DNA from: Escherichia phage vB_EcoM_ESCO32
Reading direction: 5' to 3' (one strand)
Sequence record: OM386658.1
DNA: 64,000 nucleotides
The notes under the pieces were generated by a model, which saw only the letters and a program-made list of their open reading frames with translations, did not search any database and was not told the DNA's origin. Positions 1 through 64,000 of the stretch are shown here, piece by piece; positions within the stretch are counted from its first letter, which is position 1; the number at the start of each line of letters is the position of its first letter. The translations under genes were made by a program, and so were the position numbers.

Positions 1-450
1 GCACAGGGCGGTATCCGAAATAGTGTATTAGCAGCTATTGCTCCAAATGAGTCCAGTAGTCTTGTAAGTAATACGACTAACTCTGTGTATCCTGTACGTG
101 ATACTATAGTTTATAAACAAAGCCAAAAGGGTAATGTTCTGTTTATTGTGCCAGACTACGATAAACTAAAAGATATTTACCAATCGGCTTGGGATACACC
201 AGATAAAGATATGGCTGAAGCATATGGGCTGTTGACTAAATTCTTAGATCAAGGTGCATCATGTGATAAGTGGATTGACTATTCTAAGATGGAAGGTGGT
301 CGTTTATCCATTAAATCAGAAATGCAATATATTCTTCAGTTTGCAAAACTTGGTGGTAAATCTTTGTACTATCTAAATAGCAGAACAAAATCGGCAACCT
401 CACTCGCTCAAGAGGATGAAGAATCCGGTTGTGAGGCTTGTAAGATGTAA
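1..450 (+). CDS. nrdA: class Ia ribonucleotide reductase large subunit, C-terminal part (5' end lies outside window)
   Basis: Frame 1 is open from base 1; C-terminal tail ...EDEESGCEACKM carries the redox Cys pair typical of R1 C-termini; nrdB follows. Confidence 0.75.
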   Translation, partial: AQGGIRNSVLAAIAPNESSSLVSNTTNSVYPVRDTIVYKQSQKGNVLFIVPDYDKLKDIYQSAWDTPDKDMAEAYGLLTKFLDQGASCDKWIDYSKMEGGRLSIKSEMQYILQFAKLGGKSLYYLNSRTKSATSLAQEDEESGCEACKM

Positions 451-457
451 TGAAACT

Positions 458-480
458 AGGGGGCTTTGTCCCCCCTTTCT
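458..480 (+). terminator. rho-independent terminator-like hairpin after nrdA
   Basis: GGGGG-cttTgt-CCCCC stem-loop followed by T-rich run; approx coordinates. Confidence 0.45.
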
Positions 481-491
481 TAAGGAGGAAT

Positions 492-827
492 ATGCCTACA
501 TTAGTTGTATTACCTGGAGCAACACCACAAAGACGCTGGGGAAATTATACACTGGTAGATAGTAAAGATTTTACATTCGATTGGTGTTGTCATTATATTG
601 CAGGTTTTCAATTTTCCAGTGTTGAAATATGGGCTTCCAATGATCCCATAGCTACCTGGTATGCTTTAACCAGAGCAAGGTATGAGGGAGAGGTTACTAT
701 ACTACTCACAAAGAGTGTATGGGACGCATTAGAGAAGGCTTACCTAGATGATGGTATGGAGAGAGAACACATTGATACAATAAAAGCAATGTGTGATATT
801 GTGGAGGATTTAAATGGCAGCAATTAA
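492..827 (+). CDS. hypothetical protein
   Basis: Track ORF 450..827 trimmed to ATG 492 preceded by TAAGGAGG; overlaps nrdB start by 14 nt; no recognisable domain. Confidence 0.55.
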   Translation: MPTLVVLPGATPQRRWGNYTLVDSKDFTFDWCCHYIAGFQFSSVEIWASNDPIATWYALTRARYEGEVTILLTKSVWDALEKAYLDDGMEREHIDTIKAMCDIVEDLNGSN

Positions 828-1899
828 CTTATACAACGACACTTACAAAGAAGGTTTCTACCCTGTATTTTTGGGAGAACAGTTAGGTATTTTTGATTCT
901 ATTAATGTAACATACCCAGAAATGCATCGTCTGTACAAACTACAAAAACAGCAAGATTGGGATGAAAACGAAGTAAACTTAGATCAGACACGAAAAGATT
1001 TCGTAGCTTGTTCTAAAAGCAACTATGATGTTATGATCAAAAACCTATCTTTCCAATGGGAAAATGATTCACTTGCTAAATCAATCATCACTTTGTTTGC
1101 ACCATTTTTAAGCAACAACGAAGCATGTGCAATGATGATGAAGCAATCAGAAATGGAAGTTTTACACGCTTTGACATATTCTGAAATTATTCGTCAGTGT
1201 ATCCCTAATCCAAATGAAGTTATCGATCAGATTATGGAGAACGAAAGAATCTTCCAGAGGATGGGTATAGTTGAAGAGATAATGAGTGATCTGGCAGAGG
1301 CAGGACATAAATATGCTCTAGGTCTGATTGAGAAGGATGATAACCTTCGTCTACTGATTCTGAAAGGAATGATTGCACTTATCGGTCTGGAAGGTATTCA
1401 GTTCATCTCCTCTTTTGCTGCAACATTTGCCTTAGCAGAGCAGCAATTGTTTGTAGGTGCAGCTAAACTCATTCAAAAAATTATGTTGGATGAACTATTG
1501 CACGTTAAAATGGATTATGCTATTATTGATGCACTGCTGAAAGATCCTGTCTGGAGAAAAGTATACGAAGATAATATCGACGTTCTGACAGAAATTCTTG
1601 ACACAGTAGTTGGACAAGAGGAAGATTGGTGTGACTATCTGTTTAGTGAAGGAAGGATTATCGTTGGCGGTAACGCAGAGTTGTTCAAACTTTGGGTTTA
1701 CTTCAATGCCGCGCCTATCTATCGCAGACTGAAAATGAAACACAAATTCCGTGCACCTAAGAAAAGTCCACTGCCTTGGATGGATGTTTGGTTAAATCCA
1801 GATCAAATTCAAGCAGCAGCACAAGAGATCCAAATTACAGCTTACAAACTGAATTCAGCAAATAAAGATGTAAGTGATGACGAGGAGTTAGACTTTTAA
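814..1899 (+). CDS. nrdB: class Ia ribonucleotide reductase small subunit (R2)
   Basis: 361 aa; motif EGIQFISSFAATFALAEQQLF...DELLH matches R2 di-iron site pattern; acidic C-terminal tail DDEELDF; GGAGG SD before ATG. Confidence 0.9.
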   Translation: MAAINLYNDTYKEGFYPVFLGEQLGIFDSINVTYPEMHRLYKLQKQQDWDENEVNLDQTRKDFVACSKSNYDVMIKNLSFQWENDSLAKSIITLFAPFLSNNEACAMMMKQSEMEVLHALTYSEIIRQCIPNPNEVIDQIMENERIFQRMGIVEEIMSDLAEAGHKYALGLIEKDDNLRLLILKGMIALIGLEGIQFISSFAATFALAEQQLFVGAAKLIQKIMLDELLHVKMDYAIIDALLKDPVWRKVYEDNIDVLTEILDTVVGQEEDWCDYLFSEGRIIVGGNAELFKLWVYFNAAPIYRRLKMKHKFRAPKKSPLPWMDVWLNPDQIQAAAQEIQITAYKLNSANKDVSDDEELDF

Positions 1900-2117
1900 T
1901 GAAACTACTTTGTGTTGGATTAATTTCTGACTTCAAAGACGTTTTCGAAAAGGGAGCCTCTTACGAGGCTTCCGAATTACAGAATGGTTTCTGTGATGTT
2001 TACGGCAAACGTTTAAAAAAGAATGGTGATCATTGGCTAGGAGTTATGTCTTGCGGTCACATTATAGTTAATGGTGTAGCCAAGTTTGAAATTATCAAAG
2101 GAGAAAAAGATGATTGA
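1899..2117 (+). CDS. hypothetical protein
   Basis: Track ORF; TAATG overlap with nrdB stop. Confidence 0.5.
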   Translation: MKLLCVGLISDFKDVFEKGASYEASELQNGFCDVYGKRLKKNGDHWLGVMSCGHIIVNGVAKFEIIKGEKDD

Positions 2118-2292
2118 TTTTGTTGATGTAGATATTAATTCTGACTTAACAGAAGATGAAGGTGGCGCTTTTGTGTGTTCAGATGGAGAAAAATGTTTTA
2201 CTCTGATGGTAGAAACTTATGACGGTATCACAGAAATTCTATTAACAGAGAATGAGTTAAAACAGATGTTAGAAAAGATTGAGGAGCTTTAA
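2110..2292 (+). CDS. hypothetical acidic protein
   Basis: Track ORF 2086..2292 trimmed to ATG 2110 preceded by AAGGAG. Confidence 0.5.
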   Translation: MIDFVDVDINSDLTEDEGGAFVCSDGEKCFTLMVETYDGITEILLTENELKQMLEKIEEL

Positions 2293-2294
2293 TA

Positions 2295-2441
2295 ATGGAT
2301 GATGTAAGTATTTGTCCTATCTGCGGGGGTACTGGGAATTTTATTGTTAGTATGGAACAATTTATTCCTTGTTGGAATTGTAACGGTTTAGGTTTCGTTC
2401 ATACAGAAGAAAAAGAAGAGGAGGAAGATAGTGGGAGTTGA
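2295..2441 (+). CDS. small Cys-rich (CxxC...CxxC) zinc-ribbon-like protein, 48 aa
   Basis: ORF below track threshold: MDDVSICPICGGTGN...CWNCNG...; starts 3 nt after upstream stop. Confidence 0.4.
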   Translation: MDDVSICPICGGTGNFIVSMEQFIPCWNCNGLGFVHTEEKEEEEDSGS

Positions 2442-2757
2442 TATTGCATGGCGTATGTTACAGGGTGCACCTTTTAATAAATGGGAAGAGGCTGTAGGAG
2501 AAGATCCTAAAATTGAAGAAGAATTTGATGGAGATTTGAACTGGTTCTTACAAGAAGGTCTTGATTTAAGTCGTATCTCTCCTTTCTATGATGCTGATGA
2601 ATCTTATTGCATATATGGCATTTATTTAGAAGGTGGCGAAGGAAGTATAGCTGTAGATCTTGAGCAACTAAATAAGAATGCAAAAGAAGCCTATGCACAA
2701 CTTCTTGAAAAATATAACATTGAAACGGAAACTATTATTTCTCAACACGTTTGGTAA
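2431..2757 (+). CDS. hypothetical protein
   Basis: Track ORF with GTG start 6 nt after GAGGAGG; in-frame ATG at 2455 is an alternative start. Confidence 0.5.
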   Translation: MGVDIAWRMLQGAPFNKWEEAVGEDPKIEEEFDGDLNWFLQEGLDLSRISPFYDADESYCIYGIYLEGGEGSIAVDLEQLNKNAKEAYAQLLEKYNIETETIISQHVW

Positions 2758-2770
2758 GGAGGATAGTAGA

Positions 2771-2968
2771 ATGATGCTAGATCAACTGATCAATGCTCCT
2801 CGCGTAACAGTAAGTCCAAAAACATTTGCATCACTTTTAGAAGATGCTAAAGAGGTTTATAACTTTACTGAAGAAGAGCTTCCTGTTCCTGTTGAAAAAG
2901 GTTCCAGATGGTTGTTTTATGAAGGTATTATTTTTACTGAAGGGAATAATTGGAAGGAGACTAAATGA
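2771..2968 (+). CDS. hypothetical protein
   Basis: Track ORF 2678..2968 trimmed to ATG 2771 preceded by AAGGAGG. Confidence 0.5.
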   Translation: MMLDQLINAPRVTVSPKTFASLLEDAKEVYNFTEEELPVPVEKGSRWLFYEGIIFTEGNNWKETK

Positions 2969-3954
2969 AATACTTAGTAACAGGTGGTTTAGGCTTTATT
3001 GGAAGTGCGGTAGTTCGTTTCCTGGCTAAAAATACTAAGAACGATATTTACGTTATAGATAAATGGGGTTACGCTTCAGATCCTAGAAATTTAGCAGAAA
3101 CACCTAATGTAAAGTTTTGTCGTGTTGACTTGACAAATGCGCAGGTAACTGCTAAGATTGTGGCAGATGTTAATCCAGATTATATAATGCATCTTGCAGC
3201 AGAAAGTCACGTAGATAATTCAATAGCATCACCGAGTGTTTTTATAAATTCAAATATTGTTGGGACATTTAATCTTCTAGAAGCTGTTCGTTTAATGGGA
3301 GATAAATCAAATCTTAAAATGTTCCATCATATTTCAACAGATGAAGTGTATGGTGATCTGGAAGAAGGGGATTATCCGTTTACAGAACAGAATCCTTATA
3401 AGCCAAGTAGTCCATATGCTGCATCTAAGGCAGCAAGCGATCATTTGGTAAGAGCGTGGCATCGTACTTATGGTATTCCGACAGTTATAACAAATTGTTC
3501 AAATAATTTTGGAGCATATCATCATCCAGAAAAACTAATACCTAAAACGATAACAAATATCTTGATGCATAAACCAATCCCTGTTTATGGCAATGGTCTT
3601 CAAGTAAGAGATTGGTTATACGTTGACGATCACGCAGAAGCATTACACCTAGTAGTAACTAAAGGCAAATCTGGAGAAACATATAATATTGGGAGCAGAA
3701 ACCCTAGAACTAATATTGATGTAATCTATATGATTTGTGATTATATGGATGCGGTGTATCCATCTGAAACAGATGCTTGTAGCCTCATTGAGATGGTTAC
3801 AGATAGACCTGGACATGATTTAAGATATGAAGTGAATCCTTATAAGATTGAAAAGGAATTAGGGTGGAAAGCTAAAGGCACATTTGAAGAAAAACTTTAT
3901 TCAACCATTGATTGGTATGTAGATAACAAAGAGTGGTGGGAAAATAAAGTTTAA
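2965..3954 (+). CDS. rmlB: dTDP-glucose 4,6-dehydratase
   Basis: 329 aa; N-terminal TGGLGFIGS Rossmann motif, YxxxK ([10 protein letters not shown]) catalytic motif, overall RfbB/RmlB-like. Confidence 0.9.
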
Positions 3955-3962
3955 GGAGGAGT

Positions 3963-4832
3963 ATGAAAGGTATTATCTTAGCAGGTGGTAGTGGAACAAG
4001 ACTTTACCCAGTTACTAAAGGGGTTAGTAAACAACTATTACCAATTTATGATAAGCCTATGATTTATTATCCGCTCTCTGTCCTAATGCTTTCTGGAATT
4101 AGGGAAATACTAATAATTACAACACCAGAAGATCAAATTAATTTTGTAAATCTTCTAGGTGATGGTTCTTCTTTTGGTATTTCCCTACAGTATGCAATAC
4201 AGGATAGCCCAAAAGGTTTAGCAGAAGCGTTTATTATTGGTGAGAACTTTATTGGTGAAGATTCTGTAGCACTTGTGCTAGGTGATAATTTATTCTTTGG
4301 TCAGAGTTTTGGTAGCATTTTAGATTCTGCTAAAGAACATATTGAAAAGAATGGTGGAGCTAATATTTTTGGGTATCACGTAAATGATCCTGAAAGATTT
4401 GGTGTTGTTGAGTTTGATTCTGAAGGTACAGTGGTGAGTATTGAAGAAAAACCAAAAGCACCAAAAAGCAACTACGCAATCACAGGCTTGTACTTTTACG
4501 ATAATTCTGTTATACAGAAAGCTAAGAGCGTTAAACCTTCTGCTAGAGGGGAGTTAGAGATTACAGATATAAATGAGATGTACTGGAAAGAAAAGACTTT
4601 ACGTGTCTGTAAACTAGGAAGAGGTTTCACTTGGCTGGATACAGGAACACATGAAAGTCTTATGGAAGCATCTCAATTTGTTCATGCAATAGAAAAGCAA
4701 CAAGGTATGAAGGTTGCATGCCTGGAAGAGATTGCTTTTAAAAATGAATGGATTACTTTAGACTCTGTAAAAAGTTCTGGAGAGGTTTTAAGTAAAACAG
4801 ACTACGGTAAGTATTTACTTAAATTAAAATAA
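3963..4832 (+). CDS. rmlA: glucose-1-phosphate thymidylyltransferase
   Basis: 289 aa; N-terminus [18 protein letters not shown]...[17 protein letters not shown] is the RmlA signature. Confidence 0.9.
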
Positions 4833-4844
4833 AGGGGGAATTAA

Positions 4845-5399
4845 ATGATTCAAGCAACAAAAATCGAAGATTTGTTGATCATTCAACCTGACGTTTACGG
4901 AGATGAACGTGGCTTTTTCTTAGAAAGTTTTAATCAGGCTTTATATGATCAATACATAGGTAAACAAAACTTTGTCCAAGATAACCATTCACGTTCTATT
5001 CGAGGAGTTCTACGTGGGCTTCATTTTCAAAAGAAAAACCCACAAGGGAAGTTAGTACGTTGTGTTCGTGGTGAAGTTTATGATGTTGCTGTAGATATTA
5101 GGGTTGGTAGTCCAACATTTGGAGAATGGGTAGGTGTTCTCTTATCTGAAAAGAATAAAACACAATTTTGGATTCCTCCTGGTTTCGCTCATGGCTTTGT
5201 TGTGATTAGTGACATTGCTGATTTTGAATATAAATGTACAGAATATTACGATCCGACTTCAGAGTGTAGTCTTGCGTGGAATGATCCAGATATCAATATT
5301 GATTGGGGTTTTGATTTAATCTTTAATGATATTAATTTTAAACCTATCTTGTCACAAAAAGATCAGGAAGCCAAAACACTAAAGGAGATCATATTTTGA
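4845..5399 (+). CDS. rmlC: dTDP-4-dehydrorhamnose 3,5-epimerase
   Basis: 184 aa cupin-type; RGFFLESF and RGLHFQ motifs typical of RmlC. Confidence 0.9.
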   Translation: MIQATKIEDLLIIQPDVYGDERGFFLESFNQALYDQYIGKQNFVQDNHSRSIRGVLRGLHFQKKNPQGKLVRCVRGEVYDVAVDIRVGSPTFGEWVGVLLSEKNKTQFWIPPGFAHGFVVISDIADFEYKCTEYYDPTSECSLAWNDPDINIDWGFDLIFNDINFKPILSQKDQEAKTLKEIIF

Positions 5400-6226
5400 C
5401 AAAATTTTTAATCTTTGGTTCAAAAGGTCAATTAGGACAATCTTTGGCAAAAGTTGCACCAGAAGATGTTATTTTGATTGAAGCAAGTGATATAGACATT
5501 ACCAACTTTAAAGATGTTATGAATAGTCTTGTACAGCACGTGCCTGATGTTGTTGTGAATTGTGCGGCTTACACGGCAGTAGATAAAGCTGAAGAAGATG
5601 TTAACACCTGTATAAATGTTAATGCATACGGTGCAACAAACATTGCCAAAGCATGTAATGATTTACTGATACAGTTTGTACATATTTCAACAGACTATGT
5701 TTTTGATGGGCATGTTGCTGGCACAGAAGATAGTAAAACAAACCCCTTGAACACCTACGGTTACAGTAAACAATTAGGTGAAACTTTAGTACAAACAGTT
5801 TGTCCTACAGCACTTACTATCAGAACAGCTTCTGTTTATAGTGAATTTGGACATAACTTTTTGAAAACTATGTTGGAACGCTACAACGGTGGTCAAAAAG
5901 AATTTAATGTAGTATGTGATCATTTGTCGTGTCCTACTTATGCACCTGATCTTGCAGAAACAATTTTTAAACTTGTAAAAGATGGTGTAAATAGTAAAAT
6001 TGTACACTATGCAGGTGCAGATTATATTTCTTGGTATGATTTTGCACGAAAGATATTTCTTGTTATAGATTTATCTGTTACAGTTAATCCTGTATCTGCT
6101 TCAACCTATAATTCCAAAGCAGTCAGACCAGCAACATCTTATTTAAAAACAGATCCTACTTTAAATCCGCGAAGTGTTGATAGCGGTATTGTAAGAACTT
6201 TAACTATACTTTTAAACAAGGAGTGA
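5396..6226 (+). CDS. rmlD: dTDP-4-dehydrorhamnose reductase
   Basis: 276 aa; TTG start overlapping rmlC stop, AAGGAG upstream; FGSKGQLGQ Rossmann motif, STDYVFDG motif as in RmlD. Confidence 0.85.
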   Translation: MTKFLIFGSKGQLGQSLAKVAPEDVILIEASDIDITNFKDVMNSLVQHVPDVVVNCAAYTAVDKAEEDVNTCINVNAYGATNIAKACNDLLIQFVHISTDYVFDGHVAGTEDSKTNPLNTYGYSKQLGETLVQTVCPTALTIRTASVYSEFGHNFLKTMLERYNGGQKEFNVVCDHLSCPTYAPDLAETIFKLVKDGVNSKIVHYAGADYISWYDFARKIFLVIDLSVTVNPVSASTYNSKAVRPATSYLKTDPTLNPRSVDSGIVRTLTILLNKE

Positions 6227-6228
6227 AA

Positions 6229-6489
6229 ATGAATTTTATTATCTACGGTAAACCAAATTGTCCTTTCTGCACTAACGCTAAGATTCTACTAGAACAGCGT
6301 GAACAGGATTTTAAATACCTTACCTTAGATGAAGACTATTCTTTAGATCAGATTCAGAATCTGGTTTTAGAGAAAACAGGTGTTCTACCACGCACATTTC
6401 CTCAGATTTTTGTGGAAGATGGTGAACAGCTAACCCACGTAGGAGGTTTTTCTGAACTACGTGAATTCATGGCTCAGATTGCGGAGTAA
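6229..6489 (+). CDS. nrdC: glutaredoxin-like thioredoxin (T4 NrdC-type)
   Basis: Track ORF trimmed to ATG 6229 after AAGGAG; CPFC active site near N-terminus, about 87 aa. Confidence 0.8.
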   Translation: MNFIIYGKPNCPFCTNAKILLEQREQDFKYLTLDEDYSLDQIQNLVLEKTGVLPRTFPQIFVEDGEQLTHVGGFSELREFMAQIAE

Positions 6490-6493
6490 CAAT

Positions 6494-6637
6494 ATGAAAG
6501 GTAAACAGAAACGTAAGATCTTTTCTCGTGCTTTGGCAACAGAGCTTAAGTCCCAAACTAAAAAGACGAAGCCTAAACGTGAAATGTCTCCTGAACACCT
6601 ACTGTTTCAAGAGCTAGATCATGGGGAGGGCGACTAA
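6494..6637 (+). CDS. small basic protein, 47 aa
   Basis: ORF below track threshold with GGAG SD; fills the nrdC-e gap. Confidence 0.35.
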   Translation: MKGKQKRKIFSRALATELKSQTKKTKPKREMSPEHLLFQELDHGEGD

Positions 6638-6649
6638 TATAAGGAAAAC

Positions 6650-7150
6650 ATGGCTAAAGTAGTTGATGTGTTTGATATGTTACGTTTTGATGAAGGACTA
6701 AAGCTAACTGTATATCCTGATACCGAAGGGTATTGGACAGTTGGTATTGGACACCTTCTGACAAAACTCAAAGATAAAGCAGAAGCTATACGCATTCTTG
6801 ATAACTTAGTAGGTAGAAAAACCAATGGAGTTATTACTGAAGCGGAAGCTAGAAGAATCTTTGAAAGTGACGTAAAGAAAGCGATACAACAAATCCATTC
6901 AAGTACCATATTATCTCCTATTTACGATAAAGTAAGTCCTAATCGTAAAATGGCTATTATTAATATGGTATTTCAAATGGGGTTGAAAGGTGCAGAATCT
7001 TTCAAAAATAGCTTGACTTTAGTGAGTAATTCATATTATACTCAAGCCTCTATAAATTTACGTAAAAGTAAATGGTATCGCCAAACGCCTAATCGCGCAG
7101 AGCGTGTAATTCAGGTGCTTAAAACTGGAACATTAGACGCTTATAACTAA
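6650..7150 (+). CDS. e: T4-type lysozyme (endolysin, muramidase)
   Basis: 166 aa; near-collinear with T4 lysozyme: MLRFDEGLKLTVYPDTEGYWTVGIGHLLTK...NMVFQMG...SKWYRQTPNRAERVIQVLKTGTLDAY. Confidence 0.9.
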   Translation: MAKVVDVFDMLRFDEGLKLTVYPDTEGYWTVGIGHLLTKLKDKAEAIRILDNLVGRKTNGVITEAEARRIFESDVKKAIQQIHSSTILSPIYDKVSPNRKMAIINMVFQMGLKGAESFKNSLTLVSNSYYTQASINLRKSKWYRQTPNRAERVIQVLKTGTLDAYN

Positions 7151-7152
7151 AC

Positions 7153-7174
7153 AAAGGGGCGAAAGCCCCTTTTA
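7153..7174 (+). terminator. rho-independent terminator
   Basis: GGGGC-GAAA-GCCCC hairpin plus TTTT directly after lysozyme stop. Confidence 0.6.
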
Positions 7175-7188
7175 TAAGGAGTGCAAAC

Positions 7189-7941
7189 ATGGGAAATAAA
7201 ACCGCAAAGGCTCGTCGTCAATCAGCAGCCAATGATGACAAACGTGCCAGTCGTTATGCGGCTAAAGCAGTAGGAAATGATGATTACCGTCTTGATGAAT
7301 TTACCCCTGTTGGGAATCAAGAAGCTATTGTAAGAAGCATGGTTTGGAATGATTTAACCATTGTTAACGCCCCAGCAGGAACAGGAAAAACGACAACAGC
7401 ACTATGGAAAGCATTGCAAATGCTTAAAGCTGGTGATTTCAGAAAGTTGATTTTCCTTAAAAACCCGACAGAAGTAGGTGATGACCAGATTGGTTTCTTA
7501 TCTGGAGATAAAACTGATAAACTAGCAGCACACTACGAATCAACTAAACGAATTTTCCAACAGTTTATGACTGCAAATAAATTGGAAAACGATATTGCAA
7601 GTGGCAAAATTGAACTTAATATTCCAAACTATGCACTAGGTGCTACGTGGGATAACAGCATTATTCTTATTGATGAAGTTCAACTTATGTCACCAAACAC
7701 AGTAAAACTTCTTCTTGAGCGAGCAGGTCTTAATACACGAATTGTCATTATGGGCGATGTTAATCAAACATATGCAATTAAACGAAGAGCTAACGGGTTA
7801 GGTGATTTGTTAGATCGTGTTGTTCCTATTAACGAAGAAGGAGAAAGGGAAGCTATTGTAGATTTTATTGGTTATGTTGAAATGACAACTGCTGATAACC
7901 AACGTTCCCGTTTGTCTCAGTTCATCACGGAAGTATATTAA
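7189..7941 (+). CDS. phoH: PhoH-like ATPase
   Basis: 250 aa; Walker A GTGKTT and Walker B ILIDEVQ, overall PhoH-like. Confidence 0.85.
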   Translation: MGNKTAKARRQSAANDDKRASRYAAKAVGNDDYRLDEFTPVGNQEAIVRSMVWNDLTIVNAPAGTGKTTTALWKALQMLKAGDFRKLIFLKNPTEVGDDQIGFLSGDKTDKLAAHYESTKRIFQQFMTANKLENDIASGKIELNIPNYALGATWDNSIILIDEVQLMSPNTVKLLLERAGLNTRIVIMGDVNQTYAIKRRANGLGDLLDRVVPINEEGEREAIVDFIGYVEMTTADNQRSRLSQFITEVY

Positions 7942-7977
7942 TAATTACAAGGCAAGGATGCCTGTTATGGAGGTTAA

Positions 7978-8472
7978 ATGACGCTAATTGAGATTGATCG
8001 CAATGGTATTGATGAATGCTATCAAGCTGGCTTAGTTAAGCCGAATGAGTTTAGACAGATTTATATTGACAAGATTGAAAAAGAGATATCTCTTCGTTTA
8101 GAGAACATGACAACTTTGCAAAAAGTTCAGATGTTTTTTAGTTGGTTAAAAGGCGAGGATTGGCTAACTAAATATTACCAGGAATTATCTGATAGTCAAG
8201 AAGGCTTGTTTGAGTGTATAATAAATATAGCTGGGTCTAATTCAGAATTACTCCTGATTGATGAAGAAGATTCTAAACTTCTTTTTCTTAGCAGTATCTT
8301 TCACAAGAAATCTATGTTAGTAAGAAATTGCAGTGATTTACTAAATCATCCACTAACAAGAACTAATAAAATTCTTGTGGATAAAGAAACACTAAGAGCT
8401 ATTGATTACCTCCGTAAATATGTAAGCGGTGGTAAAGCAGTCCTTAAAACACTACAGGAGGAAGTACAATGA
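7978..8472 (+). CDS. hypothetical protein
   Basis: Track ORF; GGAGG SD. Confidence 0.6.
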   Translation: MTLIEIDRNGIDECYQAGLVKPNEFRQIYIDKIEKEISLRLENMTTLQKVQMFFSWLKGEDWLTKYYQELSDSQEGLFECIINIAGSNSELLLIDEEDSKLLFLSSIFHKKSMLVRNCSDLLNHPLTRTNKILVDKETLRAIDYLRKYVSGGKAVLKTLQEEVQ

Positions 8473-9122
8473 CAACAATTATTGCAACACATAACAAAAT
8501 TCTATCTGATGGTAAAGTAACAGTAGGTAATCGAGTAGACACTTTAAATTTCAAGAAAGTGCGTAAAATTGGGGATTACCTTGTTGGTGGTGCAGGACGT
8601 CTGTCTTCTATCCTGACTTTCTTTTCTTGGTTCGAACAAAACTTACAGTGCCAGGCAGCACAAGAGACAATCCCAGGTTTGGTGATCCAGTCAGATCCTG
8701 ATAAAGAAGATGAAGAGTTTGTGGCATTAGTTGTTCACCCAGACGGTAAAATTTATATGCACGAGGGTAACAATCCAACGCGAGCATATCCTTTAACTGA
8801 AGATTATTATGCTGTTGGTAGTGGGGCAGATTTTGCTTTAGCAGCTTTAGACGCTGGGGCAACCCCAGAAGAAGCGATGGAAGTTGCAAAACTGCGAGAT
8901 GCTTTTTCAGGCGGTGAAACTTTTATCGAAGAGATCGAAGAACAACTGGAGTTAACAGCGGAAGATATTCTGAACTTCAGCAAGGAGCAACTAATTAGTA
9001 TGCTGTTGACTGGTGATCCTGATAGTGATGAAGCTGAAAGTATTTTAGCAGAAATGAAAGAATCACAAGAAAAAGTATTGACAGTCTCTGAAAAACTTGA
9101 TAAAGTGTCCTCTGATAATTAA
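8469..9122 (+). CDS. HslV / proteasome beta-like Ntn-hydrolase peptidase with acidic C-terminal extension
   Basis: 217 aa; MTTII N-terminus (Thr directly after Met), KKVRKI, GGAGRLSSILTFFSWFEQNL and YAVGSGADFALAALDAG align with HslV TTIV...KKVRRL...GFAGGTADAFTLFELFE...IAIGSGGPYAQAAA; about 70 extra acidic C-terminal residues. Confidence 0.6.
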   Translation: MTTIIATHNKILSDGKVTVGNRVDTLNFKKVRKIGDYLVGGAGRLSSILTFFSWFEQNLQCQAAQETIPGLVIQSDPDKEDEEFVALVVHPDGKIYMHEGNNPTRAYPLTEDYYAVGSGADFALAALDAGATPEEAMEVAKLRDAFSGGETFIEEIEEQLELTAEDILNFSKEQLISMLLTGDPDSDEAESILAEMKESQEKVLTVSEKLDKVSSDN

Positions 9123-9130
9123 TCTAGTAT

Positions 9131-9152
9131 AAACCCCCGCAAGGGGGTTATT
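9131..9152 (+). terminator. rho-independent terminator
   Basis: CCCCC-GCAA-GGGGG hairpin followed by TTATT. Confidence 0.55.
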
Positions 9153-9162
9153 AGGAGGAGAT

Positions 9163-9591
9163 ATGTTACCAGTACCTGTAATCTTTGTAGAAAAAGCCTA
9201 CTACTCTTTAGAACAAAATTGTAAAAGAGCTAAAAATTTTATTGAAAGTTTAGCAGAACAGCGTTACACTGTATCTAAAAAGGGATGGTTCAGAACTTCA
9301 CAATATTTAGTCAACCCTTTCGGAGAAGTTCGTGTGTTGTATGGCAACACAGAAAATATCTTAGAAAGAATGTTAGAACTAGACAGGATCTCCTCCTGTG
9401 ATTATCAACTGTTGAAATTTTACGATGTGTCAGAAAACGTTAAAAACTTTCTTGATGACTTATGTAAACGAAAAACAGAAGAAGATACAATACCAGTATC
9501 TATGGAAGAATTAACGTTCTTAAGAGATATTATGGTTTTTGAAGAAAACCCTGAAATCACAAAAGAGGAGATTTTAAGTAGTGGCAAATAA
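9163..9591 (+). CDS. hypothetical protein
   Basis: Track ORF; AGGAGGAG SD. Confidence 0.6.
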   Translation: MLPVPVIFVEKAYYSLEQNCKRAKNFIESLAEQRYTVSKKGWFRTSQYLVNPFGEVRVLYGNTENILERMLELDRISSCDYQLLKFYDVSENVKNFLDDLCKRKTEEDTIPVSMEELTFLRDIMVFEENPEITKEEILSSGK

Positions 9592-10090
9592 GTATGATCG
9601 TCCACCAACTGATTACTATCCTACTCCACAAAAATGTATAAATGCATTATTTAGTGTAATAGATTTTAATAACCTTAAAGAAGAAGGTTTTATTTTTGCA
9701 GAACCGTGTAAAGGCGCTGCTGCTGCAATTTATCAACATTTTCCAGAAGGATCAGAATATTGTGAGTTAGAAGAAGGGAAGGATTATTTTAACCACGAAT
9801 GGCATACTAAGCCGGATATTATAATCACAAATCCACCATTCAGACTTGCACTTGAGTTCTTGCAAAAGAGCTTAAAAGAAGCAGACGTTTGCATATACTT
9901 GTTGCGTCTTGGGTTCCTAGAGTCTATTAAACGAAGGGAATTCCATAAACAGAATCCACCAACAAATTTGATTGTTCTTTCTGAACGACCATCTTTTGTT
10001 GCAGGTGGTACTGATAAGACAGCATATGCTTGGTACGTCTACGACCCAAAAAACAGGCTGGGTTTAACTCAACCTTTCTATTTTGTTTAA
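9581..10090 (+). CDS. putative DNA N6-adenine (amino-) methyltransferase
   Basis: 169 aa, GTG start; NPPF catalytic tetrapeptide (motif IV) downstream of YYPTP and AEPCKGAAAA AdoMet-like segment. Confidence 0.55.
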   Translation: MANKYDRPPTDYYPTPQKCINALFSVIDFNNLKEEGFIFAEPCKGAAAAIYQHFPEGSEYCELEEGKDYFNHEWHTKPDIIITNPPFRLALEFLQKSLKEADVCIYLLRLGFLESIKRREFHKQNPPTNLIVLSERPSFVAGGTDKTAYAWYVYDPKNRLGLTQPFYFV

Positions 10091-10103
10091 GAGGAGCATT
10101 TTT

Positions 10104-10334
10104 ATGACCGAGAAATTTATTGTTACTATGGAACTCACCTTTGATGAAGAAGATTTTGATCTTCATGTATCAACTAAAGCAGATAACATTCACACAACAC
10201 AGAGTGTTGCAATCGCTATGTTCTTTAAGCAAGCAATTGCAAAACAAGCTGAAGTGTGTGCTGGTTTAGCTGTAGAGTACGCAGAAGTTGTCAAGGTTCT
10301 TGAAAGTGCTCGCAACAACGATTGGGATGAATAA
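10104..10334 (+). CDS. hypothetical protein
   Basis: Track ORF 10083..10334 trimmed to ATG 10104 after GAGGAG. Confidence 0.5.
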   Translation: MTEKFIVTMELTFDEEDFDLHVSTKADNIHTTQSVAIAMFFKQAIAKQAEVCAGLAVEYAEVVKVLESARNNDWDE

Positions 10335-10537
10335 TGGCATACAATTACTATCTGGTATATTTTAACGAAACTAAGAAAAAAGACACAGGAACTAATGTTT
10401 ATGCGGAATCCGAAGAACACGCAAAAGCTATTGGTTCAGTGCTTCTTTCTAGAATAGCAGGTGAAGAAATTCCTGTAGAGGCTATCTTTGCAGAAGTTGA
10501 CCCTGATATTCAAGAAGATGATATTACCACTACTTAA
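10334..10537 (+). CDS. hypothetical acidic protein
   Basis: Track ORF; TAATG overlap with upstream stop. Confidence 0.45.
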   Translation: MAYNYYLVYFNETKKKDTGTNVYAESEEHAKAIGSVLLSRIAGEEIPVEAIFAEVDPDIQEDDITTT

Positions 10538-10540
10538 CTG

Positions 10541-10569
10541 TTGACTTTAACATTAAGGTAGTGCATACT
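10541..10569 (+). promoter_or_regulatory. sigma70-like promoter upstream of recombinase gene
   Basis: TTGACT - 17 nt - CATACT; approx. Confidence 0.4.
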
Positions 10570-10594
10570 TCCTGCAACAGAACAGGAGGGTATT

Positions 10595-11257
10595 ATGAAG
10601 TTTGTACTGTATCATCGACTTTCTAAGAAGAAACAACAAGGCAACCAGTATGGTATAGAATCACAGGAAGCAGATATCCAACGCTTCCTGGATTCACAAG
10701 AAAATTATACTATTGTAGGTAGCTTTGCAGAGTTTTATTCTGGTAAAGGCGATTGGAAGCAACGTAGAGAGCTTGTAAAAGCTGTTAATCTTTGCAAAGA
10801 AACAGGTGCTACACTTGTTGTTGCTAAGGTTGACCGTCTGGGACGTAACACAGCTTCTGTTGCAACCTTGTTAGAGATGATTAATGTACGGATAGCAACT
10901 ATGCCCTCCGCTGAAAATATGATAATAAATATTTTAGCAGTTCTGGCAGAAGAAGAGGCTCGTGCAATATCTGATCGTGTTAAGAAGAGCCTTAAGGTAG
11001 CAAAAGCGAAGGGAACGCTTCTTGGTGCAGCAAACCCTAAATACAAAAGAACAGATTATACGAAAACGGAAGAAGCAAAACGCTCAAGAGAGTTTGCGCT
11101 TTCTTTAAAAGATTCTTTAGTTGCATACAGAGCTTGTAAAACGCCATATATGACGATTGCAAAGCATCTGAATGAATCAGGAAAGAGAACTATTCGTGGG
11201 AGTTTGTTCGATGCCAAAGCGGTACAACGTCTTTGTGCAAAATTGAATATTAAATAA
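10595..11257 (+). CDS. serine recombinase (resolvase/invertase family)
   Basis: 220 aa; N-terminal YHRLSKKKQ with catalytic Ser, VAKVDRLGRN matches the resolvase DRLGR motif, AVLAEEEARAISDRVKKSLKVAKAKG region, C-terminal HTH-like tail. Confidence 0.8.
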   Translation: MKFVLYHRLSKKKQQGNQYGIESQEADIQRFLDSQENYTIVGSFAEFYSGKGDWKQRRELVKAVNLCKETGATLVVAKVDRLGRNTASVATLLEMINVRIATMPSAENMIINILAVLAEEEARAISDRVKKSLKVAKAKGTLLGAANPKYKRTDYTKTEEAKRSREFALSLKDSLVAYRACKTPYMTIAKHLNESGKRTIRGSLFDAKAVQRLCAKLNIK

Positions 11258-11266
11258 GGAGGAAAC

Positions 11267-11470
11267 ATGGCAGTTCAATCTTTTGAGGAGACTGTTAAAA
11301 AACAATTCCTATCGAAGCGAGCGATGGTTGAATTTTTGCATTTTCTCGAAGTAGATAGGGTACTTATTGAGACTACACCAGATGGTAACTGGCAAGTCTC
11401 GTATATTGCCACCAGGCATATCGTAGACAGTACGAAAGAAGAAAGTTCGGAAGTTACGGTTGCTAGTTAA
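11267..11470 (+). CDS. hypothetical protein
   Basis: Track ORF; AAGGAGG SD. Confidence 0.55.
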   Translation: MAVQSFEETVKKQFLSKRAMVEFLHFLEVDRVLIETTPDGNWQVSYIATRHIVDSTKEESSEVTVAS

Positions 11471-11481
11471 AGGAGTTAAAT

Positions 11482-12054
11482 ATGCGTTTAGCTTTTAACG
11501 GGAAGATAAGCACAGCAAACATATTGTCAGCAGTAGGATTATTAGGTAAAAAATTCACACCTTTCAGTTTACCAGTTTGTGTAGATTTTGATCATGTGTT
11601 TGATATTAATAATCCTTCACGTTGTATCGCCAGAAGTAATATTGATAACCCAAGTGAAAATCTGTTTTATATTACTAAACCATCCCAAGCAATTTTGAAT
11701 CAATGGGAAGCAGGTCTGATTAAACCAGGTAAATATTTTGCATTACTACCTTGTAAATCATTGGCTATAGAGGACAGTCTAAACTATGCAAACAATCTTG
11801 TTGTTACAGCATTCATTGTCTCAGAAAAAGAAGAAACTGCGGCACTTGCAAACACTGTTAAATCTTTGTATGATGCTTTGGGTGTTACTTACACTACCTT
11901 CGTTTGTGAAGATATTCCACATTGCGTTGAATTCGTGGTGAATGGTGTAACTGTATGTCGTGTAGAAACAACTCAAGACGAAGACGTTTTTATTACTGTA
12001 GCCGATGTAATATCTGAACCTGTGTTTAGTTACGCAGTTTCATTAACACATTAA
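11482..12054 (+). CDS. hypothetical protein
   Basis: Track ORF; AAAGGAG SD. Confidence 0.6.
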   Translation: MRLAFNGKISTANILSAVGLLGKKFTPFSLPVCVDFDHVFDINNPSRCIARSNIDNPSENLFYITKPSQAILNQWEAGLIKPGKYFALLPCKSLAIEDSLNYANNLVVTAFIVSEKEETAALANTVKSLYDALGVTYTTFVCEDIPHCVEFVVNGVTVCRVETTQDEDVFITVADVISEPVFSYAVSLTH

Positions 12055-12064
12055 GGAGAAGGGG

Positions 12065-12391
12065 ATGAAAATAACGACAGAACAGGCTTTAATAGACAAA
12101 GGAAGGGAAATCTTAGAAAGTCATTTGGAGGATATTCAAAGGACTCCAGGGTATCTCGGCTGGCGTATACAAGAAGCCGTCGATTTTCTACCCCGTAAAA
12201 ATAAAGAGATTGAAGTAAGATCTCTATTCCTCCTTGTTAAAGTAGATGGTGACGCTATATACAAAGATGTAGCGTCTCACATTGAACAAATAGAAGAAAA
12301 AGCCTACAAAGAATTTGCAGATCTTGTTGTAGAACATAATATAGAAGGTAAAGTTAATATCTTTATACTTATGGATTTTGAGGAGAGTTGA
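12065..12391 (+). CDS. hypothetical protein
   Basis: Track ORF; AAGGAG SD. Confidence 0.6.
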   Translation: MKITTEQALIDKGREILESHLEDIQRTPGYLGWRIQEAVDFLPRKNKEIEVRSLFLLVKVDGDAIYKDVASHIEQIEEKAYKEFADLVVEHNIEGKVNIFILMDFEES

Positions 12392-13134
12392 TGTTAGTAT
12401 ATCAAGAAATTAGTGTAAAAGATGATCAAGACCTGTTTATTATTGGTGATTTACATGGTTGCTTTGATTTGTATCAGAAGGGTGTTAATACTTTAGGTAT
12501 CCGAGATCAAGATGTTGTTGTATCTTTAGGAGATCTTACAGATCGCGGCAAGCAGAATTTTCGTTGTGTTGTTGAATTCACCAGAAAGCTAAATCGTTAT
12601 GGTATTCGTGGAAATCATGAAGATATGATGATTAAAGGGTTGCTAGAAGGTGATAGACGATATTACGAATGTTGGTTTCAGAACGGAGGCCATACAGTTC
12701 TAGACGAGTGTGGAGAAGAGGGTGCAACTGCTCTTGCTTTGATGCTAGAAGATTTACCTGTTGTACTTGTTGTCAATTATCGTAATATGAAACTAGGCTT
12801 TATTCACGGTGGGTATCCTTCAGTTTTGGAACATTTACCAGTAACAGAAGTTTTGCCATTTTGTTTGAATATGAATAAAGAGCAAGTTTCTCGATTCACA
12901 GAATCTTTAATGTGGGATCGTGATATGATAGATTGCGCACTTGAAGGGATTCTTCTTCCTAGGGTTTCAGGAGTAGATTATGTATTTCACGGGCATTCTT
13001 ATGTTCCTAAACCTGTAATTAGCAGTAATAGGGTATATATGGACACAGGATCTTGCTTCAATGGTAATTTAACCTTTGCATATTTTGATGATTCAAATAC
13101 GTTACAATTTTATTCTACTTTAGAGGAGGATTAA
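12391..13134 (+). CDS. Ser/Thr protein phosphatase (calcineurin-like metallophosphoesterase, lambda-PPase type)
   Basis: Motifs GDLHGC, GDLTDRG, GNHE in canonical order; ATG 12391 after GAGGAG. Confidence 0.8.
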   Translation: MLVYQEISVKDDQDLFIIGDLHGCFDLYQKGVNTLGIRDQDVVVSLGDLTDRGKQNFRCVVEFTRKLNRYGIRGNHEDMMIKGLLEGDRRYYECWFQNGGHTVLDECGEEGATALALMLEDLPVVLVVNYRNMKLGFIHGGYPSVLEHLPVTEVLPFCLNMNKEQVSRFTESLMWDRDMIDCALEGILLPRVSGVDYVFHGHSYVPKPVISSNRVYMDTGSCFNGNLTFAYFDDSNTLQFYSTLEED

Positions 13135-13454
13135 TGTATAAAATCACAATTAAAGAAACAGTAGGAGAACTTACGAAAGAAACTACTATTGAGACGGAAG
13201 ATGTTGAGTTAGTCCAAGAGCTTTTATTTCCAAAACCAGAAATAAAAGACAATGATGAACAGTTGGATGAAGATAATGAGACAGCAAGGGATAAATGGAA
13301 GAAACAATTAGCGGAGATTTGGAAAAAGCCTGAAGTAACTCCTCCATACGATCCTCGTAGACCTTATTATCCTTGGGAAATTGGAAGCCCTTGGTTTACG
13401 TACCCTATTACTCCAATTGTTAATCCAATTGTTACTCCCAATATTACTTGTTAA
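13134..13454 (+). CDS. hypothetical Pro-rich protein
   Basis: Track ORF; GGAGG SD. Confidence 0.5.
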   Translation: MYKITIKETVGELTKETTIETEDVELVQELLFPKPEIKDNDEQLDEDNETARDKWKKQLAEIWKKPEVTPPYDPRRPYYPWEIGSPWFTYPITPIVNPIVTPNITC

Positions 13455-13464
13455 GGAGAAAACC

Positions 13465-14043
13465 ATGAGCGATTTATTCTACACAGGTGTTGGTAGCAGA
13501 GATATTACAGACGAAGAATGGGATACTATGGTATCTGTTGCAAAATGGTTATCTACATGGTTCATTTTGCGGTCTGGTAAAGCAGAAGGTGCAGATTCCG
13601 CATTTGAATGCGGGGTATATGATAGTGGGAACAATACGAAGAAAGAAATATACATCCCTTGGCTCTCGTTTAAAGGTAATGAGATAGAGGGAGAGGTTAT
13701 TGTTCTTGACAGACCAGATAGTGTAAACTATGCTTTAACCTTACAATATGCAAAAGAATTGCATCCAGCTTGGGACAGATTATCTCAAGGTGCTAAAAAA
13801 TTACATCAAAGAAATATCCACCAAGTTCTTGGAAGAGATCTTGAGAATCCAAAACCATCTTGTTTTCTTTTAGCTTGTGCAAATACAGATAAAAATGGAG
13901 ATCCTTTAGGTGGTACAAGAACAGCTTGGATGTTGGCTAAAAAGTTTAATGTCCCTTGTTTTAATATTCGAGGTAAAAGTAAAAAACAAATTTTCGAATT
14001 TATTAAGCCTATTTTAGAGGAGAATGGTCTTGTCCAGAAATAA
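13465..14043 (+). CDS. DprA/Smf-like (SLOG Rossmann) protein
   Basis: Track ORF trimmed to ATG 13465 after AAGGAG; GVGSRDITDEE...LRSGKAEGADSAFE fits the GSR...SG.A.G.D pattern of DprA/LOG-type Rossmann domains. Confidence 0.5.
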   Translation: MSDLFYTGVGSRDITDEEWDTMVSVAKWLSTWFILRSGKAEGADSAFECGVYDSGNNTKKEIYIPWLSFKGNEIEGEVIVLDRPDSVNYALTLQYAKELHPAWDRLSQGAKKLHQRNIHQVLGRDLENPKPSCFLLACANTDKNGDPLGGTRTAWMLAKKFNVPCFNIRGKSKKQIFEFIKPILEENGLVQK

Positions 14044-14548
14044 TATAAGCGTCATTAAAGATAGTTTTATTGATGTAACAAACGATATTGTACCTACAAT
14101 ACAATATATAGTTGAGGCACAAGGTTTAAACTTTATACGTGATAAAGTTAAGATTGTTTTTCATAACACTCCAGGTTTTGTAATAGTAGATTCAACAAAA
14201 ACGATGTATCCTACAGATCTGATTACTTTAGACAAAAACTTAACACAAGAAGAAGTAGAAATTCTTAACCTCTATTGGTTAGGTTTTAAAAGATACGAGG
14301 ATACAGCTTTATCCCGAATGTCAACTATTTTAGCTAACATTCTGGTTCGGAAAATTTCTAAACTATGGGATGAAGAAAACCCAGATGAAATAGTTTTACA
14401 CTTTGCTAAACCGGAAGACGGGGCATATGATATAGACACATCTGAAATGGCTTACGGGTTTATTATTTCTGGTAATGTATTACAGATGGAATCTTTATTG
14501 TATGTTGAGACAGTAAAACACAATAACAACTACGAGGAGGTTGTATGA
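14024..14548 (+). CDS. hypothetical protein
   Basis: Track ORF; SD is very close to ATG 14024, so in-frame TTG 14030 may be the true start. Confidence 0.5.
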   Translation: MVLSRNNISVIKDSFIDVTNDIVPTIQYIVEAQGLNFIRDKVKIVFHNTPGFVIVDSTKTMYPTDLITLDKNLTQEEVEILNLYWLGFKRYEDTALSRMSTILANILVRKISKLWDEENPDEIVLHFAKPEDGAYDIDTSEMAYGFIISGNVLQMESLLYVETVKHNNNYEEVV

Positions 14549-14802
14549 AAGGTTTAGAGTTTAACTTTGTAGATGCGTGGGAAGGATGGGATGAACTAGG
14601 AGTAGGGGATTTATGTTTTTATGATGTTACCTTGAAGGAAGAATACAAACATCTAGCTCCTAGTGAAGATTGCGATGTGATTCTATCTATCCTATTAAGT
14701 CAGTCTATAGTGCAATTTGATTTTCTAAAAGGTAGTGAGTGTATTGAAAGTAAAGCATTCCGTTTAGAAGTTTCTCTTGGTGAAGAAGTTCCTGTAGAAT
14801 AA
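14545..14802 (+). CDS. hypothetical protein
   Basis: Track ORF; GAGGAGG SD. Confidence 0.55.
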   Translation: MKGLEFNFVDAWEGWDELGVGDLCFYDVTLKEEYKHLAPSEDCDVILSILLSQSIVQFDFLKGSECIESKAFRLEVSLGEEVPVE

Positions 14803-14805
14803 TAT

Positions 14806-14829
14806 AAACCCGCTTCGGCGGGTTTTTTG
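14806..14829 (+). terminator. rho-independent terminator
   Basis: CCCGC-TTCG-GCGGG hairpin plus TTTTTT. Confidence 0.65.
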
Positions 14830-14858
14830 TTGACAACACCAGTTTTTTCGAATAAACT
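14830..14858 (+). promoter_or_regulatory. sigma70-like promoter
   Basis: TTGACA - 17 nt - TAAACT directly after the terminator, about 25 nt before gene 14885. Confidence 0.45.
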
Positions 14859-14884
14859 ACAGAAAAACAGAAGAGGAGATTAGC

Positions 14885-15295
14885 ATGTATTATAGTGATT
14901 ATTTTGTAAACCCAACAAAAGAACAACTTCAATCAGCAGTGGATAAGATGCAGATTGTAGTTAAAGAATGTGAGAAAATAAGAAAACAACTACAAGAAGA
15001 GACTGTTGTTGCTAATAAATGGTTTGGTCTTAAGAAGAAAGTTGTTAGTAAACACGATATCATCCTTGAAAAAGCAAAAACGACAGGAACTAGTTACGCC
15101 TTACAAGCCTTGTTACTAAATTACATTGATATAGAACAACATTCTCTTCTGCACTGTTGGCTTAACAGCCCTGGTATTGAGGATCTCTTGTTCTGGTTAT
15201 CGTGTGAATCTGTACTTTTAAATGAGAATGAGGCTTATCGTTTAAACTTCTGCCTCAAGGCAGAATTACCAGCTAGTGTTAAGGAGAAGAAGTAA
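14885..15295 (+). CDS. hypothetical protein
   Basis: Track ORF; AGAGGAG SD. Confidence 0.6.
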   Translation: MYYSDYFVNPTKEQLQSAVDKMQIVVKECEKIRKQLQEETVVANKWFGLKKKVVSKHDIILEKAKTTGTSYALQALLLNYIDIEQHSLLHCWLNSPGIEDLLFWLSCESVLLNENEAYRLNFCLKAELPASVKEKK

Positions 15296-15297
15296 TA

Positions 15298-16287
15298 ATG
15301 AAAGTTTTAAGTCTTTTTGATGGTATGTCAGGAGGAATGCTTGCGCTAAAAAGTGCAGGTATTGAAGTAGATACATATTATGCTTCAGAATTAGACAAAT
15401 TCGCCATAGCTGAAAGCCAAGCAAATTTTCCAGATATTATTCAGTTAGGTGATGTTACAAAATGGAGAGAATGGGATATTCCGTGGGGAGAAATTGATCT
15501 TTTGTTAGGTGGTAGTCCGTGTCAAGGCTTCTCTTCTTCTGGTAAGGGTTTGAACTTTCAAGATCCGCGATCTAAGCTATTCTTCGAATATGTTGAGATT
15601 CTTGAACATATTAAAAAGTTTAACCCTAATGTTAAGTTCATGCTTGAAAACGTTAAGATGAAAGTGGAGTGGGAAAACGTGATCACAAGTTACTTAGGTG
15701 TTGATCCCGTATTCATTAACTCCGCAGATTTCACGGCACAAAATAGACAACGTTTATACTGGTGCAACTGGGAAATAAAACCTTGGGATATTACCAATGA
15801 AGTGTTGCAAGATATCATTGAAGATGATAGTATCGTAGACAGAGATAAGGCTTATTGCATAGATGCAAATTATGCCAAAGGTGGTAATATAGAACAGTAT
15901 TTTGAAAAGAGTCGCAGACAACTGGTTTTTTATCCGGCAGCAATATATGGGCGTAGAATTAATGAAAATGGTAAACGTAGTACATCTAAAACTGATCGTT
16001 TGGTACATTGTTTGGAAGTTCAGGACAGTGAAAAAACTCGTTGCCTCACGACTGTGCCTAAAGACGTACTATTAGCCTACATTCCACCTGGAAGATATCT
16101 AGATGCCTTTGAAAAATTGAGTGAAGGCGTACATTATAGAAAGTTAACGGTTAAAGAGTGTTGCCGCTTGCAAGGTGTGCCAGATGATTACTTTAAAGTG
16201 AGTAGTAACACACAAGCATATAAGATGTTAGGCAATGGTTGGACTATACCTGTCATTGCACATATTCTTAAATGTATGGAGGAATAA
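15298..16287 (+). CDS. DNA (cytosine-5)-methyltransferase
   Basis: 329 aa; motif I LSLFDGMSGG, motif IV GGSPCQGFS, motif VI ENV, C-terminal RLQGVPDDY and GNGW. Confidence 0.85.
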   Translation: MKVLSLFDGMSGGMLALKSAGIEVDTYYASELDKFAIAESQANFPDIIQLGDVTKWREWDIPWGEIDLLLGGSPCQGFSSSGKGLNFQDPRSKLFFEYVEILEHIKKFNPNVKFMLENVKMKVEWENVITSYLGVDPVFINSADFTAQNRQRLYWCNWEIKPWDITNEVLQDIIEDDSIVDRDKAYCIDANYAKGGNIEQYFEKSRRQLVFYPAAIYGRRINENGKRSTSKTDRLVHCLEVQDSEKTRCLTTVPKDVLLAYIPPGRYLDAFEKLSEGVHYRKLTVKECCRLQGVPDDYFKVSSNTQAYKMLGNGWTIPVIAHILKCMEE

Positions 16288-16409
16288 TGGAAACATTGTG
16301 GAAAGGCTGGAAGACTGCTCTGATAGCTTTTATAATTCCATTAACTTTTCTTGGTTGGTGTTTTTGGGAATTTATCTTTTGGTTAATTTCCCATATACAT
16401 TGGGGGTAA
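16287..16409 (+). CDS. small hydrophobic peptide, 40 aa
   Basis: ORF below threshold, TAATG overlap with methyltransferase stop; predicted TM helix. Confidence 0.35.
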   Translation: METLWKGWKTALIAFIIPLTFLGWCFWEFIFWLISHIHWG

Positions 16410-16410
16410 T

Positions 16411-17019
16411 ATGACTCAAAAAGTTGCATATCAAGTAGATCGTGAAGATGGTGAAGGTAGTGTTGTAGTTTTTGATACACATGGCCTTGCAGCAAGACGC
16501 AAAGGAGCTTGTCTACTGGACATTGGTGGTGAAGATGAATACTGCACTGTACGTAGAGTAAAAGAATTTGATCAATATGCTGAAAAAGGTTTTGTACCTG
16601 TGAAAGCACTATTAGAAGCTGGATGGTGGATACCTAGTGCACATGATTATGATATTTTGGAAGATACAGATGAATTCAACAGCGAGGATTTTGTTTTTTC
16701 TCTGGATGAAAAATGCGTTTGGAAAGACTGGGATGAAATGGAACGCCATGCTTATTTTATAAACGAAGCATTAGATCGTAAAACTTGGTTTGAAAATACA
16801 GTTAAAGCAGCGTATCCTCAATTTACTTTTACACAGTTTTGGGGTGGCCCACATCATATTACTCATACAGCATATTTCGAGTTCCCAGGTTCACGTTATA
16901 AAGGTACTGTTTATTGGGATTGGGACGAGGACAAAGAACCTTCTGCTCAAGACTTCCGTTGCTATGTTTGTCAAGGTGATCAAGAAGCCCTTGACAAGTA
17001 CCTTAAAAGTCTGGTATAA
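16411..17019 (+). CDS. hypothetical protein
   Basis: Track ORF. Confidence 0.6.
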   Translation: MTQKVAYQVDREDGEGSVVVFDTHGLAARRKGACLLDIGGEDEYCTVRRVKEFDQYAEKGFVPVKALLEAGWWIPSAHDYDILEDTDEFNSEDFVFSLDEKCVWKDWDEMERHAYFINEALDRKTWFENTVKAAYPQFTFTQFWGGPHHITHTAYFEFPGSRYKGTVYWDWDEDKEPSAQDFRCYVCQGDQEALDKYLKSLV

Positions 17020-17035
17020 TCCGTAAAACTTAACC

Positions 17036-17061
17036 AAAGCCCCCAGGCAGGGGCTTTATTT
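17036..17061 (+). terminator. rho-independent terminator
   Basis: GCCCC-caggca-GGGGC hairpin plus TTTATTT. Confidence 0.55.
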
Positions 17062-17074
17062 GTCTGGAGAATAT

Positions 17075-17605
17075 ATGGGTTTTGATGACATGTTATTATA
17101 TGAGGAGGCTTGTGTGAAAGAAGCTATGGCTTTACCAGTTTTATCTATTGATATTACAACAGTAGACACTTTTTCAGATTGTGAAACGTGTGGATCGTAT
17201 TCGTCTATTGTACATGAGGTTAGTGGGGATTTAGGCACTTACGAAGATGGAGATTATGCAAGTTGTTTAGGTGATAATCGAGATGGTGAAGTGGCGAATG
17301 TTGCAAACTGGATTGCTTCTAAGTTAAAAGAAAGAAATCGTCCGTTCCCTAATCTTCTTACACCAGAAGCTATGCTTAAAGCTGAACAAGAGATGTATGA
17401 TTATGGTTATAAAGTAGATTATGACTATAATGATCCTAAATATAAAAAATTGAGTGACAAGTATTGGGAACTAGCTAATGCTTATGATAAATACTACTCT
17501 ACAGAAAACATTGTTAAATTGTTTTTAGATTTTGGAGTAGAAATTAATTGGGATTTCGAAGAGGAAGAGCGTTACGACGCATCTTCTTGGGATGATGATT
17601 ACTAA
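17075..17605 (+). CDS. hypothetical acidic protein
   Basis: Track ORF 17060..17605 trimmed to first ATG. Confidence 0.55.
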   Translation: MGFDDMLLYEEACVKEAMALPVLSIDITTVDTFSDCETCGSYSSIVHEVSGDLGTYEDGDYASCLGDNRDGEVANVANWIASKLKERNRPFPNLLTPEAMLKAEQEMYDYGYKVDYDYNDPKYKKLSDKYWELANAYDKYYSTENIVKLFLDFGVEINWDFEEEERYDASSWDDDY

Positions 17606-17616
17606 GAGGATATTGA

Positions 17617-18429
17617 ATGCGAAGAGTAATTTTTGTTAGTGGCGCAGGTTTAAGTGCAGACAGTGGGATTCGAACGTTCCGAACAGACACAGATAGTGGT
17701 CGTGCCTTATGGGAAGAATATGACTTAGAAGAGGTCTGCGATATTGGAGCTTTCCAAGCAGGTTATCGTGTGAGAACATCTCCAGATCTTCCAGTGGTCG
17801 GTGGTGTAGACGAGAACGGTATGGACTTGTATGCCAAAACACACGAATTTTATAACAAAAGACGTGTTGAGCTTAAAGATGTACAACCTAATGCTGCACA
17901 TATTCAAATAGCAAGGTGGTTTAAGGAATATCCTAACCAAGTAGTAAACTTGACAACAAACGTTGATGACCTACTAGAGCGAGCAGGTGTAGACAGGGAT
18001 TCTGTTATTCACGTGCACGGATATCTTCCTGAAGTAGTTTACCGTATGCATCCTGGAGATTACAAAACACTGGTAGACATTGGTTACAATAGTATAAACA
18101 TAGATGATTATAACTGGGTGAAGCCTAATGTTGTATTTTTTGGTGAGGCTGCACCTTTGTATGCAGATATGGCTCACTTGTTTGATACTTTGACCATGCA
18201 AGATTTGGTTGTTGTAGTAGGATGTTCAAACCAAGTTATCAATTTTAATTGGGAATTATTCCCTGCACTTAATATGGGTACAAAAATGATCGTTGTTAAC
18301 CCAGGAATTAATTACGAAGAAACTCTTCTTTACGAAGATAGAGGAGTCTTTGTTTATAGAGAAAAGGCAGCAGATGCTTTTAGCAATCCTGCTTTCATAA
18401 AAATGATAGAAGATCATTTGACTAAGTAA
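17617..18429 (+). CDS. Sir2-family (sirtuin-like) NAD-binding protein
   Basis: 270 aa; N-terminal VIFVSGAGLSADSGIRTFR matches the Sir2 GAGISxxxGIPxFR motif; GGAG SD. Confidence 0.7.
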   Translation: MRRVIFVSGAGLSADSGIRTFRTDTDSGRALWEEYDLEEVCDIGAFQAGYRVRTSPDLPVVGGVDENGMDLYAKTHEFYNKRRVELKDVQPNAAHIQIARWFKEYPNQVVNLTTNVDDLLERAGVDRDSVIHVHGYLPEVVYRMHPGDYKTLVDIGYNSINIDDYNWVKPNVVFFGEAAPLYADMAHLFDTLTMQDLVVVVGCSNQVINFNWELFPALNMGTKMIVVNPGINYEETLLYEDRGVFVYREKAADAFSNPAFIKMIEDHLTK

Positions 18430-18436
18430 CTTAACC

Positions 18437-18460
18437 AAGGGGGCGAAAGCCCCTTTTCTT
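18437..18460 (+). terminator. rho-independent terminator
   Basis: GGGGC-GAAA-GCCCC hairpin plus TTTT. Confidence 0.6.
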
Positions 18461-18473
18461 ATAGGAGAATATT

Positions 18474-18731
18474 ATGACCACAGAACAAATCGTTAAAGAC
18501 CATTTTATGATGCACTACGTTTATTACTTCAATAATAATCAACAGAAAGGTGAGGGATTTTGTTATCTATCTGCACAACAAGGTTTTGGTATCCGTCAAG
18601 CAGATATTAACGGGGCAGTGGCTGGGATTACAAAAGGCTTGGTTGCAAACCTTAAAGACAATGTTGTTGTTGTCCCAACATGCATCTCTTATCTCTCAAC
18701 CTGTCCTGAAGAAGATTTTATGCATTCCTAA
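18474..18731 (+). CDS. hypothetical protein
   Basis: Track ORF; AGGAG SD. Confidence 0.55.
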   Translation: MTTEQIVKDHFMMHYVYYFNNNQQKGEGFCYLSAQQGFGIRQADINGAVAGITKGLVANLKDNVVVVPTCISYLSTCPEEDFMHS

Positions 18732-18797
18732 AACCTCCTGTAACGCATTCTAACGCACTTTTTATTTTAGTAATACGTTTCCCTACCTTATGCAAAC

Positions 18798-18833
18798 AAA
18801 AGCCCCTAGAAGCGATTCTAGGGGCTTTATTTT
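18798..18833. terminator. bidirectional terminator at convergence of plus and minus transcription units
   Basis: 10-bp stem AGCCCCTAGA/TCTAGGGGCT flanked by A-run and T-run. Confidence 0.6.
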
Positions 18834-18906
18834 AGTCTTCTGTAAAATATCCTATGACAACAATGATAAAGATGATTAACACTACGATACTCTCTAGTAA
18901 AGTCAT

Positions 18907-19128
18907 CTATAAATCTCGTTCATATAGTTCAATTATCAATTCATCCTCTGCTGTTATCGTACCAATTTGCCAAGTGTGAAGATAAACCTCTGTGTAAGAG
19001 TGTATCTTACTATCTAACAAGCACAACCACGTATTGTTGCTTACCTTTTCTTGAATATGAACCTTAACCACGAAAGGGTGAGGGTTATCTACTAAGAAAC
19101 CAATACTACCTTCTACAACTACAGACAT
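18907..19128 (-). CDS. hypothetical protein
   Basis: Track ORF; AGGAGG SD. Confidence 0.55.
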   Translation of the reverse strand: MSVVVEGSIGFLVDNPHPFVVKVHIQEKVSNNTWLCLLDSKIHSYTEVYLHTWQIGTITAEDELIIELYERDL

Positions 19129-19184
19129 AATACCTCCTATTGTTTATGCTAAAAGTGTTTATAACATATAAAGAGCATATATAC

Positions 19185-19210
19185 AAGAAAACCCGCCGAA
19201 GCGGGTTTAT
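19185..19210 (-). terminator. rho-independent terminator (minus strand)
   Basis: ACCCGC-TTCG-GCGGGT hairpin with T-run on minus strand, just downstream of gene 19214..19537. Confidence 0.55.
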
Positions 19211-19213
19211 GCG

Positions 19214-19537
19214 TTATACAATGTGTTTTGTTTTAACGTGCGAAGATTTAAAAATCTTATTATGTAATGAAATACGATTATCACGGAACACATAATAGTT
19301 AGCAACATCTGGCTTATCAACACAGAGTGTAGCCACAACTTTCATAGGTATAGATACATTCTCACGAAGAGTAACACTACCTTTCAAACGTTCAGATGAA
19401 ATGTGAATCAAACCTTCTTTTTCATCAATGACAACTTCTTTAACATTTTTGAAATTATAACAAGAGTTGTCAATATAAGATACCCTTGCCTTTGTTTGCT
19501 TCTGTTTAGGACGAGAACCAGTGTTTATTTTTTGCAT
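19214..19537 (-). CDS. hypothetical protein
   Basis: Track ORF; AAGGA SD. Confidence 0.55.
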   Translation of the reverse strand: MQKINTGSRPKQKQTKARVSYIDNSCYNFKNVKEVVIDEKEGLIHISSERLKGSVTLRENVSIPMKVVATLCVDKPDVANYYVFRDNRISLHNKIFKSSHVKTKHIV

Positions 19538-19545
19538 AGTTTTCC

Positions 19546-19833
19546 TTATTTGCTTTCACGAGCAAAATAATAATTTTCATATTCATTACGTGTAACGATT
19601 TCTGGATGATCAGGTTCACCGTAACTAAGTTTAACTTCAGGATACACTTTGGTGTTGAACAGACACGTAACACCTCTCATATAATATCCTGTAGGACTTA
19701 AAACAACATCATCTTCACTTACACTTGAGAATTTTATTTCACCATTAGTATCTTTGACGACAATAAGAGCATGTTCAGGCCAATCAAGATTTTCTTCTTT
19801 TAGTTTTTCATAAACTTCTTGTACTAGTTCCAT
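19546..19833 (-). CDS. hypothetical protein
   Basis: Track ORF; GAGGAGG SD. Confidence 0.6.
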   Translation of the reverse strand: MELVQEVYEKLKEENLDWPEHALIVVKDTNGEIKFSSVSEDDVVLSPTGYYMRGVTCLFNTKVYPEVKLSYGEPDHPEIVTRNEYENYYFARESK

Positions 19834-19842
19834 ATTGCCTCC

Positions 19843-20016
19843 TCAGATTACAAATTTTTCTTCTTCTGGTTTCTCGTAGTTGGGAGAATAAACGTGGGAT
19901 GGATTAAAACCTTTAAAGCTACCTCGCCCTTTTCGTGGACAATTGAACGTCTTAGCTTGGTGATCACCAAAAGATTTACCACAATGTACACATTTATAAT
20001 TGGTATCTTTGAACAT
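19843..20016 (-). CDS. small Cys-rich zinc-finger-like protein, 57 aa
   Basis: MFKDTNYKCVHCGKSF...FNCPRKG; strong AAGGAG SD; better supported than the overlapping track ORF 19848..20045 in another frame. Confidence 0.45.
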   Translation of the reverse strand: MFKDTNYKCVHCGKSFGDHQAKTFNCPRKGRGSFKGFNPSHVYSPNYEKPEEEKFVI

Positions 20017-20172
20017 TTTACTCTCCTTTGAAAGATAGGCTGCACAATAGTACAGCCTTTTAGAAAATTAGTGTTTAAATTTTTCGATTACTTCGTCAAC
20101 TTTAGCGATGATAACATCCTGATACTTGTGACCAAAATAACCAACAACAACACCAACAATAAACGTCATCAT

Positions 20173-20772
20173 TTACTTCTCCTTTTTAACTATAATGGCT
20201 TCTTCATTCAGAGTAAACAGCAAGGAAGATGTATCACCAACACACCTTGCACCTGGAATGAGTTCTAAAATTTTAGAGGATATAGCAATAGTAGTGTCAT
20301 CCAGTACGTATTCCCCAGGTAACAATCTTAATGTTATTGGAAAATCTACAGATGCCAGACCAGAGAACATCCCATCATTCAGAAGAATAACTTCTAAACC
20401 GCTATCTTCTTGTTGTGCATTATGCACTTTTTCAGGTAAGAAGTCAATACATTGATTTAAAATTTCTACATCTAATTCTACACCAGTCCTAGCCTTATAA
20501 ACTCTAGCCAAATCTATGATCCGAGAATCAATGCTGGCGTAAGGAGATTCCAAGTGTTTTGGGTCAATAGGAGCAACGCGTAATTTACTATCGAGAGATA
20601 CCCACGTTACAATCCACATTTCACCAACCCCAGGTTGATCTCGCGCAGTAAGGAATTCTACTAATGCTCCAGGATTAGGCATTATGTAATCTTGTGTGAT
20701 CAACATGTTCTTCACTCGCAAAAGCATTCCTGGCTTTAGTAAGCCCTTCTCACCACTCCAATATTCTTTCAT
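20173..20772 (-). CDS. hypothetical protein
   Basis: Track ORF 20173..20817 trimmed to ATG with CAGGAGTG SD. Confidence 0.55.
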   Translation of the reverse strand: MKEYWSGEKGLLKPGMLLRVKNMLITQDYIMPNPGALVEFLTARDQPGVGEMWIVTWVSLDSKLRVAPIDPKHLESPYASIDSRIIDLARVYKARTGVELDVEILNQCIDFLPEKVHNAQQEDSGLEVILLNDGMFSGLASVDFPITLRLLPGEYVLDDTTIAISSKILELIPGARCVGDTSSLLFTLNEEAIIVKKEK

Positions 20773-20785
20773 TTTCACTCCTGAT

Positions 20786-21058
20786 TTAATGTCGTAGTTC
20801 ACTAAACTTACAAACAAAGTGAACGTTAAGAAAAGTTAGTTTTCGATCTGGTGTAAACTCTGTTACTGTTTTATACACCTGTGCAATACCGAACCTGTTG
20901 ACAGCAGGTACTGACAATTGGCTTATACACTTTATAGCTGATAGTTTTGCCTCTTCTTCAGATGCAAAATAGGTAAACATACCTTCTTCGTCAACTATAA
21001 TCTCTTGTGTAACACAGTCTACAAAACAAAAGAAGACGTTAGGTAATTTTTCCGACAT
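20786..21058 (-). CDS. hypothetical protein
   Basis: Track ORF 20786..21175 trimmed to internal ATG (the 5' part overlaps next gene in another frame). Confidence 0.45.
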   Translation of the reverse strand: MSEKLPNVFFCFVDCVTQEIIVDEEGMFTYFASEEEAKLSAIKCISQLSVPAVNRFGIAQVYKTVTEFTPDRKLTFLNVHFVCKFSELRH

Positions 21059-21059
21059 A

Positions 21060-21272
21060 TTAGTTGTTCCTGTACTTAGAGAACAAAGTATTGACCAACC
21101 AATCAGCAAACAGTAGTCCAAGTGTACCAATACCGTAACCAATAAGCATAATGTAAGGCACGGCTTTATTTTCATTACCTGTCATTACTTCGGGAAAAAT
21201 CAAAAATACGATACCGTTACCAACGATAATCCAAAACATAAGAAACACAAAAACACGAAGCAACATTCCCAT
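21060..21272 (-). CDS. small membrane protein (two predicted TM helices)
   Basis: Track ORF; AGGAGG SD; hydrophobic. Confidence 0.55.
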   Translation of the reverse strand: MGMLLRVFVFLMFWIIVGNGIVFLIFPEVMTGNENKAVPYIMLIGYGIGTLGLLFADWLVNTLFSKYRNN

Positions 21273-21273
21273 A

Positions 21274-21456
21274 TTATTCTTCCTCCTTCACTTCTTCAAC
21301 TTTACGAAGCATACGTTTATCAAATGTAGCTTTCTGTAGTTGCTCATTAACATCAAACCACACTACTTCGCAAGTATCATAAGTAGATACCATTACAGTC
21401 ATTAACATTTCTTCACTGGCAAGACGTACAATATCACCTGTTTTAATATTTACCAT
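21274..21456 (-). CDS. hypothetical protein
   Basis: Track ORF; GGAGG SD. Confidence 0.5.
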   Translation of the reverse strand: MVNIKTGDIVRLASEEMLMTVMVSTYDTCEVVWFDVNEQLQKATFDKRMLRKVEEVKEEE

Positions 21457-21860
21457 AACTCCTCCAGAAGTTTACCAAGTTTAGTTTTAAATTCATTATC
21501 CCACGCTATACGAACTATGTCAAGATCACCTTGTGCATTACGTTTTGTATCTAAGTAGTAACCACCATGCTCATAGCGGTGTTTTATATGCTCGATCAGA
21601 CGTTCTTTATCACTCTTAGATAAATAATCATCAAACTCCCCATTGAAAAGATCTAAGATTGTTTGTCTATTATCTCCTAATTGAGTGATTCTAAAGCTAA
21701 TCAGACACCCCTGTAAACCTATATCTGTTTGTTTAAGAGAAAACCCATGACCAAAGCCGCCTGTAACTATAACAAGCGGTTTTCCTGTGATAGAGCTTTT
21801 AATAACATCTTGCTTAGGTTCTGCCAAAGATGTTAGAAACCCTTTTAACCATTTGAACAT
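21450..21860 (-). CDS. hypothetical protein
   Basis: Track ORF; AGGAGGG SD. Confidence 0.55.
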   Translation of the reverse strand: MFKWLKGFLTSLAEPKQDVIKSSITGKPLVIVTGGFGHGFSLKQTDIGLQGCLISFRITQLGDNRQTILDLFNGEFDDYLSKSDKERLIEHIKHRYEHGGYYLDTKRNAQGDLDIVRIAWDNEFKTKLGKLLEELW

Positions 21861-21965
21861 AAACCCTCCTGTGTGGCGTGGCTTTGCCTAAGCGCCGAAG
21901 GCGCGGATCAAATATAAGCTGAATTTATTACGCCCAGGTAGCCAGGGCGCATAAATATCAGAAAT

Positions 21966-22214
21966 TTACCATCGAATAACTATTCGAGTAAAGTTTTCAT
22001 CGTAATGAGATGTTTCTGTATCAATAAAAGTTGAAAAACCTTCAGCATCCAAGCTAACTTTTACGAAAGTTGGATAAAGCGTGTATATAGCAGCTTCTCT
22101 GTCCCCATCTTTAGCTGCTCTTTCAATATACGCGTAGATGCTTTGTAAACTCTCTTTTGCTTTGTTAAGTTCTGCGTTTTCTGCCAGTTCTCTCATTTTA
22201 TCTGCTACAGTCAT
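21966..22214 (-). CDS. hypothetical protein
   Basis: Track ORF. Confidence 0.5.
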   Translation of the reverse strand: MTVADKMRELAENAELNKAKESLQSIYAYIERAAKDGDREAAIYTLYPTFVKVSLDAEGFSTFIDTETSHYDENFTRIVIRW

Positions 22215-22483
22215 TTGTCAGTATCCTTTTCAATAAAGCCTGTGGTTTTACAAGGTACACATTCATACATTTGTCCAACATCTGCAACCACCCAACCCAT
22301 TCCATTGCAATAAGGACAGATTGTTTTGTTCTCTTTAGCATACACAGCCAGAAGTCTTTCTTCTAGCTTGTTGTAATCAGCAAGAAGAACATAGTCTCCT
22401 TCTGGATCTGGTACAATATCACATTGACCAGCAGCACCTTGGCTGTACACCTCTAAATCATATCGTGTAACCATTATTCCCAC
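22211..22483 (-). CDS. hypothetical Cys-containing protein
   Basis: Track ORF; CPYCNG...CVPCK pairs. Confidence 0.5.
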   Translation of the reverse strand: MGIMVTRYDLEVYSQGAAGQCDIVPDPEGDYVLLADYNKLEERLLAVYAKENKTICPYCNGMGWVVADVGQMYECVPCKTTGFIEKDTDK

Positions 22484-22692
22484 TCCGCAATCAGTTTTGG
22501 ATTTTCTGCACGAGAATAGAATGTTGTAATGTCACCGTAAGTGTACTCTTGTTCCGACAGTTTTACAAGAGAGATCATTTCACGATCTGGAGTACCAGGA
22601 ATCCAGTCAAATACAGCAACGCCACGTGGTGTTACATAGAAACCAGATGTATTACCCGTAAACTTATCTTTTCCTTTATATAATTTGTACAC
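22474..22692 (-). CDS. hypothetical protein
   Basis: Track ORF, GTG start after GAGGAG. Confidence 0.5.
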   Translation of the reverse strand: MYKLYKGKDKFTGNTSGFYVTPRGVAVFDWIPGTPDREMISLVKLSEQEYTYGDITTFYSRAENPKLIAEWE

Positions 22693-22751
22693 TTTCTACT
22701 CCTCATAGATAGAATCTATTAAAAACCTGCTATCAATCGGTATAAACAGTT

Positions 22752-22818
22752 TTACTTTTCGTAAAAAACATGCTACCCTAATCTTATATACCGAGCGATA
22801 GCGAGGTAGAGAATATTC
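22752..22818 (+). repeat. conserved intergenic element, copy A (promoter-like)
   Basis: 18-nt core AAAAACATGCTACCCTAA plus GAGCGA.AGCGAG.TAG shared with copy B at 51214..51280; reads as TTTACT - 17 nt - TGcTACCCT extended -10. Confidence 0.45.
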
Positions 22819-22899
22819 CATGTTATACATGGAAAGAGTATATGTAATGTTACTAACTCTATAACTAACTATATACTCTTTATACCTTACTTACTACTC

Positions 22900-23142
22900 T
22901 TATTGAAGTTCAAAGATATCCCCATCTCCATCATATCCATACTCTAACTCTCCTGTATCATATAATACAATAAAGTCTGTATCATCTTCAATAAAAGATT
23001 TAGCATAATCTACTAACTCTTCATTATCTTCATACCCTTCCAGGTACTCAATACGACCATTGATACATTTAGCTGCAACAACTCCTGGGCCATTGCTTGG
23101 AGTCCACTCACTGTATACTCGCATACCTAATTCTTTAATCAT
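22900..23142 (-). CDS. hypothetical acidic protein
   Basis: Track ORF 22900..23163 trimmed to ATG after AGGAGA. Confidence 0.5.
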   Translation of the reverse strand: MIKELGMRVYSEWTPSNGPGVVAAKCINGRIEYLEGYEDNEELVDYAKSFIEDDTDFIVLYDTGELEYGYDGDGDIFELQ

Positions 23143-23359
23143 TGTTTGTCTCCTCATAATCAATGTAGTTGTAACACTTATTCTTTAAGAAATCTTCTGC
23201 TTGTTTCTTGTGTTTTAGAATGATGCACTTCTCTTTATTCTGTTCTACATCATTATGTAGATTGTATAAGTTAGATGCACCATACAGAATACCAATTAAC
23301 AAAAGCAAAAAGATTGCGGTTGATAACAAAAATTGTTGCAACTTGTTTACAGACTTCAT
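23135..23359 (-). CDS. membrane protein, paralogue of 27853..28071
   Basis: Track ORF; N-terminal TM helix; C-terminal KEKCIILKHKKQAEDFL shared with paralogue. Confidence 0.55.
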   Translation of the reverse strand: MKSVNKLQQFLLSTAIFLLLLIGILYGASNLYNLHNDVEQNKEKCIILKHKKQAEDFLKNKCYNYIDYEETNND

Positions 23360-23412
23360 AAACCCTCCTTATCGTTAGTACACATTGATACTAACAAGAA
23401 GTTAAGATCGTG

Positions 23413-23586
23413 TCAACATCTTTGTGTTAATTTTATCCACTGTTCACATTCTTCTTTTGTGTCGTACTCTACAGGCTTTCCTGTATCATTTCCACAACCA
23501 TCTCCGAACGTAGCCCACCAGGAGAATAGAAAACAAGTTTCTCTTACTCTCCACTTATTGGCATAAGGTACAACATAATAACTCAT
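23413..23586 (-). CDS. small Cys-rich protein, 57 aa
   Basis: ORF below threshold; ATGA overlap with upstream stop; fills gap. Confidence 0.3.
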   Translation of the reverse strand: MSYYVVPYANKWRVRETCFLFSWWATFGDGCGNDTGKPVEYDTKEECEQWIKLTQRC

Positions 23587-23834
23587 AAGATTGTGATCCT
23601 TAGCTCATTTTCTAAGGTATGTCTCACACATTCTTTGAAATTGTTATCAATATAAACCACACGTACTCCATGAGGTGTTTCTTTACATTCAAACACATTA
23701 TATACAGTGTCAGATAAGACATGTTGTACGTTTACTTGTCCAATACCATCTTTAACCACAACCATTACTTTCAGTAAACTTGTATGGTTTTTAACTTCAT
23801 CTTCTACGTATGCTACAACATCTTTGATATTCAT
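23583..23834 (-). CDS. hypothetical protein
   Basis: Track ORF. Confidence 0.55.
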   Translation of the reverse strand: MNIKDVVAYVEDEVKNHTSLLKVMVVVKDGIGQVNVQHVLSDTVYNVFECKETPHGVRVVYIDNNFKECVRHTLENELRITIL

Positions 23835-24130
23835 CGTTTCTCCTGTTTAAGTACGATATAAGATTGACGAGATTTCCATCGTCCTATCTTAACAAGGCAA
23901 ATAATGCCTCTCTTTAACAGATATTTCATATCTTCGTCATAAGCTGTTTGCAATTGCCACTTACTGTTAACAGGAAGAGAACCATGTACCCTTAAATGAG
24001 CTAACAAATACTTTCTTCGCTCCTTCCCATAAGGCAGATATTGCCATTCTTTCTTTGATACAGGTTCATGTACTTTACGATGCCAGTAAGTAAGGTGTCT
24101 TCTTTTATGTAAACCCCTATTCCTTACCAT
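23831..24130 (-). CDS. hypothetical basic protein
   Basis: Track ORF. Confidence 0.5.
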   Translation of the reverse strand: MVRNRGLHKRRHLTYWHRKVHEPVSKKEWQYLPYGKERRKYLLAHLRVHGSLPVNSKWQLQTAYDEDMKYLLKRGIICLVKIGRWKSRQSYIVLKQEKR

Positions 24131-24369
24131 TATACCTCTACCTCCGTTACCCCAGGATCTCTAGTCCAGGTGTAGTAGAGCATACCATCTTCTTTCAGTG
24201 CAATGCGATCACTTTCGTCTCGAAGATATAGGTCACATACTACGCGCAGTTGCGGATCTGATCCGAGTAGTTCTGAAACAATAAGGTCATCACCGCTCAT
24301 ACGAGCAACAATCACTGCATATTGACCAGTATCTGCATCAAAAATTGGTTGTCCGATGTTTAATTGCAT
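24130..24369 (-). CDS. hypothetical protein
   Basis: Track ORF. Confidence 0.5.
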   Translation of the reverse strand: MQLNIGQPIFDADTGQYAVIVARMSGDDLIVSELLGSDPQLRVVCDLYLRDESDRIALKEDGMLYYTWTRDPGVTEVEV

Positions 24370-24554
24370 TGTGTTGTCTCCTTATTCAGTACGTTGTTTT
24401 GTGCTGCGCACCAGCACTCATAAAAACCTTGGGTTAATGGCATAGTGTAATTTCCAGAAGGATCTCTTTCGAGATCCCCATCTGCATAACAACCACTACC
24501 TAAGAACCATTTTTCAAAATCGGATAAATCATACCAATCTACACTATTTTTCAT
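24360..24554 (-). CDS. hypothetical protein
   Basis: Track ORF 24360..24641 trimmed to ATG adjacent to upstream stop. Confidence 0.4.
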   Translation of the reverse strand: MKNSVDWYDLSDFEKWFLGSGCYADGDLERDPSGNYTMPLTQGFYECWCAAQNNVLNKETTQCN

Positions 24555-24555
24555 A

Positions 24556-25014
24556 TTATACTGTCTTATACCCGACAATGGCAACCTGATTCGTAGGCTT
24601 CCAACGACCAATAATCTCACCAGAAATCTCTGTGCTACCATTTATGTATTGGTAATGGGTATCATCATGATTAACCCACGCCATAACGTCAAGAGTAGGG
24701 GTTTTGACGTGTACCAGTAGTGTAGCCCATTCTGGGGCTTCTTTAATATCTACAGAATCTTGCCAATCTTCTTCGATGTGCCAAGTAGGTTCACCATCAA
24801 CATCTGTAATGAAGAAACGAGCTTTCATACGTTTAAAGAACATTGGTGTATACCCGTGATCGCACTCTGGGATAAAATCATCCATTGTCTCGTCATAGGT
24901 GAAATATTGTCCATCTTTGTAATGAAAAGATGCACAAAATAGTTCATTACGAGCAGGAACATGCCATACAGCTACAAAACTACGACCATGTGGATAATGT
25001 TTAACCTCTTGCAT
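24556..25014 (-). CDS. hypothetical protein
   Basis: Track ORF trimmed to ATG after AAGGAG. Confidence 0.55.
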   Translation of the reverse strand: MQEVKHYPHGRSFVAVWHVPARNELFCASFHYKDGQYFTYDETMDDFIPECDHGYTPMFFKRMKARFFITDVDGEPTWHIEEDWQDSVDIKEAPEWATLLVHVKTPTLDVMAWVNHDDTHYQYINGSTEISGEIIGRWKPTNQVAIVGYKTV

Positions 25015-25030
25015 AGTTTTCTCCTTATTT

Positions 25031-25375
25031 TTATTCAAAAGAATCAATTCGATTTTGTTCTATGTCAATTGCAGCATCTAAGATAAGTTTTAATGCTTCA
25101 AATTGCAAGTGTTCTTCTAAAGAGAAGACGTATAAAACAACGGATTCCAAGTAAGACAGCACCCCAAGACTAAGAGTTGCAATTTCTACTCCTGCATCGG
25201 AGAAGCCTGTTTGCAAAACTTCTTTGAAGAAACGTTGTTTATCAACAATAGCAGATAAAATAAGCGTTTTACACTCGTCTGCTGATCGTACTGTGCAGTA
25301 TATGTTGCTAAAAGAATCTAGCCACATTTTGATCATACCCTGTCGGTACATAAGGATTTCAATATCAGCCAACAT
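25031..25375 (-). CDS. hypothetical protein
   Basis: Track ORF 25031..25474 trimmed to ATG after GAGGAG. Confidence 0.5.
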   Translation of the reverse strand: MLADIEILMYRQGMIKMWLDSFSNIYCTVRSADECKTLILSAIVDKQRFFKEVLQTGFSDAGVEIATLSLGVLSYLESVVLYVFSLEEHLQFEALKLILDAAIDIEQNRIDSFE

Positions 25376-25376
25376 A

Positions 25377-25544
25377 TTATTTCTCCTCTGGAGAGAGATT
25401 AGGATTGATTTGATAGTAAAAATCAAAATCCTTGTGTTGATCGCACCATTCTTGAGCTTCTTTAAATGACGCAAATTGCATAGTGAATGTTGCCATCCAC
25501 GTGTTCATACTTTTATTGAACTTGTCGATAAAAAATGTTTGCAT
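25377..25544 (-). CDS. hypothetical protein
   Basis: Track ORF 25377..25565 trimmed to ATG after GGGAGG. Confidence 0.45.
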   Translation of the reverse strand: MQTFFIDKFNKSMNTWMATFTMQFASFKEAQEWCDQHKDFDFYYQINPNLSPEEK

Positions 25545-25762
25545 TATTCCTCCCATTTTATCCAAAGGCAGTATTCTGGAACATAAACCTCCTTCCCTTT
25601 GTTATTTACAAAGGTGTACTCCACAAATTCTGCTTTATATGTTTTGTTATATTCCTCTGCTGCTGGCACAGGACATTTTGTAATGCGCGTTTCAGTCCAA
25701 CGGCGGTGTATAACCGCCTTGTTCTTTGGATCAAATGGATGTATAAAGTGCGTTTTACTCAT
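25544..25762 (-). CDS. hypothetical protein
   Basis: Track ORF. Confidence 0.5.
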   Translation of the reverse strand: MSKTHFIHPFDPKNKAVIHRRWTETRITKCPVPAAEEYNKTYKAEFVEYTFVNNKGKEVYVPEYCLWIKWEE

Positions 25763-26159
25763 GCGCCATTTCCACCAGATTTTTAATCATAGTCTCTCGA
25801 CAGAGATTCCACATATCTGAAGCAACCATAGAGGCATATTCATCGGGGTTGGATTCTGGTAAAATCTCTTTAACGGCTTCTGGTGTCGGGTTGCACATAG
25901 CGGGTAGTGCTTTAAGTGCATCTTCAATAGAGAGCTTCTTACCTTCACTGTAAATAACTTCGTAATCATAGTCATTTACATCTTCTGGAATATCTCGATC
26001 CAGGAAACGTACAGTAGAGTTATGCATTTTGTTCATAGCTTCACTAACACCAGCGCCACAAAGCTGTGCAACTTCTTTAGAGATACAGTCACAAATAACA
26101 ACTTCGTAAGGCTTTCCACCATAATACTGCGCATTATATTTGATTTTAACAGACCACAT
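25755..26159 (-). CDS. hypothetical protein
   Basis: Track ORF; AAGGAG SD. Confidence 0.55.
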   Translation of the reverse strand: MWSVKIKYNAQYYGGKPYEVVICDCISKEVAQLCGAGVSEAMNKMHNSTVRFLDRDIPEDVNDYDYEVIYSEGKKLSIEDALKALPAMCNPTPEAVKEILPESNPDEYASMVASDMWNLCRETMIKNLVEMAHE

Positions 26160-26169
26160 ATTACTCTCC

Positions 26170-26856
26170 TTATTTAACGTGTTTTAGCAATTCAATGTTG
26201 GCAGAATAGTTTTCACCACAATTAGTAACGCTCAACAGTGACCATTTACAAGAGAATACACCTTTTAGATGATCTGGAACACACATCAGCGGAACATAAA
26301 CTGTTTCTGAATCTTCTGTTTGCTCTGTTTTGTTAACATTGCAACAAAATGGCAATACATCATCATGAATCATTTTACATTCACTCAAATTATCTAACAT
26401 ATGTGAAACTTGTTCTGAAGTTTCAAACATTTGTGCTTCACAAGCCAGCGCACCAACCACTTGATAAGCCTCTCCACACAAATCTTCTAGTTCTAAAATA
26501 CGTTCAGACATAGCTTCGATGATTGCTGATCGTGCTTCCACCTTAGTTTCTGCTTCTTTAATTTTCTTCTCAAGTTCTGCAATGTACTTCAGTAGCGCAC
26601 TAACAACATCTTGAGTATTTTCTTGGTCATCTTGGGAAATTTTTACCAAAGAAGAAGCTGCTTTGCAACGTACTTTAGGTTCTACATAACCAAAAGTCAT
26701 ATTTTCCGAAGAAGATTGTTGTGAAAACCAGTGTTTGTTCGAAGAAAACACAGGTTCATCTTCAAACCAGAACACATCTCCAGTGATATCACGAGCCATG
26801 AAATTTGCATTGTCTGGAACTTCGTAACGATGCCCTTCAAACATAATCTCTTTCAT
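26170..26856 (-). CDS. hypothetical protein with central coiled-coil-like segment
   Basis: Track ORF; GGAGG SD. Confidence 0.55.
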   Translation of the reverse strand: MKEIMFEGHRYEVPDNANFMARDITGDVFWFEDEPVFSSNKHWFSQQSSSENMTFGYVEPKVRCKAASSLVKISQDDQENTQDVVSALLKYIAELEKKIKEAETKVEARSAIIEAMSERILELEDLCGEAYQVVGALACEAQMFETSEQVSHMLDNLSECKMIHDDVLPFCCNVNKTEQTEDSETVYVPLMCVPDHLKGVFSCKWSLLSVTNCGENYSANIELLKHVK

Positions 26857-27440
26857 TACACATCCTCCATTTGGAACATCTCTTTGTGGTTAGAATAGAT
26901 CTGTTTGAAAATCTTGTCAAGGCGTTCATATGATTCTTTATGCTCTTGTTTCCATCCATGATTTCGGATTTTATCTGCCAAATCATAAGCCTCGCATAAA
27001 ACTTTGGCAAAGTTGGTATTATCTATAGCACAAGCCTCAAAACCTTGAACTAAACCCTCTACATCATACCATGTATAGTCAGAGTCACTAGGAGTCTTTC
27101 CTGCATCGGCTAAACGTTGCCTCACCCATTCGATACGTTTTTCATTCAAATGGCACTTACCTTCTCTACACTCTTGTTCTAATTCTTCTTTAGATTCATT
27201 GAATGGGTGAAGGACAGGTAGCTCTGCTTTTTGCAATTGCTCCAGATATTCTCCTACAATGCGCATAGCTTCACTGTGTGTACACTTTCTACCTGTGTGC
27301 CAGTAACGGAAGATACTTTCTGTTAAACAGATGTTTTTACTAAACATCGCATTATCTTTAACATTCGATCTATTAACCCAGTCTATATAATATACATAAA
27401 ACTGCAATAATTCATAACTGCTTGGTATAATTTTACTCAT
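26856..27440 (-). CDS. member of 4-gene paralogue family (LxFY...PFN...H.N..R..WV..R)
   Basis: Track ORF; AAGGAG SD; shares motifs with 28064..28432, 30356..30724, 30714..31091. Confidence 0.6.
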   Translation of the reverse strand: MSKIIPSSYELLQFYVYYIDWVNRSNVKDNAMFSKNICLTESIFRYWHTGRKCTHSEAMRIVGEYLEQLQKAELPVLHPFNESKEELEQECREGKCHLNEKRIEWVRQRLADAGKTPSDSDYTWYDVEGLVQGFEACAIDNTNFAKVLCEAYDLADKIRNHGWKQEHKESYERLDKIFKQIYSNHKEMFQMEDV

Positions 27441-27449
27441 AACCTCTCC

Positions 27450-27617
27450 TTAATTGTGAAAAATGTTATCGATCAGTATGACTAGTAGTACGAGGACAGA
27501 AGGGAGCAGGAATAGAAATCTTAACATTATGTGATGCGTGTGAGAAGCGGCTTTAGCGCCAGCCGCCAATAAGCCTACTAATCCTACAATAAAGAGCAGT
27601 TGTTCAGGGACACCCAT
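27450..27617 (-). CDS. small membrane protein, about 55 aa
   Basis: ORF below threshold; hydrophobic; approx coordinates. Confidence 0.3.
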   Translation of the reverse strand: MGVPEQLLFIVGLVGLLAAGAKAASHTHHIMLRFLFLLPSVLVLLVILIDNIFHN

Positions 27618-27618
27618 A

Positions 27619-27843
27619 TTATGGAACACTTGGATACTCCGTAAGTTTGGCTAATAGTTGGATATGTGGACACGTAAACTGTTGTCCTGGATAGCGTGAG
27701 CTAATGTCATCCAGTAAAGCAATCACAGCATTGTGCAATGCTTCGTAATCCTCATAATACACCATCTCTCCATTAGGATCTTCAACAATATCACAGTGAC
27801 AAGCGTGAGCAGTACACGCATCCCATTCCAGACGTTTTACCAT
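27619..27843 (-). CDS. hypothetical Cys/His-rich protein
   Basis: Track ORF; AAGGAGGG SD. Confidence 0.55.
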   Translation of the reverse strand: MVKRLEWDACTAHACHCDIVEDPNGEMVYYEDYEALHNAVIALLDDISSRYPGQQFTCPHIQLLAKLTEYPSVP

Positions 27844-27852
27844 AAACCCTCC

Positions 27853-28071
27853 TTACTCATACATTTGATAAGATACATAACGATTGCAATCAAGTGCGAG
27901 AAACTTTTCAGCATCTCTTTGATGCTTGAACACAATACACTGTTCTTTTTTAGCTGCACTTTCACGAGCTTCTCTTGCCATATACTCACCTAAACGAATG
28001 ATACTAGAGAATAACACGTATGCAAGAATAAGACAAATAGTGATTGCACAGAAAGTTTTAAACTTAACCAT
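27853..28071 (-). CDS. membrane protein, paralogue of 23135..23359
   Basis: Track ORF 27853..28101 trimmed to ATG after GGAGG; KEQCIVFKHQRDAEKFL shared with paralogue. Confidence 0.5.
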   Translation of the reverse strand: MVKFKTFCAITICLILAYVLFSSIIRLGEYMAREARESAAKKEQCIVFKHQRDAEKFLALDCNRYVSYQMYE

Positions 28072-28432
28072 TGTATTCCTCCATATCACGAATACGATCA
28101 ATCACCCATTGTACACGTTCTTTATTAAGGTGTGCAATGCCTAACTCTGTTTCCGTAAAGTAATGTGAGAAATCTGTATTAAATGGGTGTAAATGGTTCA
28201 AACCCGCTTTCTTAAACTGTTCCTTCATTTCCTCTCGTACAGAGGACTGGAGGTTTGCTACATTCTCAACATCTTTTATCCAAGCAATATTGTACAAGAA
28301 GTCTACAAGACACGTGCAAAGACCATAATGCTTTTTGCTAAAGTTTGTATCTTCTTGTTCTAACCACCACTCATAAAATTGTAGCAAATAGGGGCTGCTT
28401 TTCATGTTACACACTTTATTATTTTCTTGCAT
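28064..28432 (-). CDS. paralogue family member
   Basis: Track ORF; AAGGAG SD; LLQFYEWW...GLCTCL...HPFN...HLNKERVQWVIDRI. Confidence 0.6.
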   Translation of the reverse strand: MQENNKVCNMKSSPYLLQFYEWWLEQEDTNFSKKHYGLCTCLVDFLYNIAWIKDVENVANLQSSVREEMKEQFKKAGLNHLHPFNTDFSHYFTETELGIAHLNKERVQWVIDRIRDMEEYNG

Positions 28433-28441
28433 GGCTTCTCC

Positions 28442-28741
28442 TTAATGCCAATCTACGATCACTGAATCTACAAAACCCTCTTTGGTGTTTAAAGCATACA
28501 CCTTACTAAGCCCACGCTCTCGTAGTGCTTCCATAGCAAGATCAATCAAATCAACTTGGCGTTTCCTTGCTTGTTCATTTGTCGGATAGTCATCCAAACC
28601 GAAAACAGATGGTTTAAATGCTTTGGAGTATTTACCAGTTTTAGCCTGATCATAACAGTCCTGAATAACTTCATCAATAGGAAACCATAAACCTTCCCCG
28701 CTTTGCTTTGCAATACAGCGCAGTTTTTCTGTAACAGTCAT
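28442..28741 (-). CDS. hypothetical protein
   Basis: Track ORF; AAAGGAGAGG SD. Confidence 0.55.
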   Translation of the reverse strand: MTVTEKLRCIAKQSGEGLWFPIDEVIQDCYDQAKTGKYSKAFKPSVFGLDDYPTNEQARKRQVDLIDLAMEALRERGLSKVYALNTKEGFVDSVIVDWH

Positions 28742-28950
28742 TCTTCCTCTCCTTTCAATTTATACTCAAAGATACCATTCTTAATGTTATCTGTCAAATA
28801 AAGGTTATCTTCTATCTCTTCTTTTGTATACACATAAGCCTCCTTTTCCACGTCTGTCAGACCTTGCATCGGAGCTAGTAGCCACCAGCCCCGCCAGTCA
28901 AACATAGGAGACTTATCAGATACACGAAGAATGTATCTGGCATTACACAT
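28738..28950 (-). CDS. hypothetical protein
   Basis: Track ORF; start uncertain. Confidence 0.45.
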   Translation of the reverse strand: MCNARYILRVSDKSPMFDWRGWWLLAPMQGLTDVEKEAYVYTKEEIEDNLYLTDNIKNGIFEYKLKGEEE

Positions 28951-28953
28951 ATA

Positions 28954-29406
28954 TTATACGATGTTCACACTAATATCTGCAACACCAACAAGAGAATAGA
29001 CTTCAACTACACTCTGTGTACGATCCAGCTTGTAACGTTTCGCCTCTTTTTCAACTTCCTCACGGGAGATGGTTTCCATGATCGGAACTCCATCCACTAC
29101 AAGCAGGTATTTCTCTTCGTGTTTACTTTTTGGTGCTTCCTCTAAGACTTCTACAAAATACTCAAACTCACTTTTTGCAAGCAACGTGTAACACTGAAGA
29201 AAGTCTCCTTCATTTTGAGCGATAATTTCTTGTTCTCCTGCTAAGGATTGCAAAGCAGTGACACCATACCAATCATCCACATCTAATACACGAAAATAGG
29301 AATCACCTAAAAAAGAAGCAATCCTGCTATTACACTCAGACATGTTAGCAAACTTACGGATATAAGATGGGTTTTTAAAACGATACACTTTACCAATTTC
29401 AAACAT
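28954..29406 (-). CDS. hypothetical protein
   Basis: Track ORF; AAGGA SD. Confidence 0.55.
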   Translation of the reverse strand: MFEIGKVYRFKNPSYIRKFANMSECNSRIASFLGDSYFRVLDVDDWYGVTALQSLAGEQEIIAQNEGDFLQCYTLLAKSEFEYFVEVLEEAPKSKHEEKYLLVVDGVPIMETISREEVEKEAKRYKLDRTQSVVEVYSLVGVADISVNIV

Positions 29407-29417
29407 TACACAAATCC

Positions 29418-29594
29418 TTATTGTTCAAGAGTAAAAGGAATGATTTCACTATAGCTGTATTGCATGGCATTCACTTCTGCTTCTGCACGTTGTGCTAGTT
29501 CTAATGTTGCACAGATCTTGTAAGGTACAGTGCTGCATTGGCTCCAGCCTGGGGTATTCTTTGTTACTAAGTACACAGTAGTTTGTTTATCCAT
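29418..29594 (-). CDS. small protein, 58 aa
   Basis: ORF below threshold; GAGAGGAAAAG SD; fills gap. Confidence 0.35.
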   Translation of the reverse strand: MDKQTTVYLVTKNTPGWSQCSTVPYKICATLELAQRAEAEVNAMQYSYSEIIPFTLEQ

Positions 29595-29609
29595 CTTCTT
29601 TTCCTCTCT

Positions 29610-29825
29610 TTAAACAGTATATTCGTGTGGAAGGAAAACATAATCTTCTCCTTCAACAACATCAACTACTTCCCACTTCCAGCCAGGTACTTGGCTCATT
29701 GTCTTGAATGACACATAAGCAACTCCGCTGTAAGCGATATCGGCATCTAATATAAGAGGGAAAGCAACGTGTGTCAACCCCAGATAACCACAATTATTTT
29801 CAATACACACCTGAATGCTTTTCAT
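29610..29825 (-). CDS. hypothetical protein
   Basis: Track ORF 29610..29870 trimmed to ATG overlapping upstream stop. Confidence 0.45.
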   Translation of the reverse strand: MKSIQVCIENNCGYLGLTHVAFPLILDADIAYSGVAYVSFKTMSQVPGWKWEVVDVVEGEDYVFLPHEYTV

Positions 29826-29826
29826 G

Positions 29827-30285
29827 TTATGCTCCATTAAAGACGGGGCGTGTAGCATTACGTTCATCATTCACTGTAATAAGGTTTTTCATAACCATAA
29901 CACCCTGAATATAGCCTAGCCAACGATGGCGTTTGGTTTCAGACATACCATTACTCCCATCCTGAATTTCACTCAACATCCACAGTAAGTGGGGAACACC
30001 TGTTTCACTGGTATCTGGATCTTCTACAGAACTAAGAATCGTTTCATAGCGTTCACAAATTTCTGGGTAGAATTCATAATCCTGTTGTACATCTCGCATT
30101 TCTCGAATGAAGTGACGAGCAATAGGCTTCCCACGAAAATATTCATTGATGAAATCAATAACACACATCTCGCTGCCTGTCACCACGGAAGGCGTTCCTA
30201 TGTTAAATTGAACACTCACACCGCATTCTTTTACAAGATTATGTACACGCTCCGTGTTAGCAAGATACAAAGATACAGTTTTCAT
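29827..30285 (-). CDS. hypothetical protein
   Basis: Track ORF; GAGAGGTG SD. Confidence 0.55.
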   Translation of the reverse strand: MKTVSLYLANTERVHNLVKECGVSVQFNIGTPSVVTGSEMCVIDFINEYFRGKPIARHFIREMRDVQQDYEFYPEICERYETILSSVEDPDTSETGVPHLLWMLSEIQDGSNGMSETKRHRWLGYIQGVMVMKNLITVNDERNATRPVFNGA

Positions 30286-30355
30286 TTACACCTCTCATTA
30301 GTAGTTTGTTATGCGCGATATTGCATATTTTATGGAACACAGTGTACAGGCATTT

Positions 30356-30724
30356 CTATTCAATGCAAGCATTATTTGCATCTTCGATTCTGTCTTTCAC
30401 CCATTGAAGACGTAACGTGTTGGTATGACACGCCAAGTCTATACACTCTGAAAGGTAATCCATGCAATCTGCATTGAACGGAAGATTGTAGTCCAGTCCT
30501 GCACATGTAAATTGTTTCCTCATTTCGTATTTCAAACTATCCAACAAACGATCACGCCATCTTTTATCTTCTTCTCTAGTTACCTCACCAACAAAATCAT
30601 CTACATAATCTACCAGACAACCACATAAGCCACTCGTTGTGCGATTCATTGCAGGATGGTTGGCAATCCATGCTTTATAGAATCGTATTAAAGCTGCACT
30701 ACTCAACGGAATATTACTTTTCAT
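30356..30724 (-). CDS. paralogue family member
   Basis: Track ORF; LIRFYKAW...GLCGCL...LPFN...HTNTLRLQWVKDRI. Confidence 0.6.
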   Translation of the reverse strand: MKSNIPLSSAALIRFYKAWIANHPAMNRTTSGLCGCLVDYVDDFVGEVTREEDKRWRDRLLDSLKYEMRKQFTCAGLDYNLPFNADCMDYLSECIDLACHTNTLRLQWVKDRIEDANNACIE

Positions 30725-31091
30725 TATTACCCCCTAACACCAAACATGAATCGGCAATACGATCTTTCACCCACTGCAATCTCCCTGGGTTAGTATGGCA
30801 AGAATGTTTCTTACCTTCATCTTCATAACACAGAAGGTCATCATTAAAGGGCAGGAAGGAGGATAGCCCAGCACACGTGAATTGCAATTTCATCTCTTCT
30901 AGCGTTTTACTACGAACCATCTTGAAATGTTCTATATCTTCTTGCGTAGGTTTTTTCTTTGACATAGTGGTTGCCAGATAATCCATAAGGCAAATACACA
31001 AACCAACATTCTCACGATGCATTGAGGAATGATCTTCCATCCATGCTTTGTAAAATTCTAACAGCAGTGGACTGCTAAGAGGAACACACAT
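30714..31091 (-). CDS. paralogue family member
   Basis: Track ORF 30714..31148 trimmed to ATG after AAGGAG (matches paralogue N-termini); LLEFYKAW...GLCICL...LPFN...HTNPGRLQWVKDRI. Confidence 0.55.
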   Translation of the reverse strand: MCVPLSSPLLLEFYKAWMEDHSSMHRENVGLCICLMDYLATTMSKKKPTQEDIEHFKMVRSKTLEEMKLQFTCAGLSSFLPFNDDLLCYEDEGKKHSCHTNPGRLQWVKDRIADSCLVLGGNNEK

Positions 31092-31461
31092 ATCAGACTC
31101 CTTTATAAATTTACGTTTCATGCCACACATCATACAGCATCTTTTCATCTATTACAAGAACAGCAACATAGAAACATCATTAATGGAGGGCTTAGTATAG
31201 GAATTAGTATAGGTATTCCCTATCAATTATTCTATATATACCTATTATTTTTAACACACCCCTTTGTACATAATATAGACAAATAAATATCTATGCCACA
31301 AAAATTTTCCGGTATACCCGATTTATTTCGACACACCCTTTTTCATAAGCGTAAAGTCAATAATATCAATAACTTGCCGCAAAATACTGCTCGCTTGCGA
31401 GAGGTGCTTAACGCGATTTTCAGCGCCCCCCGATTTCTGCCGACCGTCCCCCTCAAATATC

Positions 31462-31480
31462 AATGAGAATAATTATCATT
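31462..31480. promoter_or_regulatory. Fur-box-like palindrome
   Basis: AATGAGAATAATTATCATT, followed by TTGCAT; approx. Confidence 0.4.
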
Positions 31481-31658
31481 TGCATTATCATTCAATGACT
31501 TATAAGACTTTTGATTATTTTCTGAGCAAGAAAGGTACTACTCACAACAAAACAGATAAATTCTAAGTAAATCAATGGCTTGGCAAGTCTAAACATCTAT
31601 ATACACCTTGCCAAATGAAATGATCTGGCGTGAAATAGTGCCACCCGTGGAAGATAAC

Positions 31659-31675
31659 TGATAATGATTATCATT
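31659..31675. promoter_or_regulatory. Fur-box-like palindrome (best copy)
   Basis: ctGATAATGATTATCATTtgc matches 16 of 19 positions of Fur consensus GATAATGATAATCATTATC; preceded by GATAAC hexamer. Confidence 0.45.
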
Positions 31676-32542
31676 TGCATACTTTCTGTACTATAAAACC
31701 GACTAAAAATCAAGATAATTCTGATTTATTGCGCTTTTAAGAAAGTAGGCTCAACAAATAGGGGAATACATTGCAACAAATGAGGTATGTTATAGGGGCA
31801 ATAGTATGAAAAATCATCTATTCAGATAAAATAATTTTGCGCAATAGTGGCAATATTTTTCTTGACAAGAAAGATTTCTTTGTGTTCACATAGCGCCCCC
31901 TGGAGGGTGGCGCATTATGATCATCAGTGTCATTATTCATTTCAGTGTTATTATTCACCATGTTTATTATATGCAGCTTATATTATAGCCAATGTTCTAA
32001 ACATTAGCTAATAATAACGCACCGCAACAATGTAAGGGAATACAATATACTCGTATATTGTTGCGCTTGCAATTGTTGCAAGCTACATAAGCACAAATAA
32101 TAACTATCGGTGATGGTTATTATGTGGGGTGTGTAGTTGCGTTATTATTAGCCGCCTATGTGTCCGGCATAGGCTGCTAATGATACGCTTGCGAATTATA
32201 TTTCTTGTTATAGTTATTGTATGAAATGATTACTACATGAAATGGTTATTTAGGTAATAGATAGGGAGGTAAAGATTAGATCATAAATAGATAGGATATT
32301 AATTATTTAGCAATGTTACTAACAATTTAATAGTTACTTTGTGCAACAATTCGATAGATTATAGTTATAGTTTTAAGGGTTAGATAGATTATAGTTAGCT
32401 TAGTAATGATTTACATTGATTATTGTTGTTTAATATAAGGTTATCAATAAGATAGTAACAGTATGTTATAAATAAAAGTAAGATAATTAGCTTTAATTTA
32501 GTTAGATAACTTATTATTTTATAAGTTAGATGGTCTTAAGTT

Positions 32543-32561
32543 AAGAATGATTATCATTATT
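32543..32561. promoter_or_regulatory. Fur-box-like palindrome
   Basis: AAGAATGATTATCATTATT. Confidence 0.4.
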
Positions 32562-32597
32562 GCATTATGCAGTTTATTGCATAAATAATCAGCTATA

Positions 32598-32618
32598 AAT
32601 GAAAATGATTATCACTTA
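32598..32618. promoter_or_regulatory. Fur-box-like palindrome
   Basis: AAATGAAAATGATTATCACTT; the segment AATGATTATCACTTA recurs at about 44268. Confidence 0.4.
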
Positions 32619-32821
32619 AGAGGAAAGACAAGAAAAAGGCTGTTTTTGCCAGATAGTTACATTGAGAAATTAAAAATAAGCGGTCTAAAACACGTTGTAA
32701 GCGCCTTATGATCTTCATGGTATGGTTGTTCATCTGCTCCTTGATTAGCTCGATACCGCGATCTATTCACTTTTTTCGGTGAACGTTTTTGATAGGTAAA
32801 AGCTATCATCTTTATTTAGGT

Positions 32822-32850
32822 AAAAAGAAAGGGCGCTTTGTGCGCCCTGG
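32822..32850 (-). terminator. rho-independent terminator (minus strand)
   Basis: GGGCGC-TTTGT-GCGCCC hairpin with T-run on minus strand after gene 32864..33247; same hairpin family at 34304 and 38518. Confidence 0.6.
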
Positions 32851-32863
32851 TGTGAAATGTTAT

Positions 32864-33247
32864 TTACTTATAAGCCGGATCGTTTGTTATATCAATCCAA
32901 TGAGCTAAATTAATTTTATTTTTTGCTTTCATTTTCTCGATCAAACGTTCGGCTAATGTCTCGGAACGAATATAAACATGCTCGCTAAAATCTTGCCCGG
33001 TTTCTTCGTCGATCATCTCGCGATATTCAATTTTCCCGATAAACGCATGATTCAGCGCATAAGTTTTACCCGTGTACCAGTTATGTAAATGGATCTCGCA
33101 TTTATAATCATCGCTATACCCTTCGGTTGTTCTAACTTCAACCAGATCGCCTTTAAACACTGATAAGCACCACATAGGATCACGATCTACAGCGCCGTTA
33201 AAATCTTTACCGTTTACAGTAGCCGCCAGGTTGATGATATTGCTCAT
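32864..33247 (-). CDS. hypothetical protein
   Basis: Track ORF; GAGGA SD. Confidence 0.6.
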   Translation of the reverse strand: MSNIINLAATVNGKDFNGAVDRDPMWCLSVFKGDLVEVRTTEGYSDDYKCEIHLHNWYTGKTYALNHAFIGKIEYREMIDEETGQDFSEHVYIRSETLAERLIEKMKAKNKINLAHWIDITNDPAYK

Positions 33248-33322
33248 GGTGATTCCTCGTTTACCGTTTAAAATTGCTTGCCCTACACGATAACTATAAG
33301 TTAACAGAGGCTATAAAGCAAG

Positions 33323-33553
33323 TTATTTTTCAAAAAATTTTTCTGCTGTGATATTCTTCCCAGTGGGGTTAGCTACTTTCAAAATTTTATCATGTACTGG
33401 ACGCCCGAAAGAATAAGATCCGTATACAGTAAACCAATAATCGCCGTCAGGCTGTACTATTACCGCCGCATAGGGTACGCCTTTTTCGTTATTGCTGACA
33501 AAATAGATCACATTGCCGTTAATAGCCTCAGCGCGTTTAATTTGTTCGATCAT
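33323..33553 (-). CDS. hypothetical protein
   Basis: Track ORF; preceded by PeSL-like cassette. Confidence 0.55.
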   Translation of the reverse strand: MIEQIKRAEAINGNVIYFVSNNEKGVPYAAVIVQPDGDYWFTVYGSYSFGRPVHDKILKVANPTGKNITAEKFFEK

Positions 33554-33571
33554 GATATGATTCCTATATTG

Positions 33572-33632
33572 GGCGGGAAACCATTTCCCGCCTTACGTGA
33601 TACATCTTAGTATAAGGGCGATCCGGTGTCAA
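33572..33632 (-). promoter_or_regulatory. PeSL-like cassette (early promoter + 5' stem-loop)
   Basis: Minus strand TTGACA - 17 nt - TAAGAT, then perfect 9-bp hairpin GGCGGGAAA-cca-TTTCCCGCC, then SD and ATG. Confidence 0.55.
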
Positions 33633-33645
33633 TAGATAAAGTTAA

Positions 33646-33882
33646 TTATTTTGCATAATCAATAACAGCGCATATTTTATCATTTACATCTTGTAAATCA
33701 AAGGCATAGGCGATCTTGCCTTGTAATTTTCCACGGGTGAAACAGATACGATAAACGCCGTTTTTACTGTCATCTTCTGATTTTAGTATTTTTGCAACTG
33801 TTGCAATTAACAGATCATCAGAGTAAGCGATAAAACCGCCACGTAAAATAGGTGATTTTTTGAGGATCATGACTTCTTTCAT
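33646..33882 (-). CDS. hypothetical protein
   Basis: Track ORF 33646..33930 trimmed to ATG after AGGAAAAG. Confidence 0.5.
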   Translation of the reverse strand: MKEVMILKKSPILRGGFIAYSDDLLIATVAKILKSEDDSKNGVYRICFTRGKLQGKIAYAFDLQDVNDKICAVIDYAK

Positions 33883-34303
33883 TTTCTTTTCCTGTTTTCG
33901 TTTTGGGTATGTTCTACCCTCTAAAAACAATATTAAACTGTTGTGATTTATCGGTCAATAGATGAGATTGTAAAGATTTGATAGTTTATTCCTTTGATGT
34001 TTTGTTATTTAATAGATATTAGCTATCAATATATAGCGGGATCTTCCGGTGATTATCTTCCCCTGTCCCCAGGTGCCGCCCGTTCCATAATAATAATCAA
34101 AAGCAGGATAAAAGGCAAGATAAAAGGCAAATTATTCCCTATGTGCTTTAAACGCTCTAAACAGCTTTCTAACAGCTTTTTCATCCTGGCAAGGTGATTA
34201 GTCATTGTTACCTTGTTTAAGCGGTTATAATCGGTTTTAGGCTGTTTTACGCCACCTTTTACGTTTATTCTTTACGTGTTACTTCCATCGTGAAAAAAGA
34301 ATA

Positions 34304-34335
34304 CAAAAAAGGGCGCTTAGTGCGCCCCTTTCTTT
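34304..34335 (-). terminator. rho-independent terminator
   Basis: GGGCGC-TTAGT-GCGCCC hairpin flanked by A and T runs. Confidence 0.6.
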
Positions 34336-34344
34336 TACCGTGTA

Positions 34345-34734
34345 TTAATATTCGTTATAATACATCGCTAACTTTTCATCAAAAGCCGATTGACGATCTG
34401 CATACTCCCAAAACATTTCTTGATCCTGTTGTTCGTCATCATCCATCATGTTGAATTGCGCAACCTCCTGGTAAGTGATCGCCATATTATAACGATAGGT
34501 GATCTCTTCTGCGATGTTTTCCGGTAAAGATGATTCTACACTGTCTAACAGCATATTTAACATCATTTCAGCCGCTTTTTCATCATTATCAAAGCAGTAA
34601 GCAGACCATGCCGCATGATGTTTATTTTTCATCTTTGCAATCAAGCCGTTGACTAAAAAAGGCGCTACGTTGTTAACGATACCCTGTAAAGATTGGAATT
34701 TTTCAACGTTAGAAACAGAAACCAGGTTGCGCAT
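34345..34734 (-). CDS. hypothetical acidic protein
   Basis: Track ORF 34345..34770 trimmed to ATG (longer form would run through the hairpin). Confidence 0.5.
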   Translation of the reverse strand: MRNLVSVSNVEKFQSLQGIVNNVAPFLVNGLIAKMKNKHHAAWSAYCFDNDEKAAEMMLNMLLDSVESSLPENIAEEITYRYNMAITYQEVAQFNMMDDDEQQDQEMFWEYADRQSAFDEKLAMYYNEY

Positions 34735-34757
34735 AGTATTTACCTTTTTGATTACCT

Positions 34758-34816
34758 GGCGGGAAACCATTTCCCGCCTACGTGGTAAATAATACCATAT
34801 TGGGGATCGGTGTCAA
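34758..34816 (-). promoter_or_regulatory. PeSL-like cassette
   Basis: TTGACA - 16 nt - TATTAT then GGCGGGAAA-cca-TTTCCCGCC hairpin. Confidence 0.55.
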
Positions 34817-34822
34817 TACTTT

Positions 34823-35209
34823 TTATTCAATATAAATCAAATTATCTTCACCAATGTAAGCATGCACCGATGGCATTAATTTAGCTGCATTTGTTAGGCG
34901 GTTGGCGGTGTTAGTAGTGTATATTTCAGGGCGATCCCAAAAGCCTACGCCGTGACCGTTACGGGTGAAATGTAAGTCATTCCCGATCTGGTTTGCTGTT
35001 GCGCCGTCGCTCATTGCCTCAGAGATAGCAGCATCATTGGCATCACAATAAGCCGCTACGTCATGAATGATCCGCTGATGGGCTTGATCTGAAAAATCAT
35101 AATCGTCTAAGTTATCAATAAAATAGCCTTCATGATCCCTGGCGGATTCAGCAAAAATAAAGGCTTCTTTATAACCGTTGATGATTTCAATAATGATTTC
35201 AGTTTTCAT
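34823..35209 (-). CDS. hypothetical protein
   Basis: Track ORF. Confidence 0.55.
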   Translation of the reverse strand: MKTEIIIEIINGYKEAFIFAESARDHEGYFIDNLDDYDFSDQAHQRIIHDVAAYCDANDAAISEAMSDGATANQIGNDLHFTRNGHGVGFWDRPEIYTTNTANRLTNAAKLMPSVHAYIGEDNLIYIE

Positions 35210-35421
35210 GCTGTACGCTCGACAATAATAATGGTTTGCGGTATCTCGTTTTCTACTACTAACAAGGCTTTTTTCTGTGTGATAGATATTTTAACACGTT
35301 GTAAAGTAGCGGTAAAATCTTTCATTTCATTATGCGCGGATTTAGTGCAATGCCATATTTCAGGTTTACCAATTTGCAAGCCGCGTAAAAATTCTGTTTT
35401 ACCTGTCTTATTCGTGATCAT
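35206..35421 (-). CDS. hypothetical protein
   Basis: Track ORF 35206..35439 trimmed to ATG after AAGGTG. Confidence 0.5.
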   Translation of the reverse strand: MITNKTGKTEFLRGLQIGKPEIWHCTKSAHNEMKDFTATLQRVKISITQKKALLVVENEIPQTIIIVERTA

Positions 35422-35431
35422 TTGATTCACC

Positions 35432-35536
35432 TTATCCAATACCGTGGGAAGATAGGATCATGTTAGCCATAGTTGCAACCAATCCAACCGATAACACCAG
35501 GCCAACTACTACAACCGTGAAAATTTTCTCTAACAT
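35432..35536 (-). CDS. small hydrophobic peptide, 34 aa
   Basis: MLEKIFTVVVVGLVLSVGLVATMANMILSSHGIG; GAGGGTAG SD; sits behind a PeSL-like cassette. Confidence 0.35.
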   Translation of the reverse strand: MLEKIFTVVVVGLVLSVGLVATMANMILSSHGIG

Positions 35537-35554
35537 GATTCTACCCTCATTAAT

Positions 35555-35616
35555 GGGCGTTGCCTTATTGCCCCGCCCTATGTCGTACACTTTACCAGAT
35601 AACTGAATATTGTCAA
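35555..35616 (-). promoter_or_regulatory. PeSL-like cassette (variant hairpin)
   Basis: TTGACA - 16 nt - TAAAGT then GGGCG...CGCCC hairpin; approx. Confidence 0.45.
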
Positions 35617-35617
35617 A

Positions 35618-35812
35618 CTATTTTTTACAAGGGATCAGTAAACTTCTTGCTACCGCTTCACGTAAACCTTTACTTTTTATTAAATCTATTGTTGCAGGGT
35701 GGCAAGTAAAAGCCTTTGACCATTTTTGATCACCTGGTTTACGGGCGAAAATGTAAACTTCTCCGTCGATTTCATCCCAACGAGTATTGCTTGTTAGTTT
35801 TTTAAGCGCCAT
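35618..35812 (-). CDS. hypothetical protein
   Basis: Track ORF 35618..35842 trimmed to ATG downstream of hairpin. Confidence 0.5.
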   Translation of the reverse strand: MALKKLTSNTRWDEIDGEVYIFARKPGDQKWSKAFTCHPATIDLIKSKGLREAVARSLLIPCKK

Positions 35813-35835
35813 GCTGATTTCTCTTTTAGTTATGA

Positions 35836-35891
35836 GCGGCACTATTGCCGCCCTACGAAATACATTCTACCCGATTTATAATTGTTGTCAA
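35836..35891 (-). promoter_or_regulatory. PeSL-like cassette
   Basis: TTGACA - 16 nt - TAGAAT then GCGGCA-ctat-TGCCGC hairpin. Confidence 0.5.
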
Positions 35892-35892
35892 A

Positions 35893-36162
35893 CTATTTTT
35901 TCAAGCTCGACCAGTCAAAACACGGGGCGATCTCGTTAAAACTTGTGCCCTGTAAAGCACATAATTTTTTAGCAATAGCCGCCGTGACCTGGCGCTGTAC
36001 GCGCGGATCTGCTACTGATTGGAGAAAGTAGGCGGCTTTATATGTGATCATGCTTTCGCCTGTTTCCTTGTTAACGTGGTGCACGGTTTTAGCCTTATCA
36101 TCTTTTACCAGGGTGTAACCGGATTCGATGGCCTTGATTGCAACGTCCAATGATATTTTCAT
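35893..36162 (-). CDS. hypothetical protein
   Basis: Track ORF. Confidence 0.55.
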   Translation of the reverse strand: MKISLDVAIKAIESGYTLVKDDKAKTVHHVNKETGESMITYKAAYFLQSVADPRVQRQVTAAIAKKLCALQGTSFNEIAPCFDWSSLKK

Positions 36163-36181
36163 GATTTATCTCTTTATTGAT

Positions 36182-36203
36182 GGCGGGGAATACTCCCCCC
36201 GCC
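36182..36203 (-). promoter_or_regulatory. leader stem-loop (PeSL-type hairpin without adjacent -35/-10)
   Basis: GGCGGGGAA-tact-CCCCCCGCC, about 20 nt upstream of gene 35893..36162 start. Confidence 0.4.
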
Positions 36204-36210
36204 TTATTAA

Positions 36211-36381
36211 TTACTCTTCATCGTCGCCGTTGTAGTATTCAATGCCGTTTTCATCGGTTACGGTAATATTAACGCCACCGATAGCAACACGATCACGGGC
36301 AAACGTCATGGCTTCATTTAAATCTTCAGACCAAAAAATATTGTGACCTTTGCGCGATACATAAAACATAGTCGGGATCAT
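36211..36381 (-). CDS. small protein, 56 aa
   Basis: ORF below threshold; AGAAGAGAAAC SD; behind a PeSL-like cassette. Confidence 0.4.
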   Translation of the reverse strand: MIPTMFYVSRKGHNIFWSEDLNEAMTFARDRVAIGGVNITVTDENGIEYYNGDDEE

Positions 36382-36404
36382 GATTTGTTTCTCTTCTGTT
36401 GTGA

Positions 36405-36464
36405 GCGGGAAACCACTTCCCGCCCTATGTGATAAACTTTACTACGTTGTTTTTCTGCTGTCAA
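36405..36464 (-). promoter_or_regulatory. PeSL-like cassette
   Basis: TTGACA - 17 nt - TAAAGT then GCGGGAA-accac-TTCCCGC hairpin. Confidence 0.5.
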
Positions 36465-36465
36465 A

Positions 36466-36750
36466 TTATTTTTTAATGTTTTGCCCTACAAAATTGATCA
36501 CTTCCTTAAGCTGTTTCTCAGTCATGATCGTGCCTGGTAATTCTTCTTTGATTTCTTCCGGTAAATAGATATTACCGCGCCAAGTTAATAAACAACAGTT
36601 TTGATCTTCGCAGATGGAATAAGAGAAGATCCACTCATTATCATTCTCAAGCTCCCAAAAGCACAAAAAATCTTCTTTCCCTAAGTTTTCAACGGTTAAG
36701 CATAATCCGCGACGTGCTGCATAGTTGGAAAGTGCTTTTGTGATCTTCAT
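36466..36750 (-). CDS. hypothetical Cys-rich protein
   Basis: Track ORF. Confidence 0.55.
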   Translation of the reverse strand: MKITKALSNYAARRGLCLTVENLGKEDFLCFWELENDNEWIFSYSICEDQNCCLLTWRGNIYLPEEIKEELPGTIMTEKQLKEVINFVGQNIKK

Positions 36751-36769
36751 AGCTTATCTCTTCTTTTAA

Positions 36770-36832
36770 GGCGGGGAAACCATTTCCCCGCTCTATGAGA
36801 TACAATATACTACCCGTTCGGTGTGCTGTCAA
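36770..36832 (-). promoter_or_regulatory. PeSL-like cassette
   Basis: TTGACA - 17 nt - TATATT then GCGGGGAAA-cca-TTTCCCCGC hairpin. Confidence 0.55.
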
Positions 36833-37156
36833 TCAATAATCTTCAATATTTTCTACATTGACAAAAGCATGTTTATTTTCTAAGTTTTCGCCGTACCATT
36901 GCCCCATGTTGATTTCTGCGGTGCGCAACCAGGACATGCCGCGTTGTATCTTTTTACTTGCAATCTCGATCCGGCTTTTGCATAGTGCTTTCGCTTGCAA
37001 TGTAAAAACACTATTGCCCTGTAATGCTTCCAGGTCATCATGTGCAAGGCGATACTCTTTAAAGCCTGATTCTATCATTTCAATAGCATCAAGTAAACGC
37101 GCGCGATGATAGAAAAAATCAGAGTTATCCAAATAAACACCGATCACAGATTTCAT
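36833..37156 (-). CDS. hypothetical protein
   Basis: Track ORF 36833..37216 trimmed to ATG after AAAAGGG. Confidence 0.5.
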   Translation of the reverse strand: MKSVIGVYLDNSDFFYHRARLLDAIEMIESGFKEYRLAHDDLEALQGNSVFTLQAKALCKSRIEIASKKIQRGMSWLRTAEINMGQWYGENLENKHAFVNVENIEDY

Positions 37157-37256
37157 AATTTTACCCTTTTGTTTGCGGCCTTTGCCGTTTTCAAGATATA
37201 TTTTAAAGCATAACAAAAAATTGTCAAACCTTTAAAGCGTACAACTATAAAACCTA

Positions 37257-37376
37257 TTAAAACACAATATATAACAACATGGCTATAGTAGCAATATAAC
37301 ATAAAACCATGCTTGTTTTCCTTCCTTCCTCATATGCTGGATTTATTACGCTATACTGTACGGGAATAACTTTCAT
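37257..37376 (-). CDS. small protein with hydrophobic C-terminus, 39 aa
   Basis: ORF below threshold; AAGGAAAC SD; approx. Confidence 0.3.
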   Translation of the reverse strand: MKVIPVQYSVINPAYEEGRKTSMVLCYIATIAMLLYIVF

Positions 37377-37385
37377 GTTGTTTCC

Positions 37386-37481
37386 TTAATGTCTTAAAAC
37401 GTGGTTTACAATAGAAACAAGTATACAGAAGAAAAAAGATCCTGACAATAAGATCCCGAAAAATAAATGTAAATAGGGCAT
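37386..37481 (-). CDS. small hydrophobic peptide, 31 aa
   Basis: MPYLHLFFGILLSGSFFFCILVSIVNHVLRH; strong TAAGGAG SD. Confidence 0.35.
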   Translation of the reverse strand: MPYLHLFFGILLSGSFFFCILVSIVNHVLRH

Positions 37482-37485
37482 GGTT

Positions 37486-37788
37486 TTACTCCTTAAAAAA
37501 ATCATTGACAATTAAACTGATAACGCCCAGCACCAGATCACCAGGTAGCGCCGCGCTTTCGTTGTTGCTTATTTGCACTTCCTCACTAGTACCAGCATGA
37601 TAAATCGCATGGTAAGCAATAGTATAATAACCTTTCGTTATTTCTTTAAGATTAATGATTAGCACGTTATTTGTTTCATCTTGAAACAATTTAGCGGTGA
37701 TAGTATTGTTTTCTTTTACACTATCGACTTTTATTGATGGATCAGTTACACCAGAAAAAAGAAAAAACGTTTTAGCTATGCCGTTCAT
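37486..37788 (-). CDS. hypothetical protein
   Basis: Track ORF; AAAGGAG SD. Confidence 0.6.
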   Translation of the reverse strand: MNGIAKTFFLFSGVTDPSIKVDSVKENNTITAKLFQDETNNVLIINLKEITKGYYTIAYHAIYHAGTSEEVQISNNESAALPGDLVLGVISLIVNDFFKE

Positions 37789-37835
37789 GTAGTTCTCCTT
37801 TGTTGTGTGTATCTTATAACGTGCTTTCTATGTTG

Positions 37836-38237
37836 TCAATCTTTTATCTCGGTGCATTTTGCTAGGGTATACGTTGCAAGTGCTGACACTAGTTTTTCAT
37901 TGCTACGATCTGCGGCTGTACTGTGTACTTTTTGAATACTTTTTAGCCACGGCGTAAAGTTTTGAGTAGTAAGCACACTAGTAATAATTTCACATGGCAC
38001 GTTTTCATTTAAACCGTTAGCTATAGATTTATCTATTTTTGCCGTTAGTTGTGTAACAGCACCATAAGCGATCATGTGTGAATCCTCCATGATTTCATCG
38101 GGGATCGCATTATTAATGATCATCACGTTTTCCATTGCATCAACGGCGCTTAATTCTGCTACTGTGGAGGATATTGCCGCGTGAGATGTTCCAACCATGC
38201 CAAAAGAGATTAAACCAGCGATCAATAATTTTTTCAT
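37836..38237 (-). CDS. predicted secreted/periplasmic protein (signal peptide)
   Basis: Track ORF trimmed to MKKLLIAGLISFGMVGTSHA-AISS: n/h/c regions with AxA-type cleavage site. Confidence 0.55.
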   Translation of the reverse strand: MKKLLIAGLISFGMVGTSHAAISSTVAELSAVDAMENVMIINNAIPDEIMEDSHMIAYGAVTQLTAKIDKSIANGLNENVPCEIITSVLTTQNFTPWLKSIQKVHSTAADRSNEKLVSALATYTLAKCTEIKD

Positions 38238-38245
38238 TTCTTGCC

Positions 38246-38428
38246 TCATATATGTTTTATTGAGATTATATTGTCACTATATACAACGTTTTTCAACGTG
38301 TCAATAAAAATCTTATTGCCTTCAATCCCCAGGATCACGCCGCTAGTTATGAAGCCATATTGATCACGGTATCGGGCGCATAACCTTTGCCCCTGGGCTA
38401 GTGCCTTGCTTATTTCTTCTAATCTCAT
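38246..38428 (-). CDS. hypothetical protein
   Basis: Track ORF; AGGAG SD. Confidence 0.55.
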   Translation of the reverse strand: MRLEEISKALAQGQRLCARYRDQYGFITSGVILGIEGNKIFIDTLKNVVYSDNIISIKHI

Positions 38429-38517
38429 TTTAAAGCTCCTGTAAAGCCGTCTAACGTTGATTTATAGGCTTGCCCTGGCGTTACCATTGCCTATGGGTAA
38501 CAAGCCTCTATATAAGC

Positions 38518-38546
38518 TAAAAGGGCGCTTATTGCGCCCTTTTTTG
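38518..38546 (-). terminator. rho-independent terminator
   Basis: GGGCGC-TTATT-GCGCCC hairpin plus T-run. Confidence 0.6.
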
Positions 38547-38684
38547 TTATTCGTTCCAGTATCTTTTTGTGCTGCGATCTCTTTTTGTTTTGTTCCGCTT
38601 ATCGCCTTTCTTGGTGATCTCTTCGTTCCAATTTTTACGCGCCTTGCTGCGGTTGAATTTTTCGATCTGCTGTGATGCGTTCAT
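38547..38684 (-). CDS. small basic protein, 45 aa
   Basis: ORF below threshold; AGAGGAAAAAAC SD and own terminator. Confidence 0.4.
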   Translation of the reverse strand: MNASQQIEKFNRSKARKNWNEEITKKGDKRNKTKRDRSTKRYWNE

Positions 38685-38699
38685 GTTTTTTCCTCTTAA

Positions 38700-39059
38700 T
38701 TACGCCACGTTATGCTGTTTTGCCAGGATTACGATCATGCTTGCAATATATAACCAATAATTTTCCCGCTCACGGGTAACGGTTGTTTCTTTGCTTGTTT
38801 CTTTTATGTACTTCCATTCAATTAACAAGTGATCGATCTCGTTATAATCAAAAGCAATATTGACTTCTGACGGTAAACCTTGTAACCATGAGGCTATTGC
38901 CTTGATCACGTTATAATTGTAACGTTTTTGATTATCGGGATACCAGTATTCAGAGTTAAAACGGCGCATCAGTTCGGTGATCTTTTCTTTTTCGGTTGTA
39001 GTACCATCAAAAGAAATAGCCGACACAATGTAAGTTTTAATTGCTTTTACTGATTTCAT
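38700..39059 (-). CDS. hypothetical protein
   Basis: Track ORF; behind PeSL-like cassette. Confidence 0.6.
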   Translation of the reverse strand: MKSVKAIKTYIVSAISFDGTTTEKEKITELMRRFNSEYWYPDNQKRYNYNVIKAIASWLQGLPSEVNIAFDYNEIDHLLIEWKYIKETSKETTVTRERENYWLYIASMIVILAKQHNVA

Positions 39060-39079
39060 AATCTTATCTCTTTATTGAT

Positions 39080-39139
39080 GGCGGGAAACCATTTCCCGCC
39101 GTTGTTGTTACTTTACTTATAAATGATGCTACTGTCAAA
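39080..39139 (-). promoter_or_regulatory. PeSL-like cassette
   Basis: TTGACA - 17 nt - TAAAGT then GGCGGGAAA-cca-TTTCCCGCC hairpin then conserved leader ATCAATAAAGAGATAA. Confidence 0.55.
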
Positions 39140-39145
39140 CGGATA

Positions 39146-39316
39146 TTATTTGTTTTTTAACGTTAATGTTCCCAGCTTATCAGCGTGACGCAGACCAGGA
39201 AAGATCCATTTTCCTGATTCATCTTTTACCGGGGCTTTAAGCGTAGCGCCCAGATTGGCGGCATTAACTTTACGTGCAACGTTGCGAGCGGCTTCACGGG
39301 TGGCGAAAGTGATCAT
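39146..39316 (-). CDS. small protein, 56 aa
   Basis: ORF below threshold; AGAGGAAAACACC SD; behind PeSL-like cassette. Confidence 0.4.
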   Translation of the reverse strand: MITFATREAARNVARKVNAANLGATLKAPVKDESGKWIFPGLRHADKLGTLTLKNK

Positions 39317-39340
39317 GGTGTTTTCCTCTTCTCTTTGTTA

Positions 39341-39401
39341 GGCGGTGGGCTATTCCACCGCCTTGATGAATATAGTTTACTTTATTTTGTTAAGATTGCA
39401 A
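39341..39401 (-). promoter_or_regulatory. PeSL-like cassette (variant)
   Basis: TTGCAA - 16 nt - TAAACT then GGCGGTGG-gctatt-CCACCGCC hairpin. Confidence 0.45.
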
Positions 39402-39407
39402 GCGGTT

Positions 39408-39623
39408 TTATGAAATAATTGTCAAAGTAAAATCATAATCTTTTGACAGTTTATATTGTACCTTGTTCCCGTAATAGTCACCTTTACGTAAAGATCCGCG
39501 AATACCTATTACATCCTTTACATCTTTAAGATTTTTCACGCCTGTAATGTCTTTATTGAAATGATCGTGATCAGAAAATAAAACCTGCTTTGCATTTTTT
39601 AACAATGTGCGGATATTAGCCAT
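39408..39623 (-). CDS. hypothetical protein
   Basis: Track ORF. Confidence 0.55.
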   Translation of the reverse strand: MANIRTLLKNAKQVLFSDHDHFNKDITGVKNLKDVKDVIGIRGSLRKGDYYGNKVQYKLSKDYDFTLTIIS

Positions 39624-39645
39624 TTGATAATCTCTCTCACTATGA

Positions 39646-39701
39646 GCGGCACTATTGCCGCCCTATGAATTACATTTTACTAATTTTAGTTATCTTGTCA
39701 A
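39646..39701 (-). promoter_or_regulatory. PeSL-like cassette
   Basis: TTGACA - 16 nt - TAAAAT then GCGGCA-ctat-TGCCGC hairpin. Confidence 0.5.
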
Positions 39702-39709
39702 TATTATTT

Positions 39710-39937
39710 TTAGTTTAATGCATCCAGGCACAACAAGCGATCAACATTTAGATCGGTTAGGCTAATCGTTGGCACCTGGTAGGATTCGATATATTCGACG
39801 CTCGACCACTGACCAAAATTAGCGACCGCCCAGCTATTCAAGGAAGAGTGAAGATCATCCCCTTTCTTCTCTGTGATGACTGCTACTACCTGGGAGCTTC
39901 CAACCGTACCGGATACGCGAACAATAACGATAGCCAT
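39710..39937 (-). CDS. hypothetical protein
   Basis: Track ORF. Confidence 0.55.
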   Translation of the reverse strand: MAIVIVRVSGTVGSSQVVAVITEKKGDDLHSSLNSWAVANFGQWSSVEYIESYQVPTISLTDLNVDRLLCLDALN

Positions 39938-39959
39938 AATTATAACCTTTCTTTGATTT

Positions 39960-40019
39960 GGCGGGAAACCATTTCCCGCCCTATGTGATAAACTATACCA
40001 GAATATAAAACGTTGTCAA
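39960..40019 (-). promoter_or_regulatory. PeSL-like cassette
   Basis: TTGACA - 16 nt - TATAGT then GGCGGGAAA-cca-TTTCCCGCC hairpin. Confidence 0.55.
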
Positions 40020-40028
40020 CTGTTTTTA

Positions 40029-40268
40029 TTACATTCCAACCATAGCGGCACGGATTGCAGTTTTACTATACTTGAATCCGTCCGGTGTTTTATCTTGTCC
40101 AGTTTGCTCCAGGAATAACATCATATCACGCGCGGCATCATTCTTATTTGTATTAGCTGCGATAAATTCACGCGCAAGATTATAAAAACCTTCATCGTTG
40201 TTGATCCAAAGGCTTACATTCCAATGAGTTTTGTTTTTGTGACCGTTGTACATTTTAGATTTAGCCAT
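40029..40268 (-). CDS. hypothetical protein
   Basis: Track ORF 40029..40325 trimmed to ATG downstream of hairpin. Confidence 0.5.
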   Translation of the reverse strand: MAKSKMYNGHKNKTHWNVSLWINNDEGFYNLAREFIAANTNKNDAARDMMLFLEQTGQDKTPDGFKYSKTAIRAAMVGM

Positions 40269-40292
40269 GATGTTAATCTCTTTTTCAGTGAG

Positions 40293-40351
40293 GCGGGAAC
40301 TATTCCCGCTCTCTATGCAAAACATTATACGCCTTTAAACCTAGTTTGCAA
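40293..40351 (-). promoter_or_regulatory. PeSL-like cassette
   Basis: TTGCAA - 16 nt - TATAAT then GCGGGAA-ctat-TCCCGC hairpin. Confidence 0.5.
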
Positions 40352-40370
40352 GTGCTTTTTAAAAATATGC

Positions 40371-40601
40371 TTAGATTGCAATCGCGTCTAGGCTATAATA
40401 ATAATAAGTGCCGTATTGGTGTACTTTATTACCTTTTATTTCAGTGCTGAATGAATCCGAACGATTAGCATATGATGTTAATTTATAATACTTTGCTTTA
40501 CTAATACGTTGCCATACACCGCAGATCCGCTGTAAGTAAGTAGTTTTATTAGTAGTAGTATCTTTTACGGTTTTAACTTCGGTCATATACATATTAGCCA
40601 T
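40371..40601 (-). CDS. hypothetical protein
   Basis: Track ORF 40371..40634 trimmed to ATG downstream of hairpin. Confidence 0.5.
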   Translation of the reverse strand: MANMYMTEVKTVKDTTTNKTTYLQRICGVWQRISKAKYYKLTSYANRSDSFSTEIKGNKVHQYGTYYYYSLDAIAI

Positions 40602-40621
40602 TTTATTATACCTAGTTATAG

Positions 40622-40683
40622 GCGGGGGAACCATTCCCCCGTCCTGATATGAAACATTTTACGCTTTTTATTCGTGCTGTCAA
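40622..40683 (-). promoter_or_regulatory. PeSL-like cassette
   Basis: TTGACA - 16 nt - TAAAAT then GCGGGGGAA-cca-TTCCCCCG hairpin. Confidence 0.5.
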
Positions 40684-40689
40684 TGCTTT

Positions 40690-41055
40690 TTATAAATCTT
40701 TTTTACGTTTAACATCGCTTGCATGACTGTATACAGCGATCCCATTGTCACGGCAAAAACGGGAAAGGTAAGCATAATTTGAAAAGTCTTTGCCTTCCAG
40801 GTTGATGACCTTGCTAAACTCTTCCAGGGCAACGGTATCAAAATGATCCCCGTAACCATAGTGAAACGGAACGTTAACGACTTCAATCAGTTTACCGCCG
40901 ATCTCAACGTCAACCATCAAAGAGAAATAAGTATTACCATAAGACTTTTGAAACCAGCGACGGGCGCTAATATGTACCGCTTCAATGCTGGATAGTTCAA
41001 TTTTAGCAGTGTTAGCCAGGGTAGCATAAGCAGAAACATTGATATTTTTAGCCAT
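40690..41055 (-). CDS. hypothetical protein
   Basis: Track ORF. Confidence 0.55.
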   Translation of the reverse strand: MAKNINVSAYATLANTAKIELSSIEAVHISARRWFQKSYGNTYFSLMVDVEIGGKLIEVVNVPFHYGYGDHFDTVALEEFSKVINLEGKDFSNYAYLSRFCRDNGIAVYSHASDVKRKKDL

Positions 41056-41150
41056 AGTCTTTAATCTCTTTTGATTAGTTAGGAGTATTCCCGATAAAAG
41101 TTATTATGCTTGTACTATCGTTCGTTGTCAATAGCACAAGACTAAAACTT

Positions 41151-41330
41151 TTAACGATAATCATCATATGCTTTATTGACCTGGCGAATATAGCATTCAA
41201 AAGCTAGATCAATAGATTTATATTCACGGATATAATTACCATAGGAAACCACATACATTTCTATAGCTTCCTCATATGCCAGGAGGATAGAATCTAAACC
41301 TACGATCTCAGTCTTCGCAATAATAGCCAT
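41151..41330 (-). CDS. hypothetical protein, 59 aa
   Basis: ORF just below track threshold; TAAGGAATAAAAGC SD; own TTGACA-16-TATAAT promoter. Confidence 0.45.
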   Translation of the reverse strand: MAIIAKTEIVGLDSILLAYEEAIEMYVVSYGNYIREYKSIDLAFECYIRQVNKAYDDYR

Positions 41331-41389
41331 GCTTTTATTCCTTAGTAATGTTTCAATCTATATAAGCATTATAGCTTACTGATTTTAGG

Positions 41390-41472
41390 TGTCAACTGAT
41401 TTTTTATTTCACCTTTGAGAAGTTGCCCCGCTCTATGTGGTACATATTACGGGGCTTGTTTGCATATGTCAA
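41390..41472 (-). promoter_or_regulatory. tandem sigma70-like promoters with variant leader hairpin
   Basis: Two TTGACA boxes about 77 nt apart with TATAAT / TAATAT -10 elements and GCCCCG...CGGGGC hairpin between them; approx. Confidence 0.4.
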
Positions 41473-41475
41473 CCC

Positions 41476-42030
41476 TTACACAATGCAATTTTCATAATTT
41501 TTTAAGGCTTGTATTTTTTCCTCTTCTGTCGGCGTGTATGGCTGGATCTCTTCCTCTTCCATGTTAGGCATGATTTCTTCCTCTTCCTCCTGGTCGTCCT
41601 GGTCTTCCTCTTGCGCTATGGTAACAAGTTTATTGATCTTCTCCTGGGCTTTAATCAATTTTGCATCTAGCACCATTTTAGCGGTGTTGTATACAGTCCA
41701 TGCCATGCGCTTTTCTTCGTATGCCTTATCTAGTGCGGCTAATTTAGCGGGATACTCTTCTAACACCTTAAAAGCCGGATCAATGCTATATAAGGGATTA
41801 TTTTTAGCGTCATCGCTTGGATCTGCGGCGCTTGCAATGTCAGCGTTACCGTTTGCCAGCCAACCAGGGCGAACGGATCGCGTCTTTGTGTGACCGTTGC
41901 TCTTTGCCGCTCGATTCCCTATCTGCTCCCCGCTGTACCCTACCATGTGATCGATCATGTCATCTGGTATTATGCGCGGATCATTAGCGTCATGCTTTAC
42001 CCATGACTGGATCACATATTCACGCCCCAT
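41476..42030 (-). CDS. hypothetical protein with acidic coiled-coil C-terminus
   Basis: Track ORF. Confidence 0.6.
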   Translation of the reverse strand: MGREYVIQSWVKHDANDPRIIPDDMIDHMVGYSGEQIGNRAAKSNGHTKTRSVRPGWLANGNADIASAADPSDDAKNNPLYSIDPAFKVLEEYPAKLAALDKAYEEKRMAWTVYNTAKMVLDAKLIKAQEKINKLVTIAQEEDQDDQEEEEEIMPNMEEEEIQPYTPTEEEKIQALKNYENCIV

Positions 42031-42292
42031 GTTCGTTCGCCTCTTCTGTTAGTAGTTTACACACCTTAAACATGCTTGCCGCGTCTTTTGACGGTAGCCA
42101 GCCTATGCGATACACTCCAGGATCTGGATTCGTTATATCCGTTAGTTGGGCATTACGATGATTAAAAATAGTGTAACCGCCGCCAGCACGGGGATAAACA
42201 TTATCTTTAAACCTGATAGCGTATCTCGCCAGGTTGAACGTCGTAGCATGTTCAAAAGCGATCACATTATCAAAAACTTTTAGAAAAAACAA
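42020..42292 (-). CDS. hypothetical protein
   Basis: Track ORF, TTG start 7 nt after GGAGGA. Confidence 0.5.
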   Translation of the reverse strand: MFFLKVFDNVIAFEHATTFNLARYAIRFKDNVYPRAGGGYTIFNHRNAQLTDITNPDPGVYRIGWLPSKDAASMFKVCKLLTEEANEHGA

Positions 42293-42294
42293 GA

Positions 42295-42441
42295 TTATCC
42301 TCCCCAGCGTTTAAAGCCCGTTGCACGGTTATTTTTTAACTCTCGTTTTAGTCTCTTGCAACGGTTTACAAGTGCAAACCGTGCCGGAGTGGTAACAGTA
42401 GCGCCGTTTTTGGTGTGAATACTCATTACATATTGTTTCAT
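42295..42441 (-). CDS. small basic protein, 48 aa
   Basis: ORF below threshold; AGGATAAAA SD; behind PeSL-like cassette. Confidence 0.35.
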   Translation of the reverse strand: MKQYVMSIHTKNGATVTTPARFALVNRCKRLKRELKNNRATGFKRWGG

Positions 42442-42460
42442 AAAGTTTTATCCTATGTAA

Positions 42461-42513
42461 GCGGGAACTATTCCCGCTTTAAGATAGCTTATCAGGTTTT
42501 AGTGCAATGTCAA
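42461..42513 (-). promoter_or_regulatory. PeSL-like cassette
   Basis: TTGACA - 16 nt - TAAGCT then GCGGGAA-ctat-TCCCGC hairpin. Confidence 0.5.
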
Positions 42514-42519
42514 CCGTTT

Positions 42520-42882
42520 TTATTCGTAAATTTTACCGCTTTCCACCCATACCATAACACGGCGCATGTTATCCCATGCATCTTGTCGCAGATTTAAGGC
42601 ATGCAATTCTTCCGTGGTGCTCATACCTGGAACGGGCTTATTATACGTTACAAAGAGATCGCCAGCATATTCATAAGCCAGGGTAAGATCACATTGAATC
42701 ATCTTTTTAATCATAGCATCAAGCATCATATTAGCGGCATGTTGATCACGTTTTAACGGTAATGTCGCGATCTGTGTGCGATAGCTTTCGATCCGTGCAT
42801 CCACTGCATCACGCGAAAGATTTTTCACGTCATCGCGGAAAGATACCAGGTTTAACATGATAGTATTGATTTGCTTGCTCAT
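42520..42882 (-). CDS. hypothetical protein
   Basis: Track ORF. Confidence 0.6.
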   Translation of the reverse strand: MSKQINTIMLNLVSFRDDVKNLSRDAVDARIESYRTQIATLPLKRDQHAANMMLDAMIKKMIQCDLTLAYEYAGDLFVTYNKPVPGMSTTEELHALNLRQDAWDNMRRVMVWVESGKIYE

Positions 42883-42904
42883 TGTGTTACCCTTTCTTTG
42901 ATTT

Positions 42905-42964
42905 GGCGGGAAACCATTTCCCGCCCTATGTGGTATATATTACTAAATTATTTTTCAGTGTCAA
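42905..42964 (-). promoter_or_regulatory. PeSL-like cassette
   Basis: TTGACA - 16 nt - TAATAT then GGCGGGAAA-cca-TTTCCCGCC hairpin. Confidence 0.55.
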
Positions 42965-42967
42965 GCC

Positions 42968-43240
42968 TTAAAGCAAAAATGCTACATCTTGCGCTTTTAG
43001 TGTAGTGTCGATCATTTTCGGGCTTTTATAATCAACAAAGCGCGCGGTTTTTTCAATAGCGAAACCTAAATAATCTTGCTTATTGAAATTACATTCTTTT
43101 TTAAATGTTTCCCGTGCCACGGTGATCGCTGCATCCAGGGATAAACGCCCATCAATATTAATATTAGCGAAAGATCCGCCACCGCGCATAGGTTTACCAG
43201 TGATACCCATTACGATCATTGATGCGCTATATGATGCCAT
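42968..43240 (-). CDS. hypothetical protein
   Basis: Track ORF. Confidence 0.55.
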   Translation of the reverse strand: MASYSASMIVMGITGKPMRGGGSFANINIDGRLSLDAAITVARETFKKECNFNKQDYLGFAIEKTARFVDYKSPKMIDTTLKAQDVAFLL

Positions 43241-43254
43241 GATTATTTCTCTCT

Positions 43255-43310
43255 TCTGTTATGAGCGGCACTATTGCCGCCCTATGTGATACATCTTATC
43301 AGATTAAAAA
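43255..43310 (-). promoter_or_regulatory. PeSL-like cassette
   Basis: TTGATA - 16 nt - TAAGAT then GCGGCA-ctat-TGCCGC hairpin. Confidence 0.5.
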
Positions 43311-43328
43311 ACGTTATCAAGAATATTT

Positions 43329-43424
43329 TTAAAAAATAATAACCGCTACTACAACCCAAAATGGAACGGCGAGAATGATAGCGTTAATCGTTCCAACCGC
43401 CAAGCTGTTTTCTTTCTTGATCAT
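43329..43424 (-). CDS. small hydrophobic peptide, 31 aa
   Basis: MIKKENSLAVGTINAIILAVPFWVVVAVIIF; weak SD; approx. Confidence 0.3.
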   Translation of the reverse strand: MIKKENSLAVGTINAIILAVPFWVVVAVIIF

Positions 43425-43692
43425 CGTTATCAACCTTTTATAAGTAATGTTATTGTGACGGTGGATTGTGGAGATCCTCACCTTTGCCCGTCCTGCATTG
43501 CGCCCTCCTTTTGTTTATTGTCGTTGTGCCTCGCCCCCCTCGACAAGATGAATAATACGCTACCAGGTGAGGAACGTCAACCCCTTTTTTAATCTTTTTT
43601 TCATTTCTTTTTTGCTTGCTATCTATAAAGGAAAGGGGCTATTATCTTTCTACCGCGCCAACCAGGGCGCACATCAAAGAAAGGGCGATACC

Positions 43693-43959
43693 ATGACAAA
43701 TACTACTTTACACCTCATGCACTCATTAGGCTGGCAAGGCGGCACGGTGCACCAGGTAGCAAGCGCAACGGGCTTAAAGGTTGAAACCGTTCTCAACCTG
43801 GGCGATCATAAGGTGGAAGAAATAGATCATTTTGATACGTTCGCAAATGGTTATCTATGGGCTTGCAGTGGCGGCGGGGAAAGCAAGATCCCACCAGGGG
43901 CGCGGGGTGATATGTATTTTTGGTTAGGTGTCCTATCCTGGCAAGAAAACAAAAAATAA
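43693..43959 (+). CDS. hypothetical protein (lone plus-strand gene at edge of minus-strand block)
   Basis: Track ORF 43567..43959 trimmed to ATG 43693; upstream TTGCTA-18-TATTAT and small hairpin. Confidence 0.45.
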   Translation: MTNTTLHLMHSLGWQGGTVHQVASATGLKVETVLNLGDHKVEEIDHFDTFANGYLWACSGGGESKIPPGARGDMYFWLGVLSWQENKK

Positions 43960-43961
43960 TA

Positions 43962-43990
43962 TTGACAAGCCCAGGGATCGGGCTTATACT
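43962..43990 (+). promoter_or_regulatory. near-consensus sigma70 promoter with no ORF downstream
   Basis: TTGACA - 17 nt - TATACT; downstream about 200 nt are GC-rich with inverted repeats and no SD-ATG ORF. Confidence 0.5.
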
Positions 43991-44221
43991 GTCTTACATA
44001 CAGAAGAGGAAGCGCCACCCCCACGGCGTAAAGGCGGGGCTAACATACCAGGGCACTACTGGTTGGAAGGTTGATCGCCGGTAGCTCGTCTAAAATAAAT
44101 TTGTAAAGAAATGTAAAGATAAAAATAATTGCTTGCTTTTGTTGTTGGTTATGCTATTCTTATTGTATGGCGAGGGGACACGGGAGCGCGAGACAAACAC
44201 CGCCCCTGCGCGTTATTCTCT

Positions 44222-44332
44222 AAATGAGAAAATTCTCATTTGCTAATGATTCTCATTCTCTTACTGAGAATGATTATCACTTACATAGTTAAATGATAAT
44301 GATTCTCATTTACAAATGAGAATCATTATCAT
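44222..44332. promoter_or_regulatory. cluster of five Fur-box-like palindromes
   Basis: AAATGAGAAAATTCTCATTT; TAATGATTCTCATT; GAGAATGATTATCACTT; GATAATGATTCTCATTTAC (15 of 19 to Fur consensus); AATGAGAATCATTATCAT. Confidence 0.45.
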
Positions 44333-44354
44333 ACGCACACCTATAAAAACACGA

Positions 44355-44557
44355 AATTGAACTTTTCATTTTTGATTTTTCTACGGAAAAAGGCAAAAAA
44401 ACTTTAAATAAACTGGGGAATTTTTAAAAAATTGAAGTTTTCATTTTCTAAACCTGGATAGAAATACGTACAAAAACTTTAAATAATTTTGACCAAACTT
44501 GAACTTTTCATTTTCTAAATTTGTACCCAAAAATCTGTAAAAACTTTAAATAATTTT
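44355..44557. repeat. three tandem direct repeats of a 66-76 bp unit
   Basis: Each unit has TTGAA(C/G)TTTTCATTTT and AAAAACTTTAAATAA boxes separated by about 22 variable nt; approx. Confidence 0.55.
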
Positions 44558-44772
44558 GTCCTTTTTATAAAAATGATTTTACTGTTCTGTTATAAATAGT
44601 AGCTAAGAGATAATGTGTCTTTTAAAAACCAAATAGCATAGTCCAACAAACAAATTAAATAATTTATTAACAGAGTACAAAATAATACTTACTCTGGATA
44701 TATTATTCAGAGGGTGAATTTCCGTACATGAAACCCACACCCCTTTTTATAAAAATAAAAATTTTCAAAATA

Positions 44773-45324
44773 TCAGGAAATATCAGATTGTGCTTTTAGA
44801 TAAACAGCAAGGTCTGTATGCCATTTTCCTAAAAGATTTTGTCCTTTCCAACAGTCCTTATTTTCCACATCACGATCCCACATCCCCATTTTGATACCAT
44901 AAATAGAATCATAAGGGCTTGCCTCTACGAACTCCTTATCGGCGTAAGCAATAAGTTTATTTTTGAGATCTTCATTTTGTGTGTATTTAAGATACAAACC
45001 ACGCTTGACAATCTTCTCTCGTAAAGAAGTCCAGGTATCTTCATCATAATCTTTAACTAATCTGCCTAGTCGCTTATAATATGCTTGTTCTTTTTCTCCT
45101 GTATATCTTAGACCTCCGGTTAAAATAGAAGATGCAATGTTGTAATCATAAAATAAACATGCTTTTCTCCACATCATATATTGTTCCACACAAGTAAATT
45201 CAACAGAACTTGTAATAGAATTATTATACTTGGGAGCTAAAGGTTCAATAAAAGATGATAGATACCAGTTGCTAAATTCATCTTTTGCCGAGAAGAAGAA
45301 CACATACTTATCAGTAATCCGCAT
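44773..45324 (-). CDS. NADAR-domain protein (YbiA/DUF1768-like)
   Basis: 183 aa; FSNWY...VEQYMMWRKACLF...GQNLLGKWHTDL resemble YbiA/NADAR motifs FSNF...SEHYFQAQKF...N.LG; AAGGAGG SD. Confidence 0.55.
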   Translation of the reverse strand: MRITDKYVFFFSAKDEFSNWYLSSFIEPLAPKYNNSITSSVEFTCVEQYMMWRKACLFYDYNIASSILTGGLRYTGEKEQAYYKRLGRLVKDYDEDTWTSLREKIVKRGLYLKYTQNEDLKNKLIAYADKEFVEASPYDSIYGIKMGMWDRDVENKDCWKGQNLLGKWHTDLAVYLKAQSDIS

Positions 45325-46503
45325 TTACACCTCCTTACTGTATACTAACTTGCCACCATGTTGTGTAATAATTTTTTGAAGATTTTCCAAATCAGAAGCA
45401 CTTACTGTTTCTGTATGACCATCTTTCAACTCTCTTGCTGTTAAAATACCAGTTTTTAGTTTTTTCTTTATAGCTCTTTCAGCAGCCTTACACTGTTTCA
45501 CTGTACTAAAATCATATAAACAAATACGCTCCATAAAAAACATATTATGCCTATTTTGATTGTTTAATCGCCTGTCACTATCTTTAGCTATGCCAAACTT
45601 AAGAGCAACTATAATATCATTATCTTTAACAATATTAATATATAATTGCTGTTGACTATGACCTGCACATTGTGGACAACCTTGACCGTGGCTTAATAAG
45701 TTATTAACACGCCCTATCTGCTCCCCATGCACAAGACAAAGATATTTAAACTTACCTGTAGAAGATGGTTTGGTAATCCAATCTACCCAGACATACCCTT
45801 TCCCTTCTACTTCCTTTTTTACCCTATAGGTGATCTGGTCTTCTGTATACTGATAGTTCCCACAACGACACGGAATGTACCCTTGTTTAAGGCGATTTCC
45901 TTTAGAGTAAAATTTACCATCACAAACACCTGCTTGAACATATTCATCATGAGAGCAAACAGGACATTCAACCATCCAGGTAATATGCCTACATCCTTTA
46001 CCCCGTGTTCCTGTGTTAGTGAAGATAGTGCCTTCCTTAAATTTCCCTGTAGAAAAGAAACCTGCAATATGTTGATCGTCGGACATTGTTTGTTTCTCCC
46101 TCCTACATTGTGGACAACCTCGACCGACTTTAAATTGATCAATTGCTGTACTTTGCCATCTATTCCCACAATGGCACAACAAATCAAGTTTTGTGTAACA
46201 CCCTTTCCATTCTCCAACGTACCCTAATACTTGATACTCCTTCTTCTGTGCTATCTCTTCCAAGATCGGTAATTCTGCTTCCCATGTTAACGGCTTATTC
46301 CTTGCACATGTCGGACAACCACGTCCATTCTTAAAATCATTAATGCTCGTGGTGTTCCATTCTCCATGATCAGAGCAAGATAGCTTAAGTTTAGTCTTGT
46401 TCCCTTTCCATTCTCCCGTCCATCCTAAGATTTGGATTTGCTTACTCTCTGCTATTGGTTGACACTCTTCTTTATATTGTTCCCATGATTTTGGTGCTAC
46501 CAT
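45325..46503 (-). CDS. putative nuclease: triplicated Zn-ribbon repeats plus C-terminal GIY-YIG-like (T5orf172-type) domain
   Basis: 392 aa; three repeats of G(W/Y)xGEWKG..TKLxLxC...GRGCPxC; C-terminal LYINIVKDNDIIVALKFGIAKDSDRRL resembles the T5orf172 pattern. Confidence 0.5.
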   Translation of the reverse strand: MVAPKSWEQYKEECQPIAESKQIQILGWTGEWKGNKTKLKLSCSDHGEWNTTSINDFKNGRGCPTCARNKPLTWEAELPILEEIAQKKEYQVLGYVGEWKGCYTKLDLLCHCGNRWQSTAIDQFKVGRGCPQCRREKQTMSDDQHIAGFFSTGKFKEGTIFTNTGTRGKGCRHITWMVECPVCSHDEYVQAGVCDGKFYSKGNRLKQGYIPCRCGNYQYTEDQITYRVKKEVEGKGYVWVDWITKPSSTGKFKYLCLVHGEQIGRVNNLLSHGQGCPQCAGHSQQQLYINIVKDNDIIVALKFGIAKDSDRRLNNQNRHNMFFMERICLYDFSTVKQCKAAERAIKKKLKTGILTARELKDGHTETVSASDLENLQKIITQHGGKLVYSKEV

Positions 46504-46540
46504 CTACTACTCCTTTTATTAAATCTGGCATCAATACAAG

Positions 46541-46566
46541 AAAACCCGCCGGAGCGGGTTTTTATT
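46541..46566. terminator. bidirectional rho-independent terminator
   Basis: AACCCGC-cgga-GCGGGTT hairpin flanked by A and T runs, downstream of gene 46578..47705. Confidence 0.6.
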
Positions 46567-46577
46567 TGCTGGCTTAC

Positions 46578-47705
46578 TTAAAACACGCTTGCCAAAGTTG
46601 CACCATTGGTGATAGTTGGTTCCAGAACAATACGGAAAGAATCTTCTGGATCATCACTAAACACAACGATTTTACCACCTGTAATAAGATCTGCTTTCAT
46701 TTTTGTCGCATTCAATGGAATTCGAGCATCGCCTTCATCATCAAAAACCACGTAAGAGCTATTAGCAAGGGCTTCTTTAGAGTCTGCATCACTTGGAGAT
46801 GACAAGTACACGTCTAGTGTGCACGAGCCACCTAAAAAGATTGCAGGTGTAAAGTTATGCCAACTAGATACCCAGCTAACTTTCTGAAGTTTTCCATTAA
46901 TAACAACGCTACTGATATCCCATTTATTACCCCCACCCAAAGAAACGCCCATCATAGAGATACATTCTTTAAAGGATAAATCAGGGTAGAAATTAAGTTC
47001 TTCTACTATACCTTGGATCACATCAAAGGACAACTCTAAACTTACATCCCAAAGTCTTTGGAAATTATCAAAGTGTGCTTTGTTATCCAGGTTTTTATCT
47101 AAATAGTCAATCATAGTTTCTAGTGAGATTTTATCATAATTAAAATTATAAAACACACGACTAGGACGATTTAAAAAGAATTCAGAGATAAAACCACTGT
47201 TTTTAGTCAGAATAAACAGTTTATTACCACTGCCAGTACCATCTAACAAAGTGAGAAGTGCTTCTTGATCTTGTTTCTTCTCATACACTTTATCAAACTC
47301 GTCAAAAATAATCACTGCTTTGTCGGTGATCTTGCTAATAAGTTCAATGAAATTAGCATCACTGTAGGCTTGAGTAACCATAATAGTAGGAATACCTTCT
47401 TCTACAAGGTCACGACTAATGAGTTTGGCTAACATAGTTTTACCACTACCCTTAGTTCCTGTCAGAAGCAATCCTGTATTTTTACCTTGTGCACTCCGGC
47501 GATGGAATGTACGGATAACGTGATTTGCTCGTTTTTCTGTTTCACCATACAGAACATCCGGTACACCTGTCAGATTACCACGGCTTAAAAAATAATTGCC
47601 AAGGGGATCACGACTAACAGTATAGAATCCAGGTGGAAGATAGTTAGATTCCACGCCCATATCTTTATTTACACTTACAATATCACCATAAATCGTGTAT
47701 TTCAT
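46578..47705 (-). CDS. P-loop (AAA-like) ATPase, paralogue of 62467..63627
   Basis: 375 aa; Walker A GTKGSGKT, Walker B IIFDEFD; collinear similarity to the 62467..63627 product. Confidence 0.65.
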   Translation of the reverse strand: MKYTIYGDIVSVNKDMGVESNYLPPGFYTVSRDPLGNYFLSRGNLTGVPDVLYGETEKRANHVIRTFHRRSAQGKNTGLLLTGTKGSGKTMLAKLISRDLVEEGIPTIMVTQAYSDANFIELISKITDKAVIIFDEFDKVYEKKQDQEALLTLLDGTGSGNKLFILTKNSGFISEFFLNRPSRVFYNFNYDKISLETMIDYLDKNLDNKAHFDNFQRLWDVSLELSFDVIQGIVEELNFYPDLSFKECISMMGVSLGGGNKWDISSVVINGKLQKVSWVSSWHNFTPAIFLGGSCTLDVYLSSPSDADSKEALANSSYVVFDDEGDARIPLNATKMKADLITGGKIVVFSDDPEDSFRIVLEPTITNGATLASVF

Positions 47706-47716
47706 TTTAACCCCTT

Positions 47717-48154
47717 TTATTTTTGTTGAGATGAACGAATTAAATCAGCAGCAAATTCAATCAGATACACTTTTGGTGCAATAATGATTTTTAGCCAATC
47801 AAAATTCGAAAAGAAAATAACAAATCCTAAAAAGAAAAAGAAAGCACAGACAACAAGGCCAACAATAGGTAAAGCAGATACTTCACCATAGCGATCTCGT
47901 GACCACAGGCATTCTTTATCTTTAATTGCTTTTACGAGGTTCCGCACAGCAATAAAAGTAATAAACATAAAGCAAATACTAAAAAGTTGCCATAAACCTG
48001 CGGATACTGCTTTCCACACTAATAGTTGATGGATTACTTCTGGAATTTGTTGTTTTCCAAACTCTACAACATCACTCATTGTTTGAATAGTGACGTTAAC
48101 CATGTTCAGAAGTACATCCGTTGCTTTATCTGCGATTGCGTTTGTTTTACTCAT
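47717..48154 (-). CDS. membrane protein (multiple TM helices)
   Basis: Track ORF; hydrophobic segments. Confidence 0.55.
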   Translation of the reverse strand: MSKTNAIADKATDVLLNMVNVTIQTMSDVVEFGKQQIPEVIHQLLVWKAVSAGLWQLFSICFMFITFIAVRNLVKAIKDKECLWSRDRYGEVSALPIVGLVVCAFFFFLGFVIFFSNFDWLKIIIAPKVYLIEFAADLIRSSQQK

Positions 48155-48168
48155 TCTTTATTCCTCAC

Positions 48169-48342
48169 TTACCTTTTAAGGAAACCAATCATAATGAAGA
48201 ACCACATCCAGGCAGGAGAGATAATAAAGCCAAAGAAACCGCAAATAACCGCTTTCTTAATCTCTTCCAGACAACCCACCAGGAAAAGAACGAGTGAGAC
48301 TACAATCCAAATAGCCATAAATACTGTAACAAAGAAACTCAT
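48169..48342 (-). CDS. small membrane protein, 57 aa
   Basis: ORF below threshold; GGAGAAAGG SD; two hydrophobic segments. Confidence 0.4.
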   Translation of the reverse strand: MSFFVTVFMAIWIVVSLVLFLVGCLEEIKKAVICGFFGFIISPAWMWFFIMIGFLKR

Positions 48343-48362
48343 ACCTTTCTCCCGTCTGTATT

Positions 48363-48614
48363 TTAAAATTCAACCACCACTTTATCGAGGTGCTCTGCTT
48401 CAACTTGATCTAATGTTAACACCTCAACTAAACCCTTGTCAATACCTAATTTAATAACATCAACATATTGTCCAAACAGATCCTGGATAGATATCTTGTG
48501 TTCGACAACAACAACCACTTCATTCCCTTTTGTGAATTCTCTCCATACACGTCCACATTTGAAAATAAAGTCTGCTTCATCTGCTGTTATCATTTTAGGT
48601 TTGATACTTAACAT
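48363..48614 (-). CDS. hypothetical protein
   Basis: Track ORF. Confidence 0.55.
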   Translation of the reverse strand: MLSIKPKMITADEADFIFKCGRVWREFTKGNEVVVVVEHKISIQDLFGQYVDVIKLGIDKGLVEVLTLDQVEAEHLDKVVVEF

Positions 48615-48952
48615 TATAAAACTCCGTACTCTGGTTCAATATTATGCTTACGACAAATGGCATCCCAACGCTCATTACCAAAACTTCTTCCATGTAGTGC
48701 ATCGTATGCGAAATGTTCTGCCAACCACATTACTACACCATCTGGTTCAGTGTCAAGCGGAATTCGAAACTCTCGATCATAACGCATACGGAGAACAAAC
48801 TCATTACCGTCTTCCAGCAGGTGCATATGACTTTTAGCTCGTGATGCCAAATCGAAGAAAGGAGGTTCATCGTTCCAAACGTGACGCTCAACTTCAACAC
48901 CATGATCAACTACCAAAGTGGCAATTACTTCTCTCATTTCTTTACTAAACAT
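48614..48952 (-). CDS. hypothetical protein
   Basis: Track ORF; AGGAGGG SD. Confidence 0.55.
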   Translation of the reverse strand: MFSKEMREVIATLVVDHGVEVERHVWNDEPPFFDLASRAKSHMHLLEDGNEFVLRMRYDREFRIPLDTEPDGVVMWLAEHFAYDALHGRSFGNERWDAICRKHNIEPEYGVL

Positions 48953-49050
48953 ATTAAAGCCCTCCTAATTTAATAGTCCACTCAACACCTGTTAGATAAC
49001 TTCTTTACACAAGTATACTAAGAACATATAAGTGATTTTACCAGATATGT

Positions 49051-49404
49051 TTAGCTCCACAAATTATGGAAATACTTAGCAAACAAAATACGACCTTCTA
49101 AACGCTTTTGCCGTTGTTTTTCATTAACTTCTTCAGGTGGAGTTGAATCCTTAAAAGAGGACTCCATTTTTTCAAGAATTTCTAACCAGTGTTCTGCTGC
49201 TCGTTCTTCCATATAAGGTAGATAGTCACCTTTAGCGTGTGGGTACATCCGACGAAGTAACCCGCTAGGAATTTTAACATTGTTTGTGGCTATCACTTTT
49301 GCACGATATGCAGAAAGTGCGTTGTAGATCAGTTTACTTAGTGTCACATCCAGATCAAGAAGATCACTCTCTTCAAATTGAATTTTATCGTGTACAATTT
49401 TCAT
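49051..49404 (-). CDS. hypothetical protein
   Basis: Track ORF; AAGGAG SD. Confidence 0.55.
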   Translation of the reverse strand: MKIVHDKIQFEESDLLDLDVTLSKLIYNALSAYRAKVIATNNVKIPSGLLRRMYPHAKGDYLPYMEERAAEHWLEILEKMESSFKDSTPPEEVNEKQRQKRLEGRILFAKYFHNLWS

Positions 49405-49415
49405 ATCACTCTCCT

Positions 49416-49706
49416 TTATAGTAAAACACGTTTTGCACTGCTTGGTGCATTGTCGAACATGTTTATCACTTTGTCAAGTTTGTGTATTAACTCGTTCGTA
49501 ATGTTCCACTCTTTGTATGATCTCCATTGTTTCTTATTCTCACCTACCTGGTGTAAAACTTTGATTGGTGCATTCAAACGTACATTGCGTTCTTTGTCCT
49601 CTTCAAAAGAGGCTAACCATTTTTCGTTATGCCCATGAACAGCAATAATAATGCCAAAACCATCAAAAGTTTCTGTAATATTCTTAGTTGCTAGTGTGAT
49701 GTTCAT
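49416..49706 (-). CDS. hypothetical protein
   Basis: Track ORF; AGAGG SD. Confidence 0.55.
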   Translation of the reverse strand: MNITLATKNITETFDGFGIIIAVHGHNEKWLASFEEDKERNVRLNAPIKVLHQVGENKKQWRSYKEWNITNELIHKLDKVINMFDNAPSSAKRVLL

Positions 49707-49765
49707 ATCTAACCTCTTTTGTTACGATACCCACAGAGTACCAGAAACTAATTTCAAATCAAGTA

Positions 49766-49793
49766 TTGACATACATTTTTATTTTGTTAAGAT
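49766..49793 (+). promoter_or_regulatory. sigma70-like promoter at strand switch
   Basis: TTGACA - 16 nt - TAAGAT, about 30 nt before gene 49825. Confidence 0.45.
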
Positions 49794-49824
49794 TAGCGCA
49801 TACCAAATGAAAGGAGAAAAACAA

Positions 49825-50004
49825 ATGCAAAACATCGAACTAACTTCTATCGAAGCTAAAGAAGCAATGAAGGAAGATAGACGTGTTGAACATAACCGTT
49901 TTTGCGGTGGTGAGTGGTTTGAGATGGAATTCAGATCGGAAGTTTGGCAAGGGAGTGATGGGGCTGTAATCAAAAAGGAAAGAAGAAATGATCTACAAAA
50001 ATAA
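49825..50004 (+). CDS. hypothetical protein, 59 aa
   Basis: Track ORF 49651..50004 trimmed to ATG after AAAGGAG. Confidence 0.5.
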   Translation: MQNIELTSIEAKEAMKEDRRVEHNRFCGGEWFEMEFRSEVWQGSDGAVIKKERRNDLQK

Positions 50005-50140
50005 GTTCACTGGCTGTCTGCGTAAATTTATTGACAAAAAAGGGTATGTTTCTGTTGACAATGGTGTTACGTGGGTGCAAAATGGCACTTCAGAACAACT
50101 GGTCAAGGCTTTACCTTACTACGAGGAGTTTACAAAATGA
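49988..50140 (+). CDS. small protein, 50 aa
   Basis: ORF below threshold; AAAGGAAAG SD; ATGA overlap with next gene. Confidence 0.35.
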   Translation: MIYKNKFTGCLRKFIDKKGYVSVDNGVTWVQNGTSEQLVKALPYYEEFTK

Positions 50141-50337
50141 CAGAATGGGTAAAAGTAGAAGATCCATACGATATCCCACTAGGTGAGTATGTGGTGGTAA
50201 TGGAAGATGGTGAAAAAGGGTATTGTGAAGTGCATAAAAGTATGTCTGGTAAGATTATTGTGGTGAACCATCATTTTCACTTTGATTACCCTCCTATTGT
50301 GGCATATATGCCTTTACCTAAATATGAAGGGGATTAA
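50137..50337 (+). CDS. hypothetical protein
   Basis: Track ORF 50071..50337 trimmed to ATG 50137 after GAGGAG. Confidence 0.5.
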   Translation: MTEWVKVEDPYDIPLGEYVVVMEDGEKGYCEVHKSMSGKIIVVNHHFHFDYPPIVAYMPLPKYEGD

Positions 50338-50484
50338 ATGTTATTCTTTAAACTTAATATTGCTTTTTGTTTGTTTGCAAACATTGCATTCTGGGTACTA
50401 GGTAGTGTAAAATTAGGCTACTTCTTTACTGTACTACAAGCTATTTGTTTAGCTGGTCAAATAATCACTAAGGGGCGAGTATGA
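50338..50484 (+). CDS. small membrane peptide, 48 aa
   Basis: ORF below threshold; hydrophobic; ATGA overlap with next gene. Confidence 0.3.
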   Translation: MLFFKLNIAFCLFANIAFWVLGSVKLGYFFTVLQAICLAGQIITKGRV

Positions 50485-50909
50485 CACAACAAATTCAAGA
50501 CAAATTTAATGAACTCTATCCAGCAAGTGAAAGCGGCACTCATAACGTGCGTAAATCGCTCTATAACGTCTTTAAAGCAGGATGGGAGGCTTGCCTTCAG
50601 GCTCAAGAAAAACCAGCGTCAGAGACGCGTAACGGCTTTTATATCCCGATTGTTGAAAGTGAGGAAGGATGGGGTAGCAAACATGATGGTTATATGGTAG
50701 GATTCACCATAGAAGATCTTGAAGAACGCCGTAAAGTCTTTGAGGCAGCTAATACAGAAAAGTATGGCTACTATTATGAACGACCTGTTCGTTACATTCC
50801 TGTTGTGCTTAGTCCTAAAGCTGTTGAAACAATGTCTGCAACAGAAAAAGAAAGGACGCGCCATTGTGTATGGTTTGATGATATTGACGACTTTCGATTT
50901 GGAGAATAA
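50481..50909 (+). CDS. hypothetical protein
   Basis: Track ORF. Confidence 0.55.
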   Translation: MTQQIQDKFNELYPASESGTHNVRKSLYNVFKAGWEACLQAQEKPASETRNGFYIPIVESEEGWGSKHDGYMVGFTIEDLEERRKVFEAANTEKYGYYYERPVRYIPVVLSPKAVETMSATEKERTRHCVWFDDIDDFRFGE

Positions 50910-50912
50910 TTT

Positions 50913-51185
50913 ATGAAAAATAAACACCCTTACTATCAACTATTGCATGTACTGCGCCGATTGCGCAATAAGCAGATTGAAGATTTCCGTCACTTCAAGC
51001 GTGATCGTGTGAATCGTCAATGGATGGATCATCGTTTCTTCTCTTTAACTGTACGTAAGTTCCGTGAAGAGATTAAGAAGACAGACCAGGTAATTGCAGG
51101 TGCTAAACGTGCAATCTCTATGTCAAAAATCACAGGTGTAAATCATATGTACGACTTCAAAACAGACTCTGTTGTACCTATGTAA
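50913..51185 (+). CDS. hypothetical basic protein
   Basis: Track ORF. Confidence 0.55.
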   Translation: MKNKHPYYQLLHVLRRLRNKQIEDFRHFKRDRVNRQWMDHRFFSLTVRKFREEIKKTDQVIAGAKRAISMSKITGVNHMYDFKTDSVVPM

Positions 51186-51213
51186 AGTATTTTGTAAAGT
51201 TTTGTGGAGAGTA

Positions 51214-51280
51214 TTGACTTTTTCAGAAAAACATGCTACCCTAAACCTGAAAGGTGACGAGCGAAGCGAGTTAGTATTCT
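51214..51280 (+). repeat. conserved intergenic element, copy B (promoter-like)
   Basis: TTGACT - 17 nt - TGcTACCCT with the same 18-nt core AAAAACATGCTACCCTAA and GAGCGAAGCGAGTTAG as copy A; followed by hairpin GTTCCTG...CAGGAAC and gene 51349. Confidence 0.5.
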
Positions 51281-51348
51281 CTATAGATATTGTTCCTGTC
51301 ACTCATGGAGGGGCAGGAACAGAGTATATTACTGTATAGGAGAATGCT

Positions 51349-51555
51349 ATGGATATTACTACACTAAAGTTTATACTTCTCTTCTTACTTATAGTTATAG
51401 GATTAATTGTTATACCCTATCTATATGTCTACATGTTATCTCGTAAGTATGGTTATGAGCGTATACCATTTTACTATTTAATACCTGTCTTAGTTATCTA
51501 TCTATTTCTCTTTTGTAGATATTGTCCTGAACTAGTCCTGAACATTGGAAGTTAG
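51349..51555 (+). CDS. small membrane protein
   Basis: Track ORF; AGGAGAA SD; two hydrophobic helices. Confidence 0.55.
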   Translation: MDITTLKFILLFLLIVIGLIVIPYLYVYMLSRKYGYERIPFYYLIPVLVIYLFLFCRYCPELVLNIGS

Positions 51556-51674
51556 AACCTGTTGAAGTTTACCATCGTGTATGGAAGACAAAATACAGAT
51601 CTAACAGTAATTAGTTATTGACTCTATCTACTAAATAATCTAGACTCTATGTAAAGTTTACTAAGGAGATTACT

Positions 51675-51839
51675 ATGCAAAACATTTCTATCACTAAAAC
51701 AAAAAGATCTGTACCTAAACTTACTCACTCTACCTACCCTGTTATCATCCGAAAAGGAAAAGAATGGATTAAAGATGATCATGGTGGTTATGTAGAAGTG
51801 TCAAAGCTGAAAGAAGCAGAAGTTAACTTTGTACGCTAA
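51675..51839 (+). CDS. small protein, 54 aa
   Basis: ORF below threshold; AAGGAG SD; N-terminus MQNI like gene 49825. Confidence 0.4.
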   Translation: MQNISITKTKRSVPKLTHSTYPVIIRKGKEWIKDDHGGYVEVSKLKEAEVNFVR

Positions 51840-51849
51840 GGAGTAGATT

Positions 51850-52131
51850 ATGACTGAAGAGTTTAAGCAATGGTTTGATAAAAACTTTCTACCCCATCTG
51901 TGGCCTAATGAAGAAGAACGTCAAGAGATGATGATCTACACTTGGCTTGCCTGGCGGGATGGCATCCGTAGCAAAGAAGCACAGGAAGAGGAACCTATTG
52001 CTTACATCTTTAAACATCCGGCAGGTAAGTTGTTTTGGGCTTTAACAGACGAAAGTAATAAAGATCACCATGATGTTATTCCTGTGTATGCCAAGAACAA
52101 TGTGAAGGATCAATCAGATGACAATGTATAG
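51850..52131 (+). CDS. hypothetical protein
   Basis: Track ORF; AAGGAG SD. Confidence 0.55.
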   Translation: MTEEFKQWFDKNFLPHLWPNEEERQEMMIYTWLAWRDGIRSKEAQEEEPIAYIFKHPAGKLFWALTDESNKDHHDVIPVYAKNNVKDQSDDNV

Positions 52132-52600
52132 CATATGGGGTAGAATGGGTGAAGACCATGACTACTATTGCTTGAAAAGTAACGTTGAACAGGCAGATGT
52201 TGATCAAATTATAAAGCACTACCTGAAAACATGGCGTGAGGTGGAGTTTAGAGAGTTCGCTATCCTCCATAGTCAAGAAGGAGAAAAGGAGATAGACATG
52301 AGTACACTAACTAAAGCAGTACAAACGCATAAGGAATACGAGGAAGCAGTTAAAGACGAAGTGAACCCTACTTCACTGACGTTCGAAAACCTTACTCCTT
52401 TATTTTGGTCATATGATGGTAATGAAATTTTTACACATGATACACCAGAGGCTGTTAAAAATTGGGAAGGCTGTTGTAATTCCTATGAGGTATTATATGT
52501 CGTAGAAGAAGATGATACGTACATTATGTTCCGCATAGATAACGGTTGTGGTGATCAGTGGGATATTGTTCTTTCTAAACATTTGCAATTGGGTGGTTAA
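52118..52600 (+). CDS. hypothetical protein
   Basis: Track ORF. Confidence 0.55.
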   Translation: MTMYSIWGRMGEDHDYYCLKSNVEQADVDQIIKHYLKTWREVEFREFAILHSQEGEKEIDMSTLTKAVQTHKEYEEAVKDEVNPTSLTFENLTPLFWSYDGNEIFTHDTPEAVKNWEGCCNSYEVLYVVEEDDTYIMFRIDNGCGDQWDIVLSKHLQLGG

Positions 52601-52601
52601 A

Positions 52602-52964
52602 ATGCTAAAGTACCTGATGATCACTTGGTTATGTTTACTTTCATTTGCGGGACATGCAACAGAGGGTTTTAAACTTGGTGCTGACGGTACTAAATTCTTT
52701 ACATATTGGGGTGGGAAAGCCTTATACCAAGAAGAAAAGAATAGCATAGAGTGTACGGTTAGTAAGAAGATTAAATCAGTAGATCAATATGGGGATGCCT
52801 ATACTGGTGTAGGTTTTAACTGTGGAAAAGATTTATTTCTATTTGTTAAGAAGTATTTAGATGTTAACCTTGTATTGCTTATTGTTGTAGATCCTGCTAA
52901 GTTTGAAGAGCGTAAAGCATATCGTGCAGATATGTTCCTAGAATATGATGATAAGGAGAAATAA
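52602..52964 (+). CDS. predicted secreted protein (signal peptide)
   Basis: Track ORF 52548..52964 trimmed to ATG 52602; MLKYLMITWLCLLSFAGHA-TEG signal-peptide-like N-terminus. Confidence 0.5.
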   Translation: MLKYLMITWLCLLSFAGHATEGFKLGADGTKFFTYWGGKALYQEEKNSIECTVSKKIKSVDQYGDAYTGVGFNCGKDLFLFVKKYLDVNLVLLIVVDPAKFEERKAYRADMFLEYDDKEK

Positions 52965-53315
52965 ATGCTTGATGTAATTATTAATGGTGTTAAATATATT
53001 CCTTATGTAGAGAAAAGCAATCCTGATGCCTTGGATGTTATGTTTGAGGATTCAGATCTTGGTACTGTCACTGTACGGGAATATTTCCGACAACTACTCT
53101 CTACGTTATGGAGAGAAGAAGAGTGTTTTAATGGTAAACGTCCATTTGGTAACTCATGCTGGCAATTTGATATGATCCGCGCCTTAATTGAGGCAGGGTA
53201 TATTGAAGGTACAGTTGTGTACGATGAAGATGGATATCCAGAAGAGACTGACTACGACAGCAAAGAAGCTAATAAATTTATACAGGGCTTGATTGCACAG
53301 ATGTGTTTGGGTTAA
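52965..53315 (+). CDS. hypothetical protein
   Basis: Track ORF; AAGGAG SD. Confidence 0.55.
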   Translation: MLDVIINGVKYIPYVEKSNPDALDVMFEDSDLGTVTVREYFRQLLSTLWREEECFNGKRPFGNSCWQFDMIRALIEAGYIEGTVVYDEDGYPEETDYDSKEANKFIQGLIAQMCLG

Positions 53316-53316
53316 T

Positions 53317-53703
53317 ATGAAAGTATTAAATTTTTACCACTTAGGTAAAGTAATACCTGAAGGTGCAGTTTACATTGGCAGAGCTATGCCTCATATGGGG
53401 TTAAAAGCCTCAAAGTTTGCAAATCCTTTTAAGTTAAAGGATGATGAACCACGAGGGTCAACTATACAAAGATATAAAGAGTGGTTGTGGGAACAAATTC
53501 GTTGTGGTAAAATCACTCTTGAGGATTTGTTAGAATTAGAAGGGAAAGACTTAGTTTGCTTCTGCGCACCTCAACCTTGTCATGGTGATGTGTTGGTAGC
53601 AGCGGTTGCTTGGGCTAGAACAGAGTGGGATAAAAGGCATCCTACTTACACAGATGATTATTGGATTTGGGAGGATATTTATGAAGACTACACAAGAAAT
53701 TAA
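53317..53703 (+). CDS. DUF4326-like protein
   Basis: Track ORF trimmed to ATG 53317; YIGRAMP...FANPF...CFCAPQPCHGDVL motif pattern recalled for DUF4326. Confidence 0.45.
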   Translation: MKVLNFYHLGKVIPEGAVYIGRAMPHMGLKASKFANPFKLKDDEPRGSTIQRYKEWLWEQIRCGKITLEDLLELEGKDLVCFCAPQPCHGDVLVAAVAWARTEWDKRHPTYTDDYWIWEDIYEDYTRN

Positions 53704-54046
53704 GGTATTTGATCTGTCAGGCTTAGATATGGAAAAAGCAACCCTGTATCATCACGATAAAGATAATATTACGTACATCTACATCGGAGCAGATAAATAT
53801 AACATTCCTGAAAACTCCCTAGCGGTAATGAAGGAAGGGGATATGCCTTTGCAAGAGAAGATGATTGGTTTTTCCTTTCGTCAAGATGTTAAGATGGATG
53901 GTGTTATTGCTATCTTCCAGGTAGACGAGTTTTATATGGTTACTTTTGTCACACCAAATTTCACCAATATCAATGGGGAAGAGGCAGCAAACGATGTTAT
54001 TGTTCTAACGTTGGGTAATGCCTTAAAAGATTTAGAAAACGTTTAA
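53681..54046 (+). CDS. hypothetical protein
   Basis: Track ORF 53606..54046 trimmed to ATG 53681. Confidence 0.5.
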   Translation: MKTTQEIKVFDLSGLDMEKATLYHHDKDNITYIYIGADKYNIPENSLAVMKEGDMPLQEKMIGFSFRQDVKMDGVIAIFQVDEFYMVTFVTPNFTNINGEEAANDVIVLTLGNALKDLENV

Positions 54047-54067
54047 CAAACCAATAAGGAAAATATA

Positions 54068-54583
54068 ATGTTTTTTGATGCTCAATCTCCACTTGTTGAC
54101 TCTGTAAGCAGGGCGGTAATATATCCAGACTTTGATGAAAGAGAAATATGGCTTAAGGAACACCACTATGATCCAGAAAATGTCAACTGGTGCAATCTGG
54201 ATGTTGGTAAGTATCCGCGAGATAAGGGCATCTTGAAATATTATGCTTGCTATACGGTGGATAACATCTATGAATACTACGTGTTTCGTAGTTTGATTAT
54301 CCATTTAAATAAATTGGGTGCTCTAACAGGGGATTCTCAATTCACTCTAGGCCACTATAAACCATTTAAGAAAGGTGGAGAGCACTTTCCAAGCAATTGG
54401 ATTATACAAACATTAAAAGATAATTCTCGTGCTAGTGATGTTATCCCAGACAAAAAAGAAAAGTGGACATGGCATGAGCAAATGGAGTATATTATACAAC
54501 ATATGCCACAACGTGTATTGTATGAGGAAAAGTTGGTCAACCGTTGTGCCGAGTTAATACAGATTGTTAAAGGGTTTTACTAG
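54068..54583 (+). CDS. hypothetical protein
   Basis: Track ORF; AAGGAAAA SD. Confidence 0.55.
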   Translation: MFFDAQSPLVDSVSRAVIYPDFDEREIWLKEHHYDPENVNWCNLDVGKYPRDKGILKYYACYTVDNIYEYYVFRSLIIHLNKLGALTGDSQFTLGHYKPFKKGGEHFPSNWIIQTLKDNSRASDVIPDKKEKWTWHEQMEYIIQHMPQRVLYEEKLVNRCAELIQIVKGFY

Positions 54584-54591
54584 GGGGAAAT

Positions 54592-55068
54592 ATGTCTAAA
54601 CGTTTTGGTCGTAATCAAAAAAGAAAGTTAAGTGCTCAACTAGCAGCTTTGCAAAAAGAGGTTAACACTTTACAAAAAAGTGTTTGTGAACTTAAGGAAC
54701 AAAACCAACTTGAAAAAGAGTGTATCCAGCTTACACAGGAAGTTATTGGTGAGTATTTTCCTTCACTAGTTCCTAAGAAGGTGGCTCTTAGGGAAAATCT
54801 ACCTTTTACCTTGTCCTTAATGCAAGCAAATGATAGATTCCAAACTGAAACTGATGATTTGATGTTTGCAATGCATCAATTACATGGTTTAGAATATACA
54901 GCACAAGTGGATAAACTTCGTAACATGTTATATGTGCGGGTAGAAACACCTAAAGGTGAGACAGTAGCTTTTAATTATAATTTCCAACAGCTACCTGATC
55001 ATATTATTGAACAAATTTTAAAACGAGATTTTGTTCCTATGCTTGTTAAACAAATTAAGAGAGGTTGA
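54592..55068 (+). CDS. hypothetical protein
   Basis: Track ORF; AGGGGGAAA SD. Confidence 0.55.
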   Translation: MSKRFGRNQKRKLSAQLAALQKEVNTLQKSVCELKEQNQLEKECIQLTQEVIGEYFPSLVPKKVALRENLPFTLSLMQANDRFQTETDDLMFAMHQLHGLEYTAQVDKLRNMLYVRVETPKGETVAFNYNFQQLPDHIIEQILKRDFVPMLVKQIKRG

Positions 55069-55069
55069 A

Positions 55070-57844
55070 ATGGCTAAGAAAGAGTTGAGCTTCACTCCGA
55101 CAGAAGAGCAAACAGCTATTAAGGAGGCTTTTCCAGACCATCGCTTTTTAACTATCCAAGCTAAATCTGGGTCAGGCAAAACGTCAACACTTTATTTGCT
55201 GGCTAACAGTACAGAAGATCGCATTCTTTACTTAGCTTTCAATAAAAGCATGGCAGAAGAAGCACGACGTAAGATGCCACTAAATGTAGAATGCCGTACA
55301 TTGCATTCTATTTGCTATCAATTCCTGGATCATCGTTTACGTGCAAAACTGTCACGACCAGAAGGACAGTATGTTAACGTTGCAGGTACAGGTAGTGAGA
55401 TAGCAAAGAAATTTAAGATTAATAATCTTATTGATAAACGAGGGAAAACACTTTTAACTCGTGCTATGATCGGTTTAATGATCAAGCAAACCGTAGGTAA
55501 GTTTGAATTTTCGGATGATCCTTTTATCAGCCGTAAACATTTTCCTAGTGTACATCTTGCAGATATTAAAAGAAAAGGTATTAACGAACACAAACTAATT
55601 ACAGAAGTAGTTAAGTATGCAAAACAATTGTGGCGAGAGCGCATCGATCCTAACACAGACACTTTGATGACGCATGACACCTATGTAAAATTGTTTGAAT
55701 TATCTGGTGCTGATCTTGGTTATGATATTATTTTTGGTGATGAATTCCAGGATGTTAACCCTGCATTCTTATCTATTCTGCGAAATGCTAAATCTGCAAA
55801 ACAAATTGTGGTAGTGGGCGATGAATTCCAATGTGTGTCGGAAAACACGGTACTTAATACCGAGAATGGTCAGGTTACAATGAAAGACCTGCAAATCGGT
55901 GATAAGGTAGAGTCTTATTCTAATGGTAAAGTTACATTTAGAAAAGTAACAAATAAGACTTTATCTACACGTACAAAAGGTAGGAATATTATTACTGCCA
56001 CAGGTAAAACTTTAGATATGACACATAACCATCGTATTTGGGCTTCATCCTATGTTCTGAAAGATGATCAGATGGTGGTATACCTAATGTGGAGGAAAGA
56101 TTTAGGTTTCCGAGTAGGGATCACTAACAAATTCGATGATAAAGAAGGTTTTTCTAAACTGGGGCAACGTACACGTTCTGAAAAAGCACAGAAATTGTGG
56201 GTGTTGGATATTGTTGAAAACCGTGAAGCTGCTATGGAAAAAGAAATGGCATACAGTTTACAATATGGCATTCCTACTTGTGTATTTGAAGCAAGTTCAC
56301 GCGGCATTAATCAAGAAAGGATCAATAACATTTTTGAACAATTCGGACAAAACGGTTTTAAACTTTTAGAGGATAAAGATTATCATTTTGCTTATCCACA
56401 TTGGCACAGCATCAATTGTGCAGTAGATGAAAGAAAAATGTTAACAGTGACTTTGCGAGCACAAGGTTGTAAAGGAACACAAGTTAGTTTTGAGTGGACA
56501 GAAAGTGAAATGTCAATCTATGCTTCACTCATTGAAGCAGGTGTAAGCGTAAGTGTTGCTAAGTTGGAAGGTCGTTACCGTGTACGTAAATATTTCAATT
56601 CTTATCGTGAAGCATTGAGTTTTGCACAAAAGATCCTTGAAATAGTGCCGTTTGCATCTTTAAAAGAATGCATGTCCTCTGTGAACACCGCCAAATATAC
56701 TTTAATTCCGGCGGCGGGTTTGTTTAAAGGCATGTCTGTGTTGGTAAAAGATGGTGATACTGTAACGGCAGAAGAAATTGTGGACATTGTAGATAGTGAA
56801 GGTATCTATTATGATATTGAAGTAGAGGATACTGCTAACTTCTTTGGCAATGAAATTCTTAGCCACAACTGCATTTATCAATTTAGAGGTAGCTCTAATA
56901 TGATGATTGAAACAGCTAAGTATGGGGCAGAGCTTCCATTAACTGCTTGCTTCCGTTTTGGCCCCAAAGTGGCAAACATTGCCAATATGATTTTAAGCGA
57001 TAAAGAACCTTTGCGTCATCCTTTGGTTGGTAAAGGCTTTGATACTGTAGTAGGTAGCTACAAATCAGATGTTGTAGACTATACAAAACCTTACACTATC
57101 ATCTTTCGCAAGAATTTAACCTTGCTTATGGAGGCAATGGATCGTATTGCAGATGGGGAAGAAATTATTATTAACGTAGACACCAGGGATTTTATCTCTA
57201 TGGTAGATAGTGTTAATGCTCTTCGGAGAGGAGATATTGAGAAAGTAAAACATGAAACTGTATTACCTTACGCAGACTGGGATGAATTTGTTGAGTGTGC
57301 AGAGGCTGATCCAGATGCTAAACGCTTGTTAAACATTGTAGTTTCTGGTAAGGCAAACACTATAGCACATACACTTAGAACGCATAGAAATTCTCCTACA
57401 GCAAAAGTCACACTGACTACAGCACATAAGTCTAAAGGTTTGGAGTGGGATCAGGTTATTGTTGCTAATGATTTTCCTTCCAATTATGATAAAAAGACTG
57501 GTGAGTGGGTAGGACTAGAAGAGGCAGAGCGAAACCTACTGTATGTAGCGCATACCCGTTGTGTTAAATGCTTACAATGGAACACAACCGTACAGGAGAT
57601 TATAGATATCAACCGTGTTGCAACAGAGAAAGTACCAACAAGCACCACTTTACCGATCAATGGTATTAAACTTGGTGTATTTGGCGCTGGCACATCTCGA
57701 AAAGCTGTAGAAAAATTTGTTGCAGATTCTTTTGATGGTAACTATAATCATGCACAAGCATATGAGAGTTGGCTAGAGGAAGGTGAAGGTGATTTTTTAG
57801 GTGAAATAAATCTTTTACCAGACATAAATAAACTGGTAAACTAA
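55070..57844 (+). CDS. UvrD/PcrA-like superfamily 1 helicase containing an intein
   Basis: Track ORF trimmed to ATG 55070; Walker A AKSGSGKTST, motif II IIFGDEFQD; motif III is split (VVVGDEFQ / CIYQFRGSS) by a 346-aa insertion. Confidence 0.8.
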   Translation: MAKKELSFTPTEEQTAIKEAFPDHRFLTIQAKSGSGKTSTLYLLANSTEDRILYLAFNKSMAEEARRKMPLNVECRTLHSICYQFLDHRLRAKLSRPEGQYVNVAGTGSEIAKKFKINNLIDKRGKTLLTRAMIGLMIKQTVGKFEFSDDPFISRKHFPSVHLADIKRKGINEHKLITEVVKYAKQLWRERIDPNTDTLMTHDTYVKLFELSGADLGYDIIFGDEFQDVNPAFLSILRNAKSAKQIVVVGDEFQCVSENTVLNTENGQVTMKDLQIGDKVESYSNGKVTFRKVTNKTLSTRTKGRNIITATGKTLDMTHNHRIWASSYVLKDDQMVVYLMWRKDLGFRVGITNKFDDKEGFSKLGQRTRSEKAQKLWVLDIVENREAAMEKEMAYSLQYGIPTCVFEASSRGINQERINNIFEQFGQNGFKLLEDKDYHFAYPHWHSINCAVDERKMLTVTLRAQGCKGTQVSFEWTESEMSIYASLIEAGVSVSVAKLEGRYRVRKYFNSYREALSFAQKILEIVPFASLKECMSSVNTAKYTLIPAAGLFKGMSVLVKDGDTVTAEEIVDIVDSEGIYYDIEVEDTANFFGNEILSHNCIYQFRGSSNMMIETAKYGAELPLTACFRFGPKVANIANMILSDKEPLRHPLVGKGFDTVVGSYKSDVVDYTKPYTIIFRKNLTLLMEAMDRIADGEEIIINVDTRDFISMVDSVNALRRGDIEKVKHETVLPYADWDEFVECAEADPDAKRLLNIVVSGKANTIAHTLRTHRNSPTAKVTLTTAHKSKGLEWDQVIVANDFPSNYDKKTGEWVGLEEAERNLLYVAHTRCVKCLQWNTTVQEIIDINRVATEKVPTSTTLPINGIKLGVFGAGTSRKAVEKFVADSFDGNYNHAQAYESWLEEGEGDFLGEINLLPDINKLVN
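55832..56869 (+). mobile_element. intein (346 aa) inserted in helicase motif III
   Basis: Starts with Cys (CVSENTVLN, block A), block B LDMTHNHRIW, C-terminal blocks YYDIEVEDTANFFGNEILSHN ending His-Asn, followed by +1 Cys; size implies an internal endonuclease-like domain. Confidence 0.75.
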
Positions 57845-57854
57845 GGGGGTTAAA

Positions 57855-58106
57855 GTGGCAGGGTATCATTTGAAGGAGATTAGCAAAGAGGAATATGGTT
57901 CTGTTGCTAAGATTCAAGAAGAGCTTTATGAACTTCAAGATGCTATTGATCAAGATTGCAAGCTGATGCAACTTATTGAGTTATCAGATATTGTAGGCGC
58001 TGTTGAAGGTGTTCTTGAACAGCATTTTCCTGGTATGACGCTTCAAGATTTGATCACTATGTCAAACATTACTAAACGTGCATTCCGCAATGGAGGTCGA
58101 TCATGA
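57855..58106 (+). CDS. possible MazG-like nucleotide pyrophosphohydrolase
   Basis: 83 aa, GTG start after AAGGGGG; EExxEL...ELSDIVGAVEGVLE pattern weakly like MazG-family helices. Confidence 0.35.
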   Translation: MAGYHLKEISKEEYGSVAKIQEELYELQDAIDQDCKLMQLIELSDIVGAVEGVLEQHFPGMTLQDLITMSNITKRAFRNGGRS

Positions 58107-58675
58107 ATGTTGCAGTAATAGCTCAAGCTATTGATTACTATGGTCGATTTGCACAAATGTTAGAAGTTCCATATCTCGTGGATGCTGATATACTGGCGTA
58201 TACACTACCAGAAAATAAAGAGGATCGCCCATTAGGGCATCCTAACGGTAAATACTATGTAGCTAGTGCAGAACAATCTTTCCTGCAAATGGAGAAGGAT
58301 GGTTTTGAATTTGCAGTAGGTAATCCGTATATGGCACTAACACCATGTTACCGCACAGAAGAAAATTTAGATGATACCCATTTTAATATTTTCTTGAAAT
58401 TGGAGTTGATTGAGTTCTACCCTGATGCTACAATTGAAGAGTATGCTAACTCTATACGCTGTTTCTTCTCTACTTATTATGGAGTTAAAACATATTTAGT
58501 ACCCACTAATATTGGGGTTGACGTAGAGGATGAATATGGTTTAGAATTAGGTTCATTCGGTATGAGGGAGTCTCCAAGAGGTCATCCTTATATCTATGCA
58601 ACAGGTATTGCGGAGCCTAGGGCTTCACTGGCAATAAACCGTGTTGTAAATAACATTCAAAGCATTAGCAAATAA
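58103..58675 (+). CDS. hypothetical protein
   Basis: Track ORF. Confidence 0.55.
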   Translation: MNVAVIAQAIDYYGRFAQMLEVPYLVDADILAYTLPENKEDRPLGHPNGKYYVASAEQSFLQMEKDGFEFAVGNPYMALTPCYRTEENLDDTHFNIFLKLELIEFYPDATIEEYANSIRCFFSTYYGVKTYLVPTNIGVDVEDEYGLELGSFGMRESPRGHPYIYATGIAEPRASLAINRVVNNIQSISK

Positions 58676-58687
58676 AAGGAGAATAGA

Positions 58688-59122
58688 ATGTCTATTGTGA
58701 CACAAATGAAAGCAGATCGTATCTTAGCACGTACAACCGATAAGGGTGCTTTTGCTTTGTTAACTAATATTATTGGTGAGTTTGACCTTGCTCGTACTCA
58801 AAAGGCAAATCTAAACAAATCAGAAGACGATATTATGATTAACATTGTTAAGATTGGTATTGCACACGCTAAAGAGGAACTAGACTCACTTAAGAAAGTT
58901 AATGCCTCCATTAGCAAATGTGAGCGAGCTATGCGTGATATCACCACTCTGGAAAAATATTTGCCAGAAATGCTATCTGAAGATGATCTTCGAGCTATTG
59001 CTGAAGAATTTGCCTTGACAGGCAAGAAAATGCCAGATATGATGAAACACCTTAAAGCAGAGTATCCGAATCAATATGATGGAAAACTTGCTTCTACCAT
59101 TGCAAAAGAAATTTTAAACTAA
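58688..59122 (+). CDS. GatB/YqeY-domain protein
   Basis: 144 aa; EKYLPEMLSEDDLRAIAEEF matches the YqeY motif EEYLPEQLSEEEL; AAAGGAG SD. Confidence 0.6.
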   Translation: MSIVTQMKADRILARTTDKGAFALLTNIIGEFDLARTQKANLNKSEDDIMINIVKIGIAHAKEELDSLKKVNASISKCERAMRDITTLEKYLPEMLSEDDLRAIAEEFALTGKKMPDMMKHLKAEYPNQYDGKLASTIAKEILN

Positions 59123-59139
59123 TTTAGAAGGAGAACATA

Positions 59140-60090
59140 ATGATTGCATTTTACGCTAATAAACTGGAAGTTAAAAAAGCAGCAGAAGAGATGGGTATCC
59201 TGCATATTCTTAACGAAGCAATTCACAAGAGTTTTGGTTACACAACTGAAGCAGAAATCAATGATCTGATTCACAGTGTTAATGATTTGTTCTTCTACCC
59301 TAACTTTCTACAGCAGTTAGATGGTTGTGGATTTGAATATATGGAGCTTCATCCTGAATATACATTTATGGAAGTAACACCTGAAGGTTTTCTGGAGATT
59401 ATTCGTACTGAATATCTTGCTAAAGAGGATAAAGAAAAAGATATGGCTGAAAAAGTACAACTGACTGTGCATAATACGTGTTTCCTGGATACTGAGGCCA
59501 CGGAAGAAAATATTAATTATCTGCTTTCCGTTTGTAATCCTCGTTGTCCACAACCACATTGGAAAAATGCAGATCATTATCTAATGTATTCAACTGAAGA
59601 AAACATTACTTTCTTCGATGAAAACAGTGGTATTAATGGTGCACATAAGAATTCTCCATATAGGAAAGATCGGTTTGTAGTTGATGTAAAAACATTTACT
59701 AAACTGTTTGATGAGTATTATTCAAAAAATGAAAGTAAGACTGAATCTTCACCAAAACCACGTTTTCGCCGACCGCGTAAACCTGTGCCTACTCGTTCTG
59801 TAAGTTATGTTCGTATCATTTACACTACACAGCAGGTATATACTCTTAAGAACGTAAGTGCTCTTACTGTACAAGAAGATGCAATTAATATTGTGCGCAA
59901 TAATGTTATTACAGAGGGTATTGAGGAAAAGATTATGTCTGTTATCGATCCTAAACTTGTTATGGCAATCATTATTAATGAACCAAAAGGTGTAACAACA
60001 TTGTTCCGAAATATTCACGGTACTTGGGAAACTCAAGTTGACGGTTTGACTTCTGACGGTTGTACACGTATTACCAAAAACCTTGACTAA
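59140..60090 (+). CDS. hypothetical protein
   Basis: Track ORF; GAAGGAG SD. Confidence 0.6.
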   Translation: MIAFYANKLEVKKAAEEMGILHILNEAIHKSFGYTTEAEINDLIHSVNDLFFYPNFLQQLDGCGFEYMELHPEYTFMEVTPEGFLEIIRTEYLAKEDKEKDMAEKVQLTVHNTCFLDTEATEENINYLLSVCNPRCPQPHWKNADHYLMYSTEENITFFDENSGINGAHKNSPYRKDRFVVDVKTFTKLFDEYYSKNESKTESSPKPRFRRPRKPVPTRSVSYVRIIYTTQQVYTLKNVSALTVQEDAINIVRNNVITEGIEEKIMSVIDPKLVMAIIINEPKGVTTLFRNIHGTWETQVDGLTSDGCTRITKNLD

Positions 60091-60137
60091 GATCAAGGAC
60101 AATCTTACGAAAAAGATTTAAAATAAAGATCCACCCT

Positions 60138-60166
60138 AAAGCCAGCTTAATGCTGGCTTTTATTTT
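60138..60166 (+). terminator. rho-independent terminator
   Basis: GCCAGC-ttaat-GCTGGC hairpin plus TTTTATTTT. Confidence 0.55.
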
Positions 60167-60179
60167 CCACGGAGGATTA

Positions 60180-61979
60180 ATGACCCAAAAACTATATGAG
60201 GATGTAATCGGATTCCTCGAACAAACATCCGAAGAATTTACTCGTGAAAATGCAAACAAACCTGCAATGATTGTTAATACTCACCGAGACTTACTAGCAG
60301 GTATCCTAAGCAAGCACATGGCAATGACCCATATTTTACCGGAAGATCTGGCAGAATGGCATAAGAGTGGGTATGGTCACATTCACGATTTAGATTATTT
60401 ACTCTCACCTCTAACTAATTGTTGCCTGGTAAATTACCAAGATATGCTTGAGAACGGTTTCCGTATTGGTAATGCGCATATTGAAAAACCAAAATCTATT
60501 GGCGTAGCAACTACTGTCCTAACTCAAATTATTCAAGCAGTAGCTTCTAGCCAATATGGTGGACAAACTTGTGCACATGTTGATACTGGGCTTAGTCAAT
60601 ACGTTAAAGCAAGTTTTAATAAAATATATGCCGATGTTGGCGATTATGATATTGCTATGCGTATGGTAGATAAACAGGTCTATGATGCAATGCAAACTTT
60701 AATCTACCAGGTGAACACTCTAATGAGTGTAAATGGTCAGTCACCTTTTATAACAATTAGTTTAGGTTTGGATACCTCTGCTTTTGGTAGAATGATCACT
60801 AAAAACTACCTAATGGTGCACAAACAAGGATTGGGAAAAGATAGGGTAACTCCTGTGTTTCCTAAAGTTATCTTCTTCTTGGAAGATGGTGTTAACATGA
60901 AAGCTGGCGATCCAAATTATGATTTGAAGCAACTGGCAATGGAGTGTTGTGCTGAACGCATTTATCCTGATTTTATCTCTGTACCTTTAAACAAAGAAGT
61001 TACAGGATCTTCAGATGGTCGCGTTACAAGCATGGGTTGCCGTAGCTTCTTGTCATACTATGCAACAGAGCAAGGTGAAAAATATGATGGTCGTTTCAAC
61101 TTAGGCGTAGTTTCTTTAAACTTACCTATCATTGCAGCAGAGTCCCGTGAAAAGGGCATCTTATTTACTGAACTGTTGGAACAACATATGGAGATGGCGT
61201 ATAAGGCACATATGCTACGTGTTAACCGTATTAGACATACCAAAGCATCTCAAAACCCTACATTGTTTATGGAAGGGGCTTTAGCTCGACTAGAAGCTAA
61301 TGAAGAGATTGGTAAACTATTCGAAGGTGGTTATGCCTCTATTAGTATCGGTTATGTAGGTTTAGCAGAAGCTATGGAGATTTTATACCCAGGTAACACC
61401 AATCCAAAAGCAATGGGTAAAAACATCCTTCAATATATGAAGGATATCTGTGGCACATTTAAAGAACGTTCTGGTTTAGCTTTTAGTTTGTATGGAACAC
61501 CAGCAGAATCCTTGTGCTATAAATTTGCCAAAGCATTAAATGATCGCTATCCTGGTTCTATTGATCGTGACTACTTGACAAACTCTTTCCATCAACCTGT
61601 GTGGATGCACACTACCCCGTTCCAAAAGTGGGATTATGAGGAAGGTTTTGCACAAATCAGTAATGGTGGGAACATAGGTTATGTAGAAACACCAAACCTT
61701 AAAAATAACTTGCAAGCACTGGAAACTCTTGTAGATTATGCCTACAACAAAATTCCTTATTTTGGCGTGAACCAACCTGTAGATCAGTGTTTCAAATGTG
61801 GTTTTCATGGTGAATTTAAGGCAACAGCTAAAGGCTTCGAGTGTCCAAGTTGTGGCAATCATGAGGAAGAATCTATATCTGTAATCAGAAGAGTGTCAGG
61901 ATATCTTTCTGCCCCTAACTCTCGCCCTTATAATAAAGGTAAAATGCAAGAGGTATTAGAAAGGGAGAAACATTTTTGA
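60180..61979 (+). CDS. nrdD: anaerobic ribonucleoside-triphosphate reductase (class III)
   Basis: Track ORF trimmed to ATG 60180 after GGAGG; about 599 aa; C-terminal Cys cluster CFKCGFHG...CPSCG and glycyl-radical-type RRVSGYL motif. Confidence 0.85.
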   Translation: MTQKLYEDVIGFLEQTSEEFTRENANKPAMIVNTHRDLLAGILSKHMAMTHILPEDLAEWHKSGYGHIHDLDYLLSPLTNCCLVNYQDMLENGFRIGNAHIEKPKSIGVATTVLTQIIQAVASSQYGGQTCAHVDTGLSQYVKASFNKIYADVGDYDIAMRMVDKQVYDAMQTLIYQVNTLMSVNGQSPFITISLGLDTSAFGRMITKNYLMVHKQGLGKDRVTPVFPKVIFFLEDGVNMKAGDPNYDLKQLAMECCAERIYPDFISVPLNKEVTGSSDGRVTSMGCRSFLSYYATEQGEKYDGRFNLGVVSLNLPIIAAESREKGILFTELLEQHMEMAYKAHMLRVNRIRHTKASQNPTLFMEGALARLEANEEIGKLFEGGYASISIGYVGLAEAMEILYPGNTNPKAMGKNILQYMKDICGTFKERSGLAFSLYGTPAESLCYKFAKALNDRYPGSIDRDYLTNSFHQPVWMHTTPFQKWDYEEGFAQISNGGNIGYVETPNLKNNLQALETLVDYAYNKIPYFGVNQPVDQCFKCGFHGEFKATAKGFECPSCGNHEEESISVIRRVSGYLSAPNSRPYNKGKMQEVLEREKHF

Positions 61980-62446
61980 ATTACGCCGGATATGAACCTG
62001 TTGACATGCTCAACGGTGACGGTGTAAGATGCTCTTTGTGGGTGAGCGGTTGTAGCCACGGTTGCCGTGGCTGCTTTAACCAGAAAGCCTGGTCGTATAA
62101 CTACGGACAAGAGTTCACTACTGAAACATTAGATCTTATCTTGAAAGATTTATCTCGACCTTTCATTAAAGGATTAACAGTTTTAGGTGGTGAACCTCTT
62201 GACAAAGAGAACATTGACACTGTAGCGTATGTTCTTGAGAAGGTAAGAGATTGTTTTGGAAACAAAAAAGATATTGTCTTATACACAGGATATCTTTTTG
62301 AAGAAATTCCAGAGAAAATTAAAAAACTGGTTGACATAGTGATAGATGGTAAGTATGATATGAATCAACCAACAACGAAACGTTATAGAGGCTCAGATAA
62401 TCAACGAATGTGGGTTAAGAAAGACAACATTTGGGAATCTGACTAA
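61976..62446 (+). CDS. nrdG: anaerobic RNR activating protein (radical SAM)
   Basis: 156 aa; TTG start overlapping nrdD stop; N-terminus NYAGYEPVDMLNGDGVRCSLWVSGCSHGCRGC parallels T4 NrdG MNYHQYYPVDIVNGPGTRCTLFVSGC...C..C. Confidence 0.85.
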   Translation: MNYAGYEPVDMLNGDGVRCSLWVSGCSHGCRGCFNQKAWSYNYGQEFTTETLDLILKDLSRPFIKGLTVLGGEPLDKENIDTVAYVLEKVRDCFGNKKDIVLYTGYLFEEIPEKIKKLVDIVIDGKYDMNQPTTKRYRGSDNQRMWVKKDNIWESD

Positions 62447-62466
62447 ATTAAATAGAGGAGAAAACT

Positions 62467-63627
62467 ATGTTTACAGTATTCGGCAATCAAATCTTCCTGC
62501 GTCAGAAATCTGGTACAGATATTGAAGAAATTCCAGCAGGAACTTTTGGTGTAGGTGTTACTCAAAGTGGTGAGTTCTTCCTGTATCCTAAAAACGATAT
62601 GGAAGTGCCTTCAGTAACATACGGTGATACTGATGATAAATCAGAACGTATTATCAAAACGTTCCTTAGCCGCAAAGGTAAAAACACAGGTGTTCTCCTT
62701 GAGGGTACGAAAGGTAGCGGTAAAACTTTGCAAGCTAAAATGCTGTCTTCTGCTCTTCGTGAAATGGGTATTCCTACTATTTCTATCGGCAGTGCTTTTA
62801 ATGGCGAAGGTTTTATCAATTTTATGTCTAAAATCACACAACCTGTGATGATTATGATCGATGAATTTGATAAACTGTATGCTGAAAAAGATGCACAAGA
62901 TGGTTTGCTTACCCTGTTGGATGGTGTTGGTGGCTACGACAAACTGTTTGTATTGACTAAAAATGATGGTTATGTATCAGAATTTTTGCGTAATCGTCCT
63001 AGCCGTATTTTCTACAGTTTTAGCTATAAGAAACTACCTAAAGCTACTATGGATGATTATCTGGCTAAAAATCTGGAGAACAAAGCCTTCTTACCAGATT
63101 TTGAAACGCTTTATAATCTCTCCGTGGATTTGAACTTTGATATTGTTCAGTCATTAGTAGAAGAACTTAACCGTTACCCTAATGACAAATTCTCTGATGC
63201 ACTTGCATTGATGGGTATCAGTATTACTGAACACCGCTATGCTGCAAAAGAGGTTAAACTTCTGAAAGTTAACGGTGTAGATCGTACAGGAGATGTTTCG
63301 TCAGATACCGATATTGACGGTATGACAGCACAAGGTTTGTTTAGCGGTAATCGTTATGTTGTAGCTGTAGACCATAAACTAGGTGAAGAGCATCTTCCTG
63401 AAATGGAAGGGATTGTTACCGTAGAAGATAAAGATGAAGAAGGTGACTACTACTGGGGTGTAGACCGTATCTTGCTAACGTATGATGAAAAACACATTCG
63501 TACAATGGGTGGTGACGGTTATCACTTTATGTTCACCGATGATAAAGGTAACAACATTGAAGTTGTTATTAAAAACAAAGAACGTAAAAACTACACAGAG
63601 TATGTGTTTGGTGGTCGTTCTTACTAA
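62467..63627 (+). CDS. P-loop (AAA-like) ATPase, paralogue of 46578..47705
   Basis: 386 aa; Walker A GTKGSGKT, Walker B IMIDEFD; AGGAG SD. Confidence 0.7.
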   Translation: MFTVFGNQIFLRQKSGTDIEEIPAGTFGVGVTQSGEFFLYPKNDMEVPSVTYGDTDDKSERIIKTFLSRKGKNTGVLLEGTKGSGKTLQAKMLSSALREMGIPTISIGSAFNGEGFINFMSKITQPVMIMIDEFDKLYAEKDAQDGLLTLLDGVGGYDKLFVLTKNDGYVSEFLRNRPSRIFYSFSYKKLPKATMDDYLAKNLENKAFLPDFETLYNLSVDLNFDIVQSLVEELNRYPNDKFSDALALMGISITEHRYAAKEVKLLKVNGVDRTGDVSSDTDIDGMTAQGLFSGNRYVVAVDHKLGEEHLPEMEGIVTVEDKDEEGDYYWGVDRILLTYDEKHIRTMGGDGYHFMFTDDKGNNIEVVIKNKERKNYTEYVFGGRSY

Positions 63628-63633
63628 GTGATA

Positions 63634-63660
63634 AAAGGAGGCGAAAGCCTCCTTTATTTA
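63634..63660 (+). terminator. rho-independent terminator
   Basis: GGAGGC-GAAA-GCCTCC hairpin plus TTTATTT. Confidence 0.6.
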
Positions 63661-63673
63661 TATGGAGGGTATT

Positions 63674-63865
63674 ATGGATCATTATTTTGTTTTTAAAGAT
63701 AAAGTTGATACCGCAGGTGGTCACGTTGCTAAAAATGATCGTGACATTAAAGAAGTATTAGGAGATCTGATTAACATTTTAGAACAAAAAGAGTTGCTTT
63801 TAGATAAGGATATTGCTAGACTTCTGGGTGTGGGGATAAGTGACATACAAAGATTACCATTCTAA
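63674..63865 (+). CDS. hypothetical protein
   Basis: Track ORF 63662..63865 trimmed to ATG after GGAGGG. Confidence 0.5.
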   Translation: MDHYFVFKDKVDTAGGHVAKNDRDIKEVLGDLINILEQKELLLDKDIARLLGVGISDIQRLPF

Positions 63866-63876
63866 AGGGGAAGAAA

Positions 63877-64000
63877 ATGCTTACAGATGATGAATATAAA
63901 GCTATCCAGGAAAAACTAACGGAGCTTGAAATTCTTGCTGTCAATATTAAAGATCAATCACATGCTGGAAAGTTACTACAGCAAGAGATCAATAAAATTA
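63877..64000 (+). CDS. hypothetical protein, N-terminal part (3' end outside window)
   Basis: ATG after AAGGGGAAGAAA; open to end of window. Confidence 0.4.
   Translation, partial: MLTDDEYKAIQEKLTELEILAVNIKDQSHAGKLLQQEINKI

What the first reader, a model, noticed from the sequence alone, without database searches (positions are those of the whole stretch)
37836..38237. Phage-encoded proteins with signal peptides
The 37836..38237 product (MKKLLIAGLISFGMVGTSHA-) and the 52602..52964 product (MLKYLMITWLCLLSFAGHA-) have classic n/h/c signal-peptide organisation. Exported phage proteins made early are candidates for periplasmic immunity or superinfection-exclusion functions.
Basis: inference. Interest (0 to 1): 0.4.

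Follow-up and report, generated by a model that had tools for sequence, protein, structure and literature searches.

The report
Two exported small phage proteins
Two small genes of this phi92-like E. coli phage do encode proteins with cleavable export signals that should end up in the periplasm, but this is already annotated in the phi92 reference genome, and nothing found here shows what they do.

Summary
The window is a phi92-like phage (Justusliebigvirus, about 97% identical to many records). The two ORFs are orthologues of Phi92_gp239 (37836..38237, minus strand) and Phi92_gp204 (52602..52964, plus strand).

New evidence for export:
- Every divergent homologue (31-55% identity) keeps a basic n-region, a 12-17-residue uncharged core and an A at -1, although the signal sequence itself has drifted.
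- Every mature protein has exactly two invariant cysteines.
- AlphaFold leaves residues 1-20 of gp239 unstructured and folds the rest as a confident four-helix bundle (pLDDT 86). gp204 is a small all-beta domain (pLDDT 70).

Early expression is plausible: gp239 has its own near-consensus sigma-70 promoter. Superinfection exclusion remains an untested analogy. Interest is low to moderate.

The parts
37836..38237 (-). ORF A, orthologue of Phi92_gp239: 133-aa precursor of a small secreted protein (stop codon 37836..37838)
   Evidence: It differs from phi92 at 14 synonymous and 4 non-synonymous codons.
38178..38237 (-). Signal peptide of ORF A (residues 1-20, MKKLLIAGLISFGMVGTSHA), predicted Sec/SPase I type
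   Evidence: sig_peptide feature in the phi92 record. The architecture is conserved in 6 divergent homologues. AlphaFold pLDDT is about 40 for residues 1-20.
37839..38177 (-). Mature ORF A protein: 113 aa, pI 4.7, four-helix bundle, invariant Cys82 and Cys128 (precursor numbering)
   Evidence: AlphaFold model with pLDDT 86 and helices 24-41, 47-77, 82-101, 107-132. Invariant columns; cysteine counts.
38244..38247 (-). Ribosome-binding site GAGG, 6 nt upstream of the ORF A ATG
   Evidence: Read from the sequence; annotated at the same place in phi92.
38276..38304 (-). Sigma-70-type promoter TTGACA-17-TATAGT, inside the 3' end of the gp238-like gene and 39 nt upstream of the ORF A start
   Evidence: Equivalent sites lie about 40 nt upstream of the homologues in L003 and L008.
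37811..37839 (-). Next promoter (TTGACA-17-TAAGAT), for the gp240-like gene; its -35 hexamer contains the ORF A stop codon
   Evidence: The same arrangement occurs in L024.
52602..52964 (+). ORF B, orthologue of Phi92_gp204: 120-aa precursor of a second secreted protein
   Evidence: (100% identical to phi92 gp204).
52602..52658 (+). Signal peptide of ORF B (residues 1-19, MLKYLMITWLCLLSFAGHA)
   Evidence: sig_peptide feature in the phi92 record, cleavage probability 0.990. Conserved in Phapecoctavirus and Klebsiella-phage homologues.
52659..52961 (+). Mature ORF B protein: 101 aa, pI 5.5, all-beta domain, invariant Cys51 and Cys74
   Evidence: AlphaFold model with pLDDT 70 and 7-8 strands. Invariant columns; cysteine counts.

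Best explanation
Both ORFs are real, conserved phage genes whose products are exported by the Sec pathway. Signal peptidase I cleaves them after residue 20 (gp239-like) and residue 19 (gp204-like). They then stay as small, soluble, mildly acidic periplasmic proteins, each probably stabilised by one disulfide. Export itself I rate at about 0.9.

gp239-like is a compact four-helix bundle. gp204-like is a small beta-barrel or beta-sandwich. Neither shows any sign of being an enzyme. The most likely mode of action is stoichiometric binding of a partner in the cell envelope.

The gp239-like gene is probably transcribed by unmodified host RNA polymerase soon after infection, from its own sigma-70 promoter.

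My best guess for the role is inference only. I think the proteins protect the already-infected cell at the envelope level. That could mean blocking the entry apparatus or a peptidoglycan hydrolase of later-arriving phages, giving superinfection exclusion or resistance to lysis from without. This is the logic of T4 Spackle, but reached independently and not by common descent.
For: Shown here:
- The ORFs, start codons and ribosome-binding sites are in the sequence.
- The orthologues carry SignalP features in NC_023693.
- The n/h/c architecture and an AxA-type site are kept in all homologues at 31-55% identity.
- Every mature family member has exactly two cysteines, at fixed spacing: 46 residues in family A (43 in one member) and 23 in family B.
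- Purifying selection is evident: 14 synonymous against 4 non-synonymous codon differences for A, and 4 against 0 for B.
- AlphaFold leaves residues 1-20 of A unstructured and folds the rest with pLDDT above 90.
- Near-consensus promoter sites are strongly enriched, 36 found against 4.55 expected, with one directly upstream of A that is positionally conserved in L003 and L008.

Inferred:
- Cys82 lies at the start of helix 3 and Cys128 near the end of the antiparallel helix 4. That geometry fits a disulfide.
- T4 Spackle is likewise an early, exported, 75-aa acidic helical bundle with one disulfide (PMC7677548).
- In Phapecoctavirus, the slot between the gp238-like and gp240-like genes holds a 68-aa protein with two hydrophobic, transmembrane-like segments instead of gp239. 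The slot therefore seems to carry envelope-directed cargo.
Against: - There is no experimental or homology link to any exclusion function.
- hhalign of the mature A profile against a 5-sequence mature Spackle profile gives probability 0.14%.
- The only Pfam T4_Spackle hit is one family member at 18 bits, below the 27-bit cut-off. The hhalign results suggest it is driven by the signal peptide.
- PADLOC finds nothing.
- I did not identify a tail-associated lysozyme in these phages that could be a target.
- Early timing is inferred from promoter consensus only.
- SignalP was not run on the window proteins themselves.
Confidence: 0.35

Rival explanations
1. The proteins are exported as described, but they act on the host rather than on competing phages. 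They would bind and inhibit or redirect a host periplasmic or outer-membrane component, for example a peptidoglycan-remodelling enzyme, a protease, an envelope-stress sensor or the capsule or colanic-acid export machinery. The effect would be to keep the infected cell stable or to condition its surface.
For: The structural evidence is the same as for the best explanation: small binder-like folds with no catalytic signature. Both families are confined to one phage lineage that targets encapsulated Enterobacteria. The small beta-barrels most similar to gp204 in the PDB are periplasmic inhibitor or ligand-binding proteins: PliC/MliC, ToxS/VtrC and a T6SS immunity protein.
Against: No host partner is identified. 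No homologue occurs in bacterial genomes that could hint at a host pathway. This reading is as speculative as the exclusion reading.
Confidence: 0.3
2. One or both proteins regulate lysis timing from the periplasm, in the manner of an antiholin (T4 RI) or an endolysin or spanin modulator.
For: T4 RI is also a small periplasmic protein. gp239 is helical, has two cysteines and is about the size of spanin or antiholin periplasmic domains.
Against: - hhalign against T4 RI finds nothing for either family.
- The N-termini look cleavable, with 12-17-residue cores and AxA sites. They do not look like SAR or transmembrane anchors.
- Neither gene is next to an identified lysis gene. Both sit among early or replication-type genes.
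- phi92 and phAPEC8 share one spanin family (PMC6139136), yet tblastn found no gp239 homologue in any Phapecoctavirus record.
- AlphaFold gives a compact bundle, not an extended coiled coil.
Confidence: 0.12
3. gp204-like is specifically a periplasmic lysozyme inhibitor of the MliC/PliC type.
Against: - The model is only pLDDT 70, built from 3 sequences.
- hhalign of the family profile against an MliC/PliC profile gives probability 0.3%.
- The conserved SxSGAxY and W[ST]KG loop motifs, taken from my three-sequence alignment of PDB members, are absent from gp204.
- The cysteine pair is 23 residues apart, whereas in E. coli MliC the two cysteines lie near the two ends of the mature chain.
- Pfam MliC does not hit.
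Confidence: 0.1
4. The hydrophobic N-termini are not cleaved signal peptides. Instead they are membrane anchors, or the proteins stay in the cytoplasm.
For: SignalP was not run here on the window sequences. My simple heuristic also fires on non-coding-frame ORFs. The window's gp239 has His at -2 where phi92 has Ser.
Against: - The uncharged cores are only 12-17 residues.
- Small residues at -1 and -3 are kept in all homologues.
- SignalP 3.0 gives P of at least 0.998 for the orthologues, and the gp204 orthologue is 100% identical to the window protein.
- Each mature domain has an invariant cysteine pair.
- The AlphaFold model does not pack residues 1-20 against the fold.
Confidence: 0.05

Closest known systems
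Phi92_gp239 (YP_009012572.1) and Phi92_gp204 (YP_009012537.1) of Escherichia phage phi92
   Same: They are direct orthologues, 97% and 100% identical, in the same genomic positions. Both are already annotated with SignalP signal peptides cleaved after residues 20 and 19.
   Different: There is no biological difference. The window's gp239 has four substitutions (H19S, I40L, A73V, N79D, written window residue first). Both are annotated only as hypothetical proteins, and I found no functional study.
T4 Spackle (gp61.3), periplasmic inhibitor of the gp5 tail lysozyme
   Same: Spackle is an early phage gene with a Sec signal peptide. Its product is a small acidic alpha-helical bundle with exactly two cysteines forming one disulfide (PMC7677548; pI values). 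This is the closest functional analogy for gp239.
   Different: - The mature protein is 75 aa, against 113 aa for gp239.
- No similarity is detectable outside the signal peptide: hhalign on mature profiles gives probability 0.14%.
- The cysteines are placed differently.
MliC/PliC periplasmic inhibitors of C-type lysozyme (PDB 2f09, 3oe3, 4mir)
   Different: There is no profile similarity (probability 0.3%). The inhibitory loop motifs are absent and the cysteine placement differs. The gp204 family occurs only in phages.
T4 RI antiholin; T5 Llp and Cor receptor-blocking lipoproteins
   Same: They are phage-encoded envelope proteins made to control superinfection or lysis.
   Different: RI uses a SAR anchor and shows no similarity to either family. 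Llp and Cor are lipoproteins, whereas neither window protein has a lipobox cysteine at +1.

Membership tests
Sec/SPase I secreted proteins (general class) | Positively charged n-region, 7-15-residue hydrophobic h-region, polar c-region with small residues at -3 and -1 | tested here: met
   MKK/LLIAGLISFGMVG/TSHA|A and MLK/YLMITWLCLLSFAG/HA|T. The architecture is kept in all homologues. SignalP 3.0 features exist for the orthologues.
Sec/SPase I secreted proteins (general class) | Actual translocation and cleavage | not testable with these tools
   This needs PhoA or Bla fusions, cell fractionation, or N-terminal mass spectrometry.
Bacterial lipoproteins (Llp, Cor, o-spanin type) | Lipobox [LVI][ASTVI][GAS]C with Cys at +1 | tested here: not met
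   There is no cysteine at or near the cleavage site of ORF A. The cysteine inside the ORF B h-region (TWLC) has Leu at -1 and is not conserved in homologues.
T4 Spackle (Pfam PF25676) | Score above the Pfam gathering threshold, or profile-profile similarity in the mature domain | tested here: not met
   Only P0007 hits, at 18 bits against a 27-bit cut-off. The window protein has no hit. hhalign aligns only residues 1-12. Mature against mature gives probability 0.14%.
T4 Spackle (Pfam PF25676) | Binding and inhibition of a tail-spike lysozyme | not testable with these tools
   This needs biochemistry.
T4 RI antiholin | Sequence or profile similarity to RI; SAR-type N-terminus | tested here: not met
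   hhalign probability is 0.06% for family A and 0.29% for family B. The N-termini look like cleavable signal peptides.
MliC/PliC lysozyme inhibitors (Pfam PF09864) | Eight-stranded beta-barrel fold | tested here: inconclusive
MliC/PliC lysozyme inhibitors (Pfam PF09864) | Conserved SxSGAxY and W[ST]KG loop motifs; Pfam or profile match | tested here: not met
   The motifs were taken from an alignment of three PDB members and are absent from gp204. hhalign probability is 0.3%. There is no Pfam hit.
Cytochrome b562 (periplasmic four-helix bundle) | Profile similarity; Met and His haem ligands | tested here: not met
Two-component spanins (Rz-type i-spanin) | N-terminal transmembrane anchor, extended coiled-coil periplasmic domain, partner o-spanin lipoprotein gene, lysis-cassette context | tested here: not met
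   The h-region is short and followed by a cleavage site. The protein is a compact bundle. No neighbouring gene shows a lipoprotein signal, and the setting is an early-gene array. phi92 and phAPEC8 share their spanin family, while tblastn found no gp239 homologue in any Phapecoctavirus record.
Known anti-phage defence proteins (PADLOC-DB) | HMM match | tested here: not met
   Neither protein matches any family, even at E up to 1.

The most novel reading that the evidence does not exclude
gp239-like and/or gp204-like proteins are founding members of new, lineage-specific periplasmic superinfection-exclusion or envelope-protection factors of Stephanstirmvirinae. They would have folds unrelated to Spackle, RI, Imm or Llp, and would act by binding an incoming phage's entry machinery or a host envelope protein. 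The four-helix bundle of gp239 has no specific relative in the PDB or in BFVD.
Probability: 0.25. Interest if true: 0.5.

Novelty: already known. Interest (0 to 1): 0.22.

Why it matters
Very few periplasm-directed proteins of virulent coliphages have a known function (for example Spackle, RI and Llp; this is my own recollection). Those that do control superinfection, receptor masking or lysis timing.

phi92-like phages are being isolated for therapeutic use and appear in reference phage collections. Two conserved, lineage-restricted exported proteins are therefore reasonable targets for a small trans-expression or knock-out study.

The existence of the signal peptides is not new, and nothing here points to an unexpected mechanism. 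The practical gain from this work is a sharper description: cleavage sites, a conserved cysteine pair in each protein, predicted folds, family boundaries, a dedicated promoter, and a list of known families that these proteins do not belong to.

Tried and rejected
- **Family libraries.** Pfam, NCBIfam, PHROGs and PADLOC scans of both proteins and of all family members found only function-unknown PHROGs (27054, 5474) and signal-peptide-driven noise such as Dr_adhesin and T4_Spackle.
- **PDB sequence search** with the family profiles found nothing below E = 0.1.
- **Word-indexed search** of 5.8 billion proteins found only near-identical clusters.
- **Exhaustive HMMER search** for gp239 found six real relatives, plus one 742-aa repeat protein (P0009) that I judged spurious.
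- **Chimeric alignment trick.** I joined families A and B in one alignment to get both into the last search. It returned P0005, P0008 and P0010, but the candidate cap limited it.
- **Specific family tests** against Spackle, RI, cytochrome b562 and MliC/PliC were all negative.
That model rests on 3 sequences.
- **The search for related loci** with the gp239 alignment failed because no stretch is conserved enough.
- **Bacterial genomes.** The scan for gp204 relatives found none.
- **Neighbouring genes** have no informative Pfam hits apart from DUF4326.
- **Klebsiella phage 05F01.** The 'superinfection exclusion protein' annotated near its gp204 homologue is an unrelated acidic protein with no export signal.
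- **RNA genes.** There are no tRNAs and no Rfam families in the window.
- **Literature.** Searches found no functional work on these genes.

Full report
**Identity of the window**

Megablast of 36500-39500 and 51500-54000 against GenBank phages gives 96-99% identity over the full length to dozens of phi92-like phages (genus Justusliebigvirus, subfamily Stephanstirmvirinae), including phi92 itself. The first flagged ORF (37836..38237) lies on the minus strand and is the orthologue of Phi92_gp239. The second (52602..52964, plus strand) is the orthologue of Phi92_gp204.

**The observation**

Both ORFs are present as described.

- ORF A starts at the ATG at 38237, six bases after a GAGG ribosome-binding site. 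An upstream in-frame ATG at 38249 overlaps the stop codon of the preceding gene and has no ribosome-binding site.
- ORF B starts at 52602, two bases after the upstream stop codon (52598..52600) and five bases after a GGGTGG site.
- The N-termini are MKK-LLIAGLISFGMVG-TSHA|A and MLK-YLMITWLCLLSFAG-HA|T.

The phi92 RefSeq record already carries sig_peptide features for exactly these two genes. SignalP 3.0-HMM gives probabilities 1.000 and 0.998, with cleavage after residues 20 and 19. They are the only two such features in the 31.6 kb covering gp189-gp248. The window's gp204 is 100% identical to that of phi92. The window's gp239 differs from phi92 at four residues, one of them in the signal peptide (His against Ser at position -2).

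**Is it more than chance?**

A home-made n/h/c scan of every ATG ORF of at least 50 aa in all six frames gave 12 hits. Several were in obviously non-coding frames, so the pattern alone is weak evidence. Comparative evidence is much stronger.

Family A (gp239-like):
- An exhaustive HMMER search of 1.84 billion representative proteins found only six true relatives, 126-135 aa long and 31-43% identical.
- tblastn of the phage collection added two Klebsiella phage records at 34% identity, apparently versions of one phage, phi1_175008.

Family B (gp204-like):
- tblastn found 125 phage records. Among them are Phapecoctavirus and Klebsiella phages at 37-55% identity.
- One metagenomic cluster also belongs to the family.

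In every member of both families:
- The signal-peptide sequence has drifted.
- The basic n-region is kept.
- The uncharged core is 12-17 residues long.
- The cleavage site is of the AxA type.

Every mature protein has exactly two cysteines at fixed spacing. The spacing is 46 residues in family A (43 in one member) and 23 in family B. This is what one expects of periplasmic proteins oxidised by DsbA. Codon differences from phi92 are mostly synonymous: 14 against 4 for A, and 4 against 0 for B. There is no lipobox and no twin-arginine motif.

**Structure**

AlphaFold2 with the seven-sequence family A alignment gives a confident model (mean pLDDT 86, pTM 0.77). Residues 1-20 are unstructured (pLDDT about 40), and four helices follow at 24-41, 47-77, 82-101 and 107-132. 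Cys82 opens helix 3 and Cys128 lies near the end of the antiparallel helix 4. A disulfide staple is therefore geometrically plausible.

- Foldseek against BFVD finds only the family itself.

**Family tests**

- Pfam, NCBIfam and PADLOC give nothing. PHROGs gives two families of unknown function.
- One family A member (P0007) hits Pfam T4_Spackle at 18 bits, below the 27-bit cut-off.
- hhalign of the family against T4 Spackle aligns only residues 1-12. With signal peptides removed from both profiles, the probability is 0.14%.
- T4 RI shows nothing for either family.
- Cytochrome b562 gives probability 25%, driven by the signal peptide.
- For gp204, an MliC/PliC profile built from PDB sequences gives probability 0.3%. 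The SxSGAxY and W[ST]KG motifs of that family are absent.
- A spanin role is excluded by four points: the cleavable N-terminus, the compact fold, the genomic context, and the fact that phi92 and phAPEC8 share their spanins while no gp239 homologue was found in Phapecoctavirus records.

**Context and timing**

The pattern TTGACA-N16-18-TANNNT occurs 36 times in the window against 4.55 expected. Most sites are on the minus strand between 33.6 and 43 kb, roughly one in front of each small gene.

- ORF A has its own site, TTGACA-17-TATAGT at 38304..38276, 39 nt from its ATG.
- Equivalent sites lie 40-41 nt upstream of the homologues in Klebsiella phage phi1_175008 and in a 153 kb metagenomic phage contig.
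- The stop codon of ORF A lies inside the -35 hexamer of the next promoter.

This fits expression by host RNA polymerase early in infection, but I found no transcript data.

ORF B sits in a translationally coupled plus-strand operon (gp209 to the UvrD-like helicase gp198), with candidate promoters near 49.8-50.1 kb.

All family A homologues whose contigs could be read lie in about 150 kb phage contigs, or in short fragments with the same gene order: a gp238-like gene, then the gp239-like gene, then a gp240-like gene. In Phapecoctavirus the same slot holds a 68-aa protein with two hydrophobic, transmembrane-like segments instead. No gp204 relative was found in 185,579 species' genomes. Four were found in IMG/VR, on phage contigs of 87-153 kb.

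**Interpretation**

What is established:
- The genes are real and under purifying selection.
- The signal-peptide architecture is conserved.
- Each mature protein has an invariant cysteine pair.
- The mature domains are small and non-enzymatic in appearance.
- Both families are restricted to this phage lineage.
- gp239 has a dedicated sigma-70-type promoter.

What is inferred:
- Export and cleavage actually occur (probability about 0.9).
- Each cysteine pair forms a disulfide.
- The genes are expressed early.

What remains a guess is the role. The closest analogy for gp239 is T4 Spackle, an early, exported, acidic 75-aa helical bundle with one disulfide that blocks the tail lysozyme of superinfecting phages (PMC7677548). 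The resemblance is architectural, not ancestral. I give an exclusion or envelope-protection role about 0.35, a host-directed envelope role about 0.3, lysis control about 0.12, and a specific MliC/PliC-like inhibitor role for gp204 about 0.1.

**Verdict**

The finding duplicates existing annotation, and no evidence here raises it above 'two uncharacterised exported phage proteins'. Novelty: already known. Interest is low to moderate.

Noticed in passing
window 33600-43000, minus strand (for example 41395..41368, 40019..39992, 38304..38276, 37227..37200): There is a dense array of near-consensus sigma-70 promoters, roughly one per small gene. TTGACA-N16-18-TANNNT occurs 36 times in the window against 4.55 expected. 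This looks like an early-gene region read by unmodified host RNA polymerase.
   Followed up: partly
window 23135..23359 (-) and 27853..28071 (-): Two paralogous proteins of about 73 aa have an N-terminal hydrophobic anchor and a shared C-terminal motif with two conserved cysteines (BLASTP E = 4e-9).
   Followed up: partly
window 47717..48154 (-), 48169..48342 (-), 51349..51555 (+), 21060..21272 (-): Several small proteins have strongly hydrophobic, transmembrane-like segments. Two of them are adjacent and might be lysis- or membrane-related genes.
   Followed up: no
L013 2214..2420 (Phapecoctavirus anhysbys), syntenic with window 37836..38237: Between the gp238-like and gp240-like genes, Phapecoctavirus carries a 68-aa protein with two hydrophobic segments where Justusliebigvirus has the secreted gp239. 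The slot seems to exchange envelope-directed cargo.
   Followed up: partly
window 37836..37839 and L024 2924..2952: The TGA stop codon of the gp239-like gene lies inside the -35 TTGACA hexamer of the promoter for the next gene. A promoter site likewise overlaps the 3' end of the homologous gene in a divergent metagenomic relative (L024).
   Followed up: partly
window 53293..53703 (+): The gene annotated 'ribonucleotide reductase NrdA-like' in relatives matches Pfam DUF4326 (E = 1.8e-21) and nothing else in Pfam. The NrdA-like label looks like a legacy misannotation.
   Followed up: partly
GenBank records MG065645, MG065689, MG065656, MG065650 (hits H55, H56, H126, H135): Several records named 'Campylobacter phage', with host given as C. 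jejuni, match this E. coli phage. Three carry gp239 or gp240 products 96-98% identical to the window's, while MG065650 matches gp240 at only 29% like Phapecoctavirus. The host assignment looks doubtful.
   Followed up: no
L025 31271..31613 (phi92 148270..148612): In phi92 the gp239 gene lies only about 5 kb from the right direct terminal repeat. The window runs through the position that corresponds to the phi92 record ends, so the source record is permuted or oriented differently from phi92.
   Followed up: no
P0009 (742 aa): This is a metagenomic protein made of about five near-identical repeats of roughly 125 aa. It gave a weak hit (E = 1e-4) to residues 15-66 of gp239. I judged the hit a repeat-inflated false positive.
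   Followed up: no

What the first reader, a model, noticed from the sequence alone, without database searches (positions are those of the whole stretch)
43960..44220. Consensus sigma70 promoter firing into a structured, ORF-less segment: candidate non-coding RNA
TTGACA - 17 nt - TATACT at about 43962-43990 is the best promoter match in the window, yet the about 230 nt downstream contain no SD-ATG ORF. They are unusually GC-rich for this genome and full of inverted repeats (GCGCCACCCCCACGGCG...GGCGGGGC; GAGGGGACACGGGAGCGCGAGACAAACACCGCCCCTGCGCG). The locus lies between two convergent genes and immediately upstream of the palindrome cluster.
Basis: seen in the sequence. Interest (0 to 1): 0.7.

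Follow-up and report, generated by a model that had tools for sequence, protein, structure and literature searches.

The report
Conserved pseudoknotted small RNA gene in phages
The promoter is real and drives a roughly 90-nt pseudoknotted RNA that is conserved, with compensating base changes, in more than 200 large virulent phages of enterobacteria and Aeromonas, matches no described RNA family, and has an unknown function.

Summary
The window comes from a phi92-like coliphage (Justusliebigvirus). TTGACA-17-TATACT at 43962-43990 is real, but it is one of 17 near-consensus promoters in the window, not the best.

The roughly 90 nt that follow it (core 43997-44084) are the only part of this intergenic gap that stays 82-86% identical in distant genera: Mydovirus, Certrevirus, Seunavirus, Henunavirus and Aeromonas Plateaulakevirus.

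I collected 41 distinct copies. Forty of them have a sigma-70-type promoter ending 1-5 nt before the element.

The copies support a fold of four helices: P1, a pseudoknot, P2 and a variable hairpin P3.
- 89.5% of cells are paired, against 22-45% in slid controls.
- 10 of 16 pairs show compensatory change.
- The pseudoknot, which was not used to build the alignment, covaries independently.

An invariant strand, AAGGUKGAUCGCCGG-UAG, sits unpaired in a junction.

There was no Rfam, tRNA, bacterial-genome or plasmid match. In Aeromonas phages the element stands alone, with its own promoter and terminator.

The second GC-rich hairpin (44167-44216) is only weakly supported. It may be the terminator.

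Verdict: this is a real, previously undescribed phage small-RNA gene. The function is inferred, not shown. A trans-acting RNA that binds a partner is most likely. An origin-associated transcript is the main rival.

The parts
43962..43990 (+). Promoter P1: TTGACA (43962-43967), 17-nt spacer, TATACT (43985-43990). The predicted start is 43996-43998.
   Evidence: 11/12 match. A promoter at the equivalent position is present in 40 of 41 homologs, with the -10 hexamer ending 1-5 nt before the model start.
43967..43985 (+). GC hairpin inside the promoter spacer (AAGCCC-AGGGATC-GGGCTT). It is the probable terminator of the upstream + strand gene and overlaps the promoter.
   Evidence: It is listed as terminator-like on the - strand. 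A GC hairpin of different sequence occupies the spacer in most lineages but not in Aeromonas phages, which have no upstream + strand gene.
43996..44097 (+). RNA1, a conserved structured small-RNA element. These are the covariance-model match coordinates. The functional core is 43997-44084.
   Evidence: The model match scores 99.6 bits, E = 6e-27. The element is 82-86% identical in distant genera whose flanks do not align.
44013..44028 (+). Helix P1: CGCC (44013-44016) pairs with GGCG (44025-44028). Its loop supplies the 5' strand of the pseudoknot.
   Evidence: 97% of cells are paired, and two pairs show compensatory change (CG to AU or GU in Aeromonas copies).
44020..44039 (+). Pseudoknot: loop CCC(A) at 44020-44023 pairs with (G)GGG at 44036-44039.
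   Evidence: This was an independent test because the pseudoknot was not in the model. Pair 44022:44037 is CG in 28 copies, AU in 12 and other in 1. The covariation score is 0.227 against 0.064 shuffled, with 0 of 500 shuffles reaching it.
44040..44084 (+). Helix P2: CUA (44040-44042) pairs with UAG (44082-44084). It encloses P3 and the junction strand.
   Evidence: 98% of cells are paired, but the helix is almost invariant, so it is barely testable: 3 G-U changes and 1 compensatory change.
44044..44065 (+). Hairpin P3, with variable length and sequence. Some relatives have GNRA loops.
   Evidence: All 5 tested pairs show compensatory changes, for example AU in 30 copies against GC in 11, and CG in 35 against GC in 5. 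Insert length varies over 4, 6, 8, 10, 11, 12, 13 and 14 nt.
44066..44081 (+). Invariant unpaired junction strand G-AAGGUUGAUCGCCGG. Only 44072 varies (G or U). With the UAG that follows, this is the family signature.
   Evidence: Invariant columns appear in the alignments. No pairing partner was found within the RNA. A candidate partner, the P1 3' strand, is excluded because the Aeromonas copies change P1 but not this strand.
44098..44130 (+). AU-rich tail carrying the semi-conserved motif TTTGTAAAGAAATGTAAAGA (44100-44119).
   Evidence: See the alignment. Related motifs (ATTGAAAATA, AATGAAAATAA) occur at the same place in Erwinia-type and Aeromonas copies. GC is 24%.
44133..44160 (+). Putative second promoter P2: TTGCTT, 16-nt spacer, TATTCT. 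It is weak here (7/12) and better in other genera (TTGCAA-17-TATATT).
   Evidence: Its position is conserved in the alignment. It falls below the threshold of the scan. This is an inference.
44167..44216 (+). Second GC-rich imperfect hairpin ('RNA2') followed by UUAUUCUCU. It is a possible terminator of the P1 and P2 transcripts. The loop sequence GAGACAAACACCG is conserved.
   Evidence: Each genome folds to a two-tier hairpin. The outer helix is 78% paired, and one pair is G-U in 10 of 13 sequences, which favours the + strand. RNAalifold finds no consensus (-0.7 kcal/mol). Pairing is not above the shuffles. The result is inconclusive.
44223..44335 (.). Context: a cluster of Fur-box-like palindromes with half-site TGAGAAT(G/C)ATT.
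   Evidence: There is a 19-bp perfect inverted repeat at 44293-44311 / 44314-44332. Ten overlapping 19-mers lie within 3-5 mismatches of the E. coli Fur consensus. The motif is conserved in other genera and in Aeromonas phages.
44354..44574 (.). Context: three direct repeats of about 67-75 nt in AT-rich DNA, which look like iterons.
   Evidence: In the equivalent region, CR3 and Mydovirus carry repeats with TCGATCGAGACCC, and an Aeromonas phage has single similar GATCGAGACC / TCGAGATCTC motifs.

Best explanation
Window 43962-44097 is a self-contained gene for a small structured RNA. Host sigma-70 RNA polymerase starts at about 43997 from a near-consensus early-type promoter.

The first roughly 88 nt fold into a compact double-pseudoknot-like scaffold.
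- P1 is a hairpin whose loop pairs with a downstream G-run to form the pseudoknot.
- That G-run continues directly into helix P2.
- P2 closes around a variable hairpin (P3) and a 16-nt junction strand.

The junction strand, together with the UAG of P2 (AAGGUKGAUCGCCGG-UAG), is invariant across phage genera and is predicted to be unpaired. An AU-rich tail follows. Termination is at a downstream hairpin: 44167-44216 in this window, and a canonical terminator in Aeromonas phages.

Most likely mode of action (inferred): the RNA works in trans, early in infection. The pseudoknot scaffold would present the invariant strand to a conserved macromolecular partner, which could be a host or phage protein or an RNA. 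In that reading it acts as a ribonucleoprotein component or a decoy/regulator, not as a messenger or a cis leader.

What is shown: conservation, a positionally conserved promoter, the covarying fold, and independence from neighbouring genes.
What is inferred: that it is expressed, that it acts in trans, and what it binds.
For: - The conserved block begins at the predicted start site in distant genera, while the flanks are unalignable (alignment).
- There are 41 distinct copies scoring 43.5-111 bits. The covariance model separates them cleanly from chance matches to the 17-mer (20.6 bits or less). Among 75 loci that hold the 12-mer, none scores E <= 0.1.
- 40 of 41 copies have a promoter at the same distance even though the hexamers differ.
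- Fold statistics: 89.5% of cells paired against 22-45% for slid controls; 10 of 16 pairs with compensatory changes; covariation 0.221 against 0.078, with 0 of 500 shuffles reaching it.
- The pseudoknot was tested independently of the alignment model: 0.227 against 0.064, 0 of 500.
- G-U pairs occur on the + strand reading.
- In Aeromonas Plateaulakevirus phages the element lies alone between minus-strand genes. It has its own TTGCTT-17-TATAAT promoter and a hairpin plus T-run terminator about 140 nt downstream. It sits 1.9 kb from the palindrome/iteron locus.
- Raoultella phage Ro1 has an HNH endonuclease gene inserted right after GGTA, and it keeps a second complete copy with its own promoter.
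- Coding is unlikely. 24 of 41 copies have no ATG, and the P3 indels are not multiples of three.
Against: - No transcript data were available, so expression is inferred from promoters only.
- No partner was found. Complementarity of the invariant strand does not exceed shuffled-query background against the window, against 50 kb more of phi92, or against an E. coli rRNA operon.
- In the window and most enteric relatives there is no canonical intrinsic terminator right after the core, so the RNA's 3' end is uncertain.
- Near-universal presence and fixed synteny next to an origin-like region would fit a core cis or replication role as well as a trans role.
- Minimum-free-energy stability is not above composition-matched shuffles.
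- P2 is almost invariant, so it is not really tested.
Confidence: 0.5

Rival explanations
1. RNA1 is an origin-associated transcript. It is made to stay hybridised to its template, or to be processed after GGUAG. The GC-rich invariant strand would anchor an R-loop at the edge of an AT-rich unwinding element, priming or activating phage DNA replication. Known parallels are ColE1 RNA II and the T4 and T7 promoter-plus-unwinding-element origins. The pseudoknot would keep the 5' part off the DNA or recruit a replication protein.
For: - The core is followed at once by a 72-nt stretch of 24% GC.
- After that come tandem same-direction promoters, operator-like palindromes and iteron-like direct repeats.
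- In CR3 and Mydovirus these repeats are GATC-rich, carrying TCGATCGAGACCC; an Aeromonas phage has single similar motifs.
- Conservation stops abruptly after GGUAG, even between near-identical phages.
- The element is near-universal and syntenic in this phage group.
- The origin of rV5-like phages is unknown (PMC3606486).
Against: - In Aeromonas phages RNA1 is followed by a terminator and lies 1.9 kb and five genes away from the palindrome/iteron locus. A different transcript occupies its place there.
- Phage R-loop origins known from T4 are not sequence-conserved in this way (my knowledge).
- There is no match in 72,556 plasmids.
- The cumulative GC-skew turning points of the window lie at about 18 kb and 49 kb, not at 44 kb.
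Confidence: 0.22
2. RNA1 is a cis-acting transcription element. The nascent RNA would modify the polymerase that makes it, as the HK022 put RNA does in processive antitermination. Alternatively, the unit exists to send transcription against the convergent minus-strand operon, as transcriptional interference or an antisense 3' end.
For: - The RNA lies immediately downstream of a strong promoter.
- Only weak terminator-like hairpins follow it in enteric phages.
- Three tandem rightward promoters face a leftward operon.
Against: - There is no same-strand gene downstream for more than 5 kb that could benefit.
- In Aeromonas phages a good terminator follows the RNA.
- Interference needs no conserved pseudoknot or invariant strand.
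- The fold differs from put RNA, which is two stem-loops with no pseudoknot (my knowledge).
Confidence: 0.08
3. RNA1 is a catalytic or ligand-binding RNA. It could be a small self-cleaving ribozyme, or an aptamer without an expression platform that sequesters a small molecule, for example a defence signal.
For: The conservation pattern is typical of ribozymes and aptamers: a compact pseudoknotted fold, invariant nucleotides concentrated in junctions, covarying stems and a variable peripheral hairpin. Small ribozymes are common in phages (my knowledge).
Against: - No Rfam ribozyme or riboswitch model matches, even at E <= 10, in six variants of the RNA.
- The strand order differs from pistol and HDV-like folds (my comparison, from memory).
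- A run of 17 contiguous invariant bases is unusual for these classes.
Confidence: 0.08
4. This is not a functional RNA. The conserved block would be a DNA-level site for protein binding or homing-endonuclease recognition, or simply the 3' UTR and terminator region of the upstream gene.
For: - The invariant 17-mer contains GATC and CCGG.
- It is the insertion point of an HNH endonuclease gene in Ro1.
- A hairpin that probably terminates the upstream gene overlaps the promoter.
Against: - Compensatory changes that keep four helices, including a pseudoknot, are not expected for a duplex DNA site.
- The promoter is positionally conserved.
- The element exists without any upstream same-strand gene in Aeromonas phages.
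- The upstream small proteins of different genera are not detectably homologous, while the RNA is.
Confidence: 0.07

Closest known systems
H-type pseudoknot RNAs with an A-rich third loop (preQ1-II/III and SAM-II riboswitch aptamers, gene 32 mRNA pseudoknot of T-even phages)
   Same: A short GC hairpin whose loop pairs with a downstream strand. An A-rich linker (AAAAGGC or CUAAAC) lies between the two 3' strands. Invariant bases are concentrated around the pseudoknot. As in the T4 gene 32 leader, an AU-rich unstructured stretch follows.
   Different: No Rfam model matches. There is no downstream ORF or expression platform. There is an additional P2/P3 domain and a long invariant junction strand. 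The pseudoknot's 3' strand runs straight into another helix.
Phage-encoded small RNAs with their own promoter (P1/P7 C4 antisense RNA, lambda OOP RNA, PhiTE pseudo-ToxI)
   Same: A short non-coding transcription unit in a phage early or regulatory region, driven by a host-type promoter. PhiTE, a relative of this phage group, is documented to express a pseudoknot-forming ncRNA (PMC3475682).
   Different: There is no sequence or model similarity. RNA1 is single-copy rather than a tandem 36-nt repeat like ToxI. It is not antisense to any gene. No target complementarity was found.
Origin transcripts (ColE1 RNA II; T4 oriF/oriG and T7 primary-origin transcripts)
   Same: A promoter firing into an AT-rich unwinding stretch next to repeats. 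In ColE1 the transcript is structured, and its fold decides hybrid formation.
   Different: There is no homology. No plasmid match was found. RNA1 is separable from the repeat region in Aeromonas phages. No replication data exist for this phage group.
Candidate structured RNAs predicted in bulk from viral genomes (Fremin, Bhatt & Kyrpides 2023, PMC10690425)
   Same: It is the same kind of object: a covarying intergenic motif in phage genomes without an assigned function.
   Different: I could not check whether this motif is among the 10,006 predictions, because the supplementary data are not held. Nothing in the searchable literature names this sequence.

Membership tests
Any Rfam 15 family | Covariance-model match at or near the family's gathering score | tested here: not met
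   There were 0 gathering-score hits in the whole window. No hit at E <= 10 overlaps 43990-44220. None overlaps the element in five divergent copies.
tRNA / tmRNA | Cloverleaf or tmRNA architecture detectable by ARAGORN | tested here: not met
   ARAGORN found 0 genes in the window and 0 in L004, where a public record annotates tRNAs over this locus.
Riboswitch (pseudoknot aptamer classes) | Aptamer followed by an expression platform that controls a downstream same-strand gene | tested here: not met
   There is no same-strand ORF downstream. In Aeromonas phages a terminator and then a convergent gene follow.
Riboswitch (pseudoknot aptamer classes) | Ligand binding | not testable with these tools
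   This needs in-line probing or ITC.
Type III antitoxin RNA (ToxI-like), as mimicked by phage PhiTE | Tandem direct repeats of about 36-45 nt, each forming a pseudoknot and processed by the toxin | tested here: not met
   There is a single copy per genome. No tandem repeat lies within 43960-44220. The only direct repeats start at 44232 and do not resemble the element.
Hfq-type base-pairing sRNA | Intrinsic terminator hairpin with a U-tail at the 3' end | tested here: inconclusive
   This is met in Aeromonas copies, with an 8-bp stem plus AATTGTTTG. In the window the first candidate is the imperfect hairpin at 44167-44216 plus UUAUUCUCU, about 120 nt after the core.
Hfq-type base-pairing sRNA | Conserved single-stranded seed complementary to target mRNAs | tested here: inconclusive
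   An invariant unpaired strand exists. No complementarity above shuffled background was found in 114 kb of phage sequence or in the rRNA operon. Host mRNAs could not be scanned.
ColE1 RNA II-type or phage R-loop origin transcript | Transcript forms a persistent hybrid at an origin and primes DNA synthesis | not testable with these tools
   Only the context could be examined: an AT-rich stretch, palindromes and iteron-like repeats downstream. The origin of this phage group is unmapped.
Small self-cleaving ribozymes (pistol, twister, hatchet, HDV-like, hammerhead) | Match to the family consensus and strand topology | tested here: not met
   There were no Rfam hits. The strand order is P1 5', pseudoknot 5', P1 3', pseudoknot 3', P2 5', P3, junction, P2 3'. 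This differs from pistol and HDV-like orders as I recall them.
Small self-cleaving ribozymes (pistol, twister, hatchet, HDV-like, hammerhead) | Self-cleavage activity | not testable with these tools
   This needs an in vitro transcription and cleavage assay.
Small protein-coding gene | Conserved start codon and reading frame | tested here: not met
   24 of 41 copies have no ATG. P3 length varies over 4, 6, 8, 10, 11, 12, 13 and 14 nt, which breaks any frame.

The most novel reading that the evidence does not exclude
RNA1 may be the founding member of a functionally new class of phage RNA. In that case its invariant strand and double-pseudoknot core would do something not yet described for phage RNAs. 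One possibility is priming or licensing replication for the whole rV5/phi92-like phage group. Another is a catalytic or ligand/defence-factor-sequestering RNA made in the first minutes of infection. The evidence here excludes membership of every described family tested, but it does not reveal the activity.
Probability: 0.3. Interest if true: 0.8.

Novelty: new variant of a known kind. Interest (0 to 1): 0.62.

Why it matters
rV5-like, phAPEC8-like and phi92-like phages (Vequintavirinae and Stephanstirmvirinae) are broad-host-range viruses. They are widely isolated and used as therapeutic candidates against E. coli, Klebsiella, Salmonella, Cronobacter and plant pathogens. Their early programme and replication origin are essentially unmapped.

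RNA1 is better conserved than the neighbouring proteins and is maintained from enterobacterial phages to Aeromonas phages. Such an RNA is likely to perform a core step of infection. It gives a small, mutable and precisely delimited handle: pseudoknot mutants with compensatory rescue, and a 17-nt invariant strand usable for pull-downs.

Practical consequences:
- The region is unannotated, or annotated as spurious 'hypothetical proteins' or tRNAs, in public records, and this can now be corrected.
- The family supplies a new covariance model for phage genome annotation.
- The adjoining Fur-box-like arrays and iteron-like repeats point to an unstudied regulatory or origin hub.

Tried and rejected
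- **Rfam searches.** Gathering thresholds on the whole window, then E <= 10 on 43900-44800 and on five divergent copies. Nothing overlaps RNA1. The weak hits are microRNA-like matches to the palindromes.
- **ARAGORN**. No tRNA or tmRNA was found. The tRNA-Ile/Met annotation over this locus in OY978796 is not reproducible.
- **Host or plasmid origin.** No match in 5,426 E. coli genomes or in 72,556 plasmids. In one genome from each of 185,579 bacterial species, the pattern GGCT-N15-45-17-mer gave 19 hits. All look like chance hits in coding DNA except L054, which is a phi92-like phage contig binned into a MAG.
- **L051 (Pyrinomonadales MAG).** It looked tempting: a promoter, with the 17-mer in the loop of a 10-bp hairpin. 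It scores only 15.5 bits, E = 0.33, and I rejected it.
- **Relaxed pattern GGCT-N20-50-GATCGCCGGTAG on IMG/VR.** This returned more than 120 loci. None of the 75 new loci listed passes the model.
- **A closing helix between the 5' leader and the 3' tail.** I rejected it as a universal feature. The tail differs between near-identical phi92-like phages while the leader is unchanged, and the possible registers differ between lineages.
- **Pairing of the junction CGCC with the P1 GGCG strand.** Rejected, because Aeromonas copies change P1 to GGAC/GUCU and keep the junction.
- **Target search by duplex energy.** I scanned the window, 50 kb more of phi92, and the E. coli rrnH operon. All results fall within the shuffled-query range.
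- **Resemblances noticed by eye.** These were the 16S 3' end (GGAUCACC), a Shine-Dalgarno sequence, the SRP RNA GGAA loop, a DnaA box, boxA, CsrA sites and a tRNA 5' half. None survives the variation seen among homologs.
- **Consensus fold of the second hairpin.** RNAalifold gives -0.7 kcal/mol. Pair counts are not above shuffles.
- **Homology of the upstream small ORFs across genera.** None was detected. The Aeromonas gene next to RNA1 shows no convincing homology to the NADAR gene.
- **Literature.** No paper holds the sequence. I found no transcriptome or origin study of this phage group.
Full report
**Source and setting.** The 1.2 kb around the finding is 95-98% identical to phi92-like coliphages (Justusliebigvirus, Stephanstirmvirinae). 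In phi92 the region is the gap between gp224 and gp223. In the window the finding lies in an 810-nt gap with no convincing ORF. On one side is a small + strand gene (43693-43959, PHROG 19316, no Pfam match). On the other is a convergent - strand NADAR-domain gene (44773-45324). To the left lies a run of small - strand early genes, each with its own near-consensus promoter.

**Check of the observation.** TTGACA-17-TATACT is at 43962-43990 and matches 11 of 12 positions. It is not the best promoter in the window. Two sites match 12/12 and 17 sites reach 11/12. Promoter-like matches as a class are at chance level: 32 found against 27.8 expected. The downstream sequence has no ATG ORF. It is strongly GC-rich for this genome: 55% and 73% against 37%, and only 0.2% of 100-nt windows reach 55%. 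The inverted repeats fold no better than composition-matched shuffles, with z = +0.50, -0.23 and +0.23. From this one sequence alone, the case for structure would therefore be weak.

**Comparative evidence.** A sensitive search with 43940-44230 found 234 phage records. In the distant genera only query positions 57/58-180 align, at 82-86% identity. These genera are Mydovirus, Certrevirus and Seunavirus, infecting Klebsiella, Raoultella, Cronobacter, Pectobacterium, Enterobacter and Salmonella. The aligned stretch corresponds to window 43996/43997-44119. It begins at the predicted transcription start, while the flanks do not align at all (alignment). Pattern scans with the most conserved 17-mer brought in further copies from IMG/VR and from metagenomes. 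They also brought in copies from Aeromonas phages of the genus Plateaulakevirus.

**Specificity of the model.** I built a covariance model from 36 sequences. It finds 41 distinct copies: 40 at 61-111 bits, and a second, diverged copy in Raoultella phage Ro1 at 43.5 bits. The window copy, 43996-44097, scores 99.6 bits with E = 6e-27. Chance matches to the 17-mer score 20.6 bits or less. I also ran the model over 75 viral loci that contain the 12-mer GATCGCCGGTAG preceded by GGCT. None reached E <= 0.1. There is no copy in E. coli genomes, in plasmids, or in one genome from each of 185,579 bacterial species, apart from one phage contig. The family is phage-specific.

**Structure.** The model-guided alignment of the 41 copies supports four helices. 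In window coordinates they are:
- **P1:** 44013-44016 pairs with 44025-44028.
- **Pseudoknot:** loop residues 44020-44023 pair with 44036-44039.
- **P2:** 44040-44042 pairs with 44082-44084.
- **P3:** a hairpin at 44044-44065.

Overall, 89.5% of cells pair, against 22-45% when the partners are slid by 1-3 columns. Ten of 16 pairs show changes on both sides. The covariation score is 0.221 against 0.078 for shuffles, with none of 500 shuffles reaching it.

The pseudoknot was not part of the model that made the alignment, so it is an independent test. Its central pair is C-G in 28 copies, A-U in 12 and unpaired in one. The flanking pair takes A-U, U-A and G-C in the non-enteric lineages. Its score is 0.227 against 0.064, with 0 of 500 shuffles reaching it. 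P1 changes from CGCC/GGCG to GGAC/GUCU or AGAC/GUCU in Aeromonas copies. In two Aeromonas copies it also tolerates a 47-nt insertion. P3 varies in length and sequence, with GNRA loops in some copies, and every tested pair shows compensatory change. P2 is almost invariant and therefore barely tested.

The strand between P3 and P2, G-AAGGUKGAUCGCCGG (44066-44081), is invariant except for one position, and so is the UAG that follows. It has no partner within the RNA. The few G-U pairs fit the + strand.

**Evidence that it is a gene.**
- Forty of the 41 copies carry a sigma-70-type promoter (9/12 or better) whose -10 hexamer ends 1-5 nt before the model start. The hexamers themselves differ (TTGACA, TTGCAA, TTGACG, TTGCTT).
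- In most lineages the promoter spacer holds a GC hairpin of varying sequence. This is best read as the terminator of the upstream + strand gene, overlapping the promoter. RNA1 is therefore not a 3' UTR of that gene.
- In Aeromonas phages there is no upstream + strand gene at all. RNA1 lies antisense between two - strand genes. It has a TTGCTT-17-TATAAT promoter, an AU-rich linker and an 8-bp hairpin plus T-run about 140 nt from the start.
- In Raoultella phage Ro1 an HNH endonuclease gene is inserted directly after GGTA of the signature. A second complete, diverged copy with its own promoter follows it. This suggests that the conserved site is a homing target and that an intact copy is retained.
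- Coding is unlikely. 24 of 41 copies have no ATG, and the P3 indels break any frame.

After the core comes a 24% GC stretch with a semi-conserved motif, TTTGTAAAGAnnTGTAAAGA. Related forms occur in Erwinia-type and Aeromonas copies. A second promoter is conserved in position. It is weak here (TTGCTT-16-TATTCT at 44133-44160) and better in other genera.

The second GC-rich repeat (44167-44216) folds in each genome into a two-tier hairpin with a conserved loop, GAGACAAACACCG. Pairing is not above the shuffles, at 65.9% against 64.8%. The outer helix is 78% paired, and one of its pairs is G-U in 10 of 13 sequences, which favours the + strand. I regard it as a possible terminator for the P1 and P2 transcripts. 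Its status as a structured RNA in its own right is inconclusive.

**Wider locus.** Downstream lie palindromes with the half-site TGAGAAT(G/C)ATT. Ten overlapping 19-mers match the E. coli Fur consensus at 14-16 of 19 positions. A further promoter follows in other genera, and then iteron-like direct repeats. The palindrome motif also occurs in an Aeromonas phage, together with single GATC-containing motifs that resemble the CR3 and Mydovirus iterons. There they lie 1.9 kb from RNA1, behind a different GC-rich transcript. RNA1 is therefore a module separable from this locus.

**Comparison with known families.** No Rfam family matches at any threshold tried, in six variants of the RNA. There is no tRNA or tmRNA. 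RNA1 lacks the defining features of several classes:
- It is not a riboswitch, because there is no downstream gene.
- It is not a ToxI-like antitoxin, because there are no tandem repeats.
- It is not a coding gene.
- Its strand order differs from pistol and HDV-like ribozymes, as far as I recall them.

The searchable literature holds neither the sequence nor a transcriptome or origin study of this phage group. A bulk catalogue of 10,006 viral candidate RNAs could not be checked, because its data are not held.

**Mechanism.** Four things are shown: a phage-specific conserved element, a positionally conserved promoter, a covarying pseudoknotted fold, and independence from neighbouring genes.

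The rest is inferred. I consider a trans-acting early RNA most likely, with a weight of about 0.5. In this reading the scaffold presents the invariant strand to a conserved partner. The stand-alone promoter-core-linker-terminator unit in Aeromonas phages and the tolerated relocation and duplication favour it. However, no partner was found. Complementarity of the invariant strand stays within shuffled-query background against the window, 50 kb more of phi92, and an E. coli rRNA operon.

The main rival, at about 0.22, is an origin-associated R-loop or primer transcript. The AT-rich stretch, tandem promoters, palindromes, iterons and near-universal synteny all suggest it. The Aeromonas arrangement weakens it. 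The lesser rivals are a cis-acting polymerase modifier or interference unit, a ribozyme or aptamer, and a purely DNA-level site.

**Verdict.** It is a real and apparently undescribed small-RNA gene family of a large and practically important phage group. The function remains to be determined, and clean experiments are available to determine it.

Noticed in passing
window 44223-44335; also 31460, 31660, 32543, 32598, 56372, 17417, 6225; L039:5024-5072: There are arrays of palindromes close to the E. coli Fur box (GATAATGATAATCATTATC). They match 14-16 of 19 positions in the cluster next to the finding, and 17 of 19 at 31660. The motif AATGAGAATGATTATCATT is conserved at the equivalent place in Mydovirus, Certrevirus, Seunavirus, Henunavirus and an Aeromonas phage. 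Several copies lie in a second large non-coding stretch of the window (about 31150-32860). They could be Fur-dependent control sites, Fur titration sites, or operators of a phage regulator.
   Followed up: partly
window 44354-44574; L006:2847-3040; L004:2830-3000; L039:5150-5260: There are three direct repeats of about 67-75 nt in AT-rich DNA. In CR3 and Mydovirus the corresponding repeats carry GATC-rich TCGATCGAGACCC units, and an Aeromonas phage has similar single motifs. These look like iterons and may mark a replication origin, which is unmapped in this phage group.
   Followed up: partly
L009:2500-3341 (Raoultella phage Ro1): An HNH endonuclease gene (2617-3210) is inserted exactly after GGTA of the RNA's invariant strand. 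A second, diverged RNA1 copy with its own promoter follows it, and the signature of that copy is heavily mutated. This looks like a homing event with an immune target copy. Another ORF interrupts the second hairpin in L018.
   Followed up: partly
window 43967-43985 and equivalents in L004-L091: The 17-18-nt spacer of the RNA1 promoter holds a GC-rich hairpin in almost every enteric lineage, with a different sequence each time. In Mydovirus and Seunavirus the -35 hexamer lies in the loop of the hairpin. This appears to be an overlapping terminator and promoter.
   Followed up: partly
window 44773-46503 (- strand): The gene next to the locus encodes a NADAR domain protein (E = 3e-36), a family linked to reversal of ADP-ribosylation. 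The next gene combines four CapR-homology repeats with a T5orf172 endonuclease domain. Both are possible anti-defence or mobile functions.
   Followed up: no
L039:4880-5020 (Aeromonas phage 2L372X): At the position that RNA1 occupies in enteric phages, this phage has a TTGCAC-17-TATACT promoter. It fires into a different GC- and purine-rich segment that contains a (GA)n run. The 3' part of that segment resembles the second hairpin of the window (CCTGCCTGACGTTCGCCAAACGAGAATG).
   Followed up: no
public records MG065639 and OY978796: Five 'Campylobacter phage' records match this coliphage locus; the one listed, A150 (MG065639), is 99% identical, so the hosts are probably mislabelled. OY978796 annotates tRNA-Ile and tRNA-Met over the second hairpin and palindrome region, and ARAGORN does not reproduce these. 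Several records call short 'hypothetical proteins' across RNA1.
   Followed up: partly
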